Shown here: in pieces, positions 1 to 22,213 of the stretch | Position numbering within the stretch: the stretch's first letter is position 1 | Layout: each line of letters starts with the position of its first letter | From: a virus | UHGV virus genome: UHGV-0117651 | Reading direction: 5' to 3' (one strand) | Length of the DNA stretch: 22,213 bases | Position numbers and translations under genes: made by a program | The notes under the pieces: model-generated | The model's input: the letters and a program-made list of their open reading frames with translations, nothing else | The model's database searches: none | What the model was told of the DNA's origin: nothing

Positions 1-99
1 GGCATCGAGGACCGGTTCGGCCAGTCCGGCACGCCCGCGGAGCTGTTTGCAGACTACGGCCTGACAGCGGAGAACATTGCCGAAAACGCCCGCCGCCTG

Positions 100-2814
100 A
101 TGGGGCAGTTTGGTGACTCCATCCAGCGAACGCAGGGGGCGATCAAAAATCTCGAGCGTCAGGCGCGTTCATTTGAGCGCGCCCGCGACGCTGTCAGTAA
201 AGCGGATGCGGGTATCGTGAAAGCACGACGCCAGCTTAACGCCCTTAATCAGTTACAACGCACGGGTACAGTGCTCAGCGAAAAACAACAAAAGCTGATG
301 CAGCAGTTAAGCAGCCGGCTTGAACGCCTGAATGAATCGCGCACACGGGAAATTCAGAAAATGCGGGAACTTGGCGGAGAGCTGAAACGCCACGGCATTT
401 CCCTGACAGGCAGCGATAACACCATCCAGCAGGCCATCAGACGCACCGAACAGTACAACAACCAGCTTGAACGCGAACGGCAGGCGCTTGCGCGTGTAAC
501 GCGGGCGCGTGAGCGGTATTCGCGCGCGCAGGAAACCGCGGGAAAACTGAAAACAGGTGGTGCGCTGGCAATTGGTGCTGCAGCGGCTGGCGGCTATGCT
601 GCCGGGCGTTTTTTGCAGCCTGCGATCGGGTTCGGCAAAGAGATGTCCCGCGTTCAGGCACTGACGCGAATCGACAAAAACAGCCCGCAGTTTAAGGCGC
701 TGCGTGAGCAGGCGTTAAAACTTGGTTCTGAAACACAGTTTACTGCGAGTGATGCCGCCAGTGGGCAGAGCTTTCTGGCAATGGCTGGTTTTACTCCGCA
801 GGCCATTCAGGCCGCATTGCCCGGTGTTCTTAATATGGCGCTGGCAGGTGGCGTCGAACTCGGCGAGACGGCTGATATAGGCTCCAATATCCTCACACAG
901 TTCAACCTGACAGCCGATCAAATGGACCGGGTTGGCGATACGCTGACAGCAGCATTCACCCGGACCAATACTGATTTACGCGCGCTGGGCGAAACCATGA
1001 AGTATACCGGTCCGGTTGCCGCAAAACTTGGTATCAGTCTTGAAGAAGCGGCGGCCATGGCCGGGATGCTTGCCAATAATGGTCTTCGCGGAAGCGATGC
1101 TGGTACGGCCATGCGCGCAAGTCTGTCCCGCCTTGCATCACCGCCAAAAGCTGCGGCTGATGCACTGAAAGAGCTGGGGGTGTCAGTTGCTGACGCCAGA
1201 GGCAAAATGCGCCCGATGGAGGATGTGCTGCTTGATCTCTATAAGGCGACACAAAAATACGGACAGGTGGACCAGGTCTCCTTCTTCAAGGACATCGCCG
1301 GAGAAGAGGCGTTCGTTGGTTTGCAGACGCTTGTTGCGGCGGCTGGTTCAGGAGAACTGCAAAAACTGACCAGAGAATTGCAGGGGGCAAGGGGAGAGGC
1401 CGATCGCGTTGCAAAAGTAATGGCCGATAATCTTGATGGAGACCTGAAAAATCTCGACAGCGCATGGGAAGGTCTTCGTATTCGCATCAGTGATCTGGTT
1501 GACGGTCCGCTGCGTTCTGTCACGCAGTGGCTCACGCGGGTGCTTGAAAAAATCACCTCGCTGGCGCAGGCCCATCCGGTACTGACGCGCCAGCTACTGA
1601 TAGCAGGCGGTGCGTTGCTGGCAATGACTGCAACGATTGGCTCGTTGTCGCTGGTTATTGGGGTGCTTTACGGGAAGCTGGCCACCTTGCGTCTTACCCG
1701 GTCAATGAATGTCATCAGGGTGTTGCCTGCGCTGTGGGGAATGGTGACGGGTTCTGTTTCTTTGCTGGGAGGAGCTATCGGGGCGCTGTTCAGTCCGGTT
1801 AGTCTTATCGTGGCTGCGCTTGCCGGCGCTGCCGTTCTTATCTGGAAATACTGGGATCCCATCAGGGCATTTTTTGCCGGGGTGTTCAGCGGGATTATGG
1901 AAAGGCTGAACCCGTTGCGTGAAACCTTTGAACGGTTTGGCCCTGTTTTTGACGCAATCGGAAGCGGGATCAGCCAGGTGTTTAACTGGTTTAAATCGCT
2001 GCTGTCACCGATGGAGTCCAGCAAGGAAACGCTGGATAAATGTACCAGTGCTGGCGAGATATTCGGTAACGTTCTTGGTGGCGCGTTACAGCTTGTTCTG
2101 ACGCCTGCAAAAATGTTGCTGGATACGCTGGCGTGGATACTTGAAAAACTCGGTGTTCTTCCGGATGAAGCGGAAAGGGCGAGAAAGAAAATCGAAGACG
2201 CACAGCGTGCGGCCATTCTTCAGGACAAGGTTGCCTTACTTCAAGGGGACCTGGCGAAAATCAATCCGCCGAAGCCTGTGGAAAATGGCAATGGCACCGG
2301 AGGTGATAAACCCAAAGACAACAAACCGCTCACAGACAGCAATACCGGGACGCTACGCAGACTCAGCAAAATTGCTGATAACACAGGTAAGCTGGTTGAG
2401 GAGACGAAAAAACGCATTGGCCCCGGCGATATTGTCTTTAAAAACCTGCCCCGAGCACTTGCTGTTCGTGGGGAGTGGCAGGAGCGGAAGATTGCGCAGG
2501 CCAGTAAGCCTGCCCCCGCAATTAATATCACACCCGTGGTCCCGGCTCCGCTGCCTCCGGCGCTGGTCCCTGCTGTTGCGGCCAGCTCCCGCCCGGTGGC
2601 GGAGGCCATACGATCTCCAGTGGCATCAGTTCCTGTAACTTCCCGTAACCGGGAGCCTGTTGCCTCCGGATTTGGTGGTGAAATTCATGTTCATCTGCAT
2701 AACGTTGTTACACAGAATCCCCGCGAACTGGCGAAACTGGTCGGTGAAATGGTCAGGGCAGAGATGGAACGGCGCGCCCGTGCCGGGCGTGGCAGTTTTT
2801 ACGATAAAGATTGA
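100..2814 (+). CDS. T: Phage tail tape measure protein (P2 gpT-like). The reading frame is open from window position 1, so the true start may lie upstream or overlap an E' frameshift product.
   Basis: 904-aa ORF, Ala/Gly-rich and coiled-coil-like at the N-terminus with a hydrophobic central segment, typical of tape measure proteins. It sits immediately upstream of a gpU homolog. A GGAG ribosome-binding site for the next gene lies at its 3' end. Family assignment is by eye. Confidence 0.8.
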   Translation: MGQFGDSIQRTQGAIKNLERQARSFERARDAVSKADAGIVKARRQLNALNQLQRTGTVLSEKQQKLMQQLSSRLERLNESRTREIQKMRELGGELKRHGISLTGSDNTIQQAIRRTEQYNNQLERERQALARVTRARERYSRAQETAGKLKTGGALAIGAAAAGGYAAGRFLQPAIGFGKEMSRVQALTRIDKNSPQFKALREQALKLGSETQFTASDAASGQSFLAMAGFTPQAIQAALPGVLNMALAGGVELGETADIGSNILTQFNLTADQMDRVGDTLTAAFTRTNTDLRALGETMKYTGPVAAKLGISLEEAAAMAGMLANNGLRGSDAGTAMRASLSRLASPPKAAADALKELGVSVADARGKMRPMEDVLLDLYKATQKYGQVDQVSFFKDIAGEEAFVGLQTLVAAAGSGELQKLTRELQGARGEADRVAKVMADNLDGDLKNLDSAWEGLRIRISDLVDGPLRSVTQWLTRVLEKITSLAQAHPVLTRQLLIAGGALLAMTATIGSLSLVIGVLYGKLATLRLTRSMNVIRVLPALWGMVTGSVSLLGGAIGALFSPVSLIVAALAGAAVLIWKYWDPIRAFFAGVFSGIMERLNPLRETFERFGPVFDAIGSGISQVFNWFKSLLSPMESSKETLDKCTSAGEIFGNVLGGALQLVLTPAKMLLDTLAWILEKLGVLPDEAERARKKIEDAQRAAILQDKVALLQGDLAKINPPKPVENGNGTGGDKPKDNKPLTDSNTGTLRRLSKIADNTGKLVEETKKRIGPGDIVFKNLPRALAVRGEWQERKIAQASKPAPAINITPVVPAPLPPALVPAVAASSRPVAEAIRSPVASVPVTSRNREPVASGFGGEIHVHLHNVVTQNPRELAKLVGEMVRAEMERRARAGRGSFYDKD

Positions 2815-2820
2815 GGAGTC

Positions 2821-3315
2821 ATGGCCATGATGATGATCTATGGCATGTTTGTTTTTGAGCTGCGCACGTTGCCGCATCAGCAGTTACAGCAAAACAAAAG
2901 CTGGCGGCACGTGAAAAATGAACGCGTTAACCGTTCAGCAAGCTGGCAGTATATCGGGGCAGGCGATGATCGCATCGTTCTTTCTGGTGTGCTTTATCCT
3001 GAAATTACAGGTGGCGAAGTGTCGCTTTCGTTGCTGACCTCGCAGGCATATACAGGACGCCCCTGGCCTCTGATTGATGGTGTCGGGCAGATTTACGGCA
3101 TGTATGTCCTGACCGGAACGAATACGACCCGCTCCGAGTTTGATCGCTACGGTAAGGCGAAAAAGATAGAATTTTCACTGACTCTTGAACGCTGTGATGA
3201 GGATTTGCGGGAGCGCCTGCAATCCTCATCGTTCAGTGATATGCTGTCCGGCTTCAAAGATAAGGTCACATCATCCCTTAACAGCGCGGCCAGCTCCGTT
3301 AAAGGGCTGTTTTGA
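2821..3315 (+). CDS. U: Phage tail protein gpU (P2 family)
   Basis: 164-aa ORF starting MAMMMIYGMFVFELRTLPHQ, which resembles the P2 gpU N-terminus as recalled from memory. GGAG lies 7 nt upstream of the ATG. It directly follows the tape measure gene as in P2. Confidence 0.8.
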   Translation: MAMMMIYGMFVFELRTLPHQQLQQNKSWRHVKNERVNRSASWQYIGAGDDRIVLSGVLYPEITGGEVSLSLLTSQAYTGRPWPLIDGVGQIYGMYVLTGTNTTRSEFDRYGKAKKIEFSLTLERCDEDLRERLQSSSFSDMLSGFKDKVTSSLNSAASSVKGLF

Positions 3316-3322
3316 TTAACGC

Positions 3323-3352
3323 AAAACCGCTAATGGTCAGATTAGCGGTTTT
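3323..3352. terminator. Bidirectional intrinsic terminator between gpU (+) and the invertase (-)
   Basis: Perfect 12-bp inverted repeat AAAACCGCTAAT / ATTAGCGGTTTT with a 6-nt loop. A-run on the 5' side and T-run on the 3' side, so it forms a hairpin followed by a U-tract on both strands. Confidence 0.6.
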
Positions 3353-3941
3353 CATTTTCCTGAGTCTGCCTGGTTGTTTCTTCAGCCTGTATATCGCCTA
3401 CAGGGTGATAACGATAAATCGTCGATATGCCGATGTCGTAAATGATCGCCAGTTGTTTCCTGTCATGACCGTTTTTAATCAGCCTCGCTATTTGCTCGTG
3501 TTGTTCTTTTGTCAACTTCGGGCGACGTCCGCCAATGCGTCCTTGTGCGCGTGCTGCTGCCAGCCCGGCCAGTGTACGCTCTACAATTAATTCACGTTCC
3601 ATTTCGGCTAAAGCCCCCATGACGTGAAAAAAGAAACGCCCCATGGGTGTTGATGTGTCAATGCTGTCCGTCAGACTACGGAAATTAACACCTTTTTCCC
3701 GCAATTCCTCAATAAGCGTGATCAGGTGTTTCATACTTCTGCCCAGTCTGTCCAGCTTCCAGACAACCAGCGTATCTCCTTCTGATAGCGTTCTGAGCAG
3801 TTTTTTCAATCCCGGTCTGGCTGATTTCGTTCCGCTGATTTTATCTTCAAAAATCAGTTCACATCCTGCGCAGTTCAGTGCATTGCGTTGTAAATCCGTG
3901 TTCTGGTCATTTGTTGACACACGAATATAGCCAATTTGCAT
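3342..3941 (-). CDS. Site-specific DNA invertase, serine recombinase of the Hin/Gin/Cin/Pin family
   Basis: Translation from the ATG at 3941 gives MQIGYIRVSTNDQNTDLQRNAL...VVWKLDRLGRSMKHLI...GRFFFHVMGALAEMERELIVERTLAGLAAARAQGRIGGRRPKL, with a C-terminal helix-turn-helix. This closely matches the Hin/Gin sequences as I recall them. AGAGGA lies 8 nt upstream of the ATG. The ORF track start at 4136 is an upstream extension. Confidence 0.9.
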   Translation of the reverse strand: MQIGYIRVSTNDQNTDLQRNALNCAGCELIFEDKISGTKSARPGLKKLLRTLSEGDTLVVWKLDRLGRSMKHLITLIEELREKGVNFRSLTDSIDTSTPMGRFFFHVMGALAEMERELIVERTLAGLAAARAQGRIGGRRPKLTKEQHEQIARLIKNGHDRKQLAIIYDIGISTIYRYHPVGDIQAEETTRQTQENENR

Positions 3942-3955
3942 AAAAAACATCCTCT

Positions 3956-4519
3956 TTGTTTCGTGAAAAATACATAGTTGGTATAGGTAGGGATAAAAAC
4001 GAAAACGTTGGTTTGGGGGAAGGTTCTGCGCTGCCTGTTGGTGTGCCCGTTCCGTGGCCCTCAGCAACACCACCAACGGGCTGGCTGAAATGTAACGGCG
4101 CAGCATTTTCTTCTGAAATGTATCCCGGACTGGCAAAGGCTTACCCCACCAATAAATTACCGGATTTACGGGGTGAATTTATTCGTGGCTGGGATGATGG
4201 ACGTAGTGCGGATGCGGGGAGAACAATATTATCCGCTCAAGGTGATGCCATACGTAATATCTATGGTGAGTTCAAGACTGTAAACACTGAAAATTATTCA
4301 ATATGGGAATCAGTAGGCTCGTTTAAGGGGGCAGTGGTGCCTTTAAATTCCTCAACAAACAATAGTTATTTCTCCTTAGTCAGAAGTATGGTGACAGAAA
4401 GGACAGACGGCGCTGTTTACCCAAAAGTGATTGGCCTTGATGCTTCAAAAATTGTTCCAACTGCAAACGAAAACCGCCCACGCAACATTGCGTTTAATTA
4501 CATCGTAAGGGCAGCATGA
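3956..4519 (+). CDS. Tail-fibre C-terminal variable cassette 1 (phage tail-collar domain). No canonical start; the frame is open through the crossover site, as expected for a promoterless segment.
   Basis: Encodes GEGSALPVGVPVPWPSATPPTGWLKCNGAAFSSEMYPGLAKAYPTNKLPDLRGEFIRGWDDGR, which fits the tail-collar motif pattern (P-x-GWL-x-C-x-G, LPDLRG). It ends ...PRNIAFNYIVRAA then stop, a typical fibre terminus. Confidence 0.65.
   Translation: MFREKYIVGIGRDKNENVGLGEGSALPVGVPVPWPSATPPTGWLKCNGAAFSSEMYPGLAKAYPTNKLPDLRGEFIRGWDDGRSADAGRTILSAQGDAIRNIYGEFKTVNTENYSIWESVGSFKGAVVPLNSSTNNSYFSLVRSMVTERTDGAVYPKVIGLDASKIVPTANENRPRNIAFNYIVRAA
3996..4021 (+). other. Candidate invertase crossover site 1 (gix/hix-like), at the 5' edge of cassette 1
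   Basis: AAAACGAAAACG-TT-GGTTTGGGGGAA, with imperfect dyad symmetry AAACG/TT/GGTTT. It resembles the gix sequence as I recall it. The right half and central dinucleotide recur unchanged at 4513-4538 and 5028-5053. Confidence 0.5.
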
Positions 4520-4538
4520 AAACGTTGGTTTGGGGGAA
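4513..4538 (+). other. Candidate invertase crossover site 2
   Basis: GAAAACGTTGGTTTGGGGGAAGG, identical to the site 1 core, placed immediately after the stop codon of cassette 1. Confidence 0.5.
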
Positions 4539-5033
4539 GGTTCTGCGCTGCCTGTTGGTGTGCCCGTTCCATGGCCCTCAGCCACACCACCAACGGGCTG
4601 GCTGAAATGCAATGGTGCAGCATTTTCTTCTGAAATGTACCCCAAACTGGCAAAAGCCTACCCCGCAAATAAATTACCGGATTTACGGGGAGAATTTATT
4701 CGCGGCTGGGATGATGGGCGCGGGGTGGATGCTGGCCGCGCTTTGCTTAATTGGCAGCCACACACAATTTTGGATCATGCACACTATATGGAATTATGGA
4801 CCGGGAACGGACTTGCCGTGGAAAGTGCACGGGAAGGATTAAACCCTGGAATACTGGCTACATACGGGGACGGGGGAATAGTTAAAACAGACGAACCCGG
4901 TTTAAGGGTGCCTTCCTCACTACGAGCCATTAGCTCTCGTAATGTAAAACGGTTTGGTGAAATTAGTGGAAATGTAGGTACAGAAACTCGCCCTCGCAAC
5001 GTTGCATTCAATTACATCGTAAGAGCCGCATGA
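4530..5033 (+). CDS. Tail-fibre C-terminal variable cassette 2 (tail-collar domain)
   Basis: The first ~60 residues are near-identical to cassette 1 and the remainder diverges. It ends ...ETRPRNVAFNYIVRAA then stop. Confidence 0.65.
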   Translation: MGEGSALPVGVPVPWPSATPPTGWLKCNGAAFSSEMYPKLAKAYPANKLPDLRGEFIRGWDDGRGVDAGRALLNWQPHTILDHAHYMELWTGNGLAVESAREGLNPGILATYGDGGIVKTDEPGLRVPSSLRAISSRNVKRFGEISGNVGTETRPRNVAFNYIVRAA

Positions 5034-5053
5034 AAACGTTGGTTTGGGGGAAG
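5028..5053 (+). other. Candidate invertase crossover site 3
   Basis: The same conserved block, immediately after the stop codon of cassette 2. Confidence 0.5.
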
Positions 5054-5604
5054 GCTCTGCACTGCCCGTTGGTGTGCCTGTTCCATGGCCCTCAGCCACA
5101 CCACCAACGGGCTGGCTGAAATGTAACGGTGCAGCATTTTCTTCTGAAATGTATCCCGGACTGGCAAAGGCTTACCCCACAAATAAATTACCGGATTTAC
5201 GCGGAGAATTTATCCGTGGCTGGGATGATGGGCGAGGAATTGATGCGGCACGCGCTTTATTGAGCATTCAAAACGGGATGTTGGAAAAACACCGCCATAT
5301 TGTTGTAGCTAACGATGGATATGACACAAAAGATGAATGGGAGTTGGCTACGATTTTCAAAAAAACATATACACAAGGCAGGGGGCTTGATGCCACAAAT
5401 ACAGGAGGGAGTTTGATTCCATCATCGCCACGACGTCAGGTAACGCTACATCGGTATACAGATAAATTCCCAGACCGAACTGGTTGTTGGTCAGTGCGCC
5501 TGACAGTCGAAACTTACAGCTCAGTCTGCCACCCCGTGTCAGCAGGGAGACTGCGTCATCCACCGGATGCATCAGGGACCAAGTTTTATTGCTCTGCTTG
5601 GTAA
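5044..5604 (+). CDS. Tail-fibre C-terminal variable cassette 3 (tail-collar domain). The 3' end is atypical or degenerate and overlaps the antisense ORF on the - strand.
   Basis: Conserved N-terminal block, then a divergent region that keeps a Q...H-x-H pattern (SIQNGMLEKHRHIVV). It lacks the NYIVRAA terminus of cassettes 1 and 2. Confidence 0.45.
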   Translation: MGEGSALPVGVPVPWPSATPPTGWLKCNGAAFSSEMYPGLAKAYPTNKLPDLRGEFIRGWDDGRGIDAARALLSIQNGMLEKHRHIVVANDGYDTKDEWELATIFKKTYTQGRGLDATNTGGSLIPSSPRRQVTLHRYTDKFPDRTGCWSVRLTVETYSSVCHPVSAGRLRHPPDASGTKFYCSAW

Positions 5605-6560
5605 CCTTAAACACACCATCTTCCAGCGCAACACTGCCGCCGGTGATGGTCCAGCCCTGCGCAGCAGCCTCTCCGGCTGTCGGCAGCAGGGAGACTGTAC
5701 GAACGGATGTGTCACCATCAGACGGCCCCGATGGAGTGTCGCCGCCGGGCGAGGGTTTGATTTCCGGTGCGGTACCGCTGATGAAGGCGCTGGTTCGACC
5801 AACTGCGTTCAGAATAGCGGTTGCCAGGCGATCCGAAATAATGCCCCTGCGCGCCCATGAACTGAAATGTGTCGGACGATTTGACGATACCCAATTACCA
5901 TTACTACGGGATTGCGCGCCGTAATAACCTGCATCAGCAATATCCGGGTCTTCTGCCGGTAAGTTGGTGGGCGTGTTGTTGCCGTTACCGTCGGTCATGA
6001 ACGGCACAAAGAAAACGTTGTCGCTCTCCCTGTTTTTGTACGCGCCGTAGACGGAGTCATACTGTGTGCCGTATGTGTTTTTCCAGTAATACGTCGTGTC
6101 GCCACAAATCCACGGTATAACTGCAGCACTGCCGCCATGGCACTGCGCGTTAAATCCGGAAAGGTCAGTACGGAACTGCTTCAGCATGGCCGTGAACAGG
6201 TCCGGTTGCTGTGCGTAGGTGGCAGCGCTCATGTCAAATTCGCCCTGCATCCAGCACACCGCCAGCAACACATTTTTCGGGTTCTTCTGTAATGCCGCTT
6301 TGGTGCGTGCGATCAGGTCCTGATATAACGGCTTACCCGCACCCCAGCGCGCCGAATCCTGGCTGGCCCCCGTGGTCGTACTGAATGTTCCCTCCGCGCC
6401 CTGAGTGAATGCCGAACCACCACGACAGCATGGTACCAGCAGGATCCCCGCGTTATTCGGGATATACGGGAGTAGTTTTTTGGCAATATGAAGTCCCTGT
6501 CCCACACAGCCGTACTGACCTTTGCTCAGGTCCGCCTTCGGATGATTCAGCGTACTCATA
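5357..6560 (-). CDS. SGNH/SASA-family hydrolase-like protein (sialate O-acetylesterase-like), possibly a receptor-modifying or receptor-binding tail accessory protein. The C-terminal ~80 codons overlap cassette 3 on the other strand, so the true 3' end is uncertain.
   Basis: Translation from the ATG at 6560 begins MSTLNHPKADLSKGQYGCVGQG. Blocks LLVPCCRGGSAF, VCWMQGEFD and THFSSWARRGI resemble the conserved blocks of the sialate O-acetylesterase domain as I recall them, but the expected GQSN serine motif is not obvious. The start ATG overlaps the stop of truncated gpL as ATGA. Confidence 0.45.
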
Positions 6561-6828
6561 CCGGAACATCGGCCAGCGTCTGATGGCCAGCCGCCTGCTG
6601 TTCCTGCTGCCACGCTTCCAGTTCGCGGGTAACGTGAGCCACGGCCCCAGTGGCGGTATGCAGCAGGCGGGAGGTGGTCACGCGGCCCGGCAGTCGTACC
6701 GCCAGACGCAGCTCGCGCAGCACAATATCCGGCCAGAATGCACCTGCTGAAATGCGAGTGTCGCCATCATCGGTATCGGTGATGTCGTCCTCTGCGGGTC
6801 CTGGTTCAGTTCTGGCAACCATACTCAT
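6556..6828 (-). pseudogene. L: Capsid completion protein gpL, N-terminal ~90 codons only (truncated)
   Basis: MSMVARTE...AFWPDIVLRELRLAVRLPGR...EAWQQEQQAAGHQTLADVPV resembles the gpL N-terminus (FFFPDIDPKRVRERMRLEQ...REQKIAAGFTRLADVPADD, recalled from memory). The ORF stops right after LADVPV, where P2 gpL as I recall it continues for ~80 more residues. GGAG lies upstream of the ATG at 6828. Confidence 0.6.
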
Positions 6829-6842
6829 GGAGTTCACTCCTG

Positions 6843-6907
6843 AAAAAAAATCGGGCGGTGGGTGCGCGGTGTAAACGGTCACGGAGTCAAACCGGAACAC
6901 CGCGCAC
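6843..6907 (-). terminator. Hairpin plus U8 tract between gpM and gpL' (possible attenuator or terminator)
   Basis: 10-bp inverted repeat GTGCGCGGTG (6862-6871) / CACCGCGCAC (6898-6907). On the - strand it is followed ~11 nt later by a run of eight T. The spacing is not optimal for a terminator. Confidence 0.3.
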
Positions 6908-6931
6908 GCCGCCCGCTGACGGGGTCAGTCG

Positions 6932-7732
6932 TTAACCGCGCTTCGCCTTCTGCGACGCGGTGGTTTTTCGTGTTGCAGGCTTCTGCGTTGTCTTTTTACT
7001 TTTGCTGCTTTCGTCCTGCGTCTGCTGTGCGCTGGCGTCTTCTGGTGCGGCTGCGGAATCGGCTTTTTTCAGGGCGCGGGAAAGGGTTGCAATCTCGCGT
7101 TTCACACCTGCGTTCGGGTTCAGGTGCATCGCTTCGCGCAGCAGCTTCAGTGATGAGGCCATGTTGTCTGCATCGGTCAGGCCACGACGGGCAAAGGCAC
7201 ACGCCTTGCATAATTTGGCGCGCACTTCGTCCGGCATGTCCTGGTTGGCGACAATTTCCCAAAGTGTGTCCAGTGGTTCGATAAAGGCGGATAAATCCGC
7301 GTCGGCATCCGTCCCGGCCTGCGTCAGTACCGGGTTGCAGATTTCTTCGGTCAGTACCGTGGCAGCAGTACGGCCAAAGTTATCCGGCATGATGAGGTTG
7401 TGACGGACCACATATGCACCAATACGCAGCGCCAGCGGAAGATCGCCGCAGTCAATCGCCCACACCATCAGCGTGGCAATTACTTCGTCCTGTTGCCCGC
7501 CGTCAGTCTCCAGCGTTCCCTCAATCCAGCCGGAAAAGTCCGGCAACAACTCTTTTTTGATGGCGGCTTTCGCGCTTCTGGCCTGTACGCCCTTTAGCCT
7601 GGCCTGTGCCAGACGCAGACGATACAGCACCTCTTCATGCGCGGTACGCGCGGCGTGGTCCACACCTTCATTCGCCCGGCCTGCGCGCTGTGCCATCACG
7701 TTCTGCCAGTGTTGTTGTGCAGGAGTAATCAT
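6932..7732 (-). CDS. M: Terminase endonuclease (small) subunit gpM
   Basis: 266-aa ORF in the expected position after the major capsid gene. GGAGAG ribosome-binding site. Lys/Thr-rich C-terminal tail. Assigned by synteny and size to the P2 gpM family. Confidence 0.8.
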   Translation of the reverse strand: MITPAQQHWQNVMAQRAGRANEGVDHAARTAHEEVLYRLRLAQARLKGVQARSAKAAIKKELLPDFSGWIEGTLETDGGQQDEVIATLMVWAIDCGDLPLALRIGAYVVRHNLIMPDNFGRTAATVLTEEICNPVLTQAGTDADADLSAFIEPLDTLWEIVANQDMPDEVRAKLCKACAFARRGLTDADNMASSLKLLREAMHLNPNAGVKREIATLSRALKKADSAAAPEDASAQQTQDESSKSKKTTQKPATRKTTASQKAKRG

Positions 7733-7777
7733 TTTTTCTCTCCGTTACAGGCGGGCATGATGCCCGCCGTGAGTTGA

Positions 7778-8830
7778 TTAGCTGTCGGCGAACTTCAGGC
7801 CAGTGATCATCGCGCACTTGCCATAGTCTTCAACGACATAAGCGTCATTGATGGACTGGTAGGTGGCGATGCGGTTGTATTCCGGCTCGTCTTTCATCAG
7901 GCGACGCATTGAACCTTTCTGCCAGTAAATCGACAGGTTGTTGAACGAGGTGATAAGCATCGTTGCATCCGGGAAGAACGGCGCAAGGAACACGCCCAGC
8001 CCGCCAATGGTGCGCGATGACAGGATGAGCTGCCCGGCAAGTAATTCCGCATTGGGATTCTGGCCGCTGATGCTGTTCAGCACGGGCAGACGCAGCGAGT
8101 TAAACAGGTTGCGCCCCATAATCACCGCGAGGTCGTCAGCTTCCTTGTGCCATTCATCCAGCAGGGATGAGCGCGCATCCTGTACCAGAGCATCGGCATT
8201 CGCATACTTACCCGCGTGCGCCACAGTGTTGTCCATGTTGCGGGAGGTCAGCGTCACGTCATTCATTACGCGCTCGCTGGCATCGGTTCTGATGTGCTCC
8301 AGCCAGCCCACGTTAACGTCCTGAAGCAGCTTGTTGGTGTGAAAATCAGACTCGTAGGCGTGGGATGTGCCGTTAAAGCCAATCATGATGCGATCAAGCG
8401 CTACCTGCCGGGCGATCTGTGTACTGATACGGGACTGAAAATCGCTGTGGGCCGCCCAGGTATCAAGCTGTGGGTACGAAATAAAGGTATCGTAGTTCAC
8501 CTGTTCGCACTGGTACTGACGAGACTTCATATCGATCACGTTATTCGGGTTACGGCGTTTGATGCCGTCATAACTGCTATTCGTGCGCGCAATTGGCCCG
8601 GTGGTGTCCAGGAGGATTTTTTCGCCTTTCTGGTCGGTCACGCCGATCACGTTAATTCTTTTCGTAAATTCGGTACTTTCCTTTGAGGCGTTTTCAAAAC
8701 GCTGCTGCACCGCGGGTTCCACGGTAAATCGCGATACCAGTGCAGATACCGGGATATTGTTAAGCGACGCCTGCTGCGCCATATAGCAACCCAGCTTGTT
8801 GCGGGTAATATCTGACATCACCAGATTCAT
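7778..8830 (-). CDS. N: Major capsid protein gpN
   Basis: 350-aa ORF. Several segments (TVEPAVQQ, IMIGFNGTS, VGWLEHIR, VIMGRNLF, MLITSFNNLSIYWQ, YVVEDYG) resemble P2 gpN as I recall it. A hairpin GGCGGGCAT-G-ATGCCCGCC lies between N and M. Confidence 0.85.
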   Translation of the reverse strand: MNLVMSDITRNKLGCYMAQQASLNNIPVSALVSRFTVEPAVQQRFENASKESTEFTKRINVIGVTDQKGEKILLDTTGPIARTNSSYDGIKRRNPNNVIDMKSRQYQCEQVNYDTFISYPQLDTWAAHSDFQSRISTQIARQVALDRIMIGFNGTSHAYESDFHTNKLLQDVNVGWLEHIRTDASERVMNDVTLTSRNMDNTVAHAGKYANADALVQDARSSLLDEWHKEADDLAVIMGRNLFNSLRLPVLNSISGQNPNAELLAGQLILSSRTIGGLGVFLAPFFPDATMLITSFNNLSIYWQKGSMRRLMKDEPEYNRIATYQSINDAYVVEDYGKCAMITGLKFADS

Positions 8831-8853
8831 AAAAAATTTGCTCCTTTGTCTTA

Positions 8854-9690
8854 TCAGAAGTCAGCCAGCTGGTCGGAGGCTGCGCCCGTTGCGGTGAAGC
8901 GGTTCTGCGGATCGCCGTCCTGCGTGCGCAGTTTTTCCTTCAATGCTGCCAGCTCTGTGGTCAGTGACGTGATTTTCTGGCGGTCCTGCTGATGGCGGGT
9001 TTCCAGCACATTAAAACGGTCGATAATGTCGGCCTGTGACGTTGCAACGCCTTCCACCGCTTCCTGAATTCGGGAGAAACTGGCGTCATCCGCTTTGCGT
9101 CCACGACCAATAATCCCCATTACGCGGTTAAACCACTGGGTGCCTTCTTCCTGGCGTTGTTCTGCCATTTCGATGATTTCAGACTCGATGGCTTCGGAGA
9201 TAAGCGGTGCTTCACCCTGGATACTGTTGAACGTCATCACCGCCTGACGTTGCTGTGCCGTGAATTTCAGGCGCTCAGTGCCCAGGCTTGCCGGGGTGTC
9301 GGTCATCGCCAGCCCGACCAGATAGGCGCGCCCGTTAACGGAGAACTGCGGGTGCAGTTCGATACTGGAATAGATTTTCTTGCCGTCAGCGACAAGCTGC
9401 TTCATGCGCTCGGTCGGTTCGATTTCTGCATACAGCGCAGTACGTCCGGCCAGCGGGCCTTCCGTAATATCTTCCGTACTCAGCGCGGTGACATCGCCCA
9501 TTGCGGAAAATTCGCTTGACGGGCATGGCGAGAGATAGTGCTCAACGTTCACGCGGGCAGCGTAAACATCCGGGTTGAAGTTCTCGGCGGCTTCACGCAG
9601 ATGTACCTGGCTGATTTCGCGGCCATCAACAGTTGATCCGGAGACAGCCACGCGAAACTTTTTGCGGGATGTCTTTTTTTCATTAGCCAT
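8854..9690 (-). CDS. O: Capsid scaffolding protein gpO
   Basis: Resembles P2 gpO as recalled (KKFRVAVSGSTVDGREIS, YLVGLAMTDTPASLGTE). The start is chosen at ATG 9690 (MANEKK), which has GAGGGG 9 nt upstream. The ORF track start at 9723 is an in-frame extension. Confidence 0.85.
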   Translation of the reverse strand: MANEKKTSRKKFRVAVSGSTVDGREISQVHLREAAENFNPDVYAARVNVEHYLSPCPSSEFSAMGDVTALSTEDITEGPLAGRTALYAEIEPTERMKQLVADGKKIYSSIELHPQFSVNGRAYLVGLAMTDTPASLGTERLKFTAQQRQAVMTFNSIQGEAPLISEAIESEIIEMAEQRQEEGTQWFNRVMGIIGRGRKADDASFSRIQEAVEGVATSQADIIDRFNVLETRHQQDRQKITSLTTELAALKEKLRTQDGDPQNRFTATGAASDQLADF

Positions 9691-9723
9691 AGTTTTTGCC
9701 CCTCTGACTGGTTCTTCAGTCAT

Positions 9724-9844
9724 GATGGCAAAGCGTAACAGGCTGATACAAAGGGCTTTTGTTGTAAGAAAACGGCCAGAACAGGGGGTTAAGGAGAACG
9801 GTTTCGCGCGCGGGTAATCTTCCTGTAATTACTCAGGGGGAGCA
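9724..9844. promoter_or_regulatory. Divergent late promoter region between gpO (-) and gpP (+)
   Basis: 121-bp intergenic region between divergently transcribed head and terminase genes, equivalent to the P2 late promoters for O and P. It contains TGT...ACA elements (for example TGTAAGAAAACGGCCAGAACA), but the spacing does not clearly match the TGT-N12-ACA activator site recalled for Ogr-type activators. Confidence 0.4.
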
Positions 9845-11596
9845 ATGATTCAGGACGCTTTTGTGCGCCAGCGTGCGCGGCAACTTTACTGGCAGGGTTA
9901 TCCGCCCGCAGAAATATCACGTCTGATGGGAATAAACCCGAACACGATTTATGCGTGGAAAAAACGCGACCAGTGGGATGAAACGCCACCCGTGCAGCGT
10001 GTCACGCAGTCCATCGATGCGCGCCTCATCCAGCTTACTGAAAAACAGAATAAAACAGGCGGTGACTTTAAGGAAATTGACCTGCTGACCCGGCAGCTTA
10101 AAAAAATGCATGATGGCCAGCCGGATGCGACGGCCACAGGAAAGAAAGGCCGGGCGAAAAAACTCAAAAATCATTTCACGCCGGAACAGATTGCCGCACT
10201 GCGGGAAAAAATCATCAGCAGGCTGGAGTGGCATCAGCGGGGCTGGTTTGACTCCCTGACCCTTTGCAGGGAAGCCGGGATACGTAACAGGATGATCCTG
10301 AAATCCCGACAGATTGGCGCGACCTGGTATTTTGCACAGGAAGCACTGCTGATGGCGCTGCGTGACGATGTGGCGCAACCTTACCAGCGTAACCAGATTT
10401 TTTTGTCTGCGTCGCGTCGTCAGGCGTTCCAGTTTAAAAGCATTATTCAGAAGGCTGCGGCTGAAGTTGATGTGGAGCTGAAAGGGGGCGATAAAATCAT
10501 CCTCTCCAACGGCGCAGAGCTGCATTTTCTCGGCACTTCTGCTGCGTCGGCGCAGTCCTATACGGGCAATTTTTATTTTGATGAATTTTTCTGGGTCAGT
10601 CGCTTTGCTGAACTGCGCAAGGTGGCTGGCGCTATGGCAACCCTCAGCGGATTGCGGCGCACCTACTTCTCCACGCCATCCACCGAAACGCACGAAGCAT
10701 ACGCCTACTGGAACGGCGACCGCTGGAACGAGAAAAAGGCCACACATAAACGCCAGCGTTTTTCTGTGGACTGGAAAACACTGCATAACGGGCTTATCTG
10801 CCCTGACCGGACGTGGCGGCAAATTGTCACGCTGGAAGATGTGGTTAATCACGGCTGGAAACACACCGATATCGACGAAATTCGTGATGAAAACACCGAA
10901 GACGAGTTCCTCAATCTCTATATGTGTGAGTTTGTCCGCGAAGGGGAATCGGCATTTAACCTGAATATCCTGATTGGCTGCGGTGTTGACGGATACGACG
11001 ACTGGAAAGACTGGAAACCTTTTGCTCCCCGCCCGATGGGGAATCGTCCGGTATGGATTGGGTATGACGCAAACGGCAGCAGTGGCAACGGCGACAGCGG
11101 CGCTGTGTCCGTGGTGGTTCCTCCGGCTGTTCCTGGTGGCCGTTTTCGAACGGTGGAGACGCGACGCGTTCAGGGGCTGGAGTTTGAAGAACAGGCCAGA
11201 GTCATTGAAGATTTCACGTATCGCTACAACGTGGAACACATCGGCATTGATGTGACGGGCGGGAACGGGGAGGCTGTTTATCAGATAGTGAAACGGTTTT
11301 TCCCTGCCGCTATTCCGTACACCTTCACGCTGTCATCAAAACGGTCGCTTGTACTGAAAATGCTGCAAATAATGCGTGCCGGGCGGTGGGAATACGATCG
11401 CGCCGAACGCGAGCTGGTCGCGGCCTTTAACGCCGTGCGTAAGGTGAAAACACCGGGCGGCTTTATCACTTACGAAACGGACCGCGCGAGGGGGATCAGC
11501 CACGGCGACCTTGCGTGGGCAACCATGCTTGCTGTCATTAACGAACCAATTGGCGGCGAAGGAGAAAACGAGCGTTTCACGGTTATGGAGTTCTGA
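9845..11596 (+). CDS. P: Terminase large (ATPase) subunit gpP
   Basis: 583-aa ORF. Its size and position upstream of the portal gene match the P2 gpP family. Strong GGGGGAG ribosome-binding site. Confidence 0.85.
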   Translation: MIQDAFVRQRARQLYWQGYPPAEISRLMGINPNTIYAWKKRDQWDETPPVQRVTQSIDARLIQLTEKQNKTGGDFKEIDLLTRQLKKMHDGQPDATATGKKGRAKKLKNHFTPEQIAALREKIISRLEWHQRGWFDSLTLCREAGIRNRMILKSRQIGATWYFAQEALLMALRDDVAQPYQRNQIFLSASRRQAFQFKSIIQKAAAEVDVELKGGDKIILSNGAELHFLGTSAASAQSYTGNFYFDEFFWVSRFAELRKVAGAMATLSGLRRTYFSTPSTETHEAYAYWNGDRWNEKKATHKRQRFSVDWKTLHNGLICPDRTWRQIVTLEDVVNHGWKHTDIDEIRDENTEDEFLNLYMCEFVREGESAFNLNILIGCGVDGYDDWKDWKPFAPRPMGNRPVWIGYDANGSSGNGDSGAVSVVVPPAVPGGRFRTVETRRVQGLEFEEQARVIEDFTYRYNVEHIGIDVTGGNGEAVYQIVKRFFPAAIPYTFTLSSKRSLVLKMLQIMRAGRWEYDRAERELVAAFNAVRKVKTPGGFITYETDRARGISHGDLAWATMLAVINEPIGGEGENERFTVMEF

Positions 11597-12642
11597 TGAG
11601 CAGAAAAAATAAAAAAGTGCGCATGAGTTCACGCATTGATCTCGCTGATGCACTCAGGAAAGAATCGTCGCTCAGTGCATTCACTTTTGATGGTCCTTAT
11701 CGCCTGACCGGGCATGATTTGCTGGACAATATGTACTGTGCTGATAACGGGCGGTGGTATGAAACCCCGGTGGACTGGTACGGTCTGGCAAGAGCCGCCC
11801 GGCAAACGTCCTGGCATCAGTCTGCGCTTTACTTTAAGCGCAATGTATTGCTCGGTTGCTACATCCCGCACCCGCTGCTTTCCCGGCAGGATTTCTCGGC
11901 ACTGGCGCTGGACTGGTTTGTGTTCGGTAACGCATTCCTTGAGCTTCGAAGCAATATGCTCGGCGAACCGCTTAAATTACGGCACGCCCTGGCGAAATAC
12001 ATACGACGCGGAAGCGATCTTGAATCATGGTGGTATGTGCAGGATGGCAAGGATGCGTTCCAGTTTCGCCCTGGCAAAGTGTGCCACCTGATGAATCCTG
12101 ACATTAACCAGGAAATCTACGGCATGCCGGAATATCTCGGCGCATTACTCTCGGCCAGCCTGTCTCATTCGGCGGACATGTTCAGAAAACTGTATTACGA
12201 CAACGGATCCCACGCCGGGTGCATCATCTACATCGGTGCAGCGCAGGTAAACCGCGAAAGCATGGACTCTCTGAAAGAAACGCTACAGGGTGCACGTGGT
12301 GGCGGTGCGTTTAAAAACGTGCTCATTCATGCGCCCAACGGGGGCAAAGAGGGGGTGCAAATTTTGCCGTTCCAGCAGATCACCGCAAAGGATGAGTTCA
12401 TGAATGTTAAGGCTGCATCCCGTGATGATGTGCTGGCTGCGCACCGCGTTCCGCCGCAACTAATGGGGGCGATGCCGGGTGAAAAAAGTGCGTTTGGTGA
12501 TGTGGAGAAGGCCGCGCGGGTTTACGCAATTAACGAGCTGATGCCCATCATGGAGGCCATGAAGCACATCAATGACTGGCTTGGCGAAGAGGTGATCCGC
12601 TTTAACCCTTACGCACTGTTAGATACCCAGCTCACATCCTGA
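11596..12642 (+). CDS. Q: Portal (capsid portal vertex) protein gpQ
   Basis: 348-aa ORF whose start overlaps the gpP stop (TGATGA). Size and synteny match P2 gpQ. Confidence 0.85.
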   Translation: MSRKNKKVRMSSRIDLADALRKESSLSAFTFDGPYRLTGHDLLDNMYCADNGRWYETPVDWYGLARAARQTSWHQSALYFKRNVLLGCYIPHPLLSRQDFSALALDWFVFGNAFLELRSNMLGEPLKLRHALAKYIRRGSDLESWWYVQDGKDAFQFRPGKVCHLMNPDINQEIYGMPEYLGALLSASLSHSADMFRKLYYDNGSHAGCIIYIGAAQVNRESMDSLKETLQGARGGGAFKNVLIHAPNGGKEGVQILPFQQITAKDEFMNVKAASRDDVLAAHRVPPQLMGAMPGEKSAFGDVEKAARVYAINELMPIMEAMKHINDWLGEEVIRFNPYALLDTQLTS

Positions 12643-12669
12643 CGCGCTTCGCTTGTCTGCTGCTTCGCC

Positions 12670-12691
12670 GGGGCATAAAAAATTTATGCCC
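12670..12691. repeat. Perfect palindrome GGGGCATAAA-AA-TTTATGCCCC, 28 nt past the gpQ stop (hairpin; possible terminator or part of the cos region)
   Basis: Read directly from the sequence. In P2 the cos site lies about 100 bp beyond the end of Q. Confidence 0.35.
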
Positions 12692-13094
12692 CGACTCTCC
12701 AGCTCCTGTATCAGTCAGATAATTTCACGACGCTTTACAGTATATCGCCACCATCGACGGTCAGACTCTTACGCAATCCCACCGCGTTGACTGCATGTTC
12801 TTCGCCGCCTCAGTGCGATTTTGACGGCCTTACCTTTCACCCCATCAAATCAGAATCCCTCACGTATTTTTCACGCTCAGCGTGAGAAATACAGCCATTC
12901 TGTTGTGTCTCTGCGACATCGTTCAGGGAATGCTATTTACCCCCTGAAACGCGGGCTGTTCCCCCGTCACCTGCGCGTAGAAAAAACGCGTTTTTTGTGC
13001 ACGTACGGATCCTTGACGGATCCAGCCGCCACGCGGGCCGGAAGTACAAAAAGTCGTTCAAAAAAATTGTGCAAACTTGTGCACTATCGTGCAA

Positions 13095-13121
13095 ACAAAA
13101 AAAAGCGCCTTATCGGCGCTT
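13095..13121 (-). terminator. Intrinsic terminator for the small - strand ORF
   Basis: AAGCGCC-TTATC-GGCGCTT stem-loop. On the - strand it is followed by a run of eight T. It lies 9 nt after the stop of ORF 13130-13399. Confidence 0.6.
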
Positions 13122-13129
13122 CAAAAATA

Positions 13130-13399
13130 TCAATTGTTGCTGTGTATTAATCGCCAACCACGAACATATGCTTCATAGGCATCTCTGTGCCTTACAGTTC
13201 CAGCCTGGCTAAACGGAATGTTAGCTAAAACTAAATCATTCTGAGCCATAGCGCGTCCTTCAAGCGCATCTTTTATGCCTAGCTCAAAAGCACAGGCAGC
13301 GCATTTGTGCCGACCTTCTTGTCCTTGATATTCAGGGAGAGACAGAAATGTTGGGTTATAACGATGAGGGTTCTTGCAAATACCTGTTTTAGCCCGCAC
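13130..13399 (-). CDS. Hypothetical small protein (89 aa, GTG start)
   Basis: GAGG lies 8 nt upstream of the GTG at 13399 and a strong terminator lies just after the stop. No recognisable family. Contains Cys at C8, C33 and C36. Confidence 0.4.
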   Translation of the reverse strand: MRAKTGICKNPHRYNPTFLSLPEYQGQEGRHKCAACAFELGIKDALEGRAMAQNDLVLANIPFSQAGTVRHRDAYEAYVRGWRLIHSNN

Positions 13400-13420
13400 T
13401 TTATTTACCTCATAGGAAAA

Positions 13421-13501
13421 ATATGCGTGCCTTTACAGAGGTGCGTGTAAGCAATAAAATATACGACGCACATTTTGATTTACTTCGGAAGGCACGCATA
13501 T
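13421..13501. repeat. 13-bp perfect inverted repeat ATATGCGTGCCTT / AAGGCACGCATAT with a 55-bp spacer
   Basis: Read directly from the sequence. It lies just upstream (in - strand terms) of the ribosome-binding site of the small ORF. The spacer holds a second imperfect dyad, GTGCGTG...ACGACGCAC. Confidence 0.45.
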
Positions 13502-13530
13502 CAGGTTAAGTGAGTCCGACCGAGTTTTAC

Positions 13531-13563
13531 GCCCCAATAGTTGCTGCTATTGGGGCGTTTTGC
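13531..13563 (+). terminator. Intrinsic terminator on the + strand (GCCCCAATAG-TTGCTG-CTATTGGGGC, then GTTTTGC)
   Basis: Perfect 10-bp stem with a 6-nt loop and a T-tract on the + strand only. No + strand coding gene ends here, so it may terminate a small noncoding transcript. Confidence 0.45.
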
Positions 13564-13763
13564 ATGGACAATGCCGCGCAATTATCTTGTCGCTCACAAT
13601 GCGAACGATCTTACAAAAAGGCACATTACTGTCAAGATAATTGATCGTTTTAATCGATAGATAATAGACAATCTATTTGTTTAACAGATCGATTATTGAA
13701 GTAAGTGTGCCAAATGGAATGATACTGTTTCTATAAATGTGAGCATTTTTCGCGCAGATGCTT

Positions 13764-14075
13764 TTACTCAGGAAATAACGCCCGGATATTCCCAGCCATC
13801 TGGCTGGTTATCTTAGCCACTGGTGCAGACTGTGCTTCAAACTTTTTTGAGCTGATTTGTGTCACAGGTAAAATCTCATCATCAGCCCATGCGGTCAGTC
13901 GGTAAGCCTCTGCCGGATTCGTCTTCAGAAGTGCCAGCCCGGCCAGAAAAGCCACGCGTTGGCCGCTTTTGCGGGCTTCTGGTGTAAGGCTGTCCAGCCA
14001 GGCGCATGCTTCTCCTTCGTTCTTGACGGCAGCTGGCTTCAGATAGAAACTTATTCTTCTGGTTGGTGTCGTCAT
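13764..14075 (-). CDS. parR: Plasmid partition adaptor ParR (StbB-like)
   Basis: 103-aa ORF immediately after parM with a 4-nt gap. Its N-terminal region (ISFYLKPA...LDSLTPEARKSGQRVAFLAGLALL) resembles R1 ParR as I recall it. Confidence 0.7.
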   Translation of the reverse strand: MTTPTRRISFYLKPAAVKNEGEACAWLDSLTPEARKSGQRVAFLAGLALLKTNPAEAYRLTAWADDEILPVTQISSKKFEAQSAPVAKITSQMAGNIRALFPE

Positions 14076-14079
14076 TGGT

Positions 14080-15039
14080 TTACTCCTTGTTCATTGCGTA
14101 CAGCCCATTAACCAGAGCAAACTGTGGCACCCCGTCCGCGATGAAAGTCGCATTAACTCCGCAGGCTTCGCGGATAGCGGGTGCCACAATCTCCGCCCCG
14201 CCACCGACAACCATCACCCGCCCGTAACCGGAAAAACCCGCCAGCGCGCGGATCACTCGTTGTTTCAGTGTCTCCTCCTTTTCACGAATAACCGCCATCA
14301 GGCTGTTGTAATGCGCGTCATTGTGAATGTGCTGGCGCAGCCAGGCTTCATCGTGACGGTGCTCAATAATGGTATTGGCGATGTGGTGACTGGTACGCAT
14401 ACCGTTAGTGGCCATCACCGACAGCACGGCATCAGCCATCAGGGAAACGCCTACGTGTGGATCGCAAAACACCTGGCTGATACCTGCCAGCTGCCCCTGA
14501 ACCTTTGCCACATCCAGCGTGGTTCCGCCCAAATCCACAATCAGCAGGGATTCAAACGGACTCATGTCAGCCAGTGCCTTAAAGCCAGCCGGAATGGATT
14601 CAGGCATAACCCGCACGTTACGGATAGTGAATGCTTCGCCGTTCTGGTACTCCACCGGGCGCATAACGTTCGCTTTTTTGCGGTTGATGTTGGCTATGTC
14701 CGGCTGTGCGTTTGTGTCGAAATACTCGCTCAGTGGCAGGGTGACAACCACATCCACCTCCTGTGGCGTGATGCCTGATTTGACCAGCGCGTGATGAATG
14801 GCAATGACATTCACATCACTGTACTGGTATTGCGTGTCGGTCGTCTGGACAAAGCGATCGCTGACCGGATCAAAACCATAGCGCACGCCATCAAGCATGT
14901 AGTTCGCGGGCTGCGTGCCACCGAACGGCGCAGACCATTCCGACTTGAAGCTGTTCGGGCTGATGGCGTTGCGGCGTTCGCCGTTCTCAGTCCATGCCAG
15001 CTTGATGTTGGTGGAGCCGTCGTCAATACAAATTTTCAT
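14080..15039 (-). CDS. parM: Actin-like plasmid segregation ATPase ParM (StbA)
   Basis: MKICIDDGSTNIKLAW, ISPNSFK, YSDVNVIAIHHAL, LLIVDLGGTTLDV, GFSGYGRVMVVGGGAEI and LVNGLYAM closely match the R1 ParM motifs as I recall them. AAGGA ribosome-binding site. Confidence 0.9.
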   Translation of the reverse strand: MKICIDDGSTNIKLAWTENGERRNAISPNSFKSEWSAPFGGTQPANYMLDGVRYGFDPVSDRFVQTTDTQYQYSDVNVIAIHHALVKSGITPQEVDVVVTLPLSEYFDTNAQPDIANINRKKANVMRPVEYQNGEAFTIRNVRVMPESIPAGFKALADMSPFESLLIVDLGGTTLDVAKVQGQLAGISQVFCDPHVGVSLMADAVLSVMATNGMRTSHHIANTIIEHRHDEAWLRQHIHNDAHYNSLMAVIREKEETLKQRVIRALAGFSGYGRVMVVGGGAEIVAPAIREACGVNATFIADGVPQFALVNGLYAMNKE

Positions 15040-15070
15040 GTCGCTTTTCCTTATGTTGATTAATTAATCG

Positions 15071-15181
15071 TTTACGGGATTCTGAAATCCCGTTTTTGCC
15101 TGTTTTGTGCGCGCTTCATATATCGCTGCGCGTTTTTTGCTCATTTACGGGATTCGTGAGTCCCGTTTCTGTCTGTTTTTT
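15071..15181. repeat. Two ~38-bp direct repeats, each with an internal dyad (TTTACGGGATTC-N-TCCCGTTT...CTGTTTT), spaced 73 bp apart: candidate parC-like centromere or operator, or + strand terminators
   Basis: Copy 1 at 15071-15108 and copy 2 at 15144-15181, read directly. A GATTAATTAATC palindrome lies at 15058-15069, next to the parM start. Copy 2 lies inside the last codons of the gpA ORF. Confidence 0.45.
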
Positions 15182-17938
15182 GTTTCCACTGGTCAGGCCA
15201 CCCCGCAGCAGGTCTGCTTTGCGGCTGGCGCGTTCAGTGGTTTCACTGATTCTCTGTGCGTGCTCTGCGTCGCGGATGGCGCGCAGCATGTCAGAAAGCA
15301 CGGTAACGGGAGTTTTCATGGTGTTCTGGTCCTGCTGAATTGTGGATGCCAGGCGTGCGGCGGCTTCGGGTTCTGATGCCCCGAGCTGCTCCAGATAGCT
15401 GGCGACCGGGTTATGGCGGATCTCCATGCTGCATACGCCGTGATTACGGCTCAGGCGCTGCCAGAGCTGCGTGATTCGGCTGTCCGGGCGGGTATCCGGT
15501 TTGCGTACAATTTCAAATCCCTGCGGTGCAATGATGCTGCCGTCAACGTACAGACTGCCGCCCCGTAACAGGTGCTGCATCTGTTGTTCACCGATATGCA
15601 GGCCGAGAGATTCAGCAGACTCCCGCCATTCTTTAGCGAGTAATTCGTGGTTATCAGGCAAAGGCCGCTGCTGTTTGCGGCTCTGTGTCCAGCTCTGCAT
15701 TTCATCACTGCTGTTTTTTGCCTGTTTGTCACGAAGCGAACGCATCAGCGCCCGGCGTTCGTGCCGTTTCAGTGAGCGCATCCATTCGTTCACTTCAACG
15801 CCGTCAGGAAGCTGCGGCCACGGTGCTGGCCGTTCTTCCGACTGTTCTGTCCCGCTGTTGCCTGTTTCCTGTACACGGGGACAGTTATTGCCACGAGTCC
15901 AAGGGGCGGCAGGGCCGCCCTGAAGGTCAAAACCATTTTCGCGGGCGCTGTCTTCCGCTTCCGGTTTGCGTCTTACCAGCTTCCAGTTATCCGGATGCGT
16001 GCATACGCGGGAAGACTCCCCAATGAGCGGCGACCAGATCCCGTAAATCTGTACGCTCTGTTCACCGTAATCGTTCAGCTCATCTGCGAGGTCGTAGGCG
16101 GTGCGAATCAGGTAGTCTTTGCGTGGAACAAGTACGCCACCCTGTTTCTCAATGTAGGTGGCAAAACATCCGGCATCAGCGGCAGCGAGTACCGCGTCCA
16201 TTGCGTCATCCTTCAGCCGTTGCGGGCCTTCCGGGTTGCGTGCCATCTGGCTGGCAAGGCGGCGCAGTTCACGCCACACCTGACGGGAGGGGATACCAAA
16301 GAACTGGAACTGGCGGACCCGGTGAAGGCGCGCCCAGCCGATGGCGCGTTCCACGCTCTCGGCCATTGATTTTCCGGTTTCGTGGTCAACGCGTGGCTTG
16401 CCCGTTTTCGGGTCGATGCCATCCACGGCGCGGCTGTCCAGGTTTTTTCCGATGTAGGTCGCGATATAGCTGGTTGGTGTGCCTTTTGAGCCGTCGACAT
16501 ACTCCACCTTAAAGCGCGGAGTAATATCATTGCCCAGCTCGTGGCGGTCTTCCTGAATGGCAATATCGCGGGTGATGGCCACGATGCTGTCGATTTCTTC
16601 CGGATGAGCAAAGACCATCATATGCCAGTGCACGGTGCCGTCATGGTGAGGCTCCACCGTGCGGATGCCATACCAGCGCAGACCGTCGCGGTTCAGTTTT
16701 TTGCGGACTGCCGCAAAAAACGTGTTAACCAGGTAATCGCTGGAGTCGCGCATGGTGGCCCCGTTCCATTTGGGGTTCGGATGACCGTTCTCCGTTGTTG
16801 CGTGGTATTTTGACGGGCAGGTGACAGTCAGAAACACCGCTCTGTCGCCACGGGCTTCGGCCAGAAGTTCCAGTCCCTTCATGGTGGCCATCATTTCTGC
16901 CTTACGGTGAACCGGGTTACTTACTCCCGCGTAATACACCGTCTCGAGATCAATCGTGAACCCGTCTTCATTTTCTAGCATGAAACTTTTCAGGAAATCG
17001 CGTGTTTTCTCGCGCTGTGCGCGAAACTCGCTTAACGCGTCCTGGCTCAGATAGGGTGATGTTTTTCTGGAAACCAGACAGGCGGCGCGGAGTTGTTCTT
17101 CTCTCCACTCGCAACGTAACAGCCACAGTTTGCGTTTCCACCATTCCGCACAGGTCAGGCGAAGGATTGCGCCCGGCAGCAGCTCCGTGTCTGGTTCGTT
17201 CCTCCGGTCTTTGTCTGTTGTCAGTGCGTCATAATGTGGAGGCATGGCGTGCAGGTGTAACGCCATGCGGGCCAGCATCTGATACGCCTTCAGCGTTACA
17301 TCCATGGTCAGCTCGCCATCGGTCGCGCCAAAGCCATCGCAGAGTTTTTCGAAGGTGCTGCTGAACATCGCCGCCGTCATGGTGGCCAGCGTCTGTATCT
17401 GGTGTTTGTTGAGCTGCGGCAGGTAAAGCAAATCGTCCAGGCGTTCGCGTCCGGCAAGGGAGCGATAACCCGGTGTCAGCCAGTGTCCGTCAGTGCGATC
17501 CAGACGTTCGAATATTTTGCGCAGGGTTCCGCGTGCATAGCGTTCCGCCTGCCAGCTCTTTTTGCCTTTCCGGCGATCGGCTTCCTGTTTTTTGCGCAGG
17601 AAGGAGAGGTGGCGAATAAGCGGATCGCGCAGATAGGACGGCAGCAGGTGCAGCGAGGCCATGGCTTCATCCACCGCGCCTCGTGCCTGTTTTCTGGCGT
17701 CTCCTGCCAGTGTGATGGTTTTGTCCTGTTTTTCCTGTGCGTCCAGGCTTTTATTAATCAGGTTGCCCAGCGGCGTGGCGGAGAACGCCGCATCAGCCAT
17801 TTCCTGGCGGCGTTCGTTCTCTGCCCGGTAGGCATCCAGCCAGGAGGAAAGCGCGGATTCAGGAGCGGGGATCCCCGTTCCTTCACGCCCCACGGCGTGG
17901 CGCGGTTGTTGCCAGTCCCTGATGTACTCTGCCGTCAT
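15116..17938 (-). CDS. A: Rolling-circle replication initiator or endonuclease (P2 gpA family)
   Basis: 940-aa ORF with an H-x-H metal-binding motif (HWHMMVF) and a Tyr-containing motif (YIATYIGKN), characteristic of gpA-type initiators. It is the last large gene of the early operon. The ORF is longer than gpA as I recall it, with an extended C-terminus. Confidence 0.8.
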   Translation of the reverse strand: MTAEYIRDWQQPRHAVGREGTGIPAPESALSSWLDAYRAENERRQEMADAAFSATPLGNLINKSLDAQEKQDKTITLAGDARKQARGAVDEAMASLHLLPSYLRDPLIRHLSFLRKKQEADRRKGKKSWQAERYARGTLRKIFERLDRTDGHWLTPGYRSLAGRERLDDLLYLPQLNKHQIQTLATMTAAMFSSTFEKLCDGFGATDGELTMDVTLKAYQMLARMALHLHAMPPHYDALTTDKDRRNEPDTELLPGAILRLTCAEWWKRKLWLLRCEWREEQLRAACLVSRKTSPYLSQDALSEFRAQREKTRDFLKSFMLENEDGFTIDLETVYYAGVSNPVHRKAEMMATMKGLELLAEARGDRAVFLTVTCPSKYHATTENGHPNPKWNGATMRDSSDYLVNTFFAAVRKKLNRDGLRWYGIRTVEPHHDGTVHWHMMVFAHPEEIDSIVAITRDIAIQEDRHELGNDITPRFKVEYVDGSKGTPTSYIATYIGKNLDSRAVDGIDPKTGKPRVDHETGKSMAESVERAIGWARLHRVRQFQFFGIPSRQVWRELRRLASQMARNPEGPQRLKDDAMDAVLAAADAGCFATYIEKQGGVLVPRKDYLIRTAYDLADELNDYGEQSVQIYGIWSPLIGESSRVCTHPDNWKLVRRKPEAEDSARENGFDLQGGPAAPWTRGNNCPRVQETGNSGTEQSEERPAPWPQLPDGVEVNEWMRSLKRHERRALMRSLRDKQAKNSSDEMQSWTQSRKQQRPLPDNHELLAKEWRESAESLGLHIGEQQMQHLLRGGSLYVDGSIIAPQGFEIVRKPDTRPDSRITQLWQRLSRNHGVCSMEIRHNPVASYLEQLGASEPEAAARLASTIQQDQNTMKTPVTVLSDMLRAIRDAEHAQRISETTERASRKADLLRGGLTSGNKKQTETGLTNPVNEQKTRSDI

Positions 17939-17944
17939 AGTGAT

Positions 17945-18310
17945 TTACTTCGTCATGCCATTCAGGGTGTCGCGGCAGACGGTAGCCAGCCGCTGAATTT
18001 CCAGCACGGTGTCTTCTGTGTCGGCATGGCGATGTGTGATGCGGATGCTGTCGGCAATCACATCGACGATTGCAGAGGATGGGCGCTGGTAAATGCCAAT
18101 AACGGACGGGGTGCCACCTTCAATGCGGTAAAGCCTGTAATTTCCCTCGTGGCTGTCGATCATGTAGCGACCATCAATAACAATTTTTCCGTCAGCGAGT
18201 TGCGGTACAGGCAGGGATTTCAGGTACATGTCATAACGATCACGCACGCGAGCGGCAAGATCACGTTCTGTGTTGAGCAGGTATTCAAGAAAGTCGTTGG
18301 CGAGAATCAT
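17945..18310 (-). CDS. Hypothetical early-operon protein (121 aa), coupled to gpA
   Basis: ORF ending 7 nt before the gpA start. No family recognised. Confidence 0.5.
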   Translation of the reverse strand: MILANDFLEYLLNTERDLAARVRDRYDMYLKSLPVPQLADGKIVIDGRYMIDSHEGNYRLYRIEGGTPSVIGIYQRPSSAIVDVIADSIRITHRHADTEDTVLEIQRLATVCRDTLNGMTK

Positions 18311-18382
18311 TGCGGCAATCCTCTTGTTACAGATGTGCGAAGGCCTCCCGCCGCAAGGTGCAGGAAAGGCCCGGAACAGGAA

Positions 18383-18613
18383 TTAATGGTGTTTGTTTTG
18401 CTGCTGGATGAGCTGTTGAAGCTCGTGCAGATCATTCGCCAGATAGCTGTAAACAGAGGCGGAATAAATGTTTGATAGTGCGTGGCTGCGCTCATGCAGC
18501 ATATTGATGTGCATGATTTGCGCGACGCGTGATGCGCGGGAAAGTCTGCGGTTGATTTCAGTCTGGATGTGACGACGCTCCGCGATAGCGCGGTGTGGTT
18601 TGCGGTTTGCCAT
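18383..18613 (-). CDS. Hypothetical early-operon protein (76 aa, basic)
   Basis: ORF with AAGGGG upstream of the ATG. It is preceded by the structured 320-bp leader. Confidence 0.45.
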   Translation of the reverse strand: MANRKPHRAIAERRHIQTEINRRLSRASRVAQIMHINMLHERSHALSNIYSASVYSYLANDLHELQQLIQQQNKHH

Positions 18614-18935
18614 GGTGTGGCCCCTTGTGTAGTAAGTTGTGAAAACTCACCATCCAGAGCTGCGAAACTGTGGGTGGCGAGACGTACGAGGTTCGCAGTA
18701 CCGGCTACACAAGAACCCGGCCCGACCGAAGTCGGCCCCGTACGCCCCGCCATAATTCTGACGCGAAAAAAACGTGGCAATACAGTACGCACAAAAAAAC
18801 CGCTGGCGCGGTTGTGCGCTTGTGTAGTCAGCAGGCTGCGAAACCCGACACCCGTTTTGTGAGGTGCAGCGGAAATGTAACCTGACTGATTGCGACATGG
18901 CAAGCGGTTTTTTTGTGTGTGCATGTTCTGGTTTC
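18614..18935 (-). promoter_or_regulatory. Structured noncoding leader inside the early operon, with three copies of a bipartite motif (CTTGTGTAG + GCTGCGAA); the middle copy is inverted
   Basis: Copy 1 at 18623-18661 (direct), copy 2 at 18690-18714 (inverted, GGTTCGCAG...GCTACACAAG) and copy 3 at 18819-18844 (direct). A GC-rich hairpin lies at 18716-18740. Copy 1 overlaps the ribosome-binding site of the 76-aa ORF. Confidence 0.45.
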
Positions 18936-19235
18936 TTACTGGTTCAGAAAAAAATCAAAAACCTTGTCAATGCGTTGCAGCAGCTCTTGCTGCATTGCTT
19001 CCGGCGTTTCCGGTTCGCCAGGTGCCCCCAGCGTTGCGCAGAAATCAGCGATTTCATGATGGAGCGTCAGGCGAATGGCAGGAGCCGTGGTTTTGGCGTG
19101 CTCCAGCTGATCCAGCAGTGCCAGCACAGCAGACGGCGAGAGCATTACGCGAAATGCCAGTAATTTTTGAGGAGTTGCCATTCGTTGCAGGGCAAATGCC
19201 AGTTCGCGTAGCTTCTGGTGGTTGATGGTGCTCAT
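18936..19235 (-). CDS. Hypothetical early-operon protein (99 aa)
   Basis: ORF whose start overlaps the stop of the upstream gene. No family recognised. Confidence 0.5.
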   Translation of the reverse strand: MSTINHQKLRELAFALQRMATPQKLLAFRVMLSPSAVLALLDQLEHAKTTAPAIRLTLHHEIADFCATLGAPGEPETPEAMQQELLQRIDKVFDFFLNQ

Positions 19236-19498
19236 GTTCTGGCTTCCTTCATTAGCTGGTTAAACATGTGAGTAAGTGGATTGCTACACCCGAACGGCAT
19301 CGGGTTTACGTGGTAAGAAGCCTGGCCTCCAGTTTTGCGAGCGCGACCACCTGTGCTGCGGTTTGTTCTGATGACTAAGCCGCTGCGCCAAAGTCGGCGT
19401 AACTCAGCATTAATAGCTGTGGTTGGGGTGTTCAGTGCTGCGGCGATTTCTCCGCCGCTACAACCCGGATGTGTAGTGATGTAGTCCAGAATGGTCAT
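19232..19498 (-). CDS. Putative winged-helix DNA-binding protein (88 aa)
   Basis: GGEIAAALNTPTTAINAELRRLWRSGLV looks like a helix-turn-helix with a wing. Overlapping start and stop with both neighbours. Confidence 0.45.
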   Translation of the reverse strand: MTILDYITTHPGCSGGEIAAALNTPTTAINAELRRLWRSGLVIRTNRSTGGRARKTGGQASYHVNPMPFGCSNPLTHMFNQLMKEART

Positions 19499-19698
19499 TT
19501 GCGTGGCTCCTGTACCTGTCGGATAAGATTCACCCGCGCCACGTTGGTGGCGCAGAAGTAAGTGCCGTCAGTGAGGTAGATGTGGTGTGCATCCTTTTCC
19601 GAACGATGTTTGTCGATAGTGGTAATCAGGCGTTCGTCGACCTCGTATTCGCGCCCTCTGGAGGTAAAGCGAATGATGGGAAAATGCTTAATTGCCAT
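19495..19698 (-). CDS. Hypothetical protein (67 aa)
   Basis: ORF coupled to the downstream gene. No family recognised. Confidence 0.4.
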   Translation of the reverse strand: MAIKHFPIIRFTSRGREYEVDERLITTIDKHRSEKDAHHIYLTDGTYFCATNVARVNLIRQVQEPRK

Positions 19699-19721
19699 TG
19701 CGCCCCCTTTGTCCAGTAACC

Positions 19722-20138
19722 CTATGCGTGAAATACGGCACGTTGCGCGTCATCAATGAATACAGCTTGAGATCGTTCTATCAGGCGGAGATTTGTCAGA
19801 AGCTCTGACTCTTTTGTGTGGTAAGGCGTTATCAGGTAGTTGCCGTGCAGTTCGGCAATAATGGTGTATTGCGTCATTATTGCCGAACCAAGAATGTAAA
19901 TGCGGCGTCCAATGCTGGACGGATTCATGGCTGCAACTGTTGACTGTGTTTTAAGAGTGTCGATTTCTTTGCCCTGTTCCTCAATAATTTTGGCTGCTTC
20001 AGAGGTGGCTATTGCGATGGTCAGTGCGTAAAGCGCTGCCATATGTTGATTATCTTTCTGGGCTGCCCTGGACAGCTTGTCTTGCTCTGCTGACACTATT
20101 TTTAATGTATTGATAATATTTTTTTCTTTTGCGTTCAT
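19722..20138 (-). CDS. Hypothetical protein (138 aa)
   Basis: ORF with GGAGAT upstream of the ATG. No family recognised. Confidence 0.5.
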   Translation of the reverse strand: MNAKEKNIINTLKIVSAEQDKLSRAAQKDNQHMAALYALTIAIATSEAAKIIEEQGKEIDTLKTQSTVAAMNPSSIGRRIYILGSAIMTQYTIIAELHGNYLITPYHTKESELLTNLRLIERSQAVFIDDAQRAVFHA

Positions 20139-20230
20139 TTTATATCTCCGTTATTTACGTGTGCGAATACCTCCGCGAATGCGGATAGTTTTCAGGTTTT
20201 CGGGTTTAATCTGGTGTTTTGTTTAAGCTA

Positions 20231-20344
20231 TTATTTGTCAGTGAAAAAGCGTTCAATCTTTTTTACTGAATGAATAATTCGCATAATCCCAATGGCGCAG
20301 GCCACCGAAATAATCAGAACAAGCCATGAGATAAATATACTCAT
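20231..20344 (-). CDS. Small hydrophobic peptide (37 aa, single predicted transmembrane helix with a basic C-terminus). Not in the ORF track because it is under 60 aa.
   Basis: Manual translation gives MSIFISWLVLIISVACAIGIMRIIHSVKKIERFFTDK. Its ATG overlaps the TGA of the upstream 80-aa ORF (ATGA). GGGGAA lies 6 nt upstream. Confidence 0.4.
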   Translation of the reverse strand: MSIFISWLVLIISVACAIGIMRIIHSVKKIERFFTDK

Positions 20345-20583
20345 GCGATATTCCCCAGCTTATACGGTTCAATGTGTTCCCCGCATTCTGCGGCACAGAT
20401 CAGCTCGGAAAGTTCGTTCAGTGCATCCAGATCATCAGCGTAAAAAGCAACGTCATACAAACTCCGGATTGCCCTGGTCAATGAGTCACGGGCTGCATGT
20501 TCAGCATGAGCGCCTAATGCACTTAAGCGAAAATAAAATCGTTCAAGTGCTTTGTTAATGAGAGTTTTATATTCTTTGCCCAT
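20341..20583 (-). CDS. Hypothetical protein (80 aa)
   Basis: ORF in the early operon. No family recognised. Confidence 0.45.
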   Translation of the reverse strand: MGKEYKTLINKALERFYFRLSALGAHAEHAARDSLTRAIRSLYDVAFYADDLDALNELSELICAAECGEHIEPYKLGNIA

Positions 20584-20594
20584 CGCAACGCCCT

Positions 20595-20873
20595 TTAATC
20601 TGCTTTCTGAATTTCAGCTTCTGAATCCATACAAATAATTTCGATATAGGGTTCATCGCCATTAACCTGACGTGCCTTTTCAGCTTCGCTAATGATTTCT
20701 CGTACGGTCTGGTACGGAAGCTCCACAGTCAGGCGCGTACCGTTCAGATAAACGTAAGTAGCTGCGTTTTTTTCGGATGGAACAACTCCGTCAATGGCTG
20801 ATGCGCGTAATAACAGTTCACCGCGAAAATCAATAAAACGGATAAATACACCTTGTGCATGCTCTTTGGTCAT
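20595..20873 (-). CDS. Hypothetical protein (92 aa from ATG 20873; the ORF track extends to 20933)
   Basis: Internal ATG (MTKEH) with AGGTG upstream. This start avoids a 50-nt overlap with the upstream gene. Confidence 0.45.
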   Translation of the reverse strand: MTKEHAQGVFIRFIDFRGELLLRASAIDGVVPSEKNAATYVYLNGTRLTVELPYQTVREIISEAEKARQVNGDEPYIEIICMDSEAEIQKAD

Positions 20874-20883
20874 AAAGCACCTG

Positions 20884-21234
20884 TTATAAATCAGCCTGTT
20901 TAATAAAACTTTGCCCGCGAAGCAGACGATCAACCGTGCGAAGTGCTTCGTATAATGTGAAATCCTGCCCGAAGTGATTGTCGCCGCAGTTCAATGCAAA
21001 AATGCGGTTTCCGGTAAACGGATTGCGTGGGCATTTGTGGACCACGATTCCAGCTTTCTCAATCAGCCAGGCATGCTCGCCGATTTGTTTTACAGCGTGG
21101 CCATCCGGTGTTGCGTGCGTCTCGTTCAGGTTATAGCGACTGTTACTACGTGATGCACTGGTAGCGACGTGGTGTACATGGCGTTCTACGCCATTACGAA
21201 ATTTGGAGTATGGATTATTAGCGTTTTTTTTCAT
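20884..21234 (-). CDS. Hypothetical protein (116 aa)
   Basis: ORF in the early operon. Contains His and Cys residues (HVHH, HKCP, NCGDNH). No family recognised. Confidence 0.45.
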   Translation of the reverse strand: MKKNANNPYSKFRNGVERHVHHVATSASRSNSRYNLNETHATPDGHAVKQIGEHAWLIEKAGIVVHKCPRNPFTGNRIFALNCGDNHFGQDFTLYEALRTVDRLLRGQSFIKQADL

Positions 21235-21255
21235 GATGGTGCTCTGTTCATTGTT

Positions 21256-21459
21256 TTAGCTGTTAGCCAAAGCGTCTTTTAACATCGCCACAAGGTTTAC
21301 TTCAGGCTTTTCCATTTTGGCGCGTTTGGGGCGGATAATAATTCGACCGTCAGCCAACATCTTTTTGCATGTATTAAGAGGGATACCTGTTATCTCTGCA
21401 TATTTCTGCAGGGATACATAGGGGGCATTCACATTGATATTGATGGTTATACCTGACAT
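21256..21459 (-). CDS. Cox/Apl/excisionase-like small helix-turn-helix DNA-binding protein
   Basis: VSLQKYAEITGIPLNTCKKMLADGRI resembles the helix-turn-helix of P2 Cox as I recall it and Xis/AlpA-type proteins. It is the second gene of the early operon. Confidence 0.55.
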   Translation of the reverse strand: MSGITININVNAPYVSLQKYAEITGIPLNTCKKMLADGRIIIRPKRAKMEKPEVNLVAMLKDALANS

Positions 21460-21475
21460 CCCACTAGCCTCCTGA

Positions 21476-21682
21476 TCAGGAAGATTTGTTTTGTTCTTTC
21501 TGGGTTAGCTCTAGGCCGCGAAGGAAGATCATGCGCGCCATGTTAGAGGATGAGCGTTGTTCTTTAGCTGCCATTTCATCAATGACGGCTCGCTCCTCGA
21601 GGGACAGCCGAAGTGCCAGTCTTGGACCTGTGGCGGTGTTACGCGGAATGCGTGATCTGGTATCGTGAAGAACTTGTTTCAT
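21476..21682 (-). CDS. Putative ribbon-helix-helix (Arc/CopG-like) regulator, first gene of the early operon
   Basis: LRLSLEERAVIDEMAAKEQRSSSNMARMIFLRGLE looks like a beta-strand followed by two helices. It is transcribed divergently from the repressor. Confidence 0.4.
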   Translation of the reverse strand: MKQVLHDTRSRIPRNTATGPRLALRLSLEERAVIDEMAAKEQRSSSNMARMIFLRGLELTQKEQNKSS

Positions 21683-21724
21683 AGTGGTATATTGTGATCA
21701 TCTAATAGCTCGTGAAATCATTTT

Positions 21725-21742
21725 GGTATCAAAAAAGATACC
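21725..21742. promoter_or_regulatory. Candidate operator palindrome GGTATC-AAAAAA-GATACC in the switch region
   Basis: Perfect 6-bp dyad in the 76-bp gap between the divergent repressor and early-operon genes. Confidence 0.4.
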
Positions 21743-21758
21743 TGCCAAGGTTTTTTGT

Positions 21759-22163
21759 ATGAAAAATGATATTGGTCAGCGGTTGCGTGAGGAAAGGGAA
21801 AGATTGGGACTTAGTCAAGTTGCCATGAGCGACATTGGTGGAGTCAAAAAGCTAACTCAGCTTAGATATGAGAAAGGAGATAGCTTTCCTGATGCTGCGT
21901 ATTTGGCAGCGCTGTCTCGTTTTGGCCTTGATGTTCAGTATGTTGTGTTGGGAATTCACTCACCTGAAACTTATAACGATGATGAGCAGGAGTTGATTAC
22001 TCGCTTTCGAGCAGCTTCGTTAGATGTGAAAAACGCGGTGATTGGGGCTTTAAAAGGTGCGATCAGTGAAAAGGAAACTCAGCCATCAGGACGTGAGTTA
22101 AATATTTCTGGTGGTAAAAACCGTATCGCTGGTCGTGACTATAACGAAACTAAGGGTAGGTGA
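21759..22163 (+). CDS. XRE-family helix-turn-helix immunity repressor (C/CI-like)
   Basis: From ATG 21759: MKNDIGQRLREERERLGLSQVAMSDIGGVKKLTQLRYEKG is a classic XRE helix-turn-helix. Divergent from the early operon. The ORF track start at 21684 is probably an upstream extension. Confidence 0.7.
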   Translation: MKNDIGQRLREERERLGLSQVAMSDIGGVKKLTQLRYEKGDSFPDAAYLAALSRFGLDVQYVVLGIHSPETYNDDEQELITRFRAASLDVKNAVIGALKGAISEKETQPSGRELNISGGKNRIAGRDYNETKGR

Positions 22164-22178
22164 TAATAGGGAGGTGAC

Positions 22179-22213
22179 ATGGCCGTCAACTCAAACGGTT
22201 CAAACAATCGCGT
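22179..22213 (+). CDS. Start of a downstream gene (partial, MAVNSNGSNNR...). An integrase would be expected here by P2 synteny, but this cannot be confirmed.
   Basis: Strong GGGAGGTGA ribosome-binding site 1 nt before the ATG at 22179. The ORF runs off the window. Confidence 0.3.
   Translation, partial: MAVNSNGSNNR

Follow-up and report, generated by a model that had tools for sequence, protein, structure and literature searches.

In the stretch of DNA analysed here (the window; 22,213 nucleotides at the end of a gut-metagenome contig of 310 kb overall), two blocks of P2-like late genes run head to head: T and U on the + strand and a truncated L (L′), M, N and O on the − strand meet at an invertase, tail-fibre cassettes and an esterase fragment. 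How did this layout arise, and could the element that carries it still make a phage? The layout had been described in an initial annotation and was recovered by Pfam and PHROG scans and by tblastn with proteins of the closest intact prophage, from which all gene identities below derive. We propose, with a probability of about 0.9, that the window represents a P88-type E. coli prophage (genus Xuanwuvirus, family Peduoviridae) in which the opposed gene blocks are ancestral and two microhomology deletions have occurred in this copy.

Gene plans of P2 and of P88-type prophages

The annotation took P2 (Peduovirus P2) as its template, and the P2 record bears out that the late genes of that phage are co-directional: the F operon FI-FII-E-E′-T-U-D, with its own promoter and activator site, runs in the direction of the O and V operons (O...G) and has D after U. 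P2 shares with the window homologous head genes (Q, P, O, N, M and L) and tail genes (T and U), and in both Q and P diverge from O-N-M-L. However, P2 has neither an invertase nor fibre cassettes, and in the window U is followed by the convergent invertase rather than by D; tblastn detected no D anywhere in the window, as the annotation had said of the position after U.

For the P88 genus P2 is the wrong reference, and what resembles an inversion is how genomes of this common E. coli prophage genus are normally arranged. P88 (NC_026014) and its relatives 500465-2, 503458, 520873, P884B11 and Citrobacter phiSM have the same order and orientation as the window, with int-C-cox...A-parM, Q and P facing O-N-M-L, and an inverted tail operon FI...T-U converging on the invertase. 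Identity between P88 and the window is 84–96% at the nucleotide level across ~78% of the window, in five collinear blocks (~17.4 of 22.2 kb), a genus-level similarity for the part of the genome that the window holds. In P88 and in the intact E. coli prophages HD12481 and AR_0013, T-U likewise converge on the invertase against O...H-G, and D is divergent from FI. The window taken together with a sister contig (L007), which carries both of the junctions described below and E′, E, FII, FI and D upstream, displays this plan of FI...T-U opposite O...H-G with D and ogr beyond FI, the ogr of L007 lying beyond the stretch of that contig retrieved. The absence of FI, FII, E, E′, D and ogr from the window is due to the contig end and nothing else.

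In the P88 genus FI-FII-E-E′-T-U forms a separate transcription unit on the strand opposite to the genes for head, lysis, baseplate and fibres (O-N-M-L-X-lysis-R-S-V-W-J-I-H-G); both converge on the invertible cassette region and invertase, and D and ogr are located beyond FI. Because the tail block is natively opposed in the genus, the head-to-head layout is probably ancestral and compatible with a working phage. P88 is inducible by mitomycin C, forms plaques and has been seen by electron microscopy (PMC5285337), and its relative phiSM is spontaneously active (PMC6456863).

The genes on either side of the meeting point are well preserved. On the + strand, the tape measure gene T (78–2814; PF10145, phrog_28) covers codons 20–935 with 99.2% identity to the corresponding residues of AR_0013 T; the contig end alone accounts for the loss of its first 19 codons, and T is full length (residues 1–935) in L007. 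The tail gene U (2827–3315, +; PF06995, Phage_P2_GpU) is intact, with 100% identity over 162 aa. Also intact on the − strand are M, the terminase small subunit (6932–7732; PF05944; 100% identity over 266 aa), N, the major capsid protein (7778–8830; 100% over 350 aa), and O, the capsid scaffold (8854–9690; 99.6% over 278 aa). From O diverge, as in P2, the intact + strand genes P, the terminase large subunit (9845–11596; 100% over 583 aa), and Q, the portal (11596–12642; 99.7% over 348 aa).

Two deletions between L and the invertase

The intact prophage AR_0013 (NZ_CP032204), which sits between tRNA-Leu and yecA, is 99.3–100% identical to the window in all four retained collinear blocks and contains the 8,279 bp deleted in the window, including the esterase gene at full length, between lysC and R. 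Where the window has three cassettes AR_0013 has one, silent, and an internal stop interrupts its portal gene. The annotation had put about 10 kb of late genes as absent; the loss is real, but against AR_0013 it comprises two deletions (2,094 + 6,185 bp) rather than one gap of that size, and the net shortfall is 7.2 kb because the window element has two more cassettes.

Base-level alignments and blast coordinates place the first deletion (2,094 bp) at junction A, 6560/6561, where it runs from the middle of L (codon 89) to esterase codon 137 and takes in the 3′ 227 nt of L, X, the holin and endolysin genes, lysB, lysC and the 5′ 410 nt of the esterase gene. The second (6,185 bp; junction B, 5421/5422, read from the window sequence together with the alignment) runs from esterase codon 516 to the middle of silent cassette 3 and takes in the 3′ end of that cassette, G, H, I, J, W, V, S, R and the 3′ end of the esterase gene. 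An imperfect microhomology of ~10 nt (GATGTnCnGG) lies at junction A and one of 3 nt (TCA) at junction B; neither junction falls at a recombinase site or a 23-nt crossover site. The 8,279 bp would therefore, in the reading we favour, have been lost by illegitimate, microhomology-guided recombination, one deletion joining L to a NanS-p-like esterase moron situated after lysC and the other joining that moron to a silent fibre cassette. No intermediate was found, and the two deletions may have arisen separately or in a single complex event.

By tblastn, X, holin, endolysin, lysB, lysC, R, S, V, W, J, I and G are undetectable in the window, L is reduced to residues 1–89 of 164, and H residues 1–358 are absent, leaving C-terminal pieces only. 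Compared with P88, the window is without L residues 90–164, X, the lysis genes, R, S, V, W, J, I, the constant part of H, and G, while it has an esterase fragment absent from P88 and Collar-type cassettes in place of the H′/G′ pair of P88. The element thus falls short of the complete virion and lysis gene set of a functional phage, lacking the C-terminal half of L and the spanins among the rest. From these losses of gene content, it should provide no lysis, baseplate or fibres, and so no virions, although a second, intact prophage may be present in the same cell. The defective element that the annotation offered as one alternative is accordingly the one that the gene losses support, and its statement that the window cannot encode a virion holds, through deletion.

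Several other P88-type prophages are defective in a similar manner. Citrobacter rodentium CRPr20, E. coli CUVET18-789, FDAARGOS_1077 and an L′-FI allele likewise have internal deletions of lysis and tail genes and retain head and replication genes, but with other breakpoints (endolysin to invertase, esterase to I, L to FI), and only the window allele among these has an internal esterase fragment between two joints. The window element is an ordinary defective prophage of the P88 type. Its remaining genes are full length and 99–100% identical to those of an intact relative, which suggests that the decay is recent. The case shows at base resolution how a prophage can decay through microhomology deletions, with lysis and tail genes gone and head, replication and partition genes intact; its value is mainly methodological and its biological import small.

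Alternative readings of the deleted locus

The same preservation could be read another way: the deletion derivative might be a maintained, helper-dependent element that would rely for its packaging and release on a co-resident P2-like phage as the source of L, baseplate, fibres and lysis. Genes for regulation, replication, partition, packaging, head, sheath, tube and tape measure are kept, at full length and with the near-identity to an intact relative just noted, the allele recurs in many samples, and some contigs break at prophage repeat boundaries, a hint that the same cells contain related prophages. Yet the near-identity of copies is compatible with a recent clonal spread in which selection played no part, other contigs have decayed further (N and M are lost in L007 and L013), and the prophage family holds many different deletion alleles, as random decay predicts. 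Satellite-type functions are absent as well: no satellite-type family appeared in Pfam and PHROG scans of the ORFs tested, and genes for portal, terminase, scaffold, capsid and tape measure, along with U, are present in the window, whereas a P4-like phage satellite would have no structural genes of its own and would have dedicated genes for exploiting a helper. We consider helper dependence improbable, and give similarly little credence to its fullest form, a stably carried, host-sparing element that has lost lysis, baseplate and fibre genes, excises, replicates, partitions and packages itself, and spreads with L, tails and lysis taken from co-resident P2-like phages; were that so, the region of L codons 89–90 would be a recurrent deletion hot spot yielding such derivatives.

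Less probable still is that the missing genes reflect an assembly artefact, in which collapsed or misjoined repeats conceal an intact prophage. Contig coverage is low (cov 4.83 in its name), the first 77 nt are demonstrably misjoined, and E. coli genomes contain repeated copies of esterase and cassette sequences. But the microhomologies at the junctions are merely 3 nt and an imperfect ~10 nt, and both junctions occur base for base in contigs from other samples (L007, L009, L011 and L015). The exact 90-aa L′ protein is listed in 29 blocks of public assemblies, of which 24 contigs were read, and the exact 400-aa esterase remnant is present on 7 contigs; the contigs with L′ or the junctions bear differing naming schemes (NODE_, k119_, scaffold, Logan). 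This recurrence across independent assemblies makes junctions A and B biological and not assembly artefacts. A search of 5,426 complete E. coli genomes found neither of them, so that only metagenome and read-archive assemblies document the host lineage.

Least probable of all, and rejected for this element, is the annotation's idea that a large inversion, broken in L and after U and possibly the work of the resident invertase, opposed the two blocks: although P2 itself is co-directional and an invertase gene lies at the meeting point, functional P88 and intact HD12481 and AR_0013 have the same orientation, each junction is a plain deletion joint, collinear with AR_0013 and at a short microhomology instead of a 23-nt crossover site, and L′ runs on into the esterase in the same direction and not into U-T, an order that an L/U inversion would not produce. 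The annotation had itself named functional relatives with this architecture as grounds for refuting its reading, and as regards orientation such relatives exist.

Remnants at the meeting point and the contig end

The deletions of the P88-type prophage left an intact invertase with no inverted crossover-site pair on which to act. The serine DNA invertase (3342–3941, −; 199 aa; phrog_125) is of the Hin/Gin/Cin/Pin type, with a Resolvase catalytic domain (PF00239, E = 3e-51) and an HTH_7 domain (PF02796, E = 2e-12); it matches those of intact prophages and is 100% identical to that of AR_0013. Next to it, three tail-fibre C-terminal cassettes together span ~4001–5421 on the + strand. Cassette 1 (4013–4519; PF07484, phrog_523) is a silent C-terminal cassette with a Collar domain and 58% identity to AR_0013 H residues 378–531; cassette 2 (4530–5033), silent and identified by the Pfam/PHROG scans and tblastn, belongs to the 276-nt direct-repeat family D1; and cassette 3 (5044–5421), its 3′ end cut by deletion 2, keeps residues 1–127 of 158, 100% identical by tblastn to the same residues of the AR_0013 cassette (window 5032–5424 equals L006 20939–21331).

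Each cassette opens with a conserved crossover site, as in the Hin/Gin/Cin/Pin and Min (p15B) systems, in which a serine invertase likewise adjoins alternative fibre C-terminal cassettes. The 23-nt site GAAAACGTTGGTTTGGGGGAAGG has three exact copies in the window, at the cassette boundaries and all on the + strand (4001–4023, at the start of cassette 1, 4518–4540 and 5032–5054), where none would be expected by chance; no copy was found on the − strand anywhere in the window with up to 3 mismatches allowed. In contrast to those systems, the window sites are all direct repeats, and the expressed fibre gene and the inverted site are deleted. Intact HD12481 has four sites on the + strand and two on the − strand, those two lying in its H region, and the window has no such inverted pair with one site inside an expressed fibre gene. 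With only three direct-repeat sites left and the inverted partner inside H lost, the invertase would be orphaned, and with the expressed fibre gene deleted too, switching should no longer be possible.

L′, the truncated head-completion gene (6556–6828, −; PF05926 positions 1–64 of 139), consists of 89 of 164 codons, plus one codon and a stop, with residues 1–89 at 100% identity by tblastn. The NanS-p-like esterase fragment (5422–6560, −) is internal, comprising residues 138–516 of 626 of a DUF1737/SASA/DUF6645 protein (tblastn 100%; 99.7% identical to L006 27514–28663), and can be read as a 400-aa ORF (5357–6559) whose ATG overlaps the stop codon of L′ (ATGA). In the intact protein DUF1737 occupies residues 4–53 and DUF6645 residues 477–587, a pair that the fragment does not hold. 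Nor is its SASA domain complete: residues 1–137 are absent, the Pfam match starts only at profile position 57, and the DNA for VLAGQSNGMAYG, the N-terminal GQSN catalytic-serine block, belongs to the portion of the AR_0013 gene that the window has lost. Because the catalytic serine is lost, the esterase remnant is probably dead.

At the other end of the window, bases 1–77 (+) are not phage DNA. They belong to the 3′ end of a transketolase C-terminal-subunit gene of Ruthenibacterium lactatiformans, fused in frame to phage gene T by an assembly misjoin. A blastn search of window 1–77 against the 5,426 complete E. coli genomes returned zero matches, the alignments of all phage relatives begin only at base 78, and an R. 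lactatiformans sequence (L023) is identical to window 1–99. Misjoined contig ends of this kind call for caution before they are interpreted: the opening 77 bases of a metagenome contig on the 310-kb scale come from an unrelated gut bacterium, by way of a 22-nt chance identity. In a three-way alignment the point of misjoining is the 22-mer TGCCGAAAACGCCCGCCGCCTG (78–99, +), which is common to the Ruthenibacterium gene and phage gene T, and the independent MEGAHIT contig L015 stops 1 nt short of it.

Convergent late genes are native to the P88 genus

Gene calls from the ORF listing and family scans bear out the layout described in the initial annotation, in which T-U on the + strand converge on O-N-M-L′ on the − strand. 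The tape-measure gene T (ORF 100–2814, +; homology from base 78) and an intact U (2827–3315, +) precede a serine invertase of 199 residues (3342–3941, −), three silent Collar-domain fibre cassettes (+; starts at about 4001, 4518 and 5032), a SASA esterase fragment (5422–6560, −; residues 138–516 of 626) and L′, a truncated head-completion gene (6556–6828, −; Pfam positions 1–64 of 139). Beyond these lie intact M (6932–7732), N (7778–8830) and O (8854–9690), all on the − strand, and intact P (9845–11596) and Q (11596–12642) on the + strand. In a tblastn search with all late proteins of the Escherichia coli AR_0013 prophage (L006; NZ_CP032204), U, the invertase, M, N and P are full length and 100% identical.

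This layout had been read as inversion of a P2-type late region with breakpoints in L and after U or, alternatively, as a mosaic or defective element. Megablast of the phage collection identifies the relatives as Escherichia phage P88 and the genus Xuanwuvirus (Peduoviridae), and the T-U-invertase adjacency is present in every P88-genus relative so found. The P88 annotation runs int, C, cox, A, parM, then Q-P facing O-N-M-L-X-lysis-R-S-V-W-J-I-H-G; beyond G come inverted fibre cassettes, the invertase, U-T-E′-E-FII-FI on the opposite strand, and D. The intact E. coli prophages HD12481 and AR_0013 are organized in the same way, and in both ogr follows D. Whereas the late genes of P2 are co-directional, its F operon being served by a promoter and an activator site of its own (P2 record), in the P88 genus the F operon minus D is inverted as a unit. 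Mitomycin C induces P88, which plaques with a burst size of about 65 and shows contractile tails in electron microscopy (PMC5285337); the P88-type Citrobacter phage phiSM is spontaneously active (PMC6456863). Because active P88-type phages and intact prophages share the plan, the inverted F operon is compatible with function. The observed layout thus largely stands, but the inversion reading does not: working relatives have the same architecture, which was already known. Upstream of base 1, where inverted fragments of L had been expected, a contig from another sample (L007) instead carries a normal P88-type tail operon.

Looking for a late promoter belonging to the inverted F operon, we scanned the window and AR_0013 for the P2 late-promoter activator motif TGT-N12-ACA. 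Matches did not exceed the chance level, and neither the O/P nor the D/FI intergenic region contained one. The AR_0013 portal gene (L006 35782–36828) is annotated with an internal stop, so this nearest 'intact' relative may itself be non-functional.

Two deletions separate the window from AR_0013

The alternative of a defective element proved right. Blast aligns the window to AR_0013 in four collinear blocks: window 78–4200 with L006 17001–21138 (99.3% identity), 5032–5424 with 20939–21331 (100%), 5422–6570 with 27514–28663 (99.7%) and 6561–13096 with 30747–37283 (99.8%). In AR_0013 the esterase gene, which encodes 626 residues with DUF1737, SASA and DUF6645 domains, is located between lysC and R. 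At junction A (window 6560/6561), nucleotide 268 of L is fused to nucleotide 411 of the esterase gene across an imperfect microhomology, GATGTnCnGG, in the base-level alignment. The 2,094 bp lost here held the 3′ part of L, X, the holin, the endolysin, lysB, lysC and the esterase 5′ end, including DNA encoding the VLAGQSNGMAYG catalytic-serine block. Junction B (5421/5422) has a 3-nt overlap, TCA, and here esterase codon 516 runs into the middle of one of the silent fibre cassettes; the missing 6,185 bp comprised the 3′ ends of both the esterase gene and the cassette, together with R, S, V, W, J, I, H and G. The tblastn search with the AR_0013 late proteins bears out the gene losses at both junctions. 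The window carries an ordinary P88-type prophage whose decay is recent.

The two deletions are biological. Both junctions are base-identical in four contigs from other samples with other contig-naming schemes (L007, L009, L011 and L015), the exact 90-residue L′ appears in 29 indexed blocks of public assemblies, and the exact 400-residue esterase remnant occurs in 7 public contigs. L007, part of a contig of 387 kb, retains the whole of T, E′, E, FII and FI, and D lies further on. Neither junction occurs in any of 5,426 complete E. coli genomes, among which the best coverage of window 5000–7100 was 55%, from the esterase fragment alone; an exact 33-mer across junction A had no match in a one-genome-per-species search. 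Decay of the two-deletion lineage is still under way. L007 (9813–9950) and a further contig of the same allele, L013, carry the same two deletions plus an additional one that takes M entirely and most of N. In L009, a read-archive contig of this allele, a 542-bp segment within O/N (7517–8058) is inverted, which could reflect either misassembly or a genuine small inversion.

The left end of the window has a different origin. A metagenome contig in ENA (L008; NODE_2_length_310255_cov_4.83) is 100% identical to window 1–16828 and stops at base 1, so the window forms its end. Alignments to all relatives begin only at base 78, and blastn found no match to bases 1–77 in any complete E. coli genome. 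Read in frame with T, these bases give the C terminus of a transketolase subunit, a peptide that a degenerate pattern search located in Ruthenibacterium lactatiformans; window 1–99 is identical to the transketolase C-subunit gene of that species, with bases 1–77 being the gene's 3′ end. The 22-mer TGCCGAAAACGCCCGCCGCCTG is common to the Ruthenibacterium and phage genomes exactly at the switch point, and an independent MEGAHIT assembly of this prophage gives a contig that stops 1 nt before it. The join to T is a misjoin between species in the metagenome assembly, most probably a low-coverage de Bruijn graph artefact rather than a biological fusion. A third deletion fusing a host gene to T is excluded by the Ruthenibacterium identity and the absence from E. 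coli.

Remnant genes and a switch without a target

In translation, L′ comprises 89 native residues and one extra. Its stop codon overlaps an in-frame esterase Met codon (ATGA, window 6556–6559) created by the first deletion, and this ATG opens the 400-residue reading of the esterase remnant. Given the overlap, the remnant could be translated by coupling with L′. It lacks the catalytic block by Pfam and tblastn and is therefore probably inactive.

The same 23-nt site opens each fibre cassette, with three copies on the + strand of the window and none on the − strand, whereas in the intact HD12481 prophage one strand bears four copies and the opposite strand two, which lie inside the fibre gene. 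Since the constant part of H is deleted, the switch is left without a gene to act on and without a site in inverted orientation to pair with. Among contigs sharing both deletions, some hold three cassettes (the window and L008) and others four (L007 and L015); the silent array went on changing after loss of the fibre gene, and we infer that the difference arose by recombination between direct repeats, homologous or invertase-mediated.

The invertase was also considered as the maker of the deletions or of the genus-level inversion. Its crossover site is absent from junctions A and B, and in neither the window nor AR_0013 do sites with up to 3 mismatches lie anywhere but at the cassette starts. 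Because sites are confined to the cassette starts, being absent from the deletion joints and ancestral inversion boundaries alike, there is no evidence for either role. An 18-nt, 78% inverted repeat (I1) touching junction B was judged a chance match.

Decay across P88-type prophages and accessory loci

Prophages of the P88 type abound in E. coli: a single protein from the early region of the window occurs in 31,176 collection blocks. Many copies are decayed, each differently. The endolysin is joined to the invertase in CUVET18-789 and the esterase to I in FDAARGOS_1077, a lineage in 86 blocks joins L′ to antisense FI, and CRPr20 in C. rodentium is another decayed copy. In the L–FI allele (L025 10262–10270), nucleotide 270 of L is joined to antisense FI via the 9-nt microhomology GTTCCGGCA. 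This independent, more widespread allele breaks within 2 nt of junction A (window 6559–6570, L nucleotides 259–270). These nucleotides may be a deletion hot spot; the L–FI allele came from a length-biased protein cluster, and the coincidence may be due to chance.

In the interval separating replication gene A from the portal region, the window encodes a ParM-like actin (319 residues) and a Plasmid_stab_B partner (13764–15039, −), placed as in P88; this P2-like phage, although it integrates, has a partition system of plasmid type. Two Rfam matches above the gathering score, to C4 antisense RNA (18670–18757, −; 83 bits) and to the isrK Hfq-binding RNA (18793–18867, −; 62 bits), lie directly upstream of a gene for a 'derepression protein' (18383–18613, −). 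By these matches, the locus resembles a P1/P7-type c4-ant style immunity module within a P2-like prophage.

Follow-up and report, generated by a model that had tools for sequence, protein, structure and literature searches.

A DNA invertase gene beside a row of promoterless tail-fibre cassettes that all face the same way raises the question of whether such an array can still exchange its cassettes. The window analyzed here (the whole stretch of 22,213 nt from the UHGV virus genome UHGV-0117651) comprises the first 22 kb of ENA contig ERZ651857 NODE_2_length_310255_cov_4.83 and represents a P88-like (Xuanwuvirus, P2-family) Escherichia coli prophage, which is 99–100% identical to the prophage of strain AR_0013. 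With a probability of about 0.9, the locus is a known Min-like multi-inversion system that has been frozen by deletion. The prophage is defective, having lost fibre, baseplate and lysis genes by deletion, and the features on which this reading is based are listed in Table 1. A flip of genes T and U by the invertase, relative to the P2 order, was considered and rejected, as T-U-invertase is the native order in P88-like phages.

Table 1. Features of the invertase locus and its surroundings (positions are those of the window)
Feature	Position	Strand	Basis or remark
Tape-measure gene (T) and gpU	100–3315	+	Precede the invertase as in P88-like phages; gene order in P88
Terminator-like hairpin with T-run, between gpU and invertase 3' end	3323–3352		Consensus scan only; not evidence of function
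Intact Din-family (Gin/Hin/Cin/Pin/Min-type) serine DNA invertase, 199 aa	3342–3941	-	Pfam, PDB and PHROG matches
Crossover site 1, AAAACGAAAACG-TT-GGTTTGGGGGAA	3996–4021	+	Fixed invertase-proximal end of invertible region; homologous to E2348/69 endpoint 1893703
Silent cassette 1 (type A, 172 codons from site to stop; collar domain and variable tip)	4001–4519	+	Pfam Collar 2.3e-14; PHROG 523 5e-75
Crossover site 2, AGCATGAAAACG-TT-GGTTTGGGGGAA	4513–4538	+	Cassette 1 stop codon within left half
Silent cassette 2 (type B, 171 codons)	4518–5033	+	Pfam Collar 4e-14
Crossover site 3, CGCATGAAAACG-TT-GGTTTGGGGGAA	5027–5052	+	Sequence match to sites 1 and 2
Cassette 3 (type C), truncated, 393 of ~489 nt left	5032–5424	+	100% identical to AR_0013 L005 8202–8594, homology ending there
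Deletion junction 1, 3-bp overlap TCA	5422–5424		6,182 bp lost relative to AR_0013
Internal fragment of DUF6645/SASA-family esterase gene	5425–6560	-	Pfam SASA; 99.7% identical to AR_0013
Deletion junction 2, ~0–2 bp overlap	6560–6561		2,083 bp lost relative to AR_0013
Head-completion gene L, 5' part, truncated	6561–6900	-	Pfam Phage_GPL, profile positions 1–64 of 139 only

Invertase and tail-fibre cassettes

The invertase gene lies head-to-head with the three plus-strand cassettes, and its product has the features of a small serine recombinase, namely a resolvase catalytic domain with a VSTNDQ motif and Ser9, followed by a C-terminal HTH. Matches to Pfam Resolvase (1.5e-51) and HTH_7 (1.4e-12), to PHROG 125 'DNA invertase' (1e-98) and to the Mu Gin structures 4M6F and 3UJ3 (3e-91, with 4M6F at 3.3e-91; residues 1–185 aligned) agree with the Hin/Gin/Pin-family assignment given in the initial annotation. 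The protein is 100% identical to WP_001165544.1 of intact prophages and differs by one amino acid from the enzyme of EPEC strain E2348/69; the whole genes differ by 1 nt, and 678 of 680 nt are identical over positions 3342–4021, which cover the gene, the intergenic region and site 1. Since the gene is intact and identical to that of working relatives, the enzyme activity has probably not been lost. A Fis-bound recombinational enhancer in cis usually sits in the 5' part of the invertase gene. Our scan returned no pair of Fis-like 15-mers 48 bp apart; any enhancer present in E2348/69 should nevertheless also be present in the window, because the two invertase genes are nearly identical and E2348/69 inverts.

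All three cassettes match Pfam Collar (PF07484; 2.3e-14, 4e-14 and 3.4e-14, ~53 bits against a cut-off of 24) as well as PHROG 523 'tail collar fiber protein' (e-59 to e-75), in the latter case only near the C-terminus, at positions 477–638 of 673 for cassettes 1 and 2 and 477–595 for the truncated cassette 3, which supports their earlier description as tail-fibre or tail-collar C-termini. They also open with a shared block, as had been noted, although this block spans ~210–220 nt rather than ~150 bp; 198–199 of 220 positions are identical between cassettes, and identity then drops to chance. In addition, ~45 nt at the cassette 3' ends are conserved, and cassette 3 is without the conserved ...RPRNIAFNYIVRAA end. 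The third cassette had been drawn to 5604, but it is genuine only to 5424, and beyond that point the ORF 5044–5604 runs on into a fragment of an unrelated esterase gene, read on its reverse strand. A scan gave 2 promoter-like sites against 3.1 expected. As in Min-type systems, there are more than two crossover sites, each of them (three of three) lying at the 5' end of a promoterless tail-fibre 3' cassette.

Crossover sites and the search for an inverted partner

A hix/gix-like 26-mer stands at the start of every cassette, at 3996, 4513 and 5027. The three sites have the form xxxxxGAAAACG-TT-GGTTTGGGGGAA, in which a 2-bp core separates two 12-bp halves of imperfect symmetry. There are exactly three copies of the 21-mer GAAAACGTTGGTTTGGGGGAA (4001, 4518 and 5032), all on the plus strand, and none in shuffled sequences; a repeat finder likewise gave three copies, with spacings of 517 and 514 nt. 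The TGA stops of cassettes 1 and 2 (4517–4519 and 5031–5033) run two bases into the site that follows. Both the direct orientation of these gix/hix-like sites and the position of sites 2 and 3 at the preceding stop codon had been recognized in the initial annotation.

No inverted 21-mer is found on the minus strand of the whole window at up to three mismatches, and the proposed search with 26-mers on both strands (three family-specific 26-mers at up to 8 mismatches of 26, and a generic Din palindrome) gave nothing beyond the three plus-strand sites in the prophage. An inverted site pair on the same replicon, a feature of the Din family, is therefore missing from the window, whereas it is present in 7 of 7 intact relatives. 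Because no inverted partner was found, the prophage corresponds to the frozen relic that had been envisaged as one outcome.

This search covered the prophage and ~22 kb, and a compatible inverted site could lie in another resident prophage or in a P1-like plasmid. The array might then still be a working reservoir, if the invertase recombined its sites with an inverted one at a different chromosomal location, such as a second P2-like prophage. The intact invertase, 100% identical to that of functional relatives, would suit such a role, as would the frequency of the module in E. coli: the invertase plus site at ≥95% identity was found in 172 records from complete E. coli assemblies, at up to 5 places per genome and at 187 places on plasmids, and in E2348/69 three prophage loci with similar sites can invert. 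However, the prophage itself holds no partner, and wild-type enzymes of the Hin class need a Fis-bound enhancer, which in Salmonella is ~100 bp away from one hix site; they are confined to inversion between sites on one molecule, a limit that hyperactive mutants alone overcome. Moreover, inversion between distant sites would flip large chromosome segments, and nothing here shows it. We consider a working reservoir very improbable.

Intact relatives and cassette exchange

In P88 and the E. coli prophages examined, the gene order is T-U-invertase (minus)-silent cassettes (plus)-[tail-fibre assembly gene, H, I, J, W, V...] (minus). Intact relatives possess 1–5 silent cassettes, and their constant tail-fibre gene H ends in a partner site of inverted orientation, which is consistent with the initial view of the three direct sites as a Min/shufflon-like multi-cassette reservoir. 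The H-junction site is TTCTTGATTACC-TT-GGTTTGGGGGAA, and it lies on the strand opposite to the invertase-proximal site in 7 of 7 intact P88-type E. coli prophages examined; the internal sites of these relatives lie on either strand. The H-junction site presumably resembles hixL.

Cassettes are exchanged among the relatives, in which the constant H is present as ...DYLGLGEGS... fusions. Type A holds the first position in HD12481, 2014C-3075 and ETEC6335, and type B is on the opposite strand in O55:H7 CB9615. Type C is silent (plus strand) in AR_0013, HD12481, 160-11H1 and the window, but ETEC6335 carries it fused to H. For types E, D and F, too, strains differ in whether the cassette is silent or expressed, and the tail-fibre assembly gene flips along.

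Inversion at these sites has been reported for the P2-like prophage 'shufflon' of EPEC E2348/69 (Goldberg et al. 2014, Genome Med 6:112, PMC4272514, Table S1), at NC_011601.1 1891695–1893703 and 1892127–1893703 and with four coexisting variants. In our analysis of this record, the sites were placed at 1893703, 1892127 and 1891688, and the published endpoints thus coincide with the homologues of the window sites. The E2348/69 prophage has the same sites, cassette types C, E and F, and the order T-U-invertase-cassettes. While the window has three plus-strand sites, E2348/69 keeps H with the inverted site and one more minus-strand site, and the retention of these elements explains why it inverts (four variants, three alternative C-termini).

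Deletion junctions

At junction 1, homology to the AR_0013 locus (L005) jumps from 8594 to 14777. The constant 5' fibre gene ending in a site, another Min-type feature, has thereby been deleted. The segment that was lost carried the remainder of cassette C, followed by the tail-fibre assembly gene, H (including the inverted site), I, J, W, V, S, R and the 3' end of the esterase gene. Junction 2 removed the esterase 5' end, LysB/LysC, endolysin, holin, X and the 3' part of L. To either side of both junctions, the window shows 99.3–100% identity to AR_0013. The suggestion that the locus diversifies host range or adsorption specificity is unsupported here, since H, the inverted site and the assembly, baseplate and lysis genes are deleted. 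The esterase was also considered as a part of the fibre locus and rejected, as intact relatives carry it as a cargo gene of its own, placed between the lysis genes and the tail genes and next to gene R on the tail side.

A direct-repeat array with an odd right boundary could also arise as a metagenome assembly artefact, by repeat collapse or chimeric joins in a 4.8x contig. The contig coverage is indeed 4.83 (NODE_2) with the window at its start, the first 99 nt are chimeric, and cassette repeats of ~90% identity are hard to assemble. However, both junctions recur on 10 or more contigs, which come from 6 or more samples and were produced by different assemblers (SPAdes NODE, k119 contig, scaffold and Logan), and both are therefore real. 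These contigs were found through a junction-specific protein, a 400-aa chimeric ORF, which they have in identical form. The junction overlaps (3 bp and ~0–2 bp) are not k-mer sized. The order A-B-C with identical site contexts is shared by the window and L014, another carrier of the deletions, L013 and L017 have A-E-B-C, and the complete genome of HD12481 has A-B-D-C on one strand. An artefact is hardly credible in view of these data. The exact 34-mer of junction 1 had no match in GTDB representative genomes, IMG/VR viral contigs or JGI metagenome contigs, and when positions 5300–6700 were compared by BLAST with 5,426 complete E. coli genomes, the internal esterase part (5422–6570) was all that matched. 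Junction 1 as an invertase product at a pseudo-site was rejected, as the parental sequences share only TCA and are unlike the site.

Decay of these prophages is ongoing, with further gene and cassette loss among carriers of both deletions. L013, a 21-kb locus reaching the other prophage end, is also without the M and N genes, and its four sites are all on one strand, with no inverted site in the locus. A fourth cassette (E), which the window has lost, is retained in both L013 and L017. Such differences might suggest that the invertase actively trims the array by resolving direct sites, making site-specific deletion its present activity: exactly this one cassette (439 bp; found in L013 and L017 but not in the window or L014) distinguishes carriers that share both deletions, and the crossover falls within 49 bp of identical sequence (window 4487–4535) that include the 26-bp site. 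However, the same 49-bp stretch is the longest perfect repeat identity, and the loss is accounted for just as well by RecA-dependent recombination or by replication slippage. Moreover, wild-type Hin-class invertases are limited to inversion, near-equal rates of deletion and inversion having been reported only for the Fis-independent mutant Hin-H107Y. Trimming by the invertase is thus distinctly unlikely.

State of the switch

In the intact switch, H is on the opposite strand and has a 26-bp site at its end, the silent cassettes start at ...GAAAACG-TT-GGTTTGGGGGAA, and the invertase recombines the H site with any oppositely oriented cassette site. The DNA between the two sites then flips, and the cassette concerned is fused in frame to H (...DYLGLGEGS...). 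Same-orientation silent cassettes beside the invertase are therefore a normal isomer. In the window, an illegitimate deletion at 5422–5424 took the distal part of the invertible region together with H, the H site and the baseplate genes, and a second one at ~6560 took the lysis genes. This leaves the intact invertase gene, two complete cassettes, a truncated one and three direct sites, a switch that would no longer express or exchange its cassettes and in which the only further change would be cassette loss between direct repeats.

We infer that the array is inactive at present. As the deletion removed the fibre gene into which the cassettes plug, the locus can be regarded as an ordinary relic. 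A more speculative idea is that the dead prophage keeps a live recombination module, whose invertase acts on direct repeats or serves other invertible segments in trans and whose silent cassettes are recaptured by incoming phages; we consider this unlikely. For annotation, promoterless fibre cassettes in one orientation beside an invertase should be read as a normal isomer with its partner at the fibre-gene end, 2–4 kb away, and the module as a relic where the constant fibre gene is deleted, as here.

Comparison with known inversion systems

Multi-cassette tail-fibre switches with Din-family invertases are well known, Min of p15B being the textbook case, and for the very switch described here, inversion has been shown in the P2-like prophage of E2348/69. 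The Min multiple-inversion system of plasmid p15B and P1-like phage-plasmids was reportedly described by Iida in 1990 and by Sandmeier, Iida and Arber in 1992, work to which PMC6906374 and PMC11850598 refer. By its description, it resembles the present locus in having a Din-family invertase beside a series of tail-fibre 3' cassettes, all of which begin at a crossover site. In P1-like plasmids, the invertase is identical to that of the window at 177 of 190 positions, the cassettes, including type B, and sites are ~90% identical at the nucleotide level, and an H/S-type junction site is TTCTTGATTACC-TT-GGTTTAGGGGAA. In contrast, the backbone of these elements is that of a P1-like plasmid prophage rather than an integrated P2-like one, and Min has sites in both orientations, which the window does not. 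The silent cassettes were also seen to share sites and ~90% identity with other P2-like phages in addition to P1-like phage-plasmids.

Gin/G of Mu, Cin/C of P1, Pin/P of e14 and Hin/H of Salmonella use the same recombinase class (Gin 3e-91), and these classical systems have 26-bp sites with a 2-bp core and an invertase divergent from the adjacent silent fibre cassette, as in the window. The Mu-type repeat for EPEC, AAACCTTGGTTTGGGAGAA, differs from the window site at 2 of 19 positions. However, classical systems contain two sites and one invertible segment, and each fibre tip of Mu and P1 has its own assembly gene, whereas the window and its relatives carry many single-gene collar cassettes, of which only type F travels with the tail-fibre assembly gene. 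In the R64 shufflon (Rci), multiple inversions likewise select the C-terminal ends of one adhesin-like protein, but Rci is a tyrosine recombinase acting at sfx sites on the PilV pilus adhesin and has no homology to the present system.

The first 99 nt of the window are a chimeric tip from Ruthenibacterium lactatiformans, joined via a shared 22-mer. Such chimeric tips can occur at the ends of metagenome contigs, and the window is an example.

Invertase and Tail-Collar Cassettes

P2-family genes lie on both sides of the locus (left, tape measure and gpU; right, L, M, N, O, P, Q and gpA), and the order T, U, invertase (−), silent fibre cassette (+) is native to P88-like phages (Xuanwuvirus), in which the minus strand after the cassette carries a tail-fibre assembly gene, H, I, J, W, V, S, R, the lysis genes, X and L. 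Among complete genomes, the closest relative of the window is a prophage in E. coli AR_0013 (identity 99.3–100%). That prophage, otherwise 'intact', is probably also defective, since its portal gene (L006, 11835–12881) has an internal stop.

The initial annotation assigned the invertase to its family correctly: residues 1–185, including the VSTNDQ active-site motif, align to the Mu Gin crystal-structure sequence 4M6F (3.3e-91). The module of invertase and site 1 (3342–4021) was found among complete E. coli assemblies in 100 records at ≥99% identity and 172 at ≥95%, and P1-like plasmids carry it at about 90% identity. Three same-orientation tail-collar cassettes beside the invertase were likewise borne out. 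The plus strand holds three open frames in succession, all matching Pfam Collar (2–4e-14), with the same block at each start; the 21-mer GAAAACGTTGGTTTGGGGGAA occurs in exactly three copies, at 4001, 4518 and 5032, all on the + strand (none in shuffled sequences), and a repeat finder returned three copies 517 and 514 nt apart. The common 5' block, proposed to span some 150 bp, measures about 210–220 nt (198–199 of 220 positions identical). A second conserved stretch, of about 45 nt, lies at the 3' end and encodes ...RPRN(I/V)AFNYIVRAA. As had been noticed, the site that follows cassette 1 and the one that follows cassette 2 each share their first two bases with the preceding stop codon (4517–4519 and 5031–5033). 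In PHROG 523 'tail collar fiber protein' (673 positions), cassettes 1 and 2 match 477–638 and the truncated cassette 3 matches 477–595; the cassettes are 3' ends of genes rather than whole genes. Promoter-like sites are not above chance (2 found vs. 3.1 expected).

Features of the inversion locus and its deletions in the window
Feature	Position	Strand	Details
DNA invertase ORF	3342–3941	−	199 aa; Pfam Resolvase 1.5e-51, HTH_7 1.4e-12; PHROG 125 'DNA invertase' 1e-98
ORF in cassette 3 frame	5044–5604	+	chimeric past 5424
Junction 1			3-bp overlap (TCA); 6,182 bp lost vs. AR_0013 (homology comparison)
Esterase fragment	5425–6560	−	internal, 1.1 kb; all that is left of the gene
Junction 2	~6560/6561		~0–2 bp overlap; 2,083 bp removed

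Organization of the Switch in Intact Relatives

Sites were mapped in seven intact relatives: HD12481, AR_0013, 2014C-3075, ETEC6335, 160-11H1, O55:H7 CB9615 and E2348/69. All seven have the invertase-proximal site GATAAAAACGAAAACG-TT-GGTTTGGGGGAA on the + strand, where the first of one to five + strand cassettes lies, together with zero to two minus-strand cassettes and, within the constant fibre gene H, a minus-strand site TTCTTGATTACC-TT-GGTTTRGGRGAA (7/7; frame ...DYLGLGEGS...). Across the site the cassette frame reads ENVGLGEGS, and exchange at the TT core therefore yields an in-frame fusion. The cassettes were sorted by their variable parts into types A to H. Type C is found in three states: fused to H (ETEC6335), silent with minus-strand orientation (CB9615 and E2348/69), and silent with + orientation (the window, AR_0013, HD12481 and 160-11H1). 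Types D, E and F vary between strains in the same manner. The tail-fibre assembly gene always follows type F, and both orientations occur. ETEC6335 carries five + cassettes in tandem with the H site alone on the opposite strand, so a tandem same-orientation array is an ordinary isomer. For the lineage, with its one to five + cassettes, the proposed multi-cassette reservoir is the right description.

Type F (…ILSMQGWLTGSHYHN…) is the only one of types A to H with the assembly gene behind it (L003, L005 and L007–L011, loci of intact relatives), and this gene is directed away from H whenever a non-F cassette is expressed, which suggests that most collar tips fold without the tail-fibre assembly chaperone. 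Several complete genomes (L003, 13351–14916; L007, 10409–11773; L010, 9939–11294) have the expressed fusion of H and cassette annotated in pieces or as a pseudogene; 2014C-3075 has a frameshift there and CB9615 a short frame. Silent cassettes appear in RefSeq as 'phage tail protein', at times 'incomplete', inconsistently across loci.

This kind of system, essentially this very one, is already described and shown to work. In the P2-like prophage locus of EPEC E2348/69, three inverted repeats are present and two inversions, ~2.2 and ~1.8 kb long, overlap; four variants coexisted, and the fibre protein had three alternative C-termini (Goldberg et al. 2014, PMC4272514). The inversion coordinates in NC_011601.1 are 1891695–1893703 and 1892127–1893703 (PMC4272514, Table S1), and the sites mapped here in the same record fall at 1893703, 1892127 and 1891688. 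The E2348/69 invertase differs from that of the window by one residue, and 678 of the 680 positions of 3342–4021 are identical.

Loss of the Inverted Site

Homology of cassette C to AR_0013 runs at 100% identity to 5424, past which the window continues inside a DUF6645/SASA esterase gene that has the opposite orientation. The third cassette, first drawn to 5604, is therefore real up to that point and chimeric with the esterase gene beyond it. Judged from AR_0013, junction 1 removed the end of cassette C, the tail-fibre assembly gene, H with its inverted site, I, J, W, V, S, R and the esterase 3' end; junction 2 removed the esterase 5' end, LysB/LysC, endolysin, holin, X and the 3' part of L. 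None of 5,426 complete E. coli genomes carries either junction. An assembly artefact is the least probable alternative, to which we give hardly any weight: a 400-aa ORF across both junctions is shared by at least 10 contigs (two of them 310 and 387 kb) from at least six samples and different assemblers, which shows the deletions to be real and inherited.

A partner site elsewhere in the genome is slightly more probable, yet still very unlikely; a search that allowed up to 8 mismatches in 26 turned up no inverted site in the window, and none is present in L013, a contig with both deletions that reaches the prophage's other end. The locus, with its three sites in direct orientation and none inverted, is most likely inactive (probability about 0.9), an intact invertase gene with two complete silent tips and one truncated one in a prophage past tail building or lysis. 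The diversifying role first suggested is unsupported for this copy, H and the inverted site being deleted; the copy corresponds to the 'frozen relic' that the initial annotation had named as the opposite outcome.

Further Decay and Variable Cargo

Both junctions occur with four cassettes (A, E, B, C') in L013 and L017, and with three (A, B, C') in the window and the related contig L014. Cassette E (439 bp) was lost inside a perfectly identical 49-bp stretch that includes the site (window 4487–4535), which fits homologous recombination or rare site-specific deletion equally. Trimming of the array by the invertase, the foremost of the three alternatives, is nevertheless improbable. Hin-class invertases need a Fis-bound enhancer for the wild-type reaction, and the Fis-independent mutant H107Y is the only one for which hix sites in direct orientation are reported to undergo efficient deletion (PMC4817059). 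L013 (ERZ28649915) is also without the terminase small subunit gene M and the capsid gene N (cf. window 6939–8746); its tape-measure gene is complete (935 aa), preceded by sheath, tube, D and ogr genes. In L015 (ERR10436367), another carrier of both deletions, a 542-bp piece inside the scaffold gene O is inverted (cf. window 8771–9312), which could be real or an assembly error.

The window corresponds to the opening 22 kb of ENA contig ERZ651857 NODE_2_length_310255; the 16,559 nt available for comparison are 100% identical. Positions 1–99, found in no E. coli genome, match the 3' end of a Ruthenibacterium lactatiformans (Clostridia) transketolase-family gene at 100% identity; the 22-mer GCCGAAAACGCCCGCCGCCTG (78–99) is shared by this piece and the phage tape-measure gene, joined in frame. 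Since the window begins at base 1 of a metagenome contig, these 99 nt are a chimeric assembly tip, not biology.

A 625-aa DUF6645/SASA (NanS-p-like) carbohydrate esterase is encoded as cargo between the lysis genes and tail gene R of P88-like prophages (L004, 8669–10546; L006, 19601–21481). The 3' part of its gene shares ~85–90% identity with esterase genes from Stx and lambdoid phages. A variable slot for cargo, bounded by portal gene Q and replication gene A in this integrated P2-like prophage, holds a ParM/StbA actin-like segregation gene and a Plasmid_stab_B (ParR-like) gene in the window (13764–15039, −) and a Dam methylase and AAA ATPase in AR_0013; the pC-Ec2-KPC copy likewise carries ParM.

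Follow-up and report, generated by a model that had tools for sequence, protein, structure and literature searches.

A truncated nanS-p gene between two probable deletion scars in a P88-like Escherichia coli prophage

Background

Cryptic and defective prophages of Escherichia coli decay by deletion of lysis and structural genes. Deletional decay of this kind, with truncated genes left at the scars, is commonplace and already known. Among the cargo genes of E. coli prophages are those encoding NanS-p, relatives of the chromosomal esterase NanS. Catalysis by NanS relies on Ser19 and His301, with the oxyanion hole formed by Gln18 and no catalytic Asp involved (PMC9063846). For the NanS-p proteins of Stx phages, a three-domain architecture that includes a lectin-like C-terminal domain has been described (PMC10462455). 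In phage phi24B, the full-length homologue, gp84, is virion-associated, and its DUF1737 domain is the capsid-binding domain (bioRxiv 10.64898/2026.04.10.717836).

We analysed a window of 22,213 nucleotides (the whole stretch of virus genome UHGV-0117651), in which a long esterase-like ORF overlaps the end of a short head-completion gene L. This feature is very probably a pair of deletion scars in a defective E. coli prophage of the P88-like type (Xuanwuvirus, with a P2-type head). With equally high confidence, we regard the 400-aa ORF as an ordinary nanS-p pseudogene remnant, and not as a new receptor-binding protein. The original prediction for this locus gave coordinates, a truncated gpL, esterase-like motifs and a missing GQSN motif that are all borne out by translation and Pfam searches. 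It overlooked that the esterase ORF is truncated as well, and at both ends; the rest of the observation was accurate.

Results

A P88-like prophage lacking 8 kb

The window aligns in collinear pieces, at 99.1% identity, with an intact P88-like prophage of E. coli AR_0013 (locus L002, used below as the reference for deletion coordinates). Phages 520873, P88 and P884B11 match it at 93-94% identity over some 78-82% of its length. Both the collinear gene order and the high DNA identity place the window among the P88-like phages (Xuanwuvirus). The aligned span is 30.4 kb in AR_0013 and 22.1 kb in the window, that is, approximately 8 kb are missing. The features of the window are listed in Table 1. 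Its first 77 nt, ahead of the tape-measure gene, match nothing related.

Table 1. Features of the window, in order of position
Feature	Position	Strand	Basis or remark
Tape measure T	100-2814	+	Window gene order
gpU	2821-3315	+	Window gene order
Hin/Cin-type serine invertase	3342-3941	-	Pfam Resolvase and HTH_7
Tail-fibre cassette ORF	3956-4519	+	Pfam Collar; direct orientation
Tail-fibre cassette ORF	4530-5033	+	Pfam Collar; direct orientation
Tail-fibre C-terminal cassette 3 (Collar domain)	5032-5424	+	100% identical to AR_0013 cassette
400-aa ORF	5357-6559	-	SASA/NanS matches; contains GGS, WMQGEFD, HFSSW
Out-of-context ORF tail, 21 codons (MESNSLLYLWHQAPCLVYMFF) and stop	5357-5421	-	Antisense of tail-fibre cassette 3
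Junction 2	5422-5424		3-nt microhomology TCA (+ strand); esterase fragment joined to tail-fibre cassette 3
nanS-p-type internal fragment, codons 138-516 of 626	5422-6560	-	Alignment to AR_0013 protein
gpL', truncated head-completion gene	6556-6828	-	90-aa ORF; Pfam Phage_GPL; alignment to AR_0013 gpL
Junction 1	6560/6561		gpL (6561 upward) joined to esterase (6560 downward); three-way sequence comparison
Small terminase M, capsid N, scaffold O	Beyond gpL'	-	Window gene order
Large terminase P, portal Q; then replication and early region	After O	+ (P, Q)	Window gene order

In AR_0013, one strand carries the sheath and tube genes, E, T and U, followed by the invertase and a single cassette. The opposite strand carries G, H, I, J, W, V, S and R, then a gene for a 626-aa 'DUF6645 domain-containing protein', and LysC. 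Beyond LysC come a DUF2570 (LysB-like) gene, an M15 endolysin, the holin, X, L (164 aa), M, N and O, and then P and Q. A second relative, vB_EcoM-705R2, likewise has the order L-X-holin-endolysin-LysB-LysC-esterase. From the window, X, the holin, the endolysin, LysB/LysC, R, S, V, W, J, I, H and G are absent, and no complete set of lysis, baseplate and tail-fibre genes is present. It had been proposed that the esterase-like ORF occupies the place of X-Y-K-R-S-V-W-J-I-H-G-F-E. This is right for the missing lysis and tail genes, but not for F and E. The sheath and tube genes, E, T and U of this lineage are found on the other side of the invertase, and contigs carrying both junctions still have the sheath, the tube and a full-length T there.

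Without lysis, baseplate and tail-fibre genes, the prophage is therefore considered defective. It would be unable to lyse its host or to build baseplates and tail fibres, and would have no complete head-completion protein.

An internal fragment of a NanS-p-type esterase

The 626-aa protein of AR_0013 has three Pfam domains, DUF1737 (residues 4-53), SASA (75-271) and DUF6645 (477-587). It matches the solved structure of NanS/YjhS (3PT5) over residues 69-388 (E 1e-122) and the C-terminal domain of NanS-p (6YP6) over residues 431-623 (E 4e-30). This domain order, together with the two structural matches, identifies it as a NanS-p-type prophage 9-O-acetyl-sialate esterase. Its GQSN motif, at residues 80-83, aligns to AGQSN of NanS. 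Counting on the alignment, the 3PT5 chain is offset by about 11 residues from the native numbering; with this offset, Ser19 falls on the S in GQSN, and the H in SHFSS corresponds to His301.

The ORF of the window starts with MSTLNHPKADLSKGQYG... and is identical, over 379 of 379 residues, to residues 138-516 of this protein; the DNA identity is 99.7%. The final 21 residues, MESNSLLYLWHQAPCLVYMFF, are not found in the AR_0013 esterase, which goes on as TGTGNPFLMSFF... at this point. The proposal that the ORF is sialate-O-acetylesterase-like held up when the HMM check was run: the homologous SASA, or SGNH type II, esterase domain is found, with partial coverage (positions 58-157 of the 226 of the SASA model, E 1.6e-11). 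The match to 3PT5 is also partial (E 7e-88), covering chain residues 87-332 only, as is that to 6YP6 (chain residues 13-107 only, E 7e-9). DUF6645, near the C-terminus of the ORF, scores 15.4 bits, which is below the Pfam cutoff of 27.

What is retained comprises the WMQGEFD block, about 250 residues of the esterase domain, the first 86 or so residues of the lectin-like domain, and the catalytic His (NanS His301, motif R-x-x-H-F-S-S), RPTHFSS in the fragment aligning to SHFSS of 3PT5. The 400-aa ORF contains no GQSN, with its nucleophile Ser and oxyanion Gln. Also missing from the fragment are the first beta-strand of the esterase fold and, according to Pfam, the DUF1737 domain, which the intact relative has at residues 4-53. 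The lectin-like jelly-roll C-terminal domain is incomplete, 110 of its approximately 195 residues (517-626) being gone. Apart from the truncations, no inactivating mutation is present in the fragment. Such intactness, although expected of a recent event, is a point against decay of the 400-aa ORF itself.

The lack of GQSN, which had been noted earlier, thus has a simple origin: the motif lies at residues 80-83, the fragment begins at residue 138, and a nanS-p-type gene of 626 codons has lost its initial 137 by deletion. A catalytically altered binding module had been suggested, but the loss reflects this deletion and not evolution of the protein. A search for a Ser-His-Asp triad had also been recommended; it is moot, as NanS enzymes use a Ser-His dyad (PMC9063846). 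As judged from the residues retained, no esterase activity on Neu5,9Ac2 is expected in the absence of the Ser nucleophile. If a product is made at all, it should be catalytically dead, and is probably unstable or misfolded. Even a role in association with the virion would need a part that is missing, since DUF1737 is gone.

A truncated gpL and an accidental overlap at junction 1

The gpL' translation is 90 aa long (MSMVARTEPG...QTLADVPV*). Native gpL codons 1-89 occupy 6562-6828, and junction 1 falls inside codon 90. This codon (GTA, Val) and the TGA stop result from out-of-frame reading across the junction into esterase sequence. Compared to the 164-aa gpL of AR_0013, gpL' is identical at 89 of 89 residues and is then truncated; the nearest intact gpL runs on, after these 89 residues, as ...LADVPAPVINGES. 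In terms of the Phage_GPL model (PF05926), gpL' covers positions 1-64 of 139 (E 7e-18), against positions 1-138 for the intact AR_0013 protein, and hence does not contain a full-length GPL domain. Since the nearest intact gpL has 164 aa with an identical first 89 residues, the truncation is real, and the truncation point that had been placed at about codon 90 is now located at 89/90. We also considered whether gpL might be naturally short in this lineage; this was rejected, as the relatives have 164 aa.

At junction 1, gpL sequence extends up to ...GATGTTCCGG, and esterase sequence starts from TATGAGTACG.... It is a blunt join of gpL codon 89 to the base that precedes the internal Met138 of the esterase. 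No exact microhomology was found at this junction, only an imperfect match of 8 out of 10 (CCGGAACATC / CCTGCACATC), displaced by 1 nt. Relative to AR_0013, the corresponding deletion spans L002 13153-15246 (2,094 bp) and comprises gpL codons 90-164, X, the holin, the M15 endolysin, the DUF2570/LysB-like gene, LysC and esterase codons 1-137.

The same junction produces the ATGA overlap at 6556-6559 (ATG at 6559-6557, TGA at 6558-6556, within ...CCGGTATGAGT...), which had been read as a translational fusion of the two genes. The overlap exists, but the meaning given to it does not stand. The ATG of the ORF is the esterase gene's own Met138 codon, and the gpL frame reads those bases as G|TA TGA; the apparent fusion is therefore an accident of the join. 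No Shine-Dalgarno sequence was found upstream of this ATG, and no sigma-70-like promoter on either strand of positions 5000-7000. In principle, the overlap might nonetheless back coupled translation of an ORF that stays open for as many as 400 codons.

Junction 2 and the tail-fibre cassettes

Junction 2 joins esterase codon 516 to the antisense of cassette 3, which is truncated at its 3' end and stops 96 nt short of the stop of the AR_0013 cassette. A listed ORF (5044-5604) extends from cassette 3 into the antisense of the esterase fragment. Relative to AR_0013, the deletion spans L002 5832-12013, or about 6,182 bp; lost with it are the final 96 nt of the cassette, the genes G, H, I, J, W, V, S and R, and codons 517-626 of the esterase.

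The three cassettes of the window, each with a Collar domain, are in direct orientation on the + strand (approximately 3952-5424). Their heads form 276-nt direct repeats, at 3952, 4469 and 4983, and the window contains no inverted copy of this head. In AR_0013, an inverted copy is found in gene H (L002 6795-7008), within the segment deleted here. As the remaining heads are all direct, the invertase switch has lost its substrate.

Given that the invertase and the repeated cassettes directly adjoin junction 2, and that the number of cassettes differs between contigs (3 versus 4), we considered whether the resident Hin/Cin-type invertase could have made the deletions at cassette crossover sites, by programmed rearrangement and not by random decay. 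The only candidate crossover region is the 276-nt head common to the cassettes and gene H. Junction 2, however, lies approximately 390 nt into cassette 3, outside the conserved head, and its partner breakpoint is inside the esterase gene, with 3 nt in common; at junction 1, no cassette or repeat is involved. One 18-nt inverted repeat, 78% complementary, does span junction 2, but by our own estimate some ten inverted 9-mer seeds are expected in 2.4 kb, and we regard the match as due to chance. Because the breakpoints are located outside the conserved heads, we attribute the deletions to illegitimate recombination. The invertase was rejected as their author, such an origin appearing highly improbable.

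The proximity of the esterase fragment to the tail-fibre cassettes had suggested a receptor-modifying or receptor-binding function. In intact relatives, the esterase gene follows lysC and lies approximately 6 kb from the cassette; the adjacency results from the 6.2-kb deletion, and the functional argument drawn from it falls. The corresponding proposal would give the truncated esterase a working role even without its Ser: coupled in translation to gpL', it would bind glycans or modify receptors as an accessory alongside the tail-fibre cassettes. This proposal could draw on the ATGA overlap and the 400-codon open frame, on what is kept (the WMQGEFD block, the catalytic His and some 86 residues at the start of the lectin-like domain), and on the virion association of the full-length homologue in phi24B (bioRxiv 10.64898/2026.04.10.717836). 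Yet the fragment does not differ from the corresponding stretch of the full-length gene (100% identity) and shows no signs of adaptation; beta-strand 1, the GQS residues, the capsid-docking DUF1737 and 110 of the approximately 195 jelly-roll residues are gone, and the C-terminus consists of 21 antisense-derived residues. With gene H, the baseplate genes and the lysis genes deleted, the element encodes no tail-fibre protein or baseplate with which the fragment could act, and the cassettes are its neighbours only as an outcome of deletion. We therefore judge an accessory role very unlikely. Hardly more credible is a variant in which a fragment reinitiated at the ATGA would persist as a soluble binder of O-acetylated sialoglycans and be of use to the lysogen, as a lectin-like or dominant-negative module without catalytic activity; if true, it could account for the presence of the element in many gut samples.

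Recurrence of the double-deletion allele

The window is identical to the start of ENA contig ERZ651857 NODE_2 (310 kb, approximately 4.8x coverage) over the 16.5 kb that were compared. Ten contigs carry the exact 400-aa ORF and at least 24 the exact 90-aa gpL', and wherever the sequence extends far enough, the esterase fragment is always next to gpL'. The carrier contigs come from different studies, samples, assemblers and collections (ENA, Logan), and NCBI is also among the listed database sources of gpL'. They are not all alike. M and N are additionally deleted on three of them (L004, L014 and L017), gpO is rearranged or disrupted on two (L006 and L016), and there are four cassettes instead of three on L004 and L008. 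The presence of identical junctions on contigs that differ elsewhere indicates that the double-deletion allele is genuine, inherited and still decaying.

These data also bear on whether the junctions could be assembly chimeras of a low-coverage metagenome contig. The window does make up the first 22 kb of a SPAdes-style metagenome contig at approximately 4.8x, and its unmatched first 77 nt equal a common k-mer length. Independent chimeras would nevertheless have to yield identical junction-spanning proteins on many contigs (at least 24 for gpL'), from varied studies and assemblers and in structurally distinct variants, and the probability of an artefact is practically negligible.

Among 5,426 complete E. 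coli genomes, none covered 80% or more of window positions 5000-7000, and the exact 35-nt pattern of junction 1 had no match in a set with one genome per GTDB species. The allele is thus absent from these complete-genome and GTDB sets, and present in metagenome, Logan and draft assemblies.

Discussion

The simplest history of the locus involves two deletions in an otherwise ordinary prophage. In the ancestor, the late operon would have included, immediately downstream of lysC, an intact nanS-p-type gene for a protein with DUF1737 at its N-terminus, a SASA/SGNH type II 9-O-acetyl-sialate esterase domain in the middle and a lectin-like domain at its C-terminus. Two deletions by illegitimate recombination would then have followed, one of 2.1 kb (blunt join) and one of 6.2 kb (3-nt microhomology). 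The former would have taken the 3' half of gpL, X, the holin, endolysin and spanin-like genes and the 5' end of the esterase gene; the latter, the 3' end of the esterase gene, R, S, V, W, J, I, H, G and the end of one tail-fibre cassette. The leftover would be an internal esterase fragment (residues 138-516), with an accidental start at an internal Met overlapping the out-of-frame stop of gpL', and with 21 antisense-derived codons as its end. Translation of this fragment, if any, would proceed by termination-reinitiation at the ATGA, without a Shine-Dalgarno sequence.

For annotation, the appropriate labels are 'pseudogene fragment of nanS-p' for the ORF, 'truncated' for the gpL ORF and 'defective' for the prophage; the import is otherwise small. 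The case illustrates how two genes brought together by a deletion may pass for a translationally coupled pair, and how this may lead to a spurious functional connection with the tail-fibre cassettes next to them. Many gut-metagenome samples contain the deletion allele, which makes a convenient marker of the lineage. Full-length nanS-p, for its part, emerges as regular cargo of P88-like myovirus prophages, placed directly after the lysis cassette, in parallel with the lysis-adjacent nanS-p of Stx lambdoid phages.

Comparison with known systems

The fragment is a piece of a NanS-p family member, and three hallmarks of the family are missing from it, namely the nucleophilic Ser, DUF1737 and a C-terminal domain of full length. 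Its closest counterpart is WP_021521823.1, the DUF6645-domain/SASA-family esterase of AR_0013, with which it shares residues 138-516, the prophage type, the strand and the operon. Unlike that protein, the copy in the window lacks residues 1-137 and 517-626, carries 21 foreign residues at its C-terminus and has lost flanking genes on both sides. The 90% identity cluster containing the fragment and WP_021521823.1 has 1,558 members; those that were read are mostly E. coli proteins of 618-626 aa annotated as DUF1737, SASA-family or DUF6645.

The NanS-p genes of Stx lambdoid phages (933W L0105; phi24B vb_24B_21/gp84; yjhS) share about 86% DNA identity with the fragment along the 1.15 kb that it retains, and their products have the same DUF1737-SASA-lectin-like architecture as the intact AR_0013 relative, whereas the window copy is a mere fragment without the catalytic Ser. 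In Stx1a phages, a 617-aa nanS-p/yjhS gene adjoins the holin. In both lambdoid and P88-like phages, nanS-p sits beside the lysis cassette of the late operon, but its exact position differs: upstream of holin S and downstream of stx in the former, downstream of lysC in the latter. The chromosomal NanS (YjhS, 3PT5) has in common with the fragment the SGNH type II domain and the catalytic His. It is, however, a complete single-domain enzyme with Ser19, while the fragment lacks the equivalent of chain residues 1-86, including Gln18 and Ser19.

Finally, as in the cryptic prophages of E. coli, the window shows loss of lysis, baseplate and tail-fibre genes and truncated genes at the scars, and its sister contigs have lost still more. 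It differs from them in no notable respect and is a typical example of such prophages.

Tail-fibre cassettes and further damage in sister contigs

Further features of the window are collected in the table below. The constant part of the tail-fibre gene H, together with its inverted site, has been deleted from the window, and what is left of the locus, an invertase and its cassettes, is an orphaned tail-fibre switching system. The cassettes have conserved heads of 276 nt (at 3952, 4469 and 4983). Cassette number varies, from one in AR_0013, the E. coli strain with an intact P88-like prophage, to three in the window and four in the sister contigs L004 and L008; related cassettes are carried by P1-like plasmid prophages.

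Further features of the window
Feature	Position	Strand	Remarks
Hin/Cin-type invertase and three Collar-domain C-terminal tail-fibre cassettes	3342-5424		Cassettes in direct orientation
GC-rich hairpin followed by A+T8	6843-6916	(-)	Between M and the gpL Shine-Dalgarno sequence
ParM/StbA-like (319 aa) and Plasmid_stab_B (103 aa) genes	13764-15039	(-)	Between portal gene Q and replication gene A
C4 antisense RNA (83 bits) and isrK Hfq-binding RNA (62 bits), adjoining	18670-18867	(-)	Rfam matches

Two groups of sister contigs, L004/L014/L017 and L006/L016, have both junctions and, in addition, further independent damage. In one variant, a 1.8-kb deletion (equivalent to window 6939-8746) has removed M and N; in another, a segment is inverted within gpO.

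At the left end, all matches to the relatives' tape-measure genes begin at position 78, and for positions 1-77 no match was found in the tape-measure gene of any relative or among complete E. coli genomes. These 77 nt translate in frame into T, reading ...DRFGQSGTPAELFADYGLTAENIAENARRLMGQ, which resembles a transketolase-type C-terminus. The first base of the window is also the first base of a SPAdes-style contig, and assemblers commonly use k-mers of 77 nt, so this stretch is likely to be either an artefact of the contig end or the product of another rearrangement. T is full-length (935 aa) in the sister contigs, with the tube and sheath before it.

Features of the late and early regions

The hairpin upstream of gpL is strong (-43.5 kcal/mol, z = -4.6) and resembles an intrinsic terminator or attenuator within the late operon. 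The aligned part (up to 6900) is the same in AR_0013, which suggests that the hairpin normally occurs in the P88-like phage group. The C4 and isrK matches sit in the prophage early region.

The interval between Q and A looks like a variable cargo slot, occupied here by a plasmid-type partition module within an integrated prophage. The same pair of genes is present in the relative vB_EcoM-705R2, whereas AR_0013 has an AAA ATPase and a Dam methylase at this position instead.

What the first reader, a model, noticed from the sequence alone, without database searches (positions are those of the whole stretch)
13400..13763. AT-rich noncoding region with a 13-bp perfect inverted repeat and a + strand terminator: possible small RNA or operator
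Between parR and the small ORF lies about 360 bp with no ORF of 60 aa or more. It contains a perfect inverted repeat ATATGCGTGCCTT...AAGGCACGCATAT (55-bp spacer), then a strong + strand-only terminator at 13531-13563. A region rich in short palindromes follows at 13600-13740 (AATCGAT...ATCGATT, GATAATTGATC). A + strand transcript of roughly 100-170 nt ending at the terminator would be a structured small RNA antisense to nothing coding. Alternatively the inverted repeat is an operator for the adjacent small protein.
Basis: seen in the sequence. Interest (0 to 1): 0.45.

Follow-up and report, generated by a model that had tools for sequence, protein, structure and literature searches.

The report
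Antisense RNA switch for prophage gene
This AT-rich stretch is most likely the control region of a small gene that a P2-like prophage picked up: it has a promoter, a long folded mRNA leader and a roughly 95-nt antisense RNA that starts inside the inverted repeat, a layout shared by many enterobacterial prophages and apparently not yet described.

Summary
There is a perfect 13-nt inverted repeat (13421-13433 / 13489-13501), a 12-bp GC-rich hairpin with a UUUU tail on the + strand (13529-13561), and a palindrome-rich block.

The window is a P88-like (Xuanwuvirus, P2-type) prophage. Positions 13096-13763 are an AT-rich cargo cassette between parR and cos. It holds an 89-aa Cys/His protein gene (13399->13130, minus strand) and its roughly 200-nt leader.

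Sixteen diverged copies of the cassette, from P2-like, lambdoid and Mu-like prophages, share these parts:
- a sigma-70 promoter for the gene (window 13635->13608), found in 15 of 16;
- the GC hairpin;
- a long hairpin just upstream of the ribosome-binding site;
- inside that hairpin, an opposite-strand promoter with an invariant TTTACA, a 17-18-nt unrelated spacer and TAnnnT.

I therefore predict a + strand RNA of about 95 nt (about 13467-13561) that is antisense to the gene's 5' UTR. It contains only the right arm of the repeat. The repeat itself is an mRNA hairpin: its sequence drifts (42% identity to a sister lineage) while the pairing is kept.

No Rfam, Pfam or NCBIfam family matches, and no paper was found. 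Transcription, repression and protein function are all untested.

Verdict: a new member of a known kind (cis-antisense control).

The parts
13096..13763 (.). AT-rich cargo cassette (moron) between the parR stop codon and the cos-proximal region: terminator, small ORF, leader, promoters and upstream block.
   Evidence: Phage P88 is collinear up to about 13095 and from 13764 onward, but carries different genes (gp19/gp20) in between. GC is 41.3% here against 52.8% for the window.
13102..13122 (-). Intrinsic terminator ending the small-ORF transcript (GAAGCGCCGATAAGGCGCTTT followed by a T-run).
   Evidence: Terminator scan: 8 pairs followed by TTTTTGTTTG.
13130..13399 (-). Small ORF of 89 aa with a GTG start. 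Cys/His protein with a tandem 'P-x-SQAG-xx-RHK' motif; function unknown.
   Evidence: ORF list. phrog_3941, E = 6e-49, unknown function. 1810 homologues, all unnamed and without Pfam. Invariant C8, H12, C33, C36. AF2 model with pLDDT 85.8.
13408..13411 (-). Shine-Dalgarno GAGG, 8 nt upstream of the GTG start.
   Evidence: Read directly from the sequence.
13400..13600 (-). Predicted 5' UTR (about 201 nt) of the small-ORF mRNA. It has a 5' hairpin, the GC hairpin, the long repeat hairpin, and then SD and start codon.
   Evidence: Fold of 13605->13390: -74.1 kcal/mol, z = -4.4. The same element order is seen in 16 diverged homologues.
13421..13501 (-). Long hairpin of the leader. The 13-nt perfect repeat (13421-13433 / 13489-13501) forms the outer helix and a nested inner helix (GTGCGT/ACGCAC) lies within it. 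The antisense promoter sits inside this hairpin.
   Evidence: A hairpin is present in all 16 lineages. This segment is only 42% identical to L002 although the pairing is kept.
13432..13460 (+). Antisense promoter: -35 TTTACA (13432-13437), 17-nt spacer, -10 TAAAAT (13455-13460).
   Evidence: Promoter scan, 10/12 match. In 16 lineages the -35 is invariant, the spacer is 17 nt (18 in one) with unrelated sequence, and the -10 is always TAnnnT. TGTAAAG is the only invariant block of the leader alignment.
13467..13561 (+). Predicted cis-antisense small RNA of about 95 nt: 5' tail, imperfect stem-loop, GUUUUA linker, terminator hairpin, UUUU.
   Evidence: Fold -35.6 kcal/mol, z = -4.0. In 13 of 15 lineages this strand folds better than its complement, with sums of -379 against -335 kcal/mol and 44 against 25 G-U pairs. 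A covariance model built from the homologues hits the + strand at 13527-13561.
13529..13558 (+). Terminator hairpin of the antisense RNA (12-bp stem, 6-nt loop) with its U-tract running to 13561. The same hairpin, without a U-tract, sits inside the sense leader.
   Evidence: I14. 8 of 9 pairs show compensatory changes and 91.7% of cells are paired across homologues. 86% identical to L002.
13608..13635 (-). Promoter of the small ORF: -35 TTGACA (13635->13630), 16-nt spacer, -10 TAAGAT (13613->13608). Predicted start near 13600. GATC at 13607-13610 overlaps the 3' end of the -10.
   Evidence: Promoter scan, 10/12 match. An equivalent promoter is found in 15 of 16 lineages. GATC positions.
13636..13705 (.). 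Palindrome- and ATCGAT/GATC-rich block abutting the -35 of the sense promoter. Candidate binding site for an unknown regulator. GATC at 13643-13646 and 13687-13690.
   Evidence: 83% identical to L002 while neighbouring leader segments are 38-55%. Present only in loci that carry the cassette and absent from P88, which has parMR.

Best explanation
The region is the regulatory leader of a horizontally acquired prophage gene (a moron), controlled by a cis-encoded antisense RNA.

1. Sense transcript. A minus-strand sigma-70 promoter (13635->13608) would start an mRNA near 13600. This mRNA carries a roughly 200-nt structured 5' UTR, the 89-aa ORF and the terminator at 13122->13102.
2. Antisense transcript. 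Inside the UTR, between the two arms of the 13-nt repeat, a + strand promoter (TTTACA-17-TAAAAT) would start an RNA of about 95 nt near 13467. It ends at the 13529-13558 hairpin and its UUUU tail. The two promoters are convergent and about 133 bp apart, and the small RNA is fully complementary to the middle of the UTR.
3. The repeat. It is an RNA hairpin of the sense leader, lying just upstream of the ribosome-binding site.
4. Inferred action. Pairing of the antisense RNA with the upstream half of this hairpin frees the downstream half, which then re-pairs with the SD/start region. In the window the antisense 5' end may also pair with that region directly. Either way translation is lowered. 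Interference between the convergent promoters may add to this.
5. Upstream block. The palindromic block at 13636-13705 is probably a regulator-binding site for the sense promoter. The GATC overlapping its -10 suggests sensitivity to Dam methylation.

What is shown and what is not: the sequence anatomy and its conservation are shown. That either RNA is made, that the effect is repression, and what the protein does are inferred.
For: Context:
- The window is a P88-like prophage with the order terminase, portal, cos, cargo, parR, parM, gpA. The cargo differs in P88.

Conserved architecture in 16 diverged homologues from P2-like, lambdoid, Mu-like and other prophage positions:
- Sense promoter in 15 of 16.
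- Antisense promoter with an invariant -35, a spacer of fixed length but free sequence, and a TAnnnT -10. TGTAAAG is the only invariant block of the leader alignment.
- Terminator hairpin with 8 of 9 compensatory pairs and 91.7% of cells paired. The covariation score is 0.43 against 0.23 in shuffles (0 of 500 as high) and is higher than every slid control.

Strand tests:
- The antisense RNA folds better than its complement in 13 of 15 lineages, and its G-U pairs would be A-C mismatches on the other strand.
- The T-rich tail is on the antisense strand only.

The repeat as an RNA hairpin:
- It is only 42% identical to L002 although still paired, while the ORF is 61% identical.
- A hairpin is present in all 16 lineages, and the sense strand is favoured in 12 of 16.

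Mechanism:
- Forcing the antisense-target region to be unpaired lowers the predicted accessibility of SD and start codon in 15 of 16 lineages (window 0.54 to 0.44; L007 0.23 to 0.00).
- In the window, the antisense 5' end forms a duplex with the translation-initiation region at -19.8 kcal/mol; 14 of 300 shuffles do as well.

The ORF is a real gene: 1810 homologues and a confident AF2 model.
Against: - There are no expression data. All promoters and RNA ends are predictions.
- The window-wide promoter scan is not enriched over shuffles (3 found, 2.8 expected). The case for the promoters rests on conservation.
- The U-tract is short (UUUU). In many homologues it is interrupted (UUUCCCUUU, UUCCUAUAU), so termination efficiency is uncertain, and the simple scan missed the hairpin.
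- The window's antisense RNA matches the family covariance model only over the terminator (24.5-27.4 bits). Its 5' 60 nt has no sequence counterpart in the other lineages.
- The first stem-loop of the family is only 59% paired in a common register.
- The accessibility shift in the window itself is small (0.54 to 0.44), and direct antisense-to-start-region pairing is not general (mean z = -1.1).
- The 16 lineages are not independent; roughly 7-8 groups are distinct.
- Distant homologues of the protein in other phyla lack the leader altogether.
Confidence: 0.6

Rival explanations
1. The inverted repeat is a DNA operator. A dimeric regulator, for example the adjacent small Cys/His protein, binds the two arms that flank the + strand promoter and controls it, and possibly the gene as well.
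For: The arms bracket the -35 and -10 of the antisense promoter. The neighbouring protein has four invariant Cys/His residues, and its domain is fused to DNA-related domains elsewhere (DndB, HNH, NOV_C, WYL). Arms and protein could co-evolve.
Against: Arm sequence and spacing are not conserved (42% identity; 55-nt against 47-nt spacer) although the pairing is kept. A nested inner helix lengthens the hairpin, as expected for RNA. Centre-to-centre spacing is 68 bp, about 6.5 helical turns, which puts the half-sites on opposite faces of the DNA. In other lineages G-U wobble pairs replace G-C in the sense orientation.
Confidence: 0.12
2. The + strand RNA is mainly a trans-acting (Hfq-type) small RNA that regulates host or phage mRNAs, and its overlap with the leader is incidental.
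For: A U-rich stretch precedes the terminator hairpin and a U-tail follows it, which resembles the known Hfq-binding module (the comparison is from my own knowledge). A 12-nt perfect match to positions -15 to -4 of the gpA start codon exists.
Against: The RNA always travels with the small ORF and its leader across unrelated phage backbones. About 0.25 such 12-mers are expected by chance per window. In phage 520873 the two sites differ at 3 positions, so the complementarity is not kept. The 5' 'seed' region is the least conserved part.
Confidence: 0.1
3. Leader-peptide coupling, as in plasmid R1 CopA/tap/repA. The antisense RNA blocks translation of a 22-codon upstream ORF (13473->13405) whose stop codon lies 5 nt before the GTG, and the main ORF is translated only by coupling to it.
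For: The upstream ORF exists. Its start codon and SD-like GAAG lie under the 5' end of the predicted antisense RNA, and its stop codon abuts the main start.
Against: No upstream ORF ending near the start was found in 7 of 16 homologues, and where one exists its position and sequence differ. Its SD is weak. It looks like a by-product of a roughly 20-nt duplication of the translation-initiation region.
Confidence: 0.08
4. The region belongs to the partition system. The palindrome-rich block would be the parC centromere bound by ParR, and the hairpin would simply terminate the early operon (gpA-parM-parR).
For: It lies directly downstream of parR, and it contains several short palindromes and direct repeats.
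Against: P88 and other Xuanwuvirus genomes have parMR but lack the block. A similar block occurs with the cassette in a Mu-like Edwardsiella prophage that has no parMR within 3 kb. The hairpin has no T-tract on the parR strand and sits downstream of a conserved promoter. Sister lineages have their own terminator immediately after parR.
Confidence: 0.03

Closest known systems
Type I toxin-antitoxin loci with an antisense RNA against the toxin mRNA (hok/sok; symE/symR against the 5' UTR; ralR/ralA against the coding region). Comparison from my own knowledge.
   Same: A small RNA of about 65-95 nt is made from a promoter inside the mRNA of a small protein. The leader is long and highly structured, and the ribosome-binding site can be sequestered. 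The module is a self-contained mobile cassette on prophages. SymE and RalR show that the protein need not be a membrane peptide.
   Different: There is no sequence or Rfam similarity. The protein is an 89-aa hydrophilic Cys/His protein. Toxicity is untested. Homologues in other phyla lack any antisense partner and sit in restriction-modification operons.
Plasmid R1 CopA/CopT and IncI/IncB Inc RNA control of rep translation. Comparison from my own knowledge.
   Same: The antisense RNA has stem-loops and targets the leader tens of nucleotides upstream of the regulated start codon. It does not cover the main ribosome-binding site and acts indirectly, through coupling or a structural switch. The window even has a tap-like upstream ORF.
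   Different: This is not a replication gene. The upstream ORF is not conserved. No pseudoknot activator was identified. The weak Rfam hit to ctRNA_pGA1 (22 bits against a gathering score of 45) covers only the terminator hairpin.
IS10 RNA-IN / RNA-OUT. Comparison from my own knowledge.
   Same: The sense and antisense promoters are convergent. A GATC overlaps the sense -10, which in IS10 makes the promoter sensitive to Dam methylation. The antisense RNA is stem-loop shaped.
   Different: RNA-OUT covers the transposase ribosome-binding site and start codon. Here the 5' end of the antisense RNA is about 67 nt upstream of the start codon. There is no transposase.
Phage antisense RNAs of lysogeny modules: P22 sar, lambda OOP, P1/P7 C4.
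   Same: These are short phage-encoded antisense RNAs ending at an intrinsic terminator. A genuine C4 RNA lies in the same window at 18670-18757.
   Different: The only similarity to sar is the terminator hairpin (22 bits against a gathering score of 43). The target here is a cargo gene, not an antirepressor or cII.

Membership tests
Any curated Rfam family (Spot 42, sar, ctRNA_pGA1, Sok, SymR, IstR, RNA-OUT, CopA and others) | Covariance-model score at or above the family's gathering threshold | tested here: not met
   Nothing in 12600-14100 reaches threshold. The best hits are 22.1, 22.0 and 19.4 bits against thresholds of 45, 43 and 80. No hit falls in the leader of any of 13 homologous loci.
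Rho-independent terminator | GC-rich stem-loop immediately followed by a U-tract on the transcribed strand | tested here: inconclusive
   The 12-bp stem with 7 G-C pairs is followed by UUUUG on the + strand only. The U-tract has only 4 U, and the pattern scan did not list it. Tails in the homologues are interrupted by C.
cis-encoded antisense RNA regulator | A functional promoter on the opposite strand inside the target transcript | tested here: met
   Sequence-level test only. TTTACA-N17(18)-TAnnnT is kept in 16 of 16 lineages while the spacer sequence is free.
cis-encoded antisense RNA regulator | The antisense transcript is detected and changes target expression | not testable with these tools
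   No transcriptome or reporter data are available. Four literature searches found nothing.
Type I toxin-antitoxin system | The protein is toxic when the antisense RNA is absent | not testable with these tools
   This needs an expression experiment.
Type I toxin-antitoxin system | The toxin is a short (under 60 aa) hydrophobic membrane peptide (the classical kind) | tested here: not met
   The protein is 89 aa with no hydrophobic stretch in the sequence. The AF2 model is a soluble helix-rich fold.
ParMRC centromere (parC) | A repeat array that co-occurs with parMR and is bound by ParR | tested here: not met
   The block is absent from P88, which has parMR. It is present only where the cassette is, and a related block accompanies the cassette in a Mu-like prophage without parMR nearby. 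ParR binding itself was not testable.
Palindromic protein operator (for the 13-nt repeat) | Half-site sequence conserved among homologous elements | tested here: not met
   42% identity to L002 over the repeat, with unrelated arms that still pair.
CopA/tap/repA-type leader-peptide coupling | A conserved leader ORF whose translation-initiation region is the antisense target and whose stop codon abuts the regulated start | tested here: not met
   Such an ORF is present in the window (13473->13405), but none ending near the start was found in 7 of 16 homologues.
Known anti-phage defence protein families (PADLOC) and Pfam/NCBIfam families, for the adjacent ORF | A significant profile match | tested here: not met

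The most novel reading that the evidence does not exclude
The cassette is an undescribed, widespread prophage system. It would encode a small zinc-binding protein that senses DNA or DNA modification; the domain is also found fused to DndB, HNH, WYL and NOV_C nuclease-like domains and sits next to GATC-specific DpnII restriction-modification systems. The protein would be kept silent by its own antisense RNA and a Dam-sensitive promoter, and released when methylation or RNA balance changes, for example during phage replication or superinfection. In other words, it would be a new type I toxin-antitoxin-like defence or anti-restriction module that moves between prophage hot spots: after cI, between Q and the lysis genes, and next to cos.
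Probability: 0.2. Interest if true: 0.7.

Novelty: new member of a known kind. Interest (0 to 1): 0.5.

Why it matters
If confirmed, this defines a new antisense-RNA and leader family that is absent from Rfam. It controls an unannotated small-protein family: about 1800 clusters at 90% identity, with no Pfam or NCBIfam model. The cassette occupies the same prophage slots where lysogenic-conversion and anti-phage genes accumulate.

The cassette is compact, roughly 670 bp, with two promoters, two RNAs and one small protein. That makes it easy to test. It could be a clean model for how morons carry their own post-transcriptional insulation from one phage backbone to another.

The positionally conserved GATC sites, and the link between the protein domain and restriction-modification systems, give a concrete hypothesis about methylation sensing.

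For annotation, it explains a roughly 360-bp 'empty' gap that recurs in at least 166 complete E. coli genomes.

Tried and rejected
- RNAalifold on a MAFFT alignment of the whole leaders gave no consensus structure because the alignment was not structural. I switched to per-element analysis and a covariance model.
- Model R1, built on the RNAalifold structure, captured only the terminator. R2, with a hand-given first stem-loop, recovered all enterobacterial copies but only the terminator in the window. That first stem-loop is only 59% paired in a common register.
- Rfam at gathering and at permissive thresholds, on the window and on the homologues, gave nothing relevant.
- Literature searches for a prophage cis-antisense leader, Xuanwuvirus, the RefSeq protein accession, and P2-like hot spot plus type I TA found no description. 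One further search failed on syntax.
- A conserved leader peptide was rejected.
- General direct pairing of the antisense RNA with the translation-initiation region is not significant across the family.
- The 12-nt complementarity to the gpA ribosome-binding site was rejected as probable chance, because it is not kept in phage 520873.
- The idea that the palindromic block is parC was rejected.
- A retron msr/msd, considered because of the flanking inverted repeat in a P2-like prophage, was dismissed: no reverse transcriptase is nearby and the element is only 81 nt.

Full report
**Observation**

- Positions 13421-13433 (ATATGCGTGCCTT) and 13489-13501 (AAGGCACGCATAT) form a perfect 13-nt inverted repeat with a 55-nt spacer.
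- Positions 13529-13540 and 13547-13558 form a perfect 12-bp hairpin. It is followed by a T-run ending at 13561 on the + strand and by TAAAACTCGG on the other strand.
- No ORF of 60 aa or more lies in 13400-13763.
- GC is 38.7% here against 52.8% for the window.
- The + strand of 13410-13566 folds far better than shuffles (z = -5.6).
- The U-tract is short, and the simple terminator scan did not call the hairpin. 'Strong terminator' is therefore too generous.

**Context**

The window is a P88-like (Xuanwuvirus, Peduoviridae) prophage. The gene order is:
- terminase, 9845-11596;
- portal, 11596-12642;
- a cos-proximal conserved stretch;
- on the minus strand, a small ORF (13399->13130), parR/StbB (14075->13764), parM (15039->14080) and gpA (17938->15116).

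Phage P88 is collinear on both sides but carries two unrelated genes between parR and cos. Positions 13096-13763 are therefore a swappable, AT-rich cargo cassette (41% GC). The same cassette is at least 99% identical in 166 of 5426 complete E. coli genomes.

**The small ORF is a real gene**

- It matches phrog_3941, a family of unknown function.
- A profile search finds 1810 unnamed relatives with no Pfam domain.
- C8, H12, C33 and C36 are invariant.
- AlphaFold gives pLDDT 85.8.
- No fold or family match was found.
- Elsewhere the domain is fused to DndB, WYL, HNH and NOV_C domains.
- In Firmicutes-type contigs it sits in restriction-modification loci, including DpnII-type loci.

In Enterobacterales and Orbales it is a stand-alone gene. 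It is always preceded by about 350-400 nt without genes. It occurs at classic moron positions: after cI, between Q and the lysis genes, in the nin region, next to com/mom of a Mu-like prophage, and here next to cos.

**Comparative anatomy of the gap**

I compared sixteen diverged copies: the window, L002, L050, L004, L005, L051, L006, L007, L012, L060, L063, L070, L072, L074, L076 and L078. Read in the gene's direction, they share the same order of elements:

1. A sigma-70 promoter, found in 15 of 16. In the window it is TTGACA-16-TAAGAT at 13635->13608.
2. A small 5' hairpin.
3. A strong GC hairpin. It is flanked by A-rich sequence on the gene's strand, so the U-rich flanks are on the other strand.
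4. A long imperfect hairpin.
5. The Shine-Dalgarno sequence and start codon.

The only invariant block in the leader alignment is TGTAAAG. It is the reverse complement of CTTTACA. On the opposite strand every lineage has TTTACA, then 17 nt (18 in one) of unrelated sequence, then TAnnnT. In the window this is 13432-13437 and 13455-13460, which lies between the two arms of the repeat.

A fixed -35 and -10 at a fixed distance, with a free spacer, is what a working promoter looks like. It would be very unlikely to persist by chance in 7-8 independent groups. Transcripts from it would start near 13467 and end at the GC hairpin. That gives about 95 nt in the window and 65-75 nt in most relatives.

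**Which strand is structured?**

- *GC hairpin.* It shows compensatory changes in 8 of 9 pairs, and 91.7% of cells are paired. The covariation score (0.43) exceeds all 500 shuffles and every slid control.
- *Antisense RNA.* Its predicted fold is more stable than that of its complement in 13 of 15 lineages. The sums are -379 against -335 kcal/mol, with 44 against 25 G-U pairs. Many pairs of its first stem-loop are G-U, which would be A-C mismatches on the sense strand.
It is present in all 16 lineages and is slightly more stable in the sense orientation in 12 of 16.
- *Window against its sister lineage L002.* The repeat segment is 42% identical, with unrelated arms that still pair. By comparison the ORF is 61%, the terminator 86%, the sense promoter 71% and the palindromic block 83% identical.

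This pattern argues for an RNA helix rather than a DNA operator.

**Mechanism (inferred)**

The small RNA is fully complementary to positions 38-134 of the roughly 201-nt leader. Its 5' end lies about 67 nt upstream of the start codon. It therefore does not cover the ribosome-binding site of the main ORF.

I blocked its target region in silico. This lowered the predicted accessibility of the SD-to-start stretch in 15 of 16 lineages. The shift is modest in the window (0.54 to 0.44) and strong in others (for example 0.23 to 0.00 and 0.51 to 0.11). The cause is that the freed downstream arm of the long hairpin re-pairs with the SD and start codon.

In the window a roughly 20-nt direct repeat of the translation-initiation region lies inside the leader (13487->13468 against 13411->13394). 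It also lets the 5' end of the antisense RNA pair with the real initiation region, at -19.8 kcal/mol; 14 of 300 shuffles do as well. This is not general across the family.

The two promoters are convergent and about 133 bp apart, so transcriptional interference is also possible.

**The palindrome-rich block**

Positions 13636-13705 abut the -35 of the sense promoter and are unusually conserved against L002 (83%). The block occurs only where the cassette occurs. It is missing from P88 despite that phage having parMR, so it is not parC. It is probably a regulator-binding site, and the regulator is unknown.

GATC is about 2.9-fold enriched in the 16 leaders. It sits 10-11 nt upstream of the -35 in 15 of 16 and overlaps the 3' end of the -10 in 9 of 16, including the window at 13607-13610. 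This hints at Dam-dependent control.

**Comparison with known systems**

- No Rfam family matches the window or any homologue. The weak sar and ctRNA hits cover only the terminator hairpin.
- Functionally the module resembles type I toxin-antitoxin loci (hok/sok, symE/symR, ralR/ralA), R1 CopA/CopT and IS10 RNA-IN/RNA-OUT. It fails or cannot be tested on their defining features: protein toxicity, a conserved leader peptide, or coverage of the ribosome-binding site.
- A covariance model built from the relatives finds full-length copies in all enterobacterial loci. In the window it finds only the terminator part. The window therefore carries a divergent variant of the family.
- I found no paper describing the module.

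**Verdict**

The 'small RNA' idea is partly right, but the start point and the target needed correcting. The operator idea is not favoured.

This is an undescribed member of a known kind of regulation. Its interest is moderate, mainly because of how widespread it is and because the protein it controls is unknown.

Noticed in passing
window 18670-18757 (-) and 18793-18867 (-): C4 antisense RNA (83 bits) and isrK (62 bits) lie side by side and both pass the Rfam gathering thresholds. The same pair occurs in an Arsenophonus prophage (L070 5157-5340). This looks like a P1/P7-type antisense immunity module inside a P2-like prophage.
   Followed up: no
window 15068-15109 and 15141-15182: A 42-nt direct repeat (81% identical) lies between the parM start and the 3' end of gpA. 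Each copy has the internal hairpin ACGGGATTC...GAATCCCGT. This is the canonical position for a parC centromere.
   Followed up: no
window 13607-13610, 13643-13646, 13687-13690; 16 homologous leaders: GATC is about 2.9-fold enriched in the 16 leaders. It is positionally conserved: 10-11 nt upstream of the sense -35 in 15 of 16, and overlapping the 3' end of the -10 in 9 of 16. In Firmicutes-type contigs (L066-L069) the protein family sits next to DpnII-type (GATC) restriction-modification genes.
   Followed up: partly
window 13473->13405 (-): A 22-codon upstream ORF (MCVVYFIAYTHLCKGTHIFPMR) has its start under the 5' end of the antisense RNA and its stop 5 nt before the main GTG. The layout resembles tap/repA of plasmid R1, but the ORF is not conserved in homologues.
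   Followed up: yes
window 13476-13487 (+) against 17941-17952: A 12-nt stretch of the predicted small RNA is perfectly complementary to positions -15 to -4 of the gpA (replication initiator) start codon on the minus strand. About 0.25 such matches are expected by chance, and the match is not kept in phage 520873, so it is probably coincidence.
   Followed up: yes
window 12960-13095; L079 1600-1735: A stretch between portal and cargo is conserved with P88. It contains the motif GTGCA repeated several times (for example TTGTGCA, three times) and the palindrome ACGGATCCTTGACGGATCC. It is probably the cos / terminase-recognition region.
   Followed up: no
L002 3263-3550 and L003 3263-3550: Sister cassettes carry a second, unrelated 95-aa gene downstream of the small ORF. 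The small ORF itself (L002 3895->3617) is unannotated in RefSeq in these genomes. It also appears unannotated in many of the 166 near-identical E. coli copies, where the hit tables often list only the parR family protein.
   Followed up: partly
L060 3800-4001 (Salmonella lambdoid prophage): In this copy the sense -10 is degenerate (CCTGAT) and the cassette lies directly downstream of cI. Expression there may depend on read-through from the repressor transcript.
   Followed up: no

Follow-up and report, generated by a model that had tools for sequence, protein, structure and literature searches.

The window analyzed here, a stretch of 22,213 nucleotides from UHGV virus genome UHGV-0117651, carries an actin-like ParM of the R1 family and a ParR-like adaptor in the interval between the replication gene gpA and the portal gene of a P2-like prophage, directly preceded by two palindrome-bearing repeats that may serve as their centromere. 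The chances appear evenly balanced that these parts work together as a type II (ParMRC) machine for DNA segregation, a fixed module in the early/replication block of an integrative P88-like lineage, which would move extrachromosomal phage circles. In its broader form the proposal falls somewhat short of even chances: integrative P2-like phages in several Enterobacterales genera may have had R1-family ParMRC among their early genes for a long time, passed on mostly by vertical descent, as a cytoskeletal device that would position or segregate transient extrachromosomal phage circles in lytic replication or before integration. The system would then be a Gram-negative counterpart of AlpAC, with a true plasmid ParM and a centromere reduced to two units, which overlaps the gpA end.

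The module is already known, as is evident from the GenBank/RefSeq annotations ('plasmid segregation protein ParM', 'partition protein'), from the paper on Citrobacter phage PhiSM, which lists a parMR gene as a fitness factor (PMC6456863), and from Rousset et al. 2022, where a parMR module was described in about a quarter of the P2-like phages of E. coli. A functional study of phage parMR was not found in the literature searched, and the EHEC transcriptome and proteome supplements searched held no ParM data. Added here are observations that tell against reading the module as a plasmid trait or as cargo, its conservation across genera, the asymmetry in divergence between ParR and ParM, and a candidate parC.

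Identity of the element and gene organization

The element is a P88-like (Xuanwuvirus) prophage of the P2 family. At 94–99% identity, the region matches the records of phage P88, phage 520873, Citrobacter phage PhiSM and further members of Xuanwuvirus, as well as prophage sequences on many E. coli chromosomes. The chromosome of strain JB2 contains, beside dmsA, a nearly identical copy that forms a complete P2-like prophage and encodes integrase, a C-type repressor and Cox. Intact relatives carry these three genes, and the window stops short of the position of the integrase. The prophage in the window is probably defective, or its sequence chimeric, parMR itself being intact: instead of the 8.6 kb that encode tail fibres, baseplate, lysis and head completion in an intact relative, positions 3321–6561 contain an invertase, three tail-fibre cassettes and a NanS-like esterase of lambdoid origin. 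Since this prophage appears to be defective or chimeric, the parMR module of the window may be idle.

The genes parM (14080–15039, minus strand; 319 aa) and parR (13764–14075, minus strand; 103 aa) are adjacent, intact and separated by 4 nt. Immediately upstream of parM, in the same orientation and at a distance of 76 nt, lies gpA (15116–17938, minus strand; 940 aa), encoding the P2-type rolling-circle replication endonuclease (PF05840, 1.7e-130). Downstream of parR, a variable hotspot segment (13093–13763, minus strand) is located outside parMR, bounded by the parR stop codon and a conserved portal-proximal block, with the genes for the portal (11596–12642) and the large terminase (9845–11596) beyond it. 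It contains orf89 (13130–13399), a match to phrog_3941 of unknown function, with a predicted promoter-like site (13635–13608) and leader, and a predicted terminator (13122–13102). A search of Rfam over positions 12600–15400 returned just two sub-threshold hairpin matches, at 13529–13558 in the leader of this cargo and unrelated to parMR.

A preliminary description of this DNA had placed the module between gpA and the cos/portal end, in the tin/old interval of P2, and the gene map bears this out; the term 'cos-proximal' is to be taken as a statement of synteny only, because the P2 cos sequence is not detectable within the window. The upper coordinate given there, 15181, happens to take in the candidate centromere repeats at 15068–15182. 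The equivalent interval of P2 contains orf91, tin and old. The first of these occupies the same position as parMR and overlaps the stop codon of the A gene; tin and old read in the opposite direction, whereas parMR shares the strand and operon position of the early genes.

The ParM and ParR proteins

The assignment to an R1-family ParM and a ParR-like adaptor, made early on from the letters of the sequence, was confirmed by profile searches, and no sign of a misassembled plasmid fragment was detected. ParM matches PF06406 (StbA_N, 3.5e-82) and PF21523 (ParM C-terminal, 1.4e-68), ParR matches PF10784 (Plasmid_stab_B, 1.4e-23), and PHROGs agrees in listing both under 'partition protein' (1e-90 for ParM, 2.4e-58 for ParR). 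The sequence of the R1 ParM crystal structure (1mwk) aligned with ParM over residues 2–316 (E 8.6e-93). The motifs DDGSTNIK, DLGGTTLD and GGGAE as well as the PES catalytic segment are identical to those of R1 ParM; the earlier statement of near-identical motifs thus holds for the motifs, with an overall identity of 46.7% between the two proteins. The nucleotide-binding residues Asp 6, Asp 7, Gly 8, Ser 9, Thr 10, Glu 147, Asp 169, Gly 171 to Asp 176 and Gly 279 to Ala 282 are invariant in 12 relatives, and the catalytic motifs remain unchanged among relatives down to about 50% identity. With a dN/dS of 0.059 (69 alleles), parM is under strong purifying selection. The corresponding value for the 3' end of gpA was left unused as unreliable, one locus having a different gpA 3' end. 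A full-length ParM of 319 aa is encoded in 87 of 91 copies, and one copy is cut to 182 aa. Clusters of truncated ParM proteins exist in the protein database.

ParR consists of an N-terminal RRISFYLKP ribbon, a set of helices, a hypervariable linker (approximately residues 65–92) and the C-terminal tail NIRALFPE. It shares 35% identity with R100/R1 ParR across the N-terminal 55 residues (pairwise E 2e-8); a sequence search of the PDB with ParR gave no match. Among the 29–51 ParR alleles compared, the ribbon is invariant, the tail conserved and the linker variable, and the motif N-[IA]-x-x-[LFM]-F-P is present at the extreme C-terminus of all phage alleles. In an alignment of nine sequences, this tail matches those of distant phage ParR proteins and the R100 tail KKNAMKLIN, with one Asn invariant across the phage and plasmid proteins. 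Free variation in the linker, combined with conservation of ribbon and tail, is the pattern expected of a working adaptor. An AF2 model of the monomer (29 alleles), which is of low confidence (pLDDT 57.8), leaves the RRISFYLKP segment unstructured and places helices after it, at residues 20–29, 32–52, 54–61 and 86–100. As modeled, these helices would be compatible with a dimeric ribbon-helix-helix fold.

The two genes differ markedly in their divergence. ParR alleles are 52–98% identical and ParM alleles 92–100%, and dS amounts to 0.37 for parR versus 0.087 for parM. By this measure the parR alleles are much older than those of parM, probably because recombination at the neighboring hotspot extends into parR.

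A candidate centromere and the transcription of parMR

Two direct repeats of 42 nt, 73 bp apart, straddle the stop codon of gpA. Block 1 (15141–15182, minus strand) lies inside the 3' end of gpA, block 2 (15068–15109, minus strand) in the 76-nt gap between gpA and parM, and each carries the palindrome ACGGGA-N8-TCCCGT. The exact pattern occurs twice in the 22 kb window, both times within the repeats, with 0.63 occurrences expected when up to two mismatches are allowed, and the autocorrelation at a lag of 73 reaches z = 5.2. Comparison of 55 distinct upstream sequences shows conserved palindrome stems and variable loops. Phages of Plesiomonas and Hafnia have repeat pairs of their own at the same place, 72 and 73 bp apart, and at three parMR loci of plasmids or ICEs a two-block spacing of 72–73 bp was found upstream of parM, in addition to 11-bp iterons. 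Taken together, these features support the two-repeat region as a reduced, candidate parC. Several observations speak against it. The 11-bp periodicity shown by R100 parC was not found in the region, and a conserved promoter is lacking between the blocks. On the opposite strand the palindromes resemble intrinsic terminators, according to prediction, and a common C-to-T change preserves a G·U pair, which would suit an RNA hairpin as well. Covariation between the helix classes of ParR and the palindrome variants was looked for, and none was found.

Neither a sigma70-like promoter nor a sense-strand terminator was predicted between gpA and parM. A promoter candidate between the repeats, ATGAGC-16-TATATG, is weak (7 of 12 positions), and its −10 element is replaced in one group of alleles; it was discarded as a conserved promoter. 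From the shared strand and the lack of such predicted signals between the genes, expression of parMR with the early operon can be inferred, and transcription of gpA is the probable source of the parMR transcript.

Integrated prophage or phage-plasmid

Among 5426 complete E. coli genomes, parM was found in 1303, with up to three copies in some of them. Of the 1443 copies in total, 1441 are chromosomal and 2 reside on plasmids. Extrachromosomal maintenance as a phage-plasmid had been one of the two readings offered in the preliminary description, and persistence of such phages as low-copy extrachromosomal prophages by means of their partition system was a speculation in Rousset et al. 2022. As the usual state of the element this was not supported. 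The partition module is indeed complete, and one circular 34,461-bp 'plasmid' in PLSDB (NZ_CP148288.1) comprises an entire P88-like phage; integrase, C and Cox are still aboard this circle, as they are in the intact relatives, and the single circular assembly is equally well explained by phage DNA that had excised spontaneously and was replicating. The record of 'Escherichia phage 520873' and similar CP-numbered entries were considered as free replicons and dismissed as prophage regions excised in silico, with host flanks.

A plasmid-type replication initiator is not present. The rolling-circle gpA is the sole replication gene, and in P2 it is part of the repressed early operon. Precedents for plasmid prophages do exist: the 91-kb phage D6 has a gene annotated as encoding a plasmid stability/partition protein of the StbA type, 48% identical to the ParM of the window, and the P2-like Burkholderia phage KS14 is kept as a plasmid prophage (PMC3091744). 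In contrast to the element considered here, however, KS14 encodes RepB, ParA and a serine recombinase, and a counterpart of the P2 A protein is missing from it (PMC3091744). On this evidence plasmid carriage does not appear to be the normal state of the P88-like family, and a facultative phage-plasmid life is regarded as unlikely. Because the copies are nearly all chromosomal and the intact relatives bear an integrase, the DNA moved by the module would most plausibly be a transient extrachromosomal form.

Conserved module beside a variable hotspot

The second reading offered at the outset, stabilization cargo in the tin/old hotspot, is contradicted by the comparison of 86 P88-like loci. In all 86 parM is present, with a DNA identity of 96–99%, and the variable hotspot opens only downstream of the parR stop codon; from there to a conserved 450-nt portal-proximal block the loci differ in length from 209 to 3717 nt and hold many unrelated gene sets. 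Along these lines, parM was found in 1279 genomes versus 1322 with a P88-type gpA, so that it accompanies nearly every gpA of this type. Outside this lineage, the order gpA, zero to two small genes, parM, parR, variable cargo, ogr or portal recurs in P2-like prophages of Plesiomonas, Hafnia, Serratia and Enterobacter, whose cargo includes HicAB, a KAP NTPase and others. Thus, parMR is a fixed, lineage-conserved module beside the hotspot rather than a swappable cargo within it.

This constancy also bears on an accessory role of parMR in the lysogen beyond the segregation of its own DNA, for instance the exclusion of incoming parMRC plasmids or related phages, incompatibility with them, or some other defence of the kind found in the gpA–portal hotspot. 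The module adjoins a proven anti-phage hotspot (PMC9122126), some genomes contain up to three copies, and the much greater divergence of parR could reflect diversifying pressure. On the other hand, parMR is not exchanged among loci; the variation of ParR lies mainly in the linker, beside a recombination-prone hotspot, and specificity groups are not evident, as all ParR classes have the same DNA-contacting ribbon and the same palindromes. Furthermore, parMR has the strand and operon position of early genes, unlike the oppositely transcribed tin and old of P2, and PADLOC gave no match for ParM, ParR or orf89 (E up to 1). The earlier caveat that a role other than partition is conceivable stands, while no defence model lends it substance, and such a role is considered very unlikely. 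That parMR is a decaying relic of an old plasmid–phage recombination, now without function, is highly improbable: the prophage in the window has no baseplate and lysis genes, truncated ParM proteins occur in the database and one copy in 91 is shortened, but the low dN/dS, the 87 full-length copies, catalytic motifs invariant down to about 50% identity and a position kept in five divergent phage lineages all speak against it.

Relatives and origin

Outside the P88 clade, the nearest relatives of ParM are found in Hafnia and Plesiomonas (62–63% identity), Serratia (58%) and Enterobacter (54%). Across the five divergent P2-like phage lineages the ParM proteins are 53–63% identical, with the module position kept. 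Between the divergent phages the identity is 31–54% for gpA, 30–47% for the portal and 38–46% for the terminase (Serratia and Enterobacter aside), so that, at 53–63% versus roughly 30–55%, ParM is the better conserved protein. Relatives of about 50% identity occur in plasmid or ICE settings with Rep3, ParAB or Tra genes, and homologues below 60% identity were counted on more than 5000 plasmids. A single-protein scan of genome contigs returned just three close loci, one of them labelled Vagococcus, and the contigs returned by two IMG/VR scans were almost all P88-like.

In a neighbor-joining tree, the phage ParM proteins fall into two clades, both supported by a bootstrap of 100% and apart from the plasmid proteins. 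It appears from this tree that parMR was captured by phages once or twice, long ago; with a bootstrap of 52% for the monophyly of all phage ParM proteins, one capture cannot be told from two.

Proposed function

The favored reading of parMR as a segregation machine for phage circles can be rationalized as follows. Read-through from gpA would place parM and parR on the early transcript, so that the products would be made after infection or induction and remain largely silent in the repressed lysogen, as the lack of consensus promoter and terminator matches suggests. Dimers of ParR would bind the two palindrome-bearing 42-nt repeats, the candidate parC. The following step is established for R1 and assumed here by analogy: the conserved C-terminal tail of ParR would capture growing ParM-ATP filaments, and paired filaments would push two parC-bearing DNA circles apart. 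The cargo would presumably be the phage circle, either excised or newly injected, together with its rolling-circle progeny. By analogy with AlpAC of prophage CGP3, the benefit may lie in replicating genomes being spread or positioned for efficient replication and packaging; alternatively, or in addition, copies may be delivered to both daughter cells before integration.

Roughly one in four complete E. coli genomes has the module inside a chromosomal prophage. If parMR organizes phage DNA in replication or lysogenization, virus replication aided by the bacterial cytoskeleton would be found in a very common family of enterobacterial phages as well, and the phage would also supply a minimal natural parC. 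Should parMR prove to be without measurable effect, it would be an unusually well-conserved passenger. For the annotation of P2-like prophages, parMR should be counted neither as hotspot cargo nor as evidence of a plasmid lifestyle.

Comparison with known systems

The closest counterparts are found in P88 and the other Xuanwuvirus genomes, which contain the same module in the same synteny, with ParM 98–99% identical. Compared with these copies, the window has a less common parR allele, the small cargo gene orf89 and a gap of 8.6 kb in the morphogenesis and lysis genes.

The parMRC (stbAB) system of plasmids R1 and R100 shares with the phage module the order parC-parM-parR, parC being a candidate in the phage, and a repeat-bearing region directly upstream of parM. 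The two ParM proteins align over their entire length and agree in both Pfam domains and in the nucleotide-binding motifs, which are identical. The ParR proteins fall into one Pfam family; their N-terminal domains are homologous, and their C-terminal tails, each with the invariant Asn, correspond to one another. At 46.7% identity for ParM and 35% over 55 aa for ParR, the proteins are nevertheless distinct, and the phage ParR, with 103 aa versus 116 aa in R100, lacks the internal ...SDIVNILRSLFPKE segment. Whereas R1 parC is composed of ten 11-bp iterons, the candidate parC of the phage has two 42-nt palindrome-bearing units; in R1-type parC the blocks of ParR sites flank a promoter, while a convincing or conserved promoter is lacking between the phage blocks. 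The replicons differ as well, R1 and R100 being theta-replicating plasmids and the phage integrative, with rolling-circle replication. Phage D6, which we take to be a P1-like plasmid prophage, is similar in that a phage genome carries a partition gene of the ParM family.

With regard to function, the closest parallel is AlpAC of the integrated prophage CGP3 in Corynebacterium glutamicum, where the actin AlpC and the adaptor AlpA are induced early and are needed if the circular phage DNA, once excised, is to replicate efficiently (PMC4446434). In both cases a prophage encodes an actin-like filament protein and a DNA-binding adaptor, and the site of the AlpAC adaptor is located upstream of the operon (PMC4446434). 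The host of CGP3 is Gram-positive and the phage unrelated, and the function of AlpAC is experimental, in contrast to the inferred function of phage parMR. Phage KS14 combines P2-like structural genes with a reported lysogeny as a plasmid and, besides its RepB and ParA, has neither a tyrosine integrase nor the P2 A protein (PMC3091744). The element in the window, on the other hand, keeps gpA, its intact relatives keep int, C and cox, and its copies are chromosomal.

Hotspot cargo and the parR boundary

The actual hotspot cargo of the element is the segment 13093-13763, which lies between the parR stop and the portal-proximal block and carries a small reading frame, orf89 (13130-13399, minus strand). 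The product matches phrog_3941, a PHROG family without functional annotation, and searches of orf89 against Pfam and PADLOC returned zero matches. A near-consensus sigma70 site (TTGACA-16-TAAGAT, 13635..13608) is located upstream, and the leader of about 200 nt contains two strong hairpins, the first at 13529-13558 and the second formed by 13421-13433 paired with 13489-13501, the latter being followed by a T run directly before the ribosome-binding site. A terminator is located 3' of the gene (13122..13102). orf89 could be a small defence or regulatory gene under attenuator control.

In a comparison of the window (parR, 13764-14075) with loci L013-L092, dS amounted to 0.37 for the parR alleles versus 0.087 for the adjoining parM alleles, and protein identity among alleles ranged from 52 to 98% for ParR as against 92 to 100% for ParM. 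The parR alleles fall into several classes, distinct in helices and linker, and the edge of the recombining hotspot seems to fall within parR or where the gene begins. In a Serratia prophage (L008, 9378-9438), three repeats containing TGACTTCA and one 18-nt inverted repeat are found directly 3' of parR, ahead of a hicAB pair; these could be either an additional site for ParR or the operator of hicAB.

Integrity and occurrence of the element

Compared with the intact P88-like prophage L001, the window lacks 8.6 kb (L001 5343-13964) comprising tail-fibre, baseplate, lysis and head-completion genes, in place of which 3.2 kb stand at 3321-6561. This replacement includes a serine invertase (3342-4136, minus strand) and three tail-fibre C-terminal cassettes in tandem (3956-4519, 4530-5033 and 5044-5604); a NanS/yjhS-like sialate O-acetylesterase (5357-6613, minus strand) with 86% DNA identity to Stx phages is also present, as is a truncated gpL (6556-6900). 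The best coverage of 3000-7000 by any complete E. coli genome did not exceed 56%. The prophage is probably defective, or else its assembly chimeric.

The circular record NZ_CP148288.1 (34,461 bp) was submitted as a plasmid of E. coli. It consists entirely of a complete genome of a P88-like phage, with integrase, C and Cox all present, and represents either excised replicating phage DNA that the assembly picked up or an episomal state that occurs rarely. The ParM encoded on contig NZ_JBQPOM010000071.1, labelled Vagococcus sp., shares 97% identity with the copy in the E. coli prophage, and the flanking regions are the same; the label is probably due to assembly contamination or mislabelling.

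gpA and the repeats upstream of parM

The replication endonuclease gpA (15116-17938) comprises 940 residues, compared with 761 in P2 and 785-907 in other ParM-carrying phages, and its Pfam match is confined to residues 179-503. The gene itself varies at its 3' end; in the IMG/VR locus L064, the segment coding for the C-terminus differs as far as the first repeat of the candidate parC. The 170 nt upstream of parM in three plasmid/ICE parMR loci (L170, L171 and L172) were compared with 15040-15210 of the window. All three contain two iteron clusters 72-73 bp apart, which is also the distance between the two repeats in P88, Plesiomonas and Hafnia phages. This distance may be a geometric property conserved across the candidate parC family.

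Follow-up and report, generated by a model that had tools for sequence, protein, structure and literature searches.

A putative minimal, split, dyad-type parC-like site upstream of parMR in P88-like P2-type prophages

ParMRC systems are the textbook plasmid segregation machines, and their centromeres are described as iteron arrays enclosing the operon promoter. The DNA analyzed here, a stretch of 22,213 nucleotides (in the following called the window), belongs to a P88-like (genus Xuanwuvirus, Peduoviridae) P2-type phage or prophage, in which a parM-parR pair is preceded by two dyad-containing repeats. This raises the question of what these repeats are and whether they could serve as the centromere of the pair. 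The 2-kb segment around them is 94-97% identical to Escherichia phages 520873, 503458, and P88, Citrobacter phage Shae_phiSM, and others. Genes on the - strand are ordered gpA, parM, and parR, with the portal and terminase genes located beyond a variable cargo region. The gpA gene (15116-17938, - strand) encodes a replication endonuclease of 940 aa (Pfam Phage_GPA, 1.7e-130), its TGA stop codon being read from the sequence at 15116-15118 (- strand). Starting at 15039, 76 nt downstream of gpA, parM (14080-15039, - strand) encodes an actin-like segregation ATPase of 319 aa (Pfam StbA_N, 3.5e-82; ParM C-terminal domain, 1.4e-68) that matches the R1 ParM structure 1mwk with E=8.6e-93. It is preceded by a Shine-Dalgarno sequence (AAGGAAAA, 15045-15052, - strand; read directly), which is conserved in relatives. 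After a gap of 4 nt follows parR (13764-14075, - strand), encoding a 103-aa protein that is, by homology, the adaptor and centromere-binding protein (Pfam PF10784, 1.4e-23). We consider it probable that the two repeats represent the cis-acting, parC-equivalent ParR-binding site, i.e., a putative centromere and operator, of the prophage's own type II ParM/ParR module.

A repeat search of the window returned one direct-repeat family of 42 nt, with copies at 15068-15109 and 15141-15182 that are 81% identical and lie 73 nt apart (start to start), in agreement with the two dyad-containing copies at this distance described in the initial annotation. Each copy holds a 20-bp dyad, ACGGGATT-N4-AATCCCGT, with an 8-bp stem. 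In the proximal repeat (copy 1), which is intergenic, the dyad ACGGGATTCTGAAATCCCGT is located at 15074-15093, its conserved core consisting of GGG at 15076-15078 and CCC at 15089-15091; the sense-strand GGG lies at -52 from the parM ATG. In the distal repeat (copy 2), which has an A-tract flank, the dyad ACGGGATTCGTGAGTCCCGT at 15147-15166 contains the core triplets GGG (15149-15151) and CCC (15162-15164). This copy lies within the last 22 codons of gpA, ahead of the stop codon at 15116-15118, so that the proposed overlap of repeat and coding sequence was found as described. Together, the repeats span -32 to -143 from the parM ATG, directly upstream of parM-parR. The spacer between them (15110-15140) hosts the gpA stop codon and the variable core CGCGCAGCGATATATGAAGCGCGC; relatives keep the length of this spacer but not its sequence. 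With up to two mismatches allowed, the dyad pattern was detected at these two places only in the 22-kb window, a count reached in none of 100 shuffles, and a complete 34.5-kb relative likewise carries the dyad twice and nowhere else. A-tracts in the window are phased at 10.5 bp (1/5000 shuffles), a signal that is weaker and not clear in Hafnia. An iteron family was absent from the repeat search of the region, the two 42-nt dyad repeats being the only ones returned.

On the + strand, both copies resemble intrinsic terminators, each combining a stem, a 4-nt loop, and a T-rich tail, with hairpins of approximately -10 to -12.7 kcal/mol; on the sense strand, AAAT and AAAC, and not a T-run, come after the stems. 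The palindrome GATTAATTAATC reported next to the parM ribosome-binding site is present at 15058-15069. Across lineages, only its core ATTAAT(C)AA is kept, i.e., the element is conserved as ATTAAT and not as a palindrome. It may be a -10-like or another protein-binding element adjacent to the ribosome-binding site.

Comparison of related loci showed that the repeats belong to the parMR cassette and not to gpA. Most of approximately 90 related loci are homologous to the window precisely as far as the parR stop codon (13764), with variable cargo beyond. At the opposite end, the IMG/VR locus L054 and E. coli O169:H41 (L223) possess a shorter gpA, followed by an unrelated 155-aa ORF before the cassette; homology to the window starts at 15180, the left edge of copy 2. 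This edge (15180-15184) is a homology breakpoint in these two loci as well as a conservation step in Hafnia L094. Furthermore, the 155-aa ORF and the window gpA have a common 21-residue tail, KQTxTGxTNPVNEQKTRSDI. Because homology breaks at the parR stop codon and at the copy 2 edge, the conserved cassette extends from 13764 to 15180, and the repeat region is therefore its sole non-coding DNA. The last ~21 aa of gpA, encoded by the distal repeat of the cassette, are incidental.

Hafnia L094, with a parM DNA sequence 88% identical to that of the window, illustrates the same boundary: its gpA stops inside the distal dyad (...KQKRDS*), both dyads and the 73-bp spacing are kept, and the repeat region is 74% identical to the window, compared with 55% for the gpA 3' end. 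Phage records contained no close gpA lacking parMR, as all 14 records with a full gpA C-terminus have parMR; the contrast case was taken from E. coli genomes. In E. coli FY10 (L222), genes for an AAA ATPase and an S8 peptidase take the place of parMR behind a closely related gpA. The sequence ceases to be homologous to the window at ~15228, the gpA tail differs, and neither the repeats nor such hairpins are present in this locus. A scan of IMG/VR for the dyad motif yielded 119 loci, and in each of the 115 not cut off by a contig end, parM was located no more than 260 nt from the motif, rendering the linkage to parMR exclusive within this set. The AT-rich region downstream of parR (13400-13760) was considered as an alternative centromere and rejected; it is part of the variable cargo, most relatives being homologous only up to the parR stop codon.

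In order to separate conserved from dispensable features, relatives at two distances were compared. The close-relative set comprised 210 loci, reduced to 103 distinct sequences, which are >94% identical so that per-column conservation is low in power. Within the distinct sequences, the distance from dyad to dyad is 73 bp in 97 out of 102, 72 bp in four, and 74 bp in one. The central G-C pairs of the dyads are invariant across all 103. Those stem pairs that vary show one-sided changes only, resulting in a wobble on the sense RNA, a wobble on the antisense RNA, or a plain mismatch, and the number of compensatory pair changes in the 103 sequences is zero.

More distant ParMs (54-63% identical), found in Plesiomonas, a second Hafnia lineage, Serratia, and Enterobacter, occupy the same P2-like prophage slot between gpA and the portal gene. 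Exactly two GGG-N10-CCC elements are located upstream of parM in each of four lineages, namely at -125 and -52 from the parM ATG in the P88 type of the window (spacing 73), at -124 and -51 in Hafnia L094 (spacing 73), at -131 and -59 in Plesiomonas L224 (ParM 63% identical; spacing 72), and at -128 and -55 in Hafnia L225 (ParM 62% identical; spacing 73). The entire 22-kb window contains only three such elements. The ten inner bases are palindromic in the P88 type only; those of Plesiomonas read ACAACAAAAA and ACAACACTAA. The elements of Plesiomonas and Hafnia L225 form only 3-4-bp stems with 10-nt loops. Three of their four antisense folds are within ~1.3 SD of shuffled controls, the fourth (the proximal Plesiomonas copy) being stabilized by flanking GC-rich arms, and a U-tail is absent after all four elements. 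Columns that are invariant in the alignment of all four lineages are concentrated on GGGA, CCC, and ATTAAT. Not all members of the clade have two dyads: Serratia and Enterobacter (ParM 54-58% identical) show a different layout, a single inverted repeat in which arms of 14-20 nt enclose a spacer of 26-28 nt and which contains GGGAAC and GTTCCC.

Judged by these alignments, conservation extends to two inverted half-site pairs together with the helical phasing between them (73 bp, corresponding to 7 turns), and not to the hairpin with its terminator look. That half-sites and phasing are kept while the hairpin is lost is the signature of a protein-binding architecture. The 38-bp hairpin-plus-tail, initially taken as the unit, thus gives way to a pair of GGG/CCC half-sites, 72-73 bp apart. 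The hairpin of the P88 type is likely a by-product of a more perfect dyad lying beside A/T-tracts.

The initial annotation had placed a parC centromere and a promoter between gpA and parM. Its first part is supported by the comparative evidence for a parMR-linked, parC-like cis site; its second part is not, as a consensus scan detected no sigma-70-like promoter on the sense strand within or between the repeats, neither in the window nor in Hafnia L094, although a weak or activator-dependent promoter could escape such a scan. The same scan applied to the IncL/M parC gave a clear match. Two pairs of weak hexamers picked by hand, TGAGCA-15-TATATG and TTCAGA-16-ATTAAT, were judged unconvincing as promoters. 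A sense-strand terminator after gpA was not detected either. With neither a recognizable promoter nor a sense-strand terminator after gpA, parMR is therefore probably covered by transcripts reading through from the early replication operon.

The obvious candidate for a protein binding the dyads is ParR. With R1 ParR, the window ParR has 33% identity in the N-terminal 60 aa, and the best PDB match of its family profile is pB171 ParR, a ribbon-helix-helix protein (2jd3, E=0.0044). An AlphaFold2 model of the ParR monomer is of low confidence (mean pLDDT of 57) with the N-terminal strand disordered, and the ribbon-helix-helix fold is assigned to the phage protein by homology. Across 24 ParR alleles (43-98% identity), the strand R6-P14 (RRISFYLKP) and the C-terminal NIxxxFP tail are invariant, enclosing a hypervariable middle part. 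The invariance of this strand parallels that of the GGG/CCC cores. As both are invariant, the 24 alleles hold no informative variation for co-variation of ParR and DNA. An N-terminal strand R(R/K)xSFY(L/I)xP and a C-terminal tail N(I/V)xxLFP(E/D) are common to the phage, IncL/M, and IncI ParRs. In the Serratia and Enterobacter lineages with their differing layout, the ParR N-terminus reads NRKISFYL, versus TRR(I/V)SFYL in the two-dyad lineages.

How far the phage site conforms to known centromeres was evaluated by comparison with characterized systems and with the upstream regions of homologous parMR loci. Type II parC sites are normally composed of tandem direct repeats of 10-11 or 20 bp, present in four to ten copies and arranged contiguously or in two blocks (PMC5016525). 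The phage site shares with them the split two-block arrangement, whereas a tandem iteron array is absent and the sigma-70 scan of the window and of Hafnia L094 revealed no embedded promoter. The position of the cis site, the actin-like ParM, and the ParR-family adaptor (by homology) are those of a type II locus. Resemblance to the R1/NR1 parC extends to its location immediately upstream of parM-parR, the two blocks around a central spacer, and an A-rich sense strand with A-tracts phased at ~10.5 bp. In contrast, the R1-type locus (L089) carries 2 x 5 direct 11-bp iterons (AAACCCAAAAAC-like), as well as promoter hexamers TTGACT and TAAACT between the iteron blocks (read by eye, not scanned), none being detected in the phage. 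The phage site instead has its distal block inside the upstream gene and consists of two GGG-N10-CCC dyads 73 bp apart without an iteron array, which bears out the architectural difference to R1 that had been noted at the outset.

The plasmid ParMs closest to that of the phage (~52% identity) are those of IncL/M (pOXA-48/pCTX-M3-like) and IncI1/B/O plasmids. The IncL/M upstream region (L090) has, like the phage, two repeat blocks 73 bp apart. Unlike the phage, the blocks of IncL/M and IncI (L088) are composed of T-rich 10-11-bp iterons, those of IncL/M flank a clear TTTACA-17-AATAAT promoter while the phage is without a detectable one, and the plasmid ParRs measure 140-147 aa compared with 103 aa. 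GGG-N10-CCC is found in none of the R1, IncL/M, and IncI parC regions. In the pSK41 and pB171 complexes, ribbon-helix-helix ParR occupies ~10-bp sub-sites, and 20-bp units hold pairs of dimers (PMC5016525). The centromeres of these two plasmids are contiguous or split direct-repeat arrays forming a long superhelix, in contrast to only two dyad units in the phage.

Two further systems come from integrated elements. The srpMRC module of SXT/R391 is, like that of the phage, type II-like and located in a normally integrated element; it was shown to stabilize a plasmid, and SrpR has, according to the authors, no homology to known ParRs (PMC4489591). The phage ParR differs in being a PF10784 member, and the host element of srpMRC is an ICE and not a phage. 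In the Corynebacterium prophage CGP3, AlpC and AlpA form a comparable pair of actin-like protein and adaptor with repeats (alpS) upstream of their own operon. Both are expressed early after induction, and circular phage DNA is linked to the filaments; alpS comprises 24 short TTAAnnG repeats, with a demonstrated role in efficient replication and not in partition (PMC4446434). Unlike the phage ParM and ParR, the CGP3 proteins are distant Alp-family members. The literature searched contained no description of a P88-type cis site. Taken as a whole, the site is best read from its sequence and homologs as a putative minimal, split, dyad-type parC-like element.

Other readings of the same repeats have to be weighed against this. 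Their + strand appearance would fit tandem intrinsic terminators of + strand (antisense) transcription, insulating gpA and the early operon from transcripts of the variable cargo or late region that run back through parR and parM. Both copies comply with the pattern, with their 8-bp stem, 4-nt loop, and T-rich tail and the folding energies given above, the terminator look is kept in Hafnia L094, and a + strand promoter-like site at 13432-13460 is directed toward the repeats. However, stem-loop and U-tract coincide on the + strand only, and, as observed from the beginning, no + strand gene ends here, the + strand being antisense to parM, so that the 3' end of a transcription unit is missing. 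Nor is the stem maintained: one-sided changes break pairing on either strand in the 103 distinct sequences, none of them compensated, and in Plesiomonas and Hafnia L225, the GGG-N10-CCC elements and their 72-73-bp spacing persist with residual stems and without a U-run. This supports the earlier suspicion that the repeats are not functional terminators. Moreover, terminators need neither an exact 73-bp phasing nor conserved flanks outside stem and tail, and the gpA of L222, followed by other cargo, is without such hairpins; we regard this function as improbable. Even less credit is given to RNA stem-loops in the sense gpA-parM mRNA that would process or stabilize it, or couple or limit the translation of gpA and parM. 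The sense strand does fold into the same stems (-9 to -11.4 kcal/mol, z ~ -2), located at the gpA/parM junction of a transcript that is probably polycistronic, given the lack of a sense-strand terminator. Against a very improbable RNA function of this kind stand the absence of an Rfam match at the repeats (region and whole window searched), the lack of covariation (no compensatory change in 103 distinct sequences), and the loss of hairpin potential in Plesiomonas and Hafnia L225, in which motif and spacing persist. In addition, common alleles, including the window copy 2 (ACGGGACT...), place C-A mismatches in the sense RNA.

The origins of P2 and 186 are located within gene A, and copy 2 lies inside this gene, so that the repeats might be bound by a protein other than ParR, either as part of a gpA rolling-circle origin or as a site for another phage or host regulator, the adjacency to parM being incidental. 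Their dyad nature, unlike the direct iterons typical of R1 ParR sites, also speaks for this. A cis site of a P2-type gpA origin would travel with gpA, which is not seen in L054, L223, and L222: the repeats segregate with parMR, being present behind the unrelated 155-aa ORF in the first two and absent after a related gpA without parMR in the third. Furthermore, gpA differs widely in length among the four motif-sharing lineages (940, 913, 789, and 835 aa), and the dyad motif is found nowhere else in a complete phage genome (the 34.5-kb relative). We hold binding by another protein to be quite improbable. A different objection accepts ParR binding and questions partition: the module might be mainly an operator, or might position or transport induced phage DNA for replication in the manner of AlpA/AlpC/alpS of CGP3. 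This is consistent with the nearly complete integration of the known copies (1530 out of 1532 occurrences chromosomal), with parMR residing within the early replication operon and lacking a detected promoter of its own, and with CGP3, in which an actin-like protein and an adaptor binding upstream repeats are needed for efficient viral DNA replication (PMC4446434). However, the phage ParM is a close R1-type ParM by its match to 1mwk, the ParR tail is common to bona fide plasmid ParRs (IncL/M and IncI), one circular 34.5-kb "plasmid" record represents a whole P88-like phage, and srpMRC, itself in an integrative element, stabilizes a plasmid (PMC4489591). We assign such a non-partition role a limited, though appreciable, probability.

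Returning to the parC-like reading, the following mechanism can be proposed. In each 20-bp dyad, CGGGA and TCCCG form a pair of inverted half-sites, the centers of their GGG and CCC triplets being separated by 13 bp. Ribbon-helix-helix ParR dimers would recognize these half-sites through their invariant N-terminal beta-strand (RRISFYLKP), and by analogy to the pSK41 and pB171 complexes, each dyad could take two ParR dimers (a dimer of dimers). Since 73 bp equal 7 helical turns, both dyads would face the same side of the DNA, and bound ParR could bridge or wrap the ~60-bp spacer, giving rise to a single compact complex. The conserved C-terminal ParR tail (NIRALFPE) may then capture the ends of ParM filaments. 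Transcription of parMR by read-through would take place when the phage genome is extrachromosomal, and the complex would segregate or position the circular phage DNA. A point against this proposal is that there are only two units compared with the 10 iterons in R1, a canonical tandem iteron array being absent.

The need for partition is not obvious because 1530 of 1532 E. coli occurrences are chromosomal; a role on the excised circle is plausible by analogy to SXT/R391 srpMRC and to AlpC/AlpA/alpS of CGP3. As a tentative extension, which we consider possible but doubtful, a minimal two-dyad centromere might let an integrating P2-like phage run a plasmid-type ParMR on the excised or not-yet-integrated circle, expressed only in the early replication operon. 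The phage would then be transiently low-copy plasmid-like (carrier or pseudolysogenic state) in one out of four E. coli strains, and the gpA read-through would also be gated by the complex of ParR and DNA. The site departs from the textbook centromere in having two dyads 7 helical turns apart, no recognizable promoter, and an overlap with the upstream gene, and in residing in an integrating P2-like phage clade. If ParR binds, the site would offer mechanistic studies a type II centromere that is very small and easy to mutate, give a starting point for understanding why temperate phages that integrate retain a partition module, and add a third actin-like DNA-moving system in integrative elements, after srpMRC of SXT/R391 and AlpAC of CGP3.

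With regard to its distribution, 1370 of 5426 complete E. coli genomes carry the repeat region, among them O157:H7 EDL933, O26:H11 11368, and ST131 strains. The two figures given above for chromosomal location refer to places in complete E. coli genomes; the circular 34.5-kb "plasmid" record is an entire P88-like phage with integrase. A ParM scan of genome contigs yielded three loci only (E. albertii, Salmonella, and a probably contaminated "Vagococcus" contig), and a tblastn search of plasmids with ParR returned exclusively P88-like inserts.

Among the ParR alleles compared in an alignment of 24 homologues (parR lies at 13764-14075 in the window), identity fell from 98% to as low as 43%, whereas the neighbouring ParM displayed 92-99% identity across the relatives of P88 type, the lineage of the window itself, and 94-99% among the full-length ParMs aligned. 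Divergence of ParR was restricted to the middle of the protein (residues ~62-95), with the N-terminal strand and the C-terminal tail constituting the invariant parts within this alignment. The ParR of one relative (L087) looks like a recombinant of two allele types. In the ParR allele group at 53% identity, consisting of the relatives' loci L097, L098, and L099, parR is followed by a 42-aa ORF (4309-4437) with a weak match to StbA_N, i.e., the N-terminal part of ParM. This suggests that either a second parM copy has left a remnant here or recombination has left a scar.

The putative par cis site, consisting in the window of two dyad repeats upstream of parM, was found to be entered by upstream ORFs repeatedly and in different lineages. 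Within L225, representing a second Hafnia lineage (ParM 62% identical), a 167-aa ORF (3453-3956) located between gpA and parM extends through the two GGG-N10-CCC elements, terminating 44 nt upstream of parM. A rearranged par cassette was observed in L127 (IMGVR_UViG_2874920711_000009, 440-900), where the 3' end of gpA together with the distal repeat (15141-15182 in the window) is replaced by ~2.7 kb of foreign + strand ORFs, and similarity to the window returns immediately upstream of the proximal dyad (15074-15093 in the window). As the parM ORF of this relative comprises only 110 aa, it is probably decaying. On the chromosome of E. coli FY10 (L222, 3659-7103), the slot following gpA is occupied not by parMR but by genes for an S8 peptidase and an ATPase of the AAA family, having the appearance of a defence-type cargo exchange at the same hotspot in a related prophage.

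The variable cargo region 3' of parR (13400-13760) is common to only ~8 relatives. It contains two promoter-like sites, one on the + strand (13432-13460) and one on the - strand (13635-13608), as well as three perfect inverted repeats (13421-13433/13489-13501, 13529-13540/13547-13558, and 13579-13589/13633-13643).

A ParM 97% identical to the E. coli phage protein was found on a contig of a Gram-positive assembly (NZ_JBQPOM010000071.1, 'Vagococcus sp. WN89Y'), most likely representing enterobacterial contamination of this assembly. The circular record NZ_CP148288.1 (34,461 bp) was submitted as a plasmid of E. coli but comprises the entire genome of a P88-like phage, including integrase, cox, gpA, parMR, and the full set of structural genes. 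It represents either an extrachromosomal form or an assembled circle resulting from excision.

In the early region, Rfam matches at gathering level were obtained on the - strand for the C4 antisense RNA (RF01695, 18670-18757, 83 bits) and the Hfq-binding RNA isrK (RF01394, 18793-18867, 62 bits). Both are contained in or overlapped by a 205-aa Ash-family ORF (18307-18924), an arrangement suggesting that this part of the P2-like phage harbours a c4-type antisense immunity module similar to that of P1/P7.

Follow-up and report, generated by a model that had tools for sequence, protein, structure and literature searches.

The window analyzed here, a 22,213-nt stretch of viral DNA (UHGV virus genome UHGV-0117651), contains a 320-bp region located between a 99-aa gene and a 76-aa gene on the minus strand (18383..18613), the latter being labeled 'derepression protein' in public records. 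These 320 bp are usually left blank in annotation or carry an 'ash family' pseudogene or CDS. The 76-aa product matches the Pfam family PF25738 Derepression at 29.2 bits (cut-off 27), on which P4 epsilon itself scores 170 bits, and aligns by BLASTP with P4 epsilon at 27% identity over residues 1-62 (E 3e-8). This similarity makes the gene a homologue of epsilon, by which P4 derepresses its helper, and its product an epsilon-type derepression (anti-repressor) protein. Downstream on the same strand, the ORF list gives a 121-aa protein of unknown function (18310..17945), followed by the 940-aa replication endonuclease gpA (17938..15116), which is assigned by a Pfam Phage_GPA match of 435 bits and by the annotation of near-identical prophages; E. 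coli IHE3034, UMNF18 and AR_0013 are among the strains with such a prophage. These two genes (15116..18310) belong to the same transcription unit and may be affected through polarity.

Within the 320-bp region a bipartite motif is present in three copies, arranged direct, inverted, direct. By exact-match count the 9-mer CTTGTGTAG occurs exactly three times in the window, at 18624-18632 and 18819-18827 on the plus strand and at 18705-18713 on the minus strand, with none outside the region under study; the chance expectation is 0.12, and three or more copies were obtained in 0 of 100 shuffles. The heptamer CTGCGAA is likewise found by exact matching in exactly three copies in the window, each of them in this region (18660-18666 and 18836-18842, plus strand; 18692-18698, minus strand). 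Its count is without significance by itself, as 4.3 are expected; what is significant is that its copies adjoin those of the 9-mer, with order and orientation matching in all three. A repeat search independently gives the same direct pairs (D1, D3) and inverted pairs (I4-I7). The three-copy arrangement had been proposed in an earlier note on this DNA, and both the arrangement and the coordinates given there for the copies prove accurate; the repeats are real and clearly functional.

The upstream copy lies in a segment that matches the curated Rfam covariance model RF01394 isrK over its full length (18793..18867, minus strand; model positions 1-77 of 77) with 61.9 bits against a gathering threshold of 50, identifying an IsrK / P4 seqA-type small RNA. 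In this RNA the two parts of the motif read UUCGCAG (upstream target a1, 18842..18836) and CUACACAAG (upstream target b1, 18827..18819). A consensus scan places a sigma-70 promoter-like site, by consensus match only, at 18874..18903 on the minus strand (TTGCCA, 18 nt, TACATT); it ends 7 nt 5' of the isrK match, and its predicted start at ~18867 is the 5' end of that match. The promoter-like sequence is unchanged in 7 P88-like sequences, and a comparable -35/-10 stands in front of IsrK in P4 and in lambdoid homologues. At the 3' end, a scan for terminator-like sites predicts an intrinsic terminator of IsrK (stem 18813..18798, U7 18799..18793, minus strand), with a thermodynamically predicted stem pair probability of 0.67-0.87 in the promoter-proximal transcript. 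The promoter-like and terminator-like sites flank IsrK exactly. The 320 bp had previously been viewed as a single structured leader, a view that does not hold, as the upstream copy belongs to a separate, predicted terminated small RNA (IsrK/seqA) with a promoter-like site.

Adjacent to the isrK match and also on the minus strand, the middle copy falls within a full-length match to Rfam RF01695 C4 (18670..18757; model positions 1-87 of 87) at 83.2 bits against a gathering threshold of 45 (E 2.6e-15), the family of the C4 / P4 CI-type antisense RNAs; no further Rfam family reaches its threshold in the window. By homology with the annotated mature C4 of P1, the mature RNA is predicted to span ~18751..18673 (79 nt). 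The C4 fold consists of a 17-bp closing stem enclosing two hairpins, and leaves the recognition sequences unpaired: element b' (CUUGUGUAG, 18713..18705) occupies the 12-nt loop of hairpin 2, and element a' (CUGCGAA, 18698..18692) the single-stranded 3' joint. This fold is the Rfam consensus structure and also the minimum free energy (MFE) structure of the 18935..18590 RNA, and in the 18867..18596 RNA it lies only 0.4 kcal/mol above the MFE. A second promoter-like site at 18780..18752 (TTGCCA-17-AATTAT) is probably no promoter; its AATTAT is the conserved leader that, in the P1 annotation, directly precedes mature C4, a start 7 nt past the site would cut off the 5' strand of the C4 closing stem, and the -35 spacing is not preserved among lambdoid homologues.

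Just 3' of C4 lies target site a2 (UUCGCAG, 18660..18666, minus strand), whose partner is a' in a 7-bp duplex of -10.5 kcal/mol. Target site b2 (CUACACAAG, 18632..18624, minus strand) overlaps the Shine-Dalgarno sequence of the 76-aa gene (AAGGGG, 18626..18621), itself 7 nt before the ATG at 18613, and its duplex with the C4 loop comprises 11 bp at -13.7 kcal/mol. On the minus-strand RNA this gene-proximal copy reads CUACACAAG-GGG-CCACACC-AUG. The overlap with AAGGGG confirms that the copy nearest the gene covers the ribosome-binding site of the 76-aa ORF, and lends support to the logic of the earlier note, in which the middle copy, when paired here, should hide the ribosome-binding site, while the upstream copy is a competitor for the middle copy. 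The region has the anatomy of the C4 family: a bipartite downstream target on the same transcript with one site at the ribosome-binding site of the next gene, a second copy of the target upstream (a1/b1, seqA), and recognition sequences that co-vary with their targets between heteroimmune relatives.

The compensatory base changes in homologues for which the earlier note asked are abundant. The formal pair test was performed on a 6-sequence P88-like alignment and the wider test of specificity on a register-free duplex-energy matrix of 12 loci, because in the MAFFT alignment the lambdoid and P4 rows had their b2 sites shifted against the others; pair counting over the full 11 sequences was dropped for the inter-copy helices for this reason. 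Among the six P88-like alleles, pairing is 100% at each of the 16 inter-copy positions, with two-sided changes at 9 pairs and one-sided changes at 0; these figures are the same for the upstream (a1/b1) and the downstream partner set. The covariation score of 0.717 vs 0.158 was reached by 0 of 500 shuffles. Across 16 P88-like loci, a2 retains 7/7 pairs in 16/16, and b2 retains 9/9 or 8/9 pairs; in the formal pair test, compensatory double changes fall at 4/7 pairs of a2 and 5/9 of b2. When 12 C4 RNAs, including those of P4 and P1, are set against all targets, the own downstream target is best in 12/12 and the own upstream target in 12/12, mean duplex energies for own and other loci being -23.8 vs -13.6 kcal/mol downstream and -24.1 vs -14.6 kcal/mol upstream; this preference was matched by 0 of 100,000 permutations.

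The 16 P88-like loci contain 5 a' alleles and 8 b' alleles in 13 combinations, the P88 allele being b' CUGUAGUUG with a' GUGGAAA, and variable columns make up 30/48 within the six sites vs 63/212 elsewhere (p = 4e-5). At the level of sequence, a near-constant scaffold carrying copies that change jointly is the mark of an immunity determinant acting in trans. P4 and 7/7 further homologous phage loci tested have isrK followed by C4, and 1087 of 5426 complete E. coli genomes (~20%) carry the module, with roughly 1,200 copies in all and as many as 4 in a single genome. A protein-based scan of genome contigs contributed 3 loci, one of them labeled Vagococcus and probably a contaminant contig; the 1 locus from a C4-core pattern scan of viral contigs was left out of the analysis.

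Constrained folding of the 18867..18596 RNA gives -104.2 kcal/mol with the middle copy paired to the upstream copy, which equals the unconstrained MFE, -101.5 kcal/mol with the middle paired to the downstream copy, and -103.8 kcal/mol for an autonomous C4, so that three pairing states lie within 3 kcal/mol. These folds support the view that the middle copy pairs with either outer copy and never with both. The switch logic inferred from it stands with respect to the near-isoenergetic, mutually exclusive helices; the uncharacterised cis-acting leader or attenuator in which it was placed does not, since the segments are Rfam isrK and C4 and the middle copy is the recognition surface of a self-folding C4/CI-type small RNA. 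As IsrK is paired in cis to the C4 recognition segment in the MFE from the predicted IsrK start, the yield of free C4 is uncertain. The on and off states assigned in the earlier note are a proposal; when upstream and middle copies pair in cis in the Gifsy-1 homologue, the RNA is translationally inactive (PMC4825925).

Folding of 18867..18596 also yields, in the MFE, an alternative, terminator-like hairpin (18642..18681, minus strand). Its stem joins CUCGCCA (18681..18675), which is the 3' strand of the C4 closing stem, to UGGUGAG (18652..18646), its loop holds a2, and a UUUU tail follows (18645..18642); its formation excludes the C4 closing stem. In 11 homologues 90.9% of its cells are paired and double changes are seen at 5/9 pairs, driven by P4 and PhiR12_3, and it presumably works as a terminator-like element. 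Further upstream, an arm at 18900..18920 on the minus strand (ACACACAAAAAAACCGCUUGC, inverted repeat I1) is a candidate anti-terminator. The arm, 21 nt in length, shows 90% complementarity to 18807..18787, the IsrK terminator's 3' half with its U tract; its helix is present in the MFE of the 18935..18590 RNA, and at equilibrium it takes the probability of the terminator stem from the range given above to 0.00. Both anti-terminator arms are invariant across all relatives compared. On this modeling, the arm may tentatively be assigned an anti-terminator role only on transcripts reading in from the early operon.

The region is thus very probably an IsrK–C4 antisense-RNA immunity module in the early operon of a P88-like (P2-family) prophage, the equivalent of seqA–CI–seqC in satellite phage P4, a1b1–c4–a2b2 in P1/P7 and IsrK–STnc1160–anrP in Gifsy-1. 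This type of system is already described, and the region is neither a new riboregulator nor the sign of a new regulatory principle. IsrK and C4 have been stated to be the seqA and CI RNA of P4, and an 'IsrK-C4 immunity system' is also reported for P1, P7, N15 and lambdoid prophages (PMC3632133). The c4 RNAs of P1/P7 and the CI RNA of P4 are excised, stable, trans-acting immunity RNAs (PMC3632133, PMC12197685), and c4 stops ant expression at the ribosome-binding site and decides P1/P7 heteroimmunity (PMC12197685).

The module probably controls an anti-repressor gene and should keep that gene silent. In the mechanism proposed below, processing, trans action, the way regulation runs and the polar effect on gene A follow the examples of P1, P7, P4 and Gifsy-1. 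The promoter at 18903..18874 would fire independently of the early promoter; the majority of transcripts would end at the IsrK terminator to give an IsrK RNA of ~75 nt, the remainder would read through, and a C4 RNA of ~79 nt would be cut out of these read-through transcripts. Processing of the 5' end of C4-type RNAs in P1 and P4 involves RNase P, and RNAs of this family accumulate at a length of ~77-79 nt. The excised C4 would display two short recognition elements, b' in a hairpin loop and a' in a single-stranded joint, which would pair with a2 and b2 on any transcript reaching the derepression gene. Translation of this gene would then be blocked because b2 overlaps its Shine-Dalgarno sequence, and the untranslated RNA, possibly together with the a2-bearing terminator-like hairpin, would lower transcription into gene A. 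IsrK, with its identical a1/b1, would be a competitor for C4 both in cis, as part of the read-through RNA, and in trans, as a short RNA, a competition that would set the threshold of the switch. The suggestion that the element gates a replication sub-operon leading into gpA is accordingly narrowed: the gene gated directly would be the epsilon-type gene, and gene A does lie further downstream.

In comparing the module to the immunity region of P4 (PLE – seqA – CI RNA/seqB – seqC – … – epsilon – alpha), isrK is seen to precede C4 on one strand in both, the P4 matches being isrK at 8692..8615 (60.8 bits) and C4/CI at 8507..8420 (74.9 bits), upstream of epsilon. In both, the epsilon family is the first protein-family match downstream and a replication gene comes next; a promoter-like site directly precedes IsrK, the bipartite target is repeated on both sides of the C4/CI RNA, and a co-varying hairpin bears the a2/seqC site. 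Unlike the satellite P4, which has a primase, the host of the present module is a P2-like phage of the helper type that is complete and has a repressor of its own, a cox-type early operon and gpA. The spacers also differ, with 35 nt between IsrK and C4 here vs 107 nt in P4, and 56 nt between C4 and the epsilon-type gene vs ~245 nt; the target in P4 is at the start codon of another ORF, whereas b2 lies directly on the Shine-Dalgarno sequence of the epsilon-like gene. As the recognition sequences differ from those of P4, no cross-immunity is predicted from the off-diagonal duplex energies.

The immI region of P1/P7 (c4 – icd – ant) is similar in that the P1 record annotates a1, b1, C4 RNA, a2 and b2 and then icd-ant, with the recognition elements in loop and joint and the gene-proximal site 11 nt before icd. 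The controlled function is an anti-repressor, as it would be here by epsilon-family homology, and a handful of nucleotides, co-varying with their targets, determine specificity, which is the basis of P1/P7 heteroimmunity (PMC12197685). Unlike in the present module, the upstream leader of P1 has no detectable DNA-level similarity to the IsrK seen here, the a1/b1 sites being annotated as 'putative', and icd-ant is controlled through translational coupling, whereas the first gene here is the epsilon-type protein itself; P1 is also of another phage family (Punavirus plasmid-prophage).

The counterpart locus in Gifsy-1 of Salmonella is isrK – orf45/STnc1160 – anrP (Hershko-Shalev et al. 2016, PMC4825925). 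There IsrK has its own promoter and a leaky terminator, as predicted here, and the read-through RNA bears a segment complementary to the middle of IsrK and then the anti-repressor gene. IsrK pairs with this downstream segment in cis and in trans, and the alternative structures and both modes of pairing were demonstrated with compensatory mutations; the authors relate IsrK to P4 seqA and STnc1160 to CI (PMC4825925). The published mutations G28/G31/C159/C162 were mapped onto a1:a' by position only, a1 being IsrK positions 26-32 and a' lying ~160-167 nt into lambdoid-type modules. Unlike the P88-like phages, Gifsy-1 is lambdoid, and its IsrK is described as an activator acting via orf45 translation coupled to anrP (PMC4825925). 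The orf45 frame starts inside the C4 sequence; the corresponding frame here has 148 codons and runs across the epsilon-like gene, the orf45-type stop before the next gene being absent. The analysis in the Gifsy-1 paper did not extend to a2/b2 as a target where ribosomes bind the anti-repressor mRNA (PMC4825925).

It is possible, if less probable than a translational block, that the main output of the same module is premature transcription termination in the style of P4, for example at the hairpin and U run of 18681..18642. CI-dependent premature termination is reported for P4 (PMC4825925, PMC3632133), the phage closest in gene order (CI RNA, epsilon, replication gene), and the hairpin between C4 and the gene is conserved and co-varying, presents a2 in its loop and ends in a U-rich tail. 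However, in all homologues examined b2 shares bases with the Shine-Dalgarno sequence and is followed by the ATG at a distance of 8-11 nt, which points to translation as the direct target, as in P1; the U run of the alternative hairpin is also only 4 nt (UUUU). The two outputs are not mutually exclusive and can coexist.

A purely cis-acting leader switch, in which the three copies pair within one transcript and no trans-acting RNA is excised, is unlikely. It would suit the three states within 3 kcal/mol, the promoter-proximal MFE, in which upstream and middle copies pair in cis and the Shine-Dalgarno region is unpaired, and the equivalent cis pairing demonstrated in Gifsy-1 with compensatory mutations (PMC4825925). 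The middle segment, however, is a full-length member of a family whose characterised members are excised and act in trans (PMC3632133, PMC12197685), and the upstream copy resides in a small RNA predicted to be separately terminated, the Gifsy-1 counterpart of which acts in trans. On a constant scaffold the pairing sites moreover vary and recombine, giving 13 combinations among 16 loci, which is needless for a cis switch and fits selection for trans specificity, that is, heteroimmunity. No sensing input such as a ligand pocket or a conserved leader peptide is evident from the Rfam scan and ORF comparison, and how much of each of the two small RNAs is present better accounts for the choice between helices.

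That the module is a decaying remnant without present function in this prophage is very unlikely: the P88 paper makes no mention of it, but the three copies remain fully or almost fully complementary over the 16 loci and 13 allele combinations, the Rfam matches are full-length, and the module is carried by the many E. coli genomes counted above. It is scarcely credible that the conservation reflects a protein, whether the 'Ash family' 205-aa ORF (18924..18307) or the 83-aa ORF (18898..18647), for although the former reaches 24.9 bits on Pfam PF10554 Phage_ASH (below the cut-off of 26), PGAP annotates an 'ash family protein' at this locus in some genomes, the frame from the AUG inside C4 has 148 open codons in 6/7 relatives with an ATGA overlap with the next gene, and a short ORF from this AUG is reported to be translated in Gifsy-1 (PMC4825925), the Phage_ASH profile coincides exactly with translated IsrK+C4+target DNA in P4 and mEp460 and thus mirrors the RNA genes, variation takes the form of compensatory nucleotide changes at three sites instead of codon-wise drift, a 1-nt deletion in E. 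albertii disrupts the long frame with pairing still perfect, and the 205-aa ORF overlaps out of frame a gene with genuine P4 epsilon homology. The 83-aa antisense ORF, which the earlier note had named as the conserved small protein that could explain the region instead, has no Pfam match and is broken by stops or a lost start in 5/5 other P88-like relatives.

With the IsrK–C4 immunity module as the preferred reading, a wider joint reading would see in it a second layer of RNA immunity and induction in P88-like phages with three features undescribed for P4, P1 and Gifsy-1, although this is doubtful. First, anti-termination may be promoter-dependent through the arm at 18920..18900, which in the predicted folds sequesters the terminator 3' half and U tract, so that lytic transcripts would bypass the IsrK terminator. 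Second, specificity may follow a combinatorial code in which the a and b elements re-assort independently. Third, the module may pair a helper-type phage with an epsilon-type anti-repressor; if true, this would give it a part in cross-talk between the phage and P4-like satellites or P2-like prophages in the same cell, or in defence against them.

For a prophage region that is very common in E. coli, the annotation is hereby corrected: the 320 bp encode two curated RNA families that probably control an anti-repressor. The many natural specificity alleles form a ready set for testing how short kissing interactions encode heteroimmunity. The cassette of RNA immunity and epsilon known from P4 has a close counterpart inside helper-type P2-family phages, which bears on the exchange of regulatory modules between satellites and their helpers.

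Rather than an anonymous leader, the element ahead of the 76-aa gene, called a structured leader in an earlier note, is a two-sRNA immunity module made up of IsrK and C4. Curated Rfam covariance models match both RNAs at full length on the minus strand: isrK (RF01394) at 18867..18793, with 61.9 bits against a gathering threshold of 50, and C4 antisense RNA (RF01695) at 18757..18670, with 83.2 bits against 45. The upstream copy of the repeated motif sits within IsrK, and the middle, inverted copy coincides exactly with the segments that the family consensus leaves unpaired in C4; b' (CUUGUGUAG) occupies the 12-nt loop of hairpin 2, and a' (CUGCGAA) the single-stranded joint ahead of the 3' strand of the 17-bp closing stem. 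These site names follow P1, with a1/b1 denoting the copy within IsrK and a2/b2 the one between C4 and the 76-aa gene. The C4 fold is also the minimum free energy (MFE) structure of the 18935..18590 RNA (z = -3.5). A predicted sigma-70-like promoter, TTGCCA-18-TACATT, ends 7 nt before the IsrK match, and a predicted terminator-like site (hairpin and U7) lies at its other flank. A second promoter-like match overlapping the C4 5' leader (TTGCCA-17-AATTAT, 18752-18780, minus strand) is probably not a promoter; its AATTAT, conserved as far as the annotated P1 5' end of mature C4, is better read as a processing leader than as a -10 box.

The repeat itself was described correctly. The 22-kb window has three copies of CTTGTGTAG, in direct, inverted and direct orientation and all within this region (chance expectation 0.12; 0 of 100 shuffles reached three), and CTGCGAA has exactly three copies, each adjoining a copy of the 9-mer. 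A repeat search independently returns the same copy pairs. The gene-proximal copy does overlap the Shine-Dalgarno (SD) sequence, the mRNA strand reading CUACACAAG-GGG-CCACACC-AUG with AAGGGG as the SD.

The window is an E. coli prophage of the P88-like group (Xuanwuvirus, Peduoviridae, P2 family), and the 1.1 kb around the module shares 96-98% identity with several P88-like phages and about a thousand E. coli chromosomes. Taken with near-identical annotated records, the minus-strand gene order is a MarR-type gene, a 99-aa gene (19235..18936), the 322-bp gap holding the module, the 76-aa "derepression protein" gene (18613..18383), a 121-aa gene (18310..17945) and the 940-aa replication endonuclease gpA (17938..15116); a divergent repressor and early promoter region lies approximately 2.6 kb upstream of the module. 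The 76-aa protein matches Pfam PF25738, the family of P4 epsilon, at 29.2 bits (threshold 27), and P4 epsilon aligns with it at E 3e-8.

Both RNAs are caught by curated models, and the system is already known from P4, P1/P7, N15, Gifsy-1 and lambdoid prophages. The isrK-then-C4 pair is found on one strand in all eight other loci scanned, comprising P88, Citrobacter phage Shae_phiSM, five lambdoid/Stx phages and P4. Of the P4 matches, that to C4 (8507..8420) corresponds to the CI RNA and that to isrK (8692..8615) to the seqA region, an equivalence stated explicitly in the literature (PMC3632133). The first gene recognised after them codes for the helper derepression protein epsilon, whose Pfam family is also that of the 76-aa protein. 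The pair precedes Rha-type or other anti-repressor genes in the lambdoid/Stx phages, and the P1 GenBank record annotates identical logic, with promoters, a1, b1, C4 RNA, a2 and b2, then icd and ant. No description was found of the module in P88-like P2-family phages directly before an epsilon homologue, and the P88 paper does not mention antisense RNA or immunity. In three lambdoid/Stx phages the annotation extends the anti-repressor or Rha CDS far at its N terminus, so that it takes in IsrK and C4 (L005 741-1604, L006 446-1597, L007 441-1592); the ATG 8-11 nt past the b2 site is probably the true start. A 226-kb contig labelled "Vagococcus sp. WN89Y" (NZ_JBQPOM010000071.1, locus L015) carries an enterobacterial P88-like module with 88% identity to the window, and this Gram-positive label is probably assembly contamination or mislabelling.

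In RNA starting at the predicted IsrK start (18867..18596), pairing of the middle and upstream copies is the MFE state at -104.2 kcal/mol, with the SD region unpaired; the autonomous C4 fold reaches -103.8 kcal/mol and pairing of the middle and downstream copies -101.5 kcal/mol. The mutually exclusive helices proposed earlier are feasible, as the three states are nearly isoenergetic, and competition for the middle copy is supported by these folds together with Gifsy-1, where compensatory mutations have shown both the corresponding cis pairing and the binding of short IsrK in trans (PMC4825925). In that homologue upstream-middle cis pairing is the translationally inactive state, and short IsrK activates (PMC4825925). 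In the most likely mechanism, drawn by analogy, IsrK would be made from the module's own promoter, and read-through RNA would yield C4, excised as in P1 and P4 (predicted mature form 18751..18673, from the P1 annotation). Its a' and b' would then pair with a2 and b2 on any transcript reaching the epsilon-like gene. With 11 bp and -13.7 kcal/mol, the b':b2 duplex spans the SD and would block translation. The untranslated RNA would probably lower transcription into gene A, to which a terminator-like hairpin may add, and IsrK, with the same a/b sequence, would compete for C4.

A conserved alternative minus-strand hairpin at 18642-18681 pairs the 3' strand of the C4 closing stem (18681..18675) with 18652..18646, between a2 and b2, leaving a2 in the loop and UUUU after the stem. 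It is present in the MFE of the 18867..18596 RNA and is 90.9% paired, with double changes at 5 of 9 pairs and covariation in P4 and PhiR12_3; a CI-dependent terminator of P4 may be its counterpart. Further upstream, a 21-nt arm of the minus-strand RNA (18900-18920) is 90% complementary to the 3' half and U tract of the IsrK terminator (18787-18807), and lies upstream of the -10 box of the IsrK promoter, overlapping the -35 box. In equilibrium folds the terminator stem has a probability of 0.00 in early-operon read-in transcripts versus 0.67-0.87 in those from the IsrK promoter, and the arm could be a promoter-dependent anti-terminator. This candidate is in all P88-like relatives and invariant, thus offering no co-varying positions, and the lambdoid and P4 modules lack it; no description of a possible read-in anti-terminator of the IsrK terminator was found.

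Protein-coding readings fare less well. The 83-aa ORF raised earlier as a rival source of conservation is interrupted or lacks a start in 5 of 5 other P88-like relatives. A 205-aa ORF was rejected as an Ash gene, its Phage_ASH match being only sub-threshold. On translated IsrK, C4 and target DNA, the PF10554 "Ash protein family" profile scores 59.7 bits in P4 (L010 8168-8584), where it falls on the obsolete "cI" ORF, 57.4 in mEp460 (L007 441-1592), where it falls on the over-extended Rha CDS, and 24.9 in the window (18307-18924, minus strand); the observation also takes in L022 77-521. As the profile matches exactly this translated DNA in P4 and mEp460, the family looks like a protein-level shadow of the RNA genes. 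PF10554 appears to have been built on them, hence the inconsistency of PGAP, which leaves the IsrK-C4 region blank or calls an "ash family" pseudogene or a CDS; in E. coli ETEC1730 a 618-nt "ash family protein" CDS is called in place of the derepression gene. A separate minus-strand frame (18307-18753), from an AUG inside AAUUAUGG at the C4 5' end, is open for 148 codons; this AUG is the start of Gifsy-1 "orf45" (PMC4825925). The frame crosses the whole epsilon-like gene out of frame, ends in ATGA overlapping the start of the 121-aa gene (18310), and is open in 6 of 7 P88-like relatives, a 1-nt deletion breaking that of E. albertii. The open frame may be fortuitous, serve for coupling or represent an overlapping gene.

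Compensatory changes, the check suggested earlier, are present in duplex energies, in a six-allele alignment and across 16 loci. Among 12 loci including P4 and P1, the C4 loop and joint are most stable with their own downstream target in 12 and their own upstream target in 12 (downstream means -23.8 versus -13.6 ± 3.3 kcal/mol; upstream -24.1 versus -14.6 ± 2.9 kcal/mol), and 0 of 100,000 permutations were as good. In six aligned P88-like alleles, the 16 pairs of a1:a' and b1:b' are 100% paired; nine carry changes in both partners and no pair has a change in just one. The alignment scores 0.717 for covariation versus 0.158 for shuffles (0/500), slid registers pair at only 22-53%, and figures for a':a2 and b':b2 are identical. 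With ten further E. coli prophages, chosen to span the range of identity, the set grows to 16 loci with 13 combinations of five a' and eight b' alleles. Pairing of a1:a', b1:b' and a2:a' is perfect in all 16; for b2:b', ten loci score 9/9 and six 8/9. The single mismatch is always at the 5'-most nucleotide of b2, with b1 in IsrK perfect; in these six alleles the decoy IsrK would have a slight advantage over the mRNA in binding C4.

The a and b elements re-assort independently among prophages (loci L016-L025, L003, L004 and L013-L015), E. coli N51 combining the window's b with the a of E. albertii, and E. coli 12A the window's a with a Salmonella b. Variable columns are enriched in the six sites (30/48 versus 63/212, p = 4e-5). 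A constant scaffold with hypervariable, co-evolving sites is expected of a trans-acting specificity determinant; a switch working only in cis would not require its sites to diversify, and the pattern favours action in trans. No description was found of this combinatorial allele diversity in the 1087 of 5426 complete E. coli genomes that carry the module. These genomes hold 1 to 4 copies each, and trans immunity predicts that co-resident copies differ in specificity.

Follow-up and report, generated by a model that had tools for sequence, protein, structure and literature searches.

Does a reading frame of 37 codons, lodged in the early region of a P2-like phage, encode a genuine protein, and what would such a protein do for the phage? 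The question is raised by the window analysed here, a stretch of 22,213 nucleotides from the UHGV virus genome UHGV-0117651. The initial annotation had translated by hand the gap between two minus-strand ORFs and had proposed an unannotated membrane peptide, translationally coupled within an early operon and possibly belonging with the phage proteins that kill the host, inhibit its division or exclude superinfecting phages.

The reading frame and its conservation

An ORF listing contains the 37-aa frame MSIFISWLVLIISVACAIGIMRIIHSVKKIERFFTDK at positions 20231..20344 of the minus strand, stop codon included, with an ATG start. It had been missing from the first ORF track owing to the 60-aa cutoff of the latter, as the initial annotation had remarked. 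The description “unannotated” holds solely for that track: the gene is present in RefSeq (WP_000021655.1, “hypothetical protein”), in phage P88 (gp07, “membrane protein”), in phage vB_EcoM-569R5 (“putative membrane protein”) and in UniRef (“Prophage membrane protein”). The assignment of a small membrane protein CDS to these coordinates draws on the ORF, selection, hydropathy, a structural model and the RefSeq and P88 annotations. As many as 66 ORFs of at least 20 amino acids overlap positions 18500..22213, so that an ORF of such a size is not significant alone; its significance comes from the comparison of its sequence with that of relatives.

Both features reported at the 5' end of the frame are found. 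The ATG (20344..20342) shares the sequence ATGA with the TGA stop codon of the preceding 80-aa gene, which encodes a DUF4754 protein (20341..20583, minus strand), and a Shine-Dalgarno-like GGGGAA occupies positions 20356..20351 of the minus strand, six bases 5' of the ATG. The overlap (20341..20344, minus strand), a putative translational-coupling site, is invariant in 66 unique alleles and retained in three distant lineages (loci L088, L092 and L094); ATGA overlaps are common at other junctions of the early operon too. The duplex of the Shine-Dalgarno motif with the anti-Shine-Dalgarno sequence amounts to -5.5 kcal/mol, a value similar to those of the neighbouring genes. Among the 66 alleles, the GGG never varies and is followed by G or A; distant relatives possess GAGGAG or AGGGGA in place of the GGGGAA of the window type. 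The codons overlapping this site encode EELA, EGET or GNIA in different lineages, and the purine-rich motif is still kept. Co-expression of the DUF4754 protein and the peptide by translational coupling is likely.

The comparison covers 93 related loci from IMG/VR viral contigs, GenBank phage records, RefSeq E. coli genomes, species-representative contigs (a scan of which contributed two loci) and public assemblies. They were gathered via an intact neighbouring gene or via the peptide itself, which entails some ascertainment bias. The initial annotation had held that loss of the frame in close homologs would speak against a gene; a frame of 37 to 45 codons starting at the ATGA overlap is intact in all 93 loci, and the first 86 of them harbor 40 DNA alleles of the peptide gene. 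Variable columns are distributed over the three codon positions as 10/4/17 of 37 in the peptide gene and 15/10/42 of 80 in the DUF4754 gene. The adjacent downstream intergenic spacer evolves much faster than the ORF and displays no periodicity (19/23/16 of ~30). The Nei-Gojobori pN/pS ratio is 0.20 in the peptide frame (core 33 codons); the two remaining sense frames reach 1.57 and 1.07, and two of the antisense frames 0.97-1.23. The codon-phased antisense frame exhibits a ratio of 0.24, but contains stop codons in 26 of 33 alleles. Both parts of the peptide are constrained, with a ratio of 0.20 for the transmembrane (TM) segment and 0.25 for the tail. As judged from this comparison, the 37-codon frame is very probably a real protein-coding gene under purifying selection.

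The end of the frame is less uniform. In ~7% of the loci, and in 15 of ~50 protein clusters, -1 frameshift alleles replace the end of the tail motif. The gene contains two homopolymer runs, A6 at codons 28-29 and T5 at codons 33-34, with recurrent -1 slips; the resulting products are 45 aa long, end with ...SL(T/V/A)NN..NKT... and lose the conserved FTG[DE] tail end. These alleles may be real variants or homopolymer sequencing errors. Either the extreme C-terminus of the peptide would be dispensable, or the frameshifted copies would be defective. In the record of phage 503458, the DUF4754 gene and the peptide gene are both frameshifted, and a 54%-identical tblastn match in this phage, considered as a divergent homolog, was rejected as such a frameshifted remnant beside a broken DUF4754 gene. 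The peptide is not among the contents of the supplements of one O157 Sakai Ribo-seq study, although a repressed early operon would be silent in a lysogen anyway.

The exact 37-aa sequence is found on at least 1000 contigs. Of 5426 complete E. coli genomes, 1361 (~25%) carry the segment comprising the DUF4754 gene and the peptide gene, many O157:H7 strains included. Among the 60 segment matches listed, all except the last two, which are partial, overlie two features named “hypothetical protein”; in the single record whose features were gone through one at a time, the two correspond to the peptide gene and the next gene. An E. coli-type cassette, with a DUF4754 protein 98% identical, also occurs on a 226-kb contig (NZ_JBQPOM010000071.1, locus L004) named “Vagococcus sp. 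WN89Y”; labelled as a Gram-positive Vagococcus, this assembly is probably contaminated or mislabelled. The peptide gene is already annotated publicly, is narrowly distributed and is probably accessory.

Genomic context of the peptide gene

A prophage of E. coli AR_0013, adjoining yecA, matches the region of the peptide gene at 99.8-100% identity, and the phages related to this region are P2-like and of P88 type (Peduoviridae, Xuanwuvirus and neighbours). The proposed placement in an early operon is borne out: the gene belongs to a tightly packed minus-strand operon located behind a Cox-like gene. A promoter-like element, TTGGCA-17-CAAAAT (21720..21748, minus strand), identified by consensus scan only (9/12 matches), faces the HTH repressor gene, which is divergent on the plus strand; by analogy with the switch regions of phages P2 and 186, it is a candidate for the early promoter Pe. 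Between the switch region and the Cox-like gene lies a 68-aa ORF (21476..21682, minus strand) that is annotated as “Arc-like repressor” in phage 520873 and has no Pfam match. At this place, the AR_0013 RefSeq record has a 45-aa CDS on the plus strand and leaves the 68-aa ORF unannotated. The Cox/Apl-like excisionase-repressor gene, near the head of the operon (21256..21459, minus strand; phrog_575, E = 1.2e-27), is annotated as a DNA-binding protein.

A cassette conserved in Xuanwuvirus/P88-type P2-like prophages of Escherichia follows, all on the minus strand. It is formed by a DUF4761 gene (20884..21234; Pfam PF15958, E = 2.1e-64), a 92-aa gene that is a cassette member in close relatives (20595..20873; phrog_3800), the DUF4754 gene (Pfam PF15946, E = 1.3e-52) and the peptide gene. 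Intervals of 21, 10 and 11 nt separate successive genes here, and the last junction is the 4-nt overlap. The DUF4761 gene is also found upstream of the DUF4754-peptide pair in distant loci; the 92-aa gene is absent from the distant loci L088, L092 and L094. No PDB match was obtained for the DUF4761 protein or for the 92-aa protein. The sole minus-strand terminator-like match between the Cox-like gene and the peptide gene (20927..20913) lies inside the 3' end of the DUF4761 gene; it is weak and was discarded, such matches being no more frequent in the region than in shuffles. The only internal promoter-like site (20558..20530, 9/12 matches), upstream of the peptide gene, is a weak one.

On the 3' side of the peptide gene, a 92-nt spacer is followed by a 138-aa gene, further small genes and the isrK and C4 RNAs, beyond which come a “derepression” gene and then the gene of the gpA replication endonuclease. 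The order is cox, orf78, B and terminator in phage P2, and apl, cII, fil, dhr and tR1 in phage 186. By comparison with these two phages, the peptide gene would be the last of the first early block, and from this architecture it would therefore be expected to be expressed upon infection or induction and to be silent in the lysogen.

The intergenic region (20139..20230) contains, right after the peptide gene and at the border of a variable slot, a 5-bp stem-loop of sequence TCCGC-N4-GCGGA (20172..20185). Comparison of the 93 loci reveals that its stem pairs fully (Watson-Crick or G.T) in all but one of them, where 4 of 5 pairs are kept. A C:G pair is replaced by T:A, on both sides, in 15 loci, and by a T:G wobble in 4 more. 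The loop sequence varies, and the hairpin is present also in lineages diverged by ~50%. Whereas phage 186 has the terminator tR1 downstream, the short hairpin observed here is devoid of a sense-strand U-run. It is followed by a T-run on the plus strand only and, on its sequence, looks like a terminator for antisense transcription. The window also contains a plus-strand promoter-like element, CTGACA-16-GATAAT, at 20090..20117; transcription from there to the hairpin could produce a ~70-nt RNA complementary to the ribosome-binding site of the 138-aa gene. The folding of the downstream intergenic RNA is not unusual on either strand (z = -1.35 and -1.0). The slot following the hairpin is occupied in the window by the 138-aa gene (19722..20138, minus strand; phrog_9338). 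In related loci it holds many divergent alleles of 122-138 aa (phrog_9338), a 105-aa gene, or nothing (P88), a pattern typical of a cargo or arms-race hotspot.

The C4 antisense RNA (RF01695, 83 bits) and isrK (RF01394, 62 bits) are located at 18670..18757 and 18793..18867 of the minus strand, respectively, in a stretch with many overlapping ORFs and no annotated gene. Just downstream of these RNAs lies a 76-aa gene of the “Derepression” family (18383..18613, minus strand; PF25738). Prophage Gifsy-1 has an isrK/orf45/anrP antirepressor switch (PMC4825925), which the present arrangement resembles, here inside a P2-like early operon. Adjoining the gpA gene, a ParM gene and a ParR-like Plasmid_stab_B gene (13764..15039, minus strand; ParM: PF06406/PF21523, E = 3.5e-82) take the place of a Dam methylase and an AAA ATPase in AR_0013, and of tin and old in P2. 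Such a plasmid-type partition system is an unusual cargo for a P2-like prophage. Positions 1..6613, with tape-measure and tail genes on the plus strand, are not colinear with complete relatives; the genome that matches best accounts for 87% of the window, split into 6 pieces that spread over 30 kb. Compared with full-length prophages, the source element may have undergone rearrangement or deletion.

The predicted products and their relatives

The hydrophobic helix and basic tail described in the initial annotation are recovered by hydropathy, by charge count and in an AlphaFold2 single-helix model. Over residues 3-21, the best 19-residue window, Kyte-Doolittle hydropathy averages 2.68 and the Hessa values sum to -2.9 kcal/mol; residues ~1-21 are predicted to form a TM helix. 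Residues 22-37 would form a basic amphipathic tail in the cytoplasm: this 16-residue segment contains 5 K/R, 2 D/E and 1 H, and has a helical hydrophobic moment of 0.7-0.84. In the AlphaFold2 model, one continuous helix spans residues 2-35 (mean pLDDT of 88). No charge precedes the hydrophobic segment of 19-21 residues and a positive cluster follows it; an N-out/C-in orientation is therefore predicted from the positive-inside rule, an established principle of membrane topology. The periplasm-exposed part of the peptide would be almost nil, and the amphipathic tail would lie at the cytoplasmic face. Sequence and model make it highly probable that the peptide is a single-pass inner-membrane protein. 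Its TM segment contains the small residues S13, A17 and G19, the last two being invariant in five diverged lineages. The one-sided helical periodicity of conservation is not significant (p ~0.1).

Searches of Pfam, PHROG, NCBIfam, PADLOC and the PDB returned no family match for the peptide. Hits to PET117 (E = 0.19), phrog_5620 (E = 0.36) and the PDB proteins SERP1 and P450 (E = 0.5-1.3) were rejected as hydrophobic-segment noise. A profile built from 20 variants was run against 1.84 billion representative proteins and yielded 18 matches that all belong to the peptide's own family. They include 41-aa relatives of ~50% identity, e.g. MNILISWLILILAIICAVGTMRIINGIKTIESLFTGDKRHK, which likewise stem from E. 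coli, with about a thousand contigs carrying each. The family also has members named from Salmonella, Shigella and Citrobacter. In the distant lineages, the DUF4761 gene is followed by an 80-aa gene, by a 41-aa gene with the 4-nt ATGA overlap, and by a spacer with the same small hairpin. The distant 80-aa partner is 31-38% identical to the DUF4754 protein of the window, whereas the peptides are 49-51% identical, indicating that the peptide evolves slower than its partner. Residues M1, S6, W7, L10, A17, G19, I24, I30, E31, F34 and T35 are invariant in five lineages, and the tail follows the motif [RK]-I-I-x-x-[IV]-K-x-I-E-x-[LF]-F-T-G-[DE]. No functional study of the gene was found in the literature on Xuanwuvirus, P88, DUF4754, CP-933T and small phage membrane proteins.

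The AlphaFold2 model of the DUF4754 protein is a three-helix bundle (helices 4-23, 25-48 and 52-66; pLDDT of 89.7, pTM of 0.78). Fold searches with this model in the PDB and BFVD returned nothing below E = 0.8, generic helical bundles only, and a DUF4754 profile run against the PDB retrieved designed helical repeats only. In the loci examined, the peptide gene always comes directly after a DUF4754-type gene, and the absence of the 92-aa gene from the distant lineages designates the DUF4754-peptide pair as the conserved unit. Longer DUF4754 proteins (103-128 aa) were considered as fusions with the peptide and rejected, as they result from wrong-frame reading after frameshifts, mostly in draft assemblies; the apparent fusions of 109-116 aa are likewise frameshift artefacts, none being in-frame. 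Conserved adjacency and the gene overlap, these two features only, point tentatively to a functional partnership between the peptide and DUF4754.

Possible roles in host takeover

No homology was found between the peptide and characterised host-killing, division-inhibiting or exclusion proteins. Positional counterparts are the fil and dhr genes of phage 186, encoding a cell-division inhibitor and a depressor of host replication, respectively. As is proposed here for the DUF4754-peptide pair, these are small, non-essential, overlapping early-lytic genes of a P2-like E. coli phage. In both cases the genes follow the Cox/Apl gene and come right ahead of the intergenic region lying between the first early block and the replication block; P2 orf78 and B occupy an analogous position before the intergenic terminator. 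Unlike the peptide, Fil (75 aa) and Dhr (66 aa) have no predicted TM segment, and their translations differ from that of the peptide. A resemblance by eye of IIRIVHFVIKGV to the Fil C-terminus IMRIIHSVKKIE is treated as chance, BLASTP yielding no alignment of the peptide with Fil. Lambda Kil, Rac KilR and similar prophage proteins are small products of early lytic operons; they block division of the host, and the phage can grow without them. They are soluble and act on FtsZ or ZipA, whereas the peptide is a predicted membrane protein, and neither Pfam nor the profile search reveals homology to Kil-type division inhibitors.

Other parallels are found among small membrane proteins. The type I toxins Hok, Ldr, TisB, Ibs and ShoB insert in the inner membrane, have lengths of 19-50 aa and combine a single hydrophobic helix with a polar or charged end. 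Their genes are stand-alone and controlled by antisense sRNAs, whereas the peptide gene is embedded in an operon and overlaps the preceding stop codon. Pfam, NCBIfam, PADLOC and the profile search do not place the peptide in any type I toxin family, and Rfam finds no sRNA at the locus. The sole pair of plus-strand promoter-like and terminator-like elements (20090..20117 and 20172..20185) is located downstream, clear of the ORF; with the gene inside an operon and no overlapping plus-strand unit, the locus does not have the layout of a type I toxin-antitoxin system. Neither does its position, in an early operon between the Cox-like and replication genes rather than in a lysis cassette, correspond to that of a holin gene. 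T4 Imm, which like other early phage membrane proteins excludes superinfecting phages, is also an early inner-membrane protein, the class predicted for the peptide; it is longer (83 aa), has more membrane-exposed surface and shares no homology with the peptide, which would have nearly no periplasmic exposure. AcrZ, MgtS and KdpF are single-pass proteins of 30-50 aa that bind a larger membrane protein and are often missed by length cutoffs; lambda CIII inhibits the membrane protease FtsH. AcrZ, MgtS and KdpF are chromosomal and host-encoded, whereas the peptide is prophage-encoded, and no homology to them was found. The field of such small proteins has been reviewed (PMC10723866). Overall, the peptide compares best with the small early effectors of phages and with small membrane proteins of the single-pass type, and is in no named family.

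The reading that best accommodates these observations is that of an accessory early-lytic membrane protein, co-translated with DUF4754 and its probable membrane partner in host takeover, a proposal that deserves about as much credence as doubt. The early promoter would transcribe the peptide gene only upon infection or induction. Ribosomes terminating on the DUF4754 gene would restart at the overlapping ATG, aided by the Shine-Dalgarno motif of the peptide gene itself, and this termination-reinitiation would lead to the two proteins being made together. The peptide would then work together with DUF4754, a soluble three-helix protein, most simply by tethering it to the membrane or serving as its partner there, and the pair would perturb a process associated with the host inner membrane (division, replication or envelope function) early in lytic growth. 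The pair would thus provide a non-essential, accessory host-takeover function at the place where 186 has fil and dhr. A joint function is favoured by the retention of the DUF4754-peptide pair, and not of the 92-aa gene, across lineages, and by the cytoplasmic tail, whose constraint matches that of the TM segment and which bears a specific motif. The two host-inhibiting genes of 186 at the analogous site favour host takeover as this function, and the joint frameshifting of both genes in phage 503458 fits an accessory pair. That the target of the takeover lies at the membrane is possible, if rather doubtful. A more specific version, in which a two-part membrane-anchored effector limited to P2-like phages of Escherichia and close relatives would use the tail K-x-I-E-x-[LF]-F-T-G to tether DUF4754, the complex hitting a specific host machine, is unlikely.

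An autonomous membrane-active peptide would do without DUF4754: it would oligomerise, dissipate the proton-motive force or permeabilise the inner membrane, and slow or kill the host early. Its size, single TM helix and charged C-terminal tail indeed recall type I toxins and holin-like peptides, S13, A17 and G19 could serve to pack helices, and the peptide is more conserved than the product of the neighbouring gene. However, no toxin family is related to it in the search of 1.84 billion proteins, Pfam, NCBIfam or PADLOC, and its gene, which is not in a lysis cassette, lies within an operon, its start overlapping the end of the preceding gene, with neither a promoter of its own nor an overlapping antisense RNA. 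The conserved motif of the cytoplasmic tail suggests a specific contact rather than generic membrane damage, and an early membrane collapse would be costly for a phage that has yet to replicate; such a peptide seems improbable. The hypothesis that the frame has no functional product, and is kept for mRNA structure, as a regulatory short ORF or by hitch-hiking beside DUF4754, can appeal to its shortness, to the ease with which hydrophobic ORFs arise in T-rich frames, and to the tolerated frameshift alleles. It conflicts with variation biased to the third codon position at a pN/pS of 0.20, with an amino-acid motif kept at ~50% identity across widely diverged DNA, and with the much faster evolution of the adjacent intergenic DNA. 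Moreover, the next gene is 92 nt away, and the ORF cannot therefore be a coupling leader for it. This makes a non-functional frame highly improbable.

Two further roles retain a function at the membrane. Predicted inner-membrane location and early expression are also those of a lytic-phase exclusion or immunity protein that, like T4 Imm, would block the entry of DNA from secondary phages during virion production, and the locus lies in a mosaic region beside a highly variable gene slot. Yet Pfam, PHROG, PADLOC and the profile search reveal no homology to known exclusion proteins, 37 residues would leave only one or two of them in the periplasm, hence little surface for the machinery of an incoming phage, and the cassette is conserved (pN/pS of 0.20) rather than diversifying. 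Exclusion in this form is quite unlikely, and classical superinfection exclusion expressed by the lysogen fits poorly with a position in a repressed early lytic operon. Modulation of a specific host membrane protein to tune the lysis-lysogeny decision, by inhibiting FtsH as CIII does or by regulating a transporter or sensor in the manner of AcrZ and MgtS, would make use of the conserved amphipathic basic tail adjoining the TM helix. It would also suit a block located directly after the Cox-like switch gene, where 186 has the lysogeny-establishment gene cII. The argument is purely analogical, though: no homology to CIII or to small-protein regulators emerges from Pfam, NCBIfam or the profile search, and Pfam and PHROG detect no CII-like factor in the cassette. 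Such a modulator has only a slight probability.

With an accessory early-lytic membrane protein acting beside DUF4754 as the preferred reading, the locus is experimentally tractable, since P88 and PhiSM are both functional as temperate phages, and PhiSM forms plaques on E. coli K-12 and establishes lysogeny in it (PMC5285337, PMC6456863). The expected impact is modest, the gene being already annotated, narrowly distributed and probably accessory. If the two-part effector were true, a host machine such as the divisome, FtsH or the attachment of the replisome to the membrane would be hit, resulting in host arrest or in a biased lysis-lysogeny decision, and the pair would be a functional counterpart of 186 Fil/Dhr or of lambda CIII/Kil built from unrelated parts. 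About one quarter of complete E. coli genomes have the locus, with many O157:H7 strains among the carriers. Small phage membrane proteins that act early often reveal vulnerable host targets, such as division, membrane potential or proteases, and the target of this peptide, once identified, could open a new approach to the way P2-like phages take over their host.
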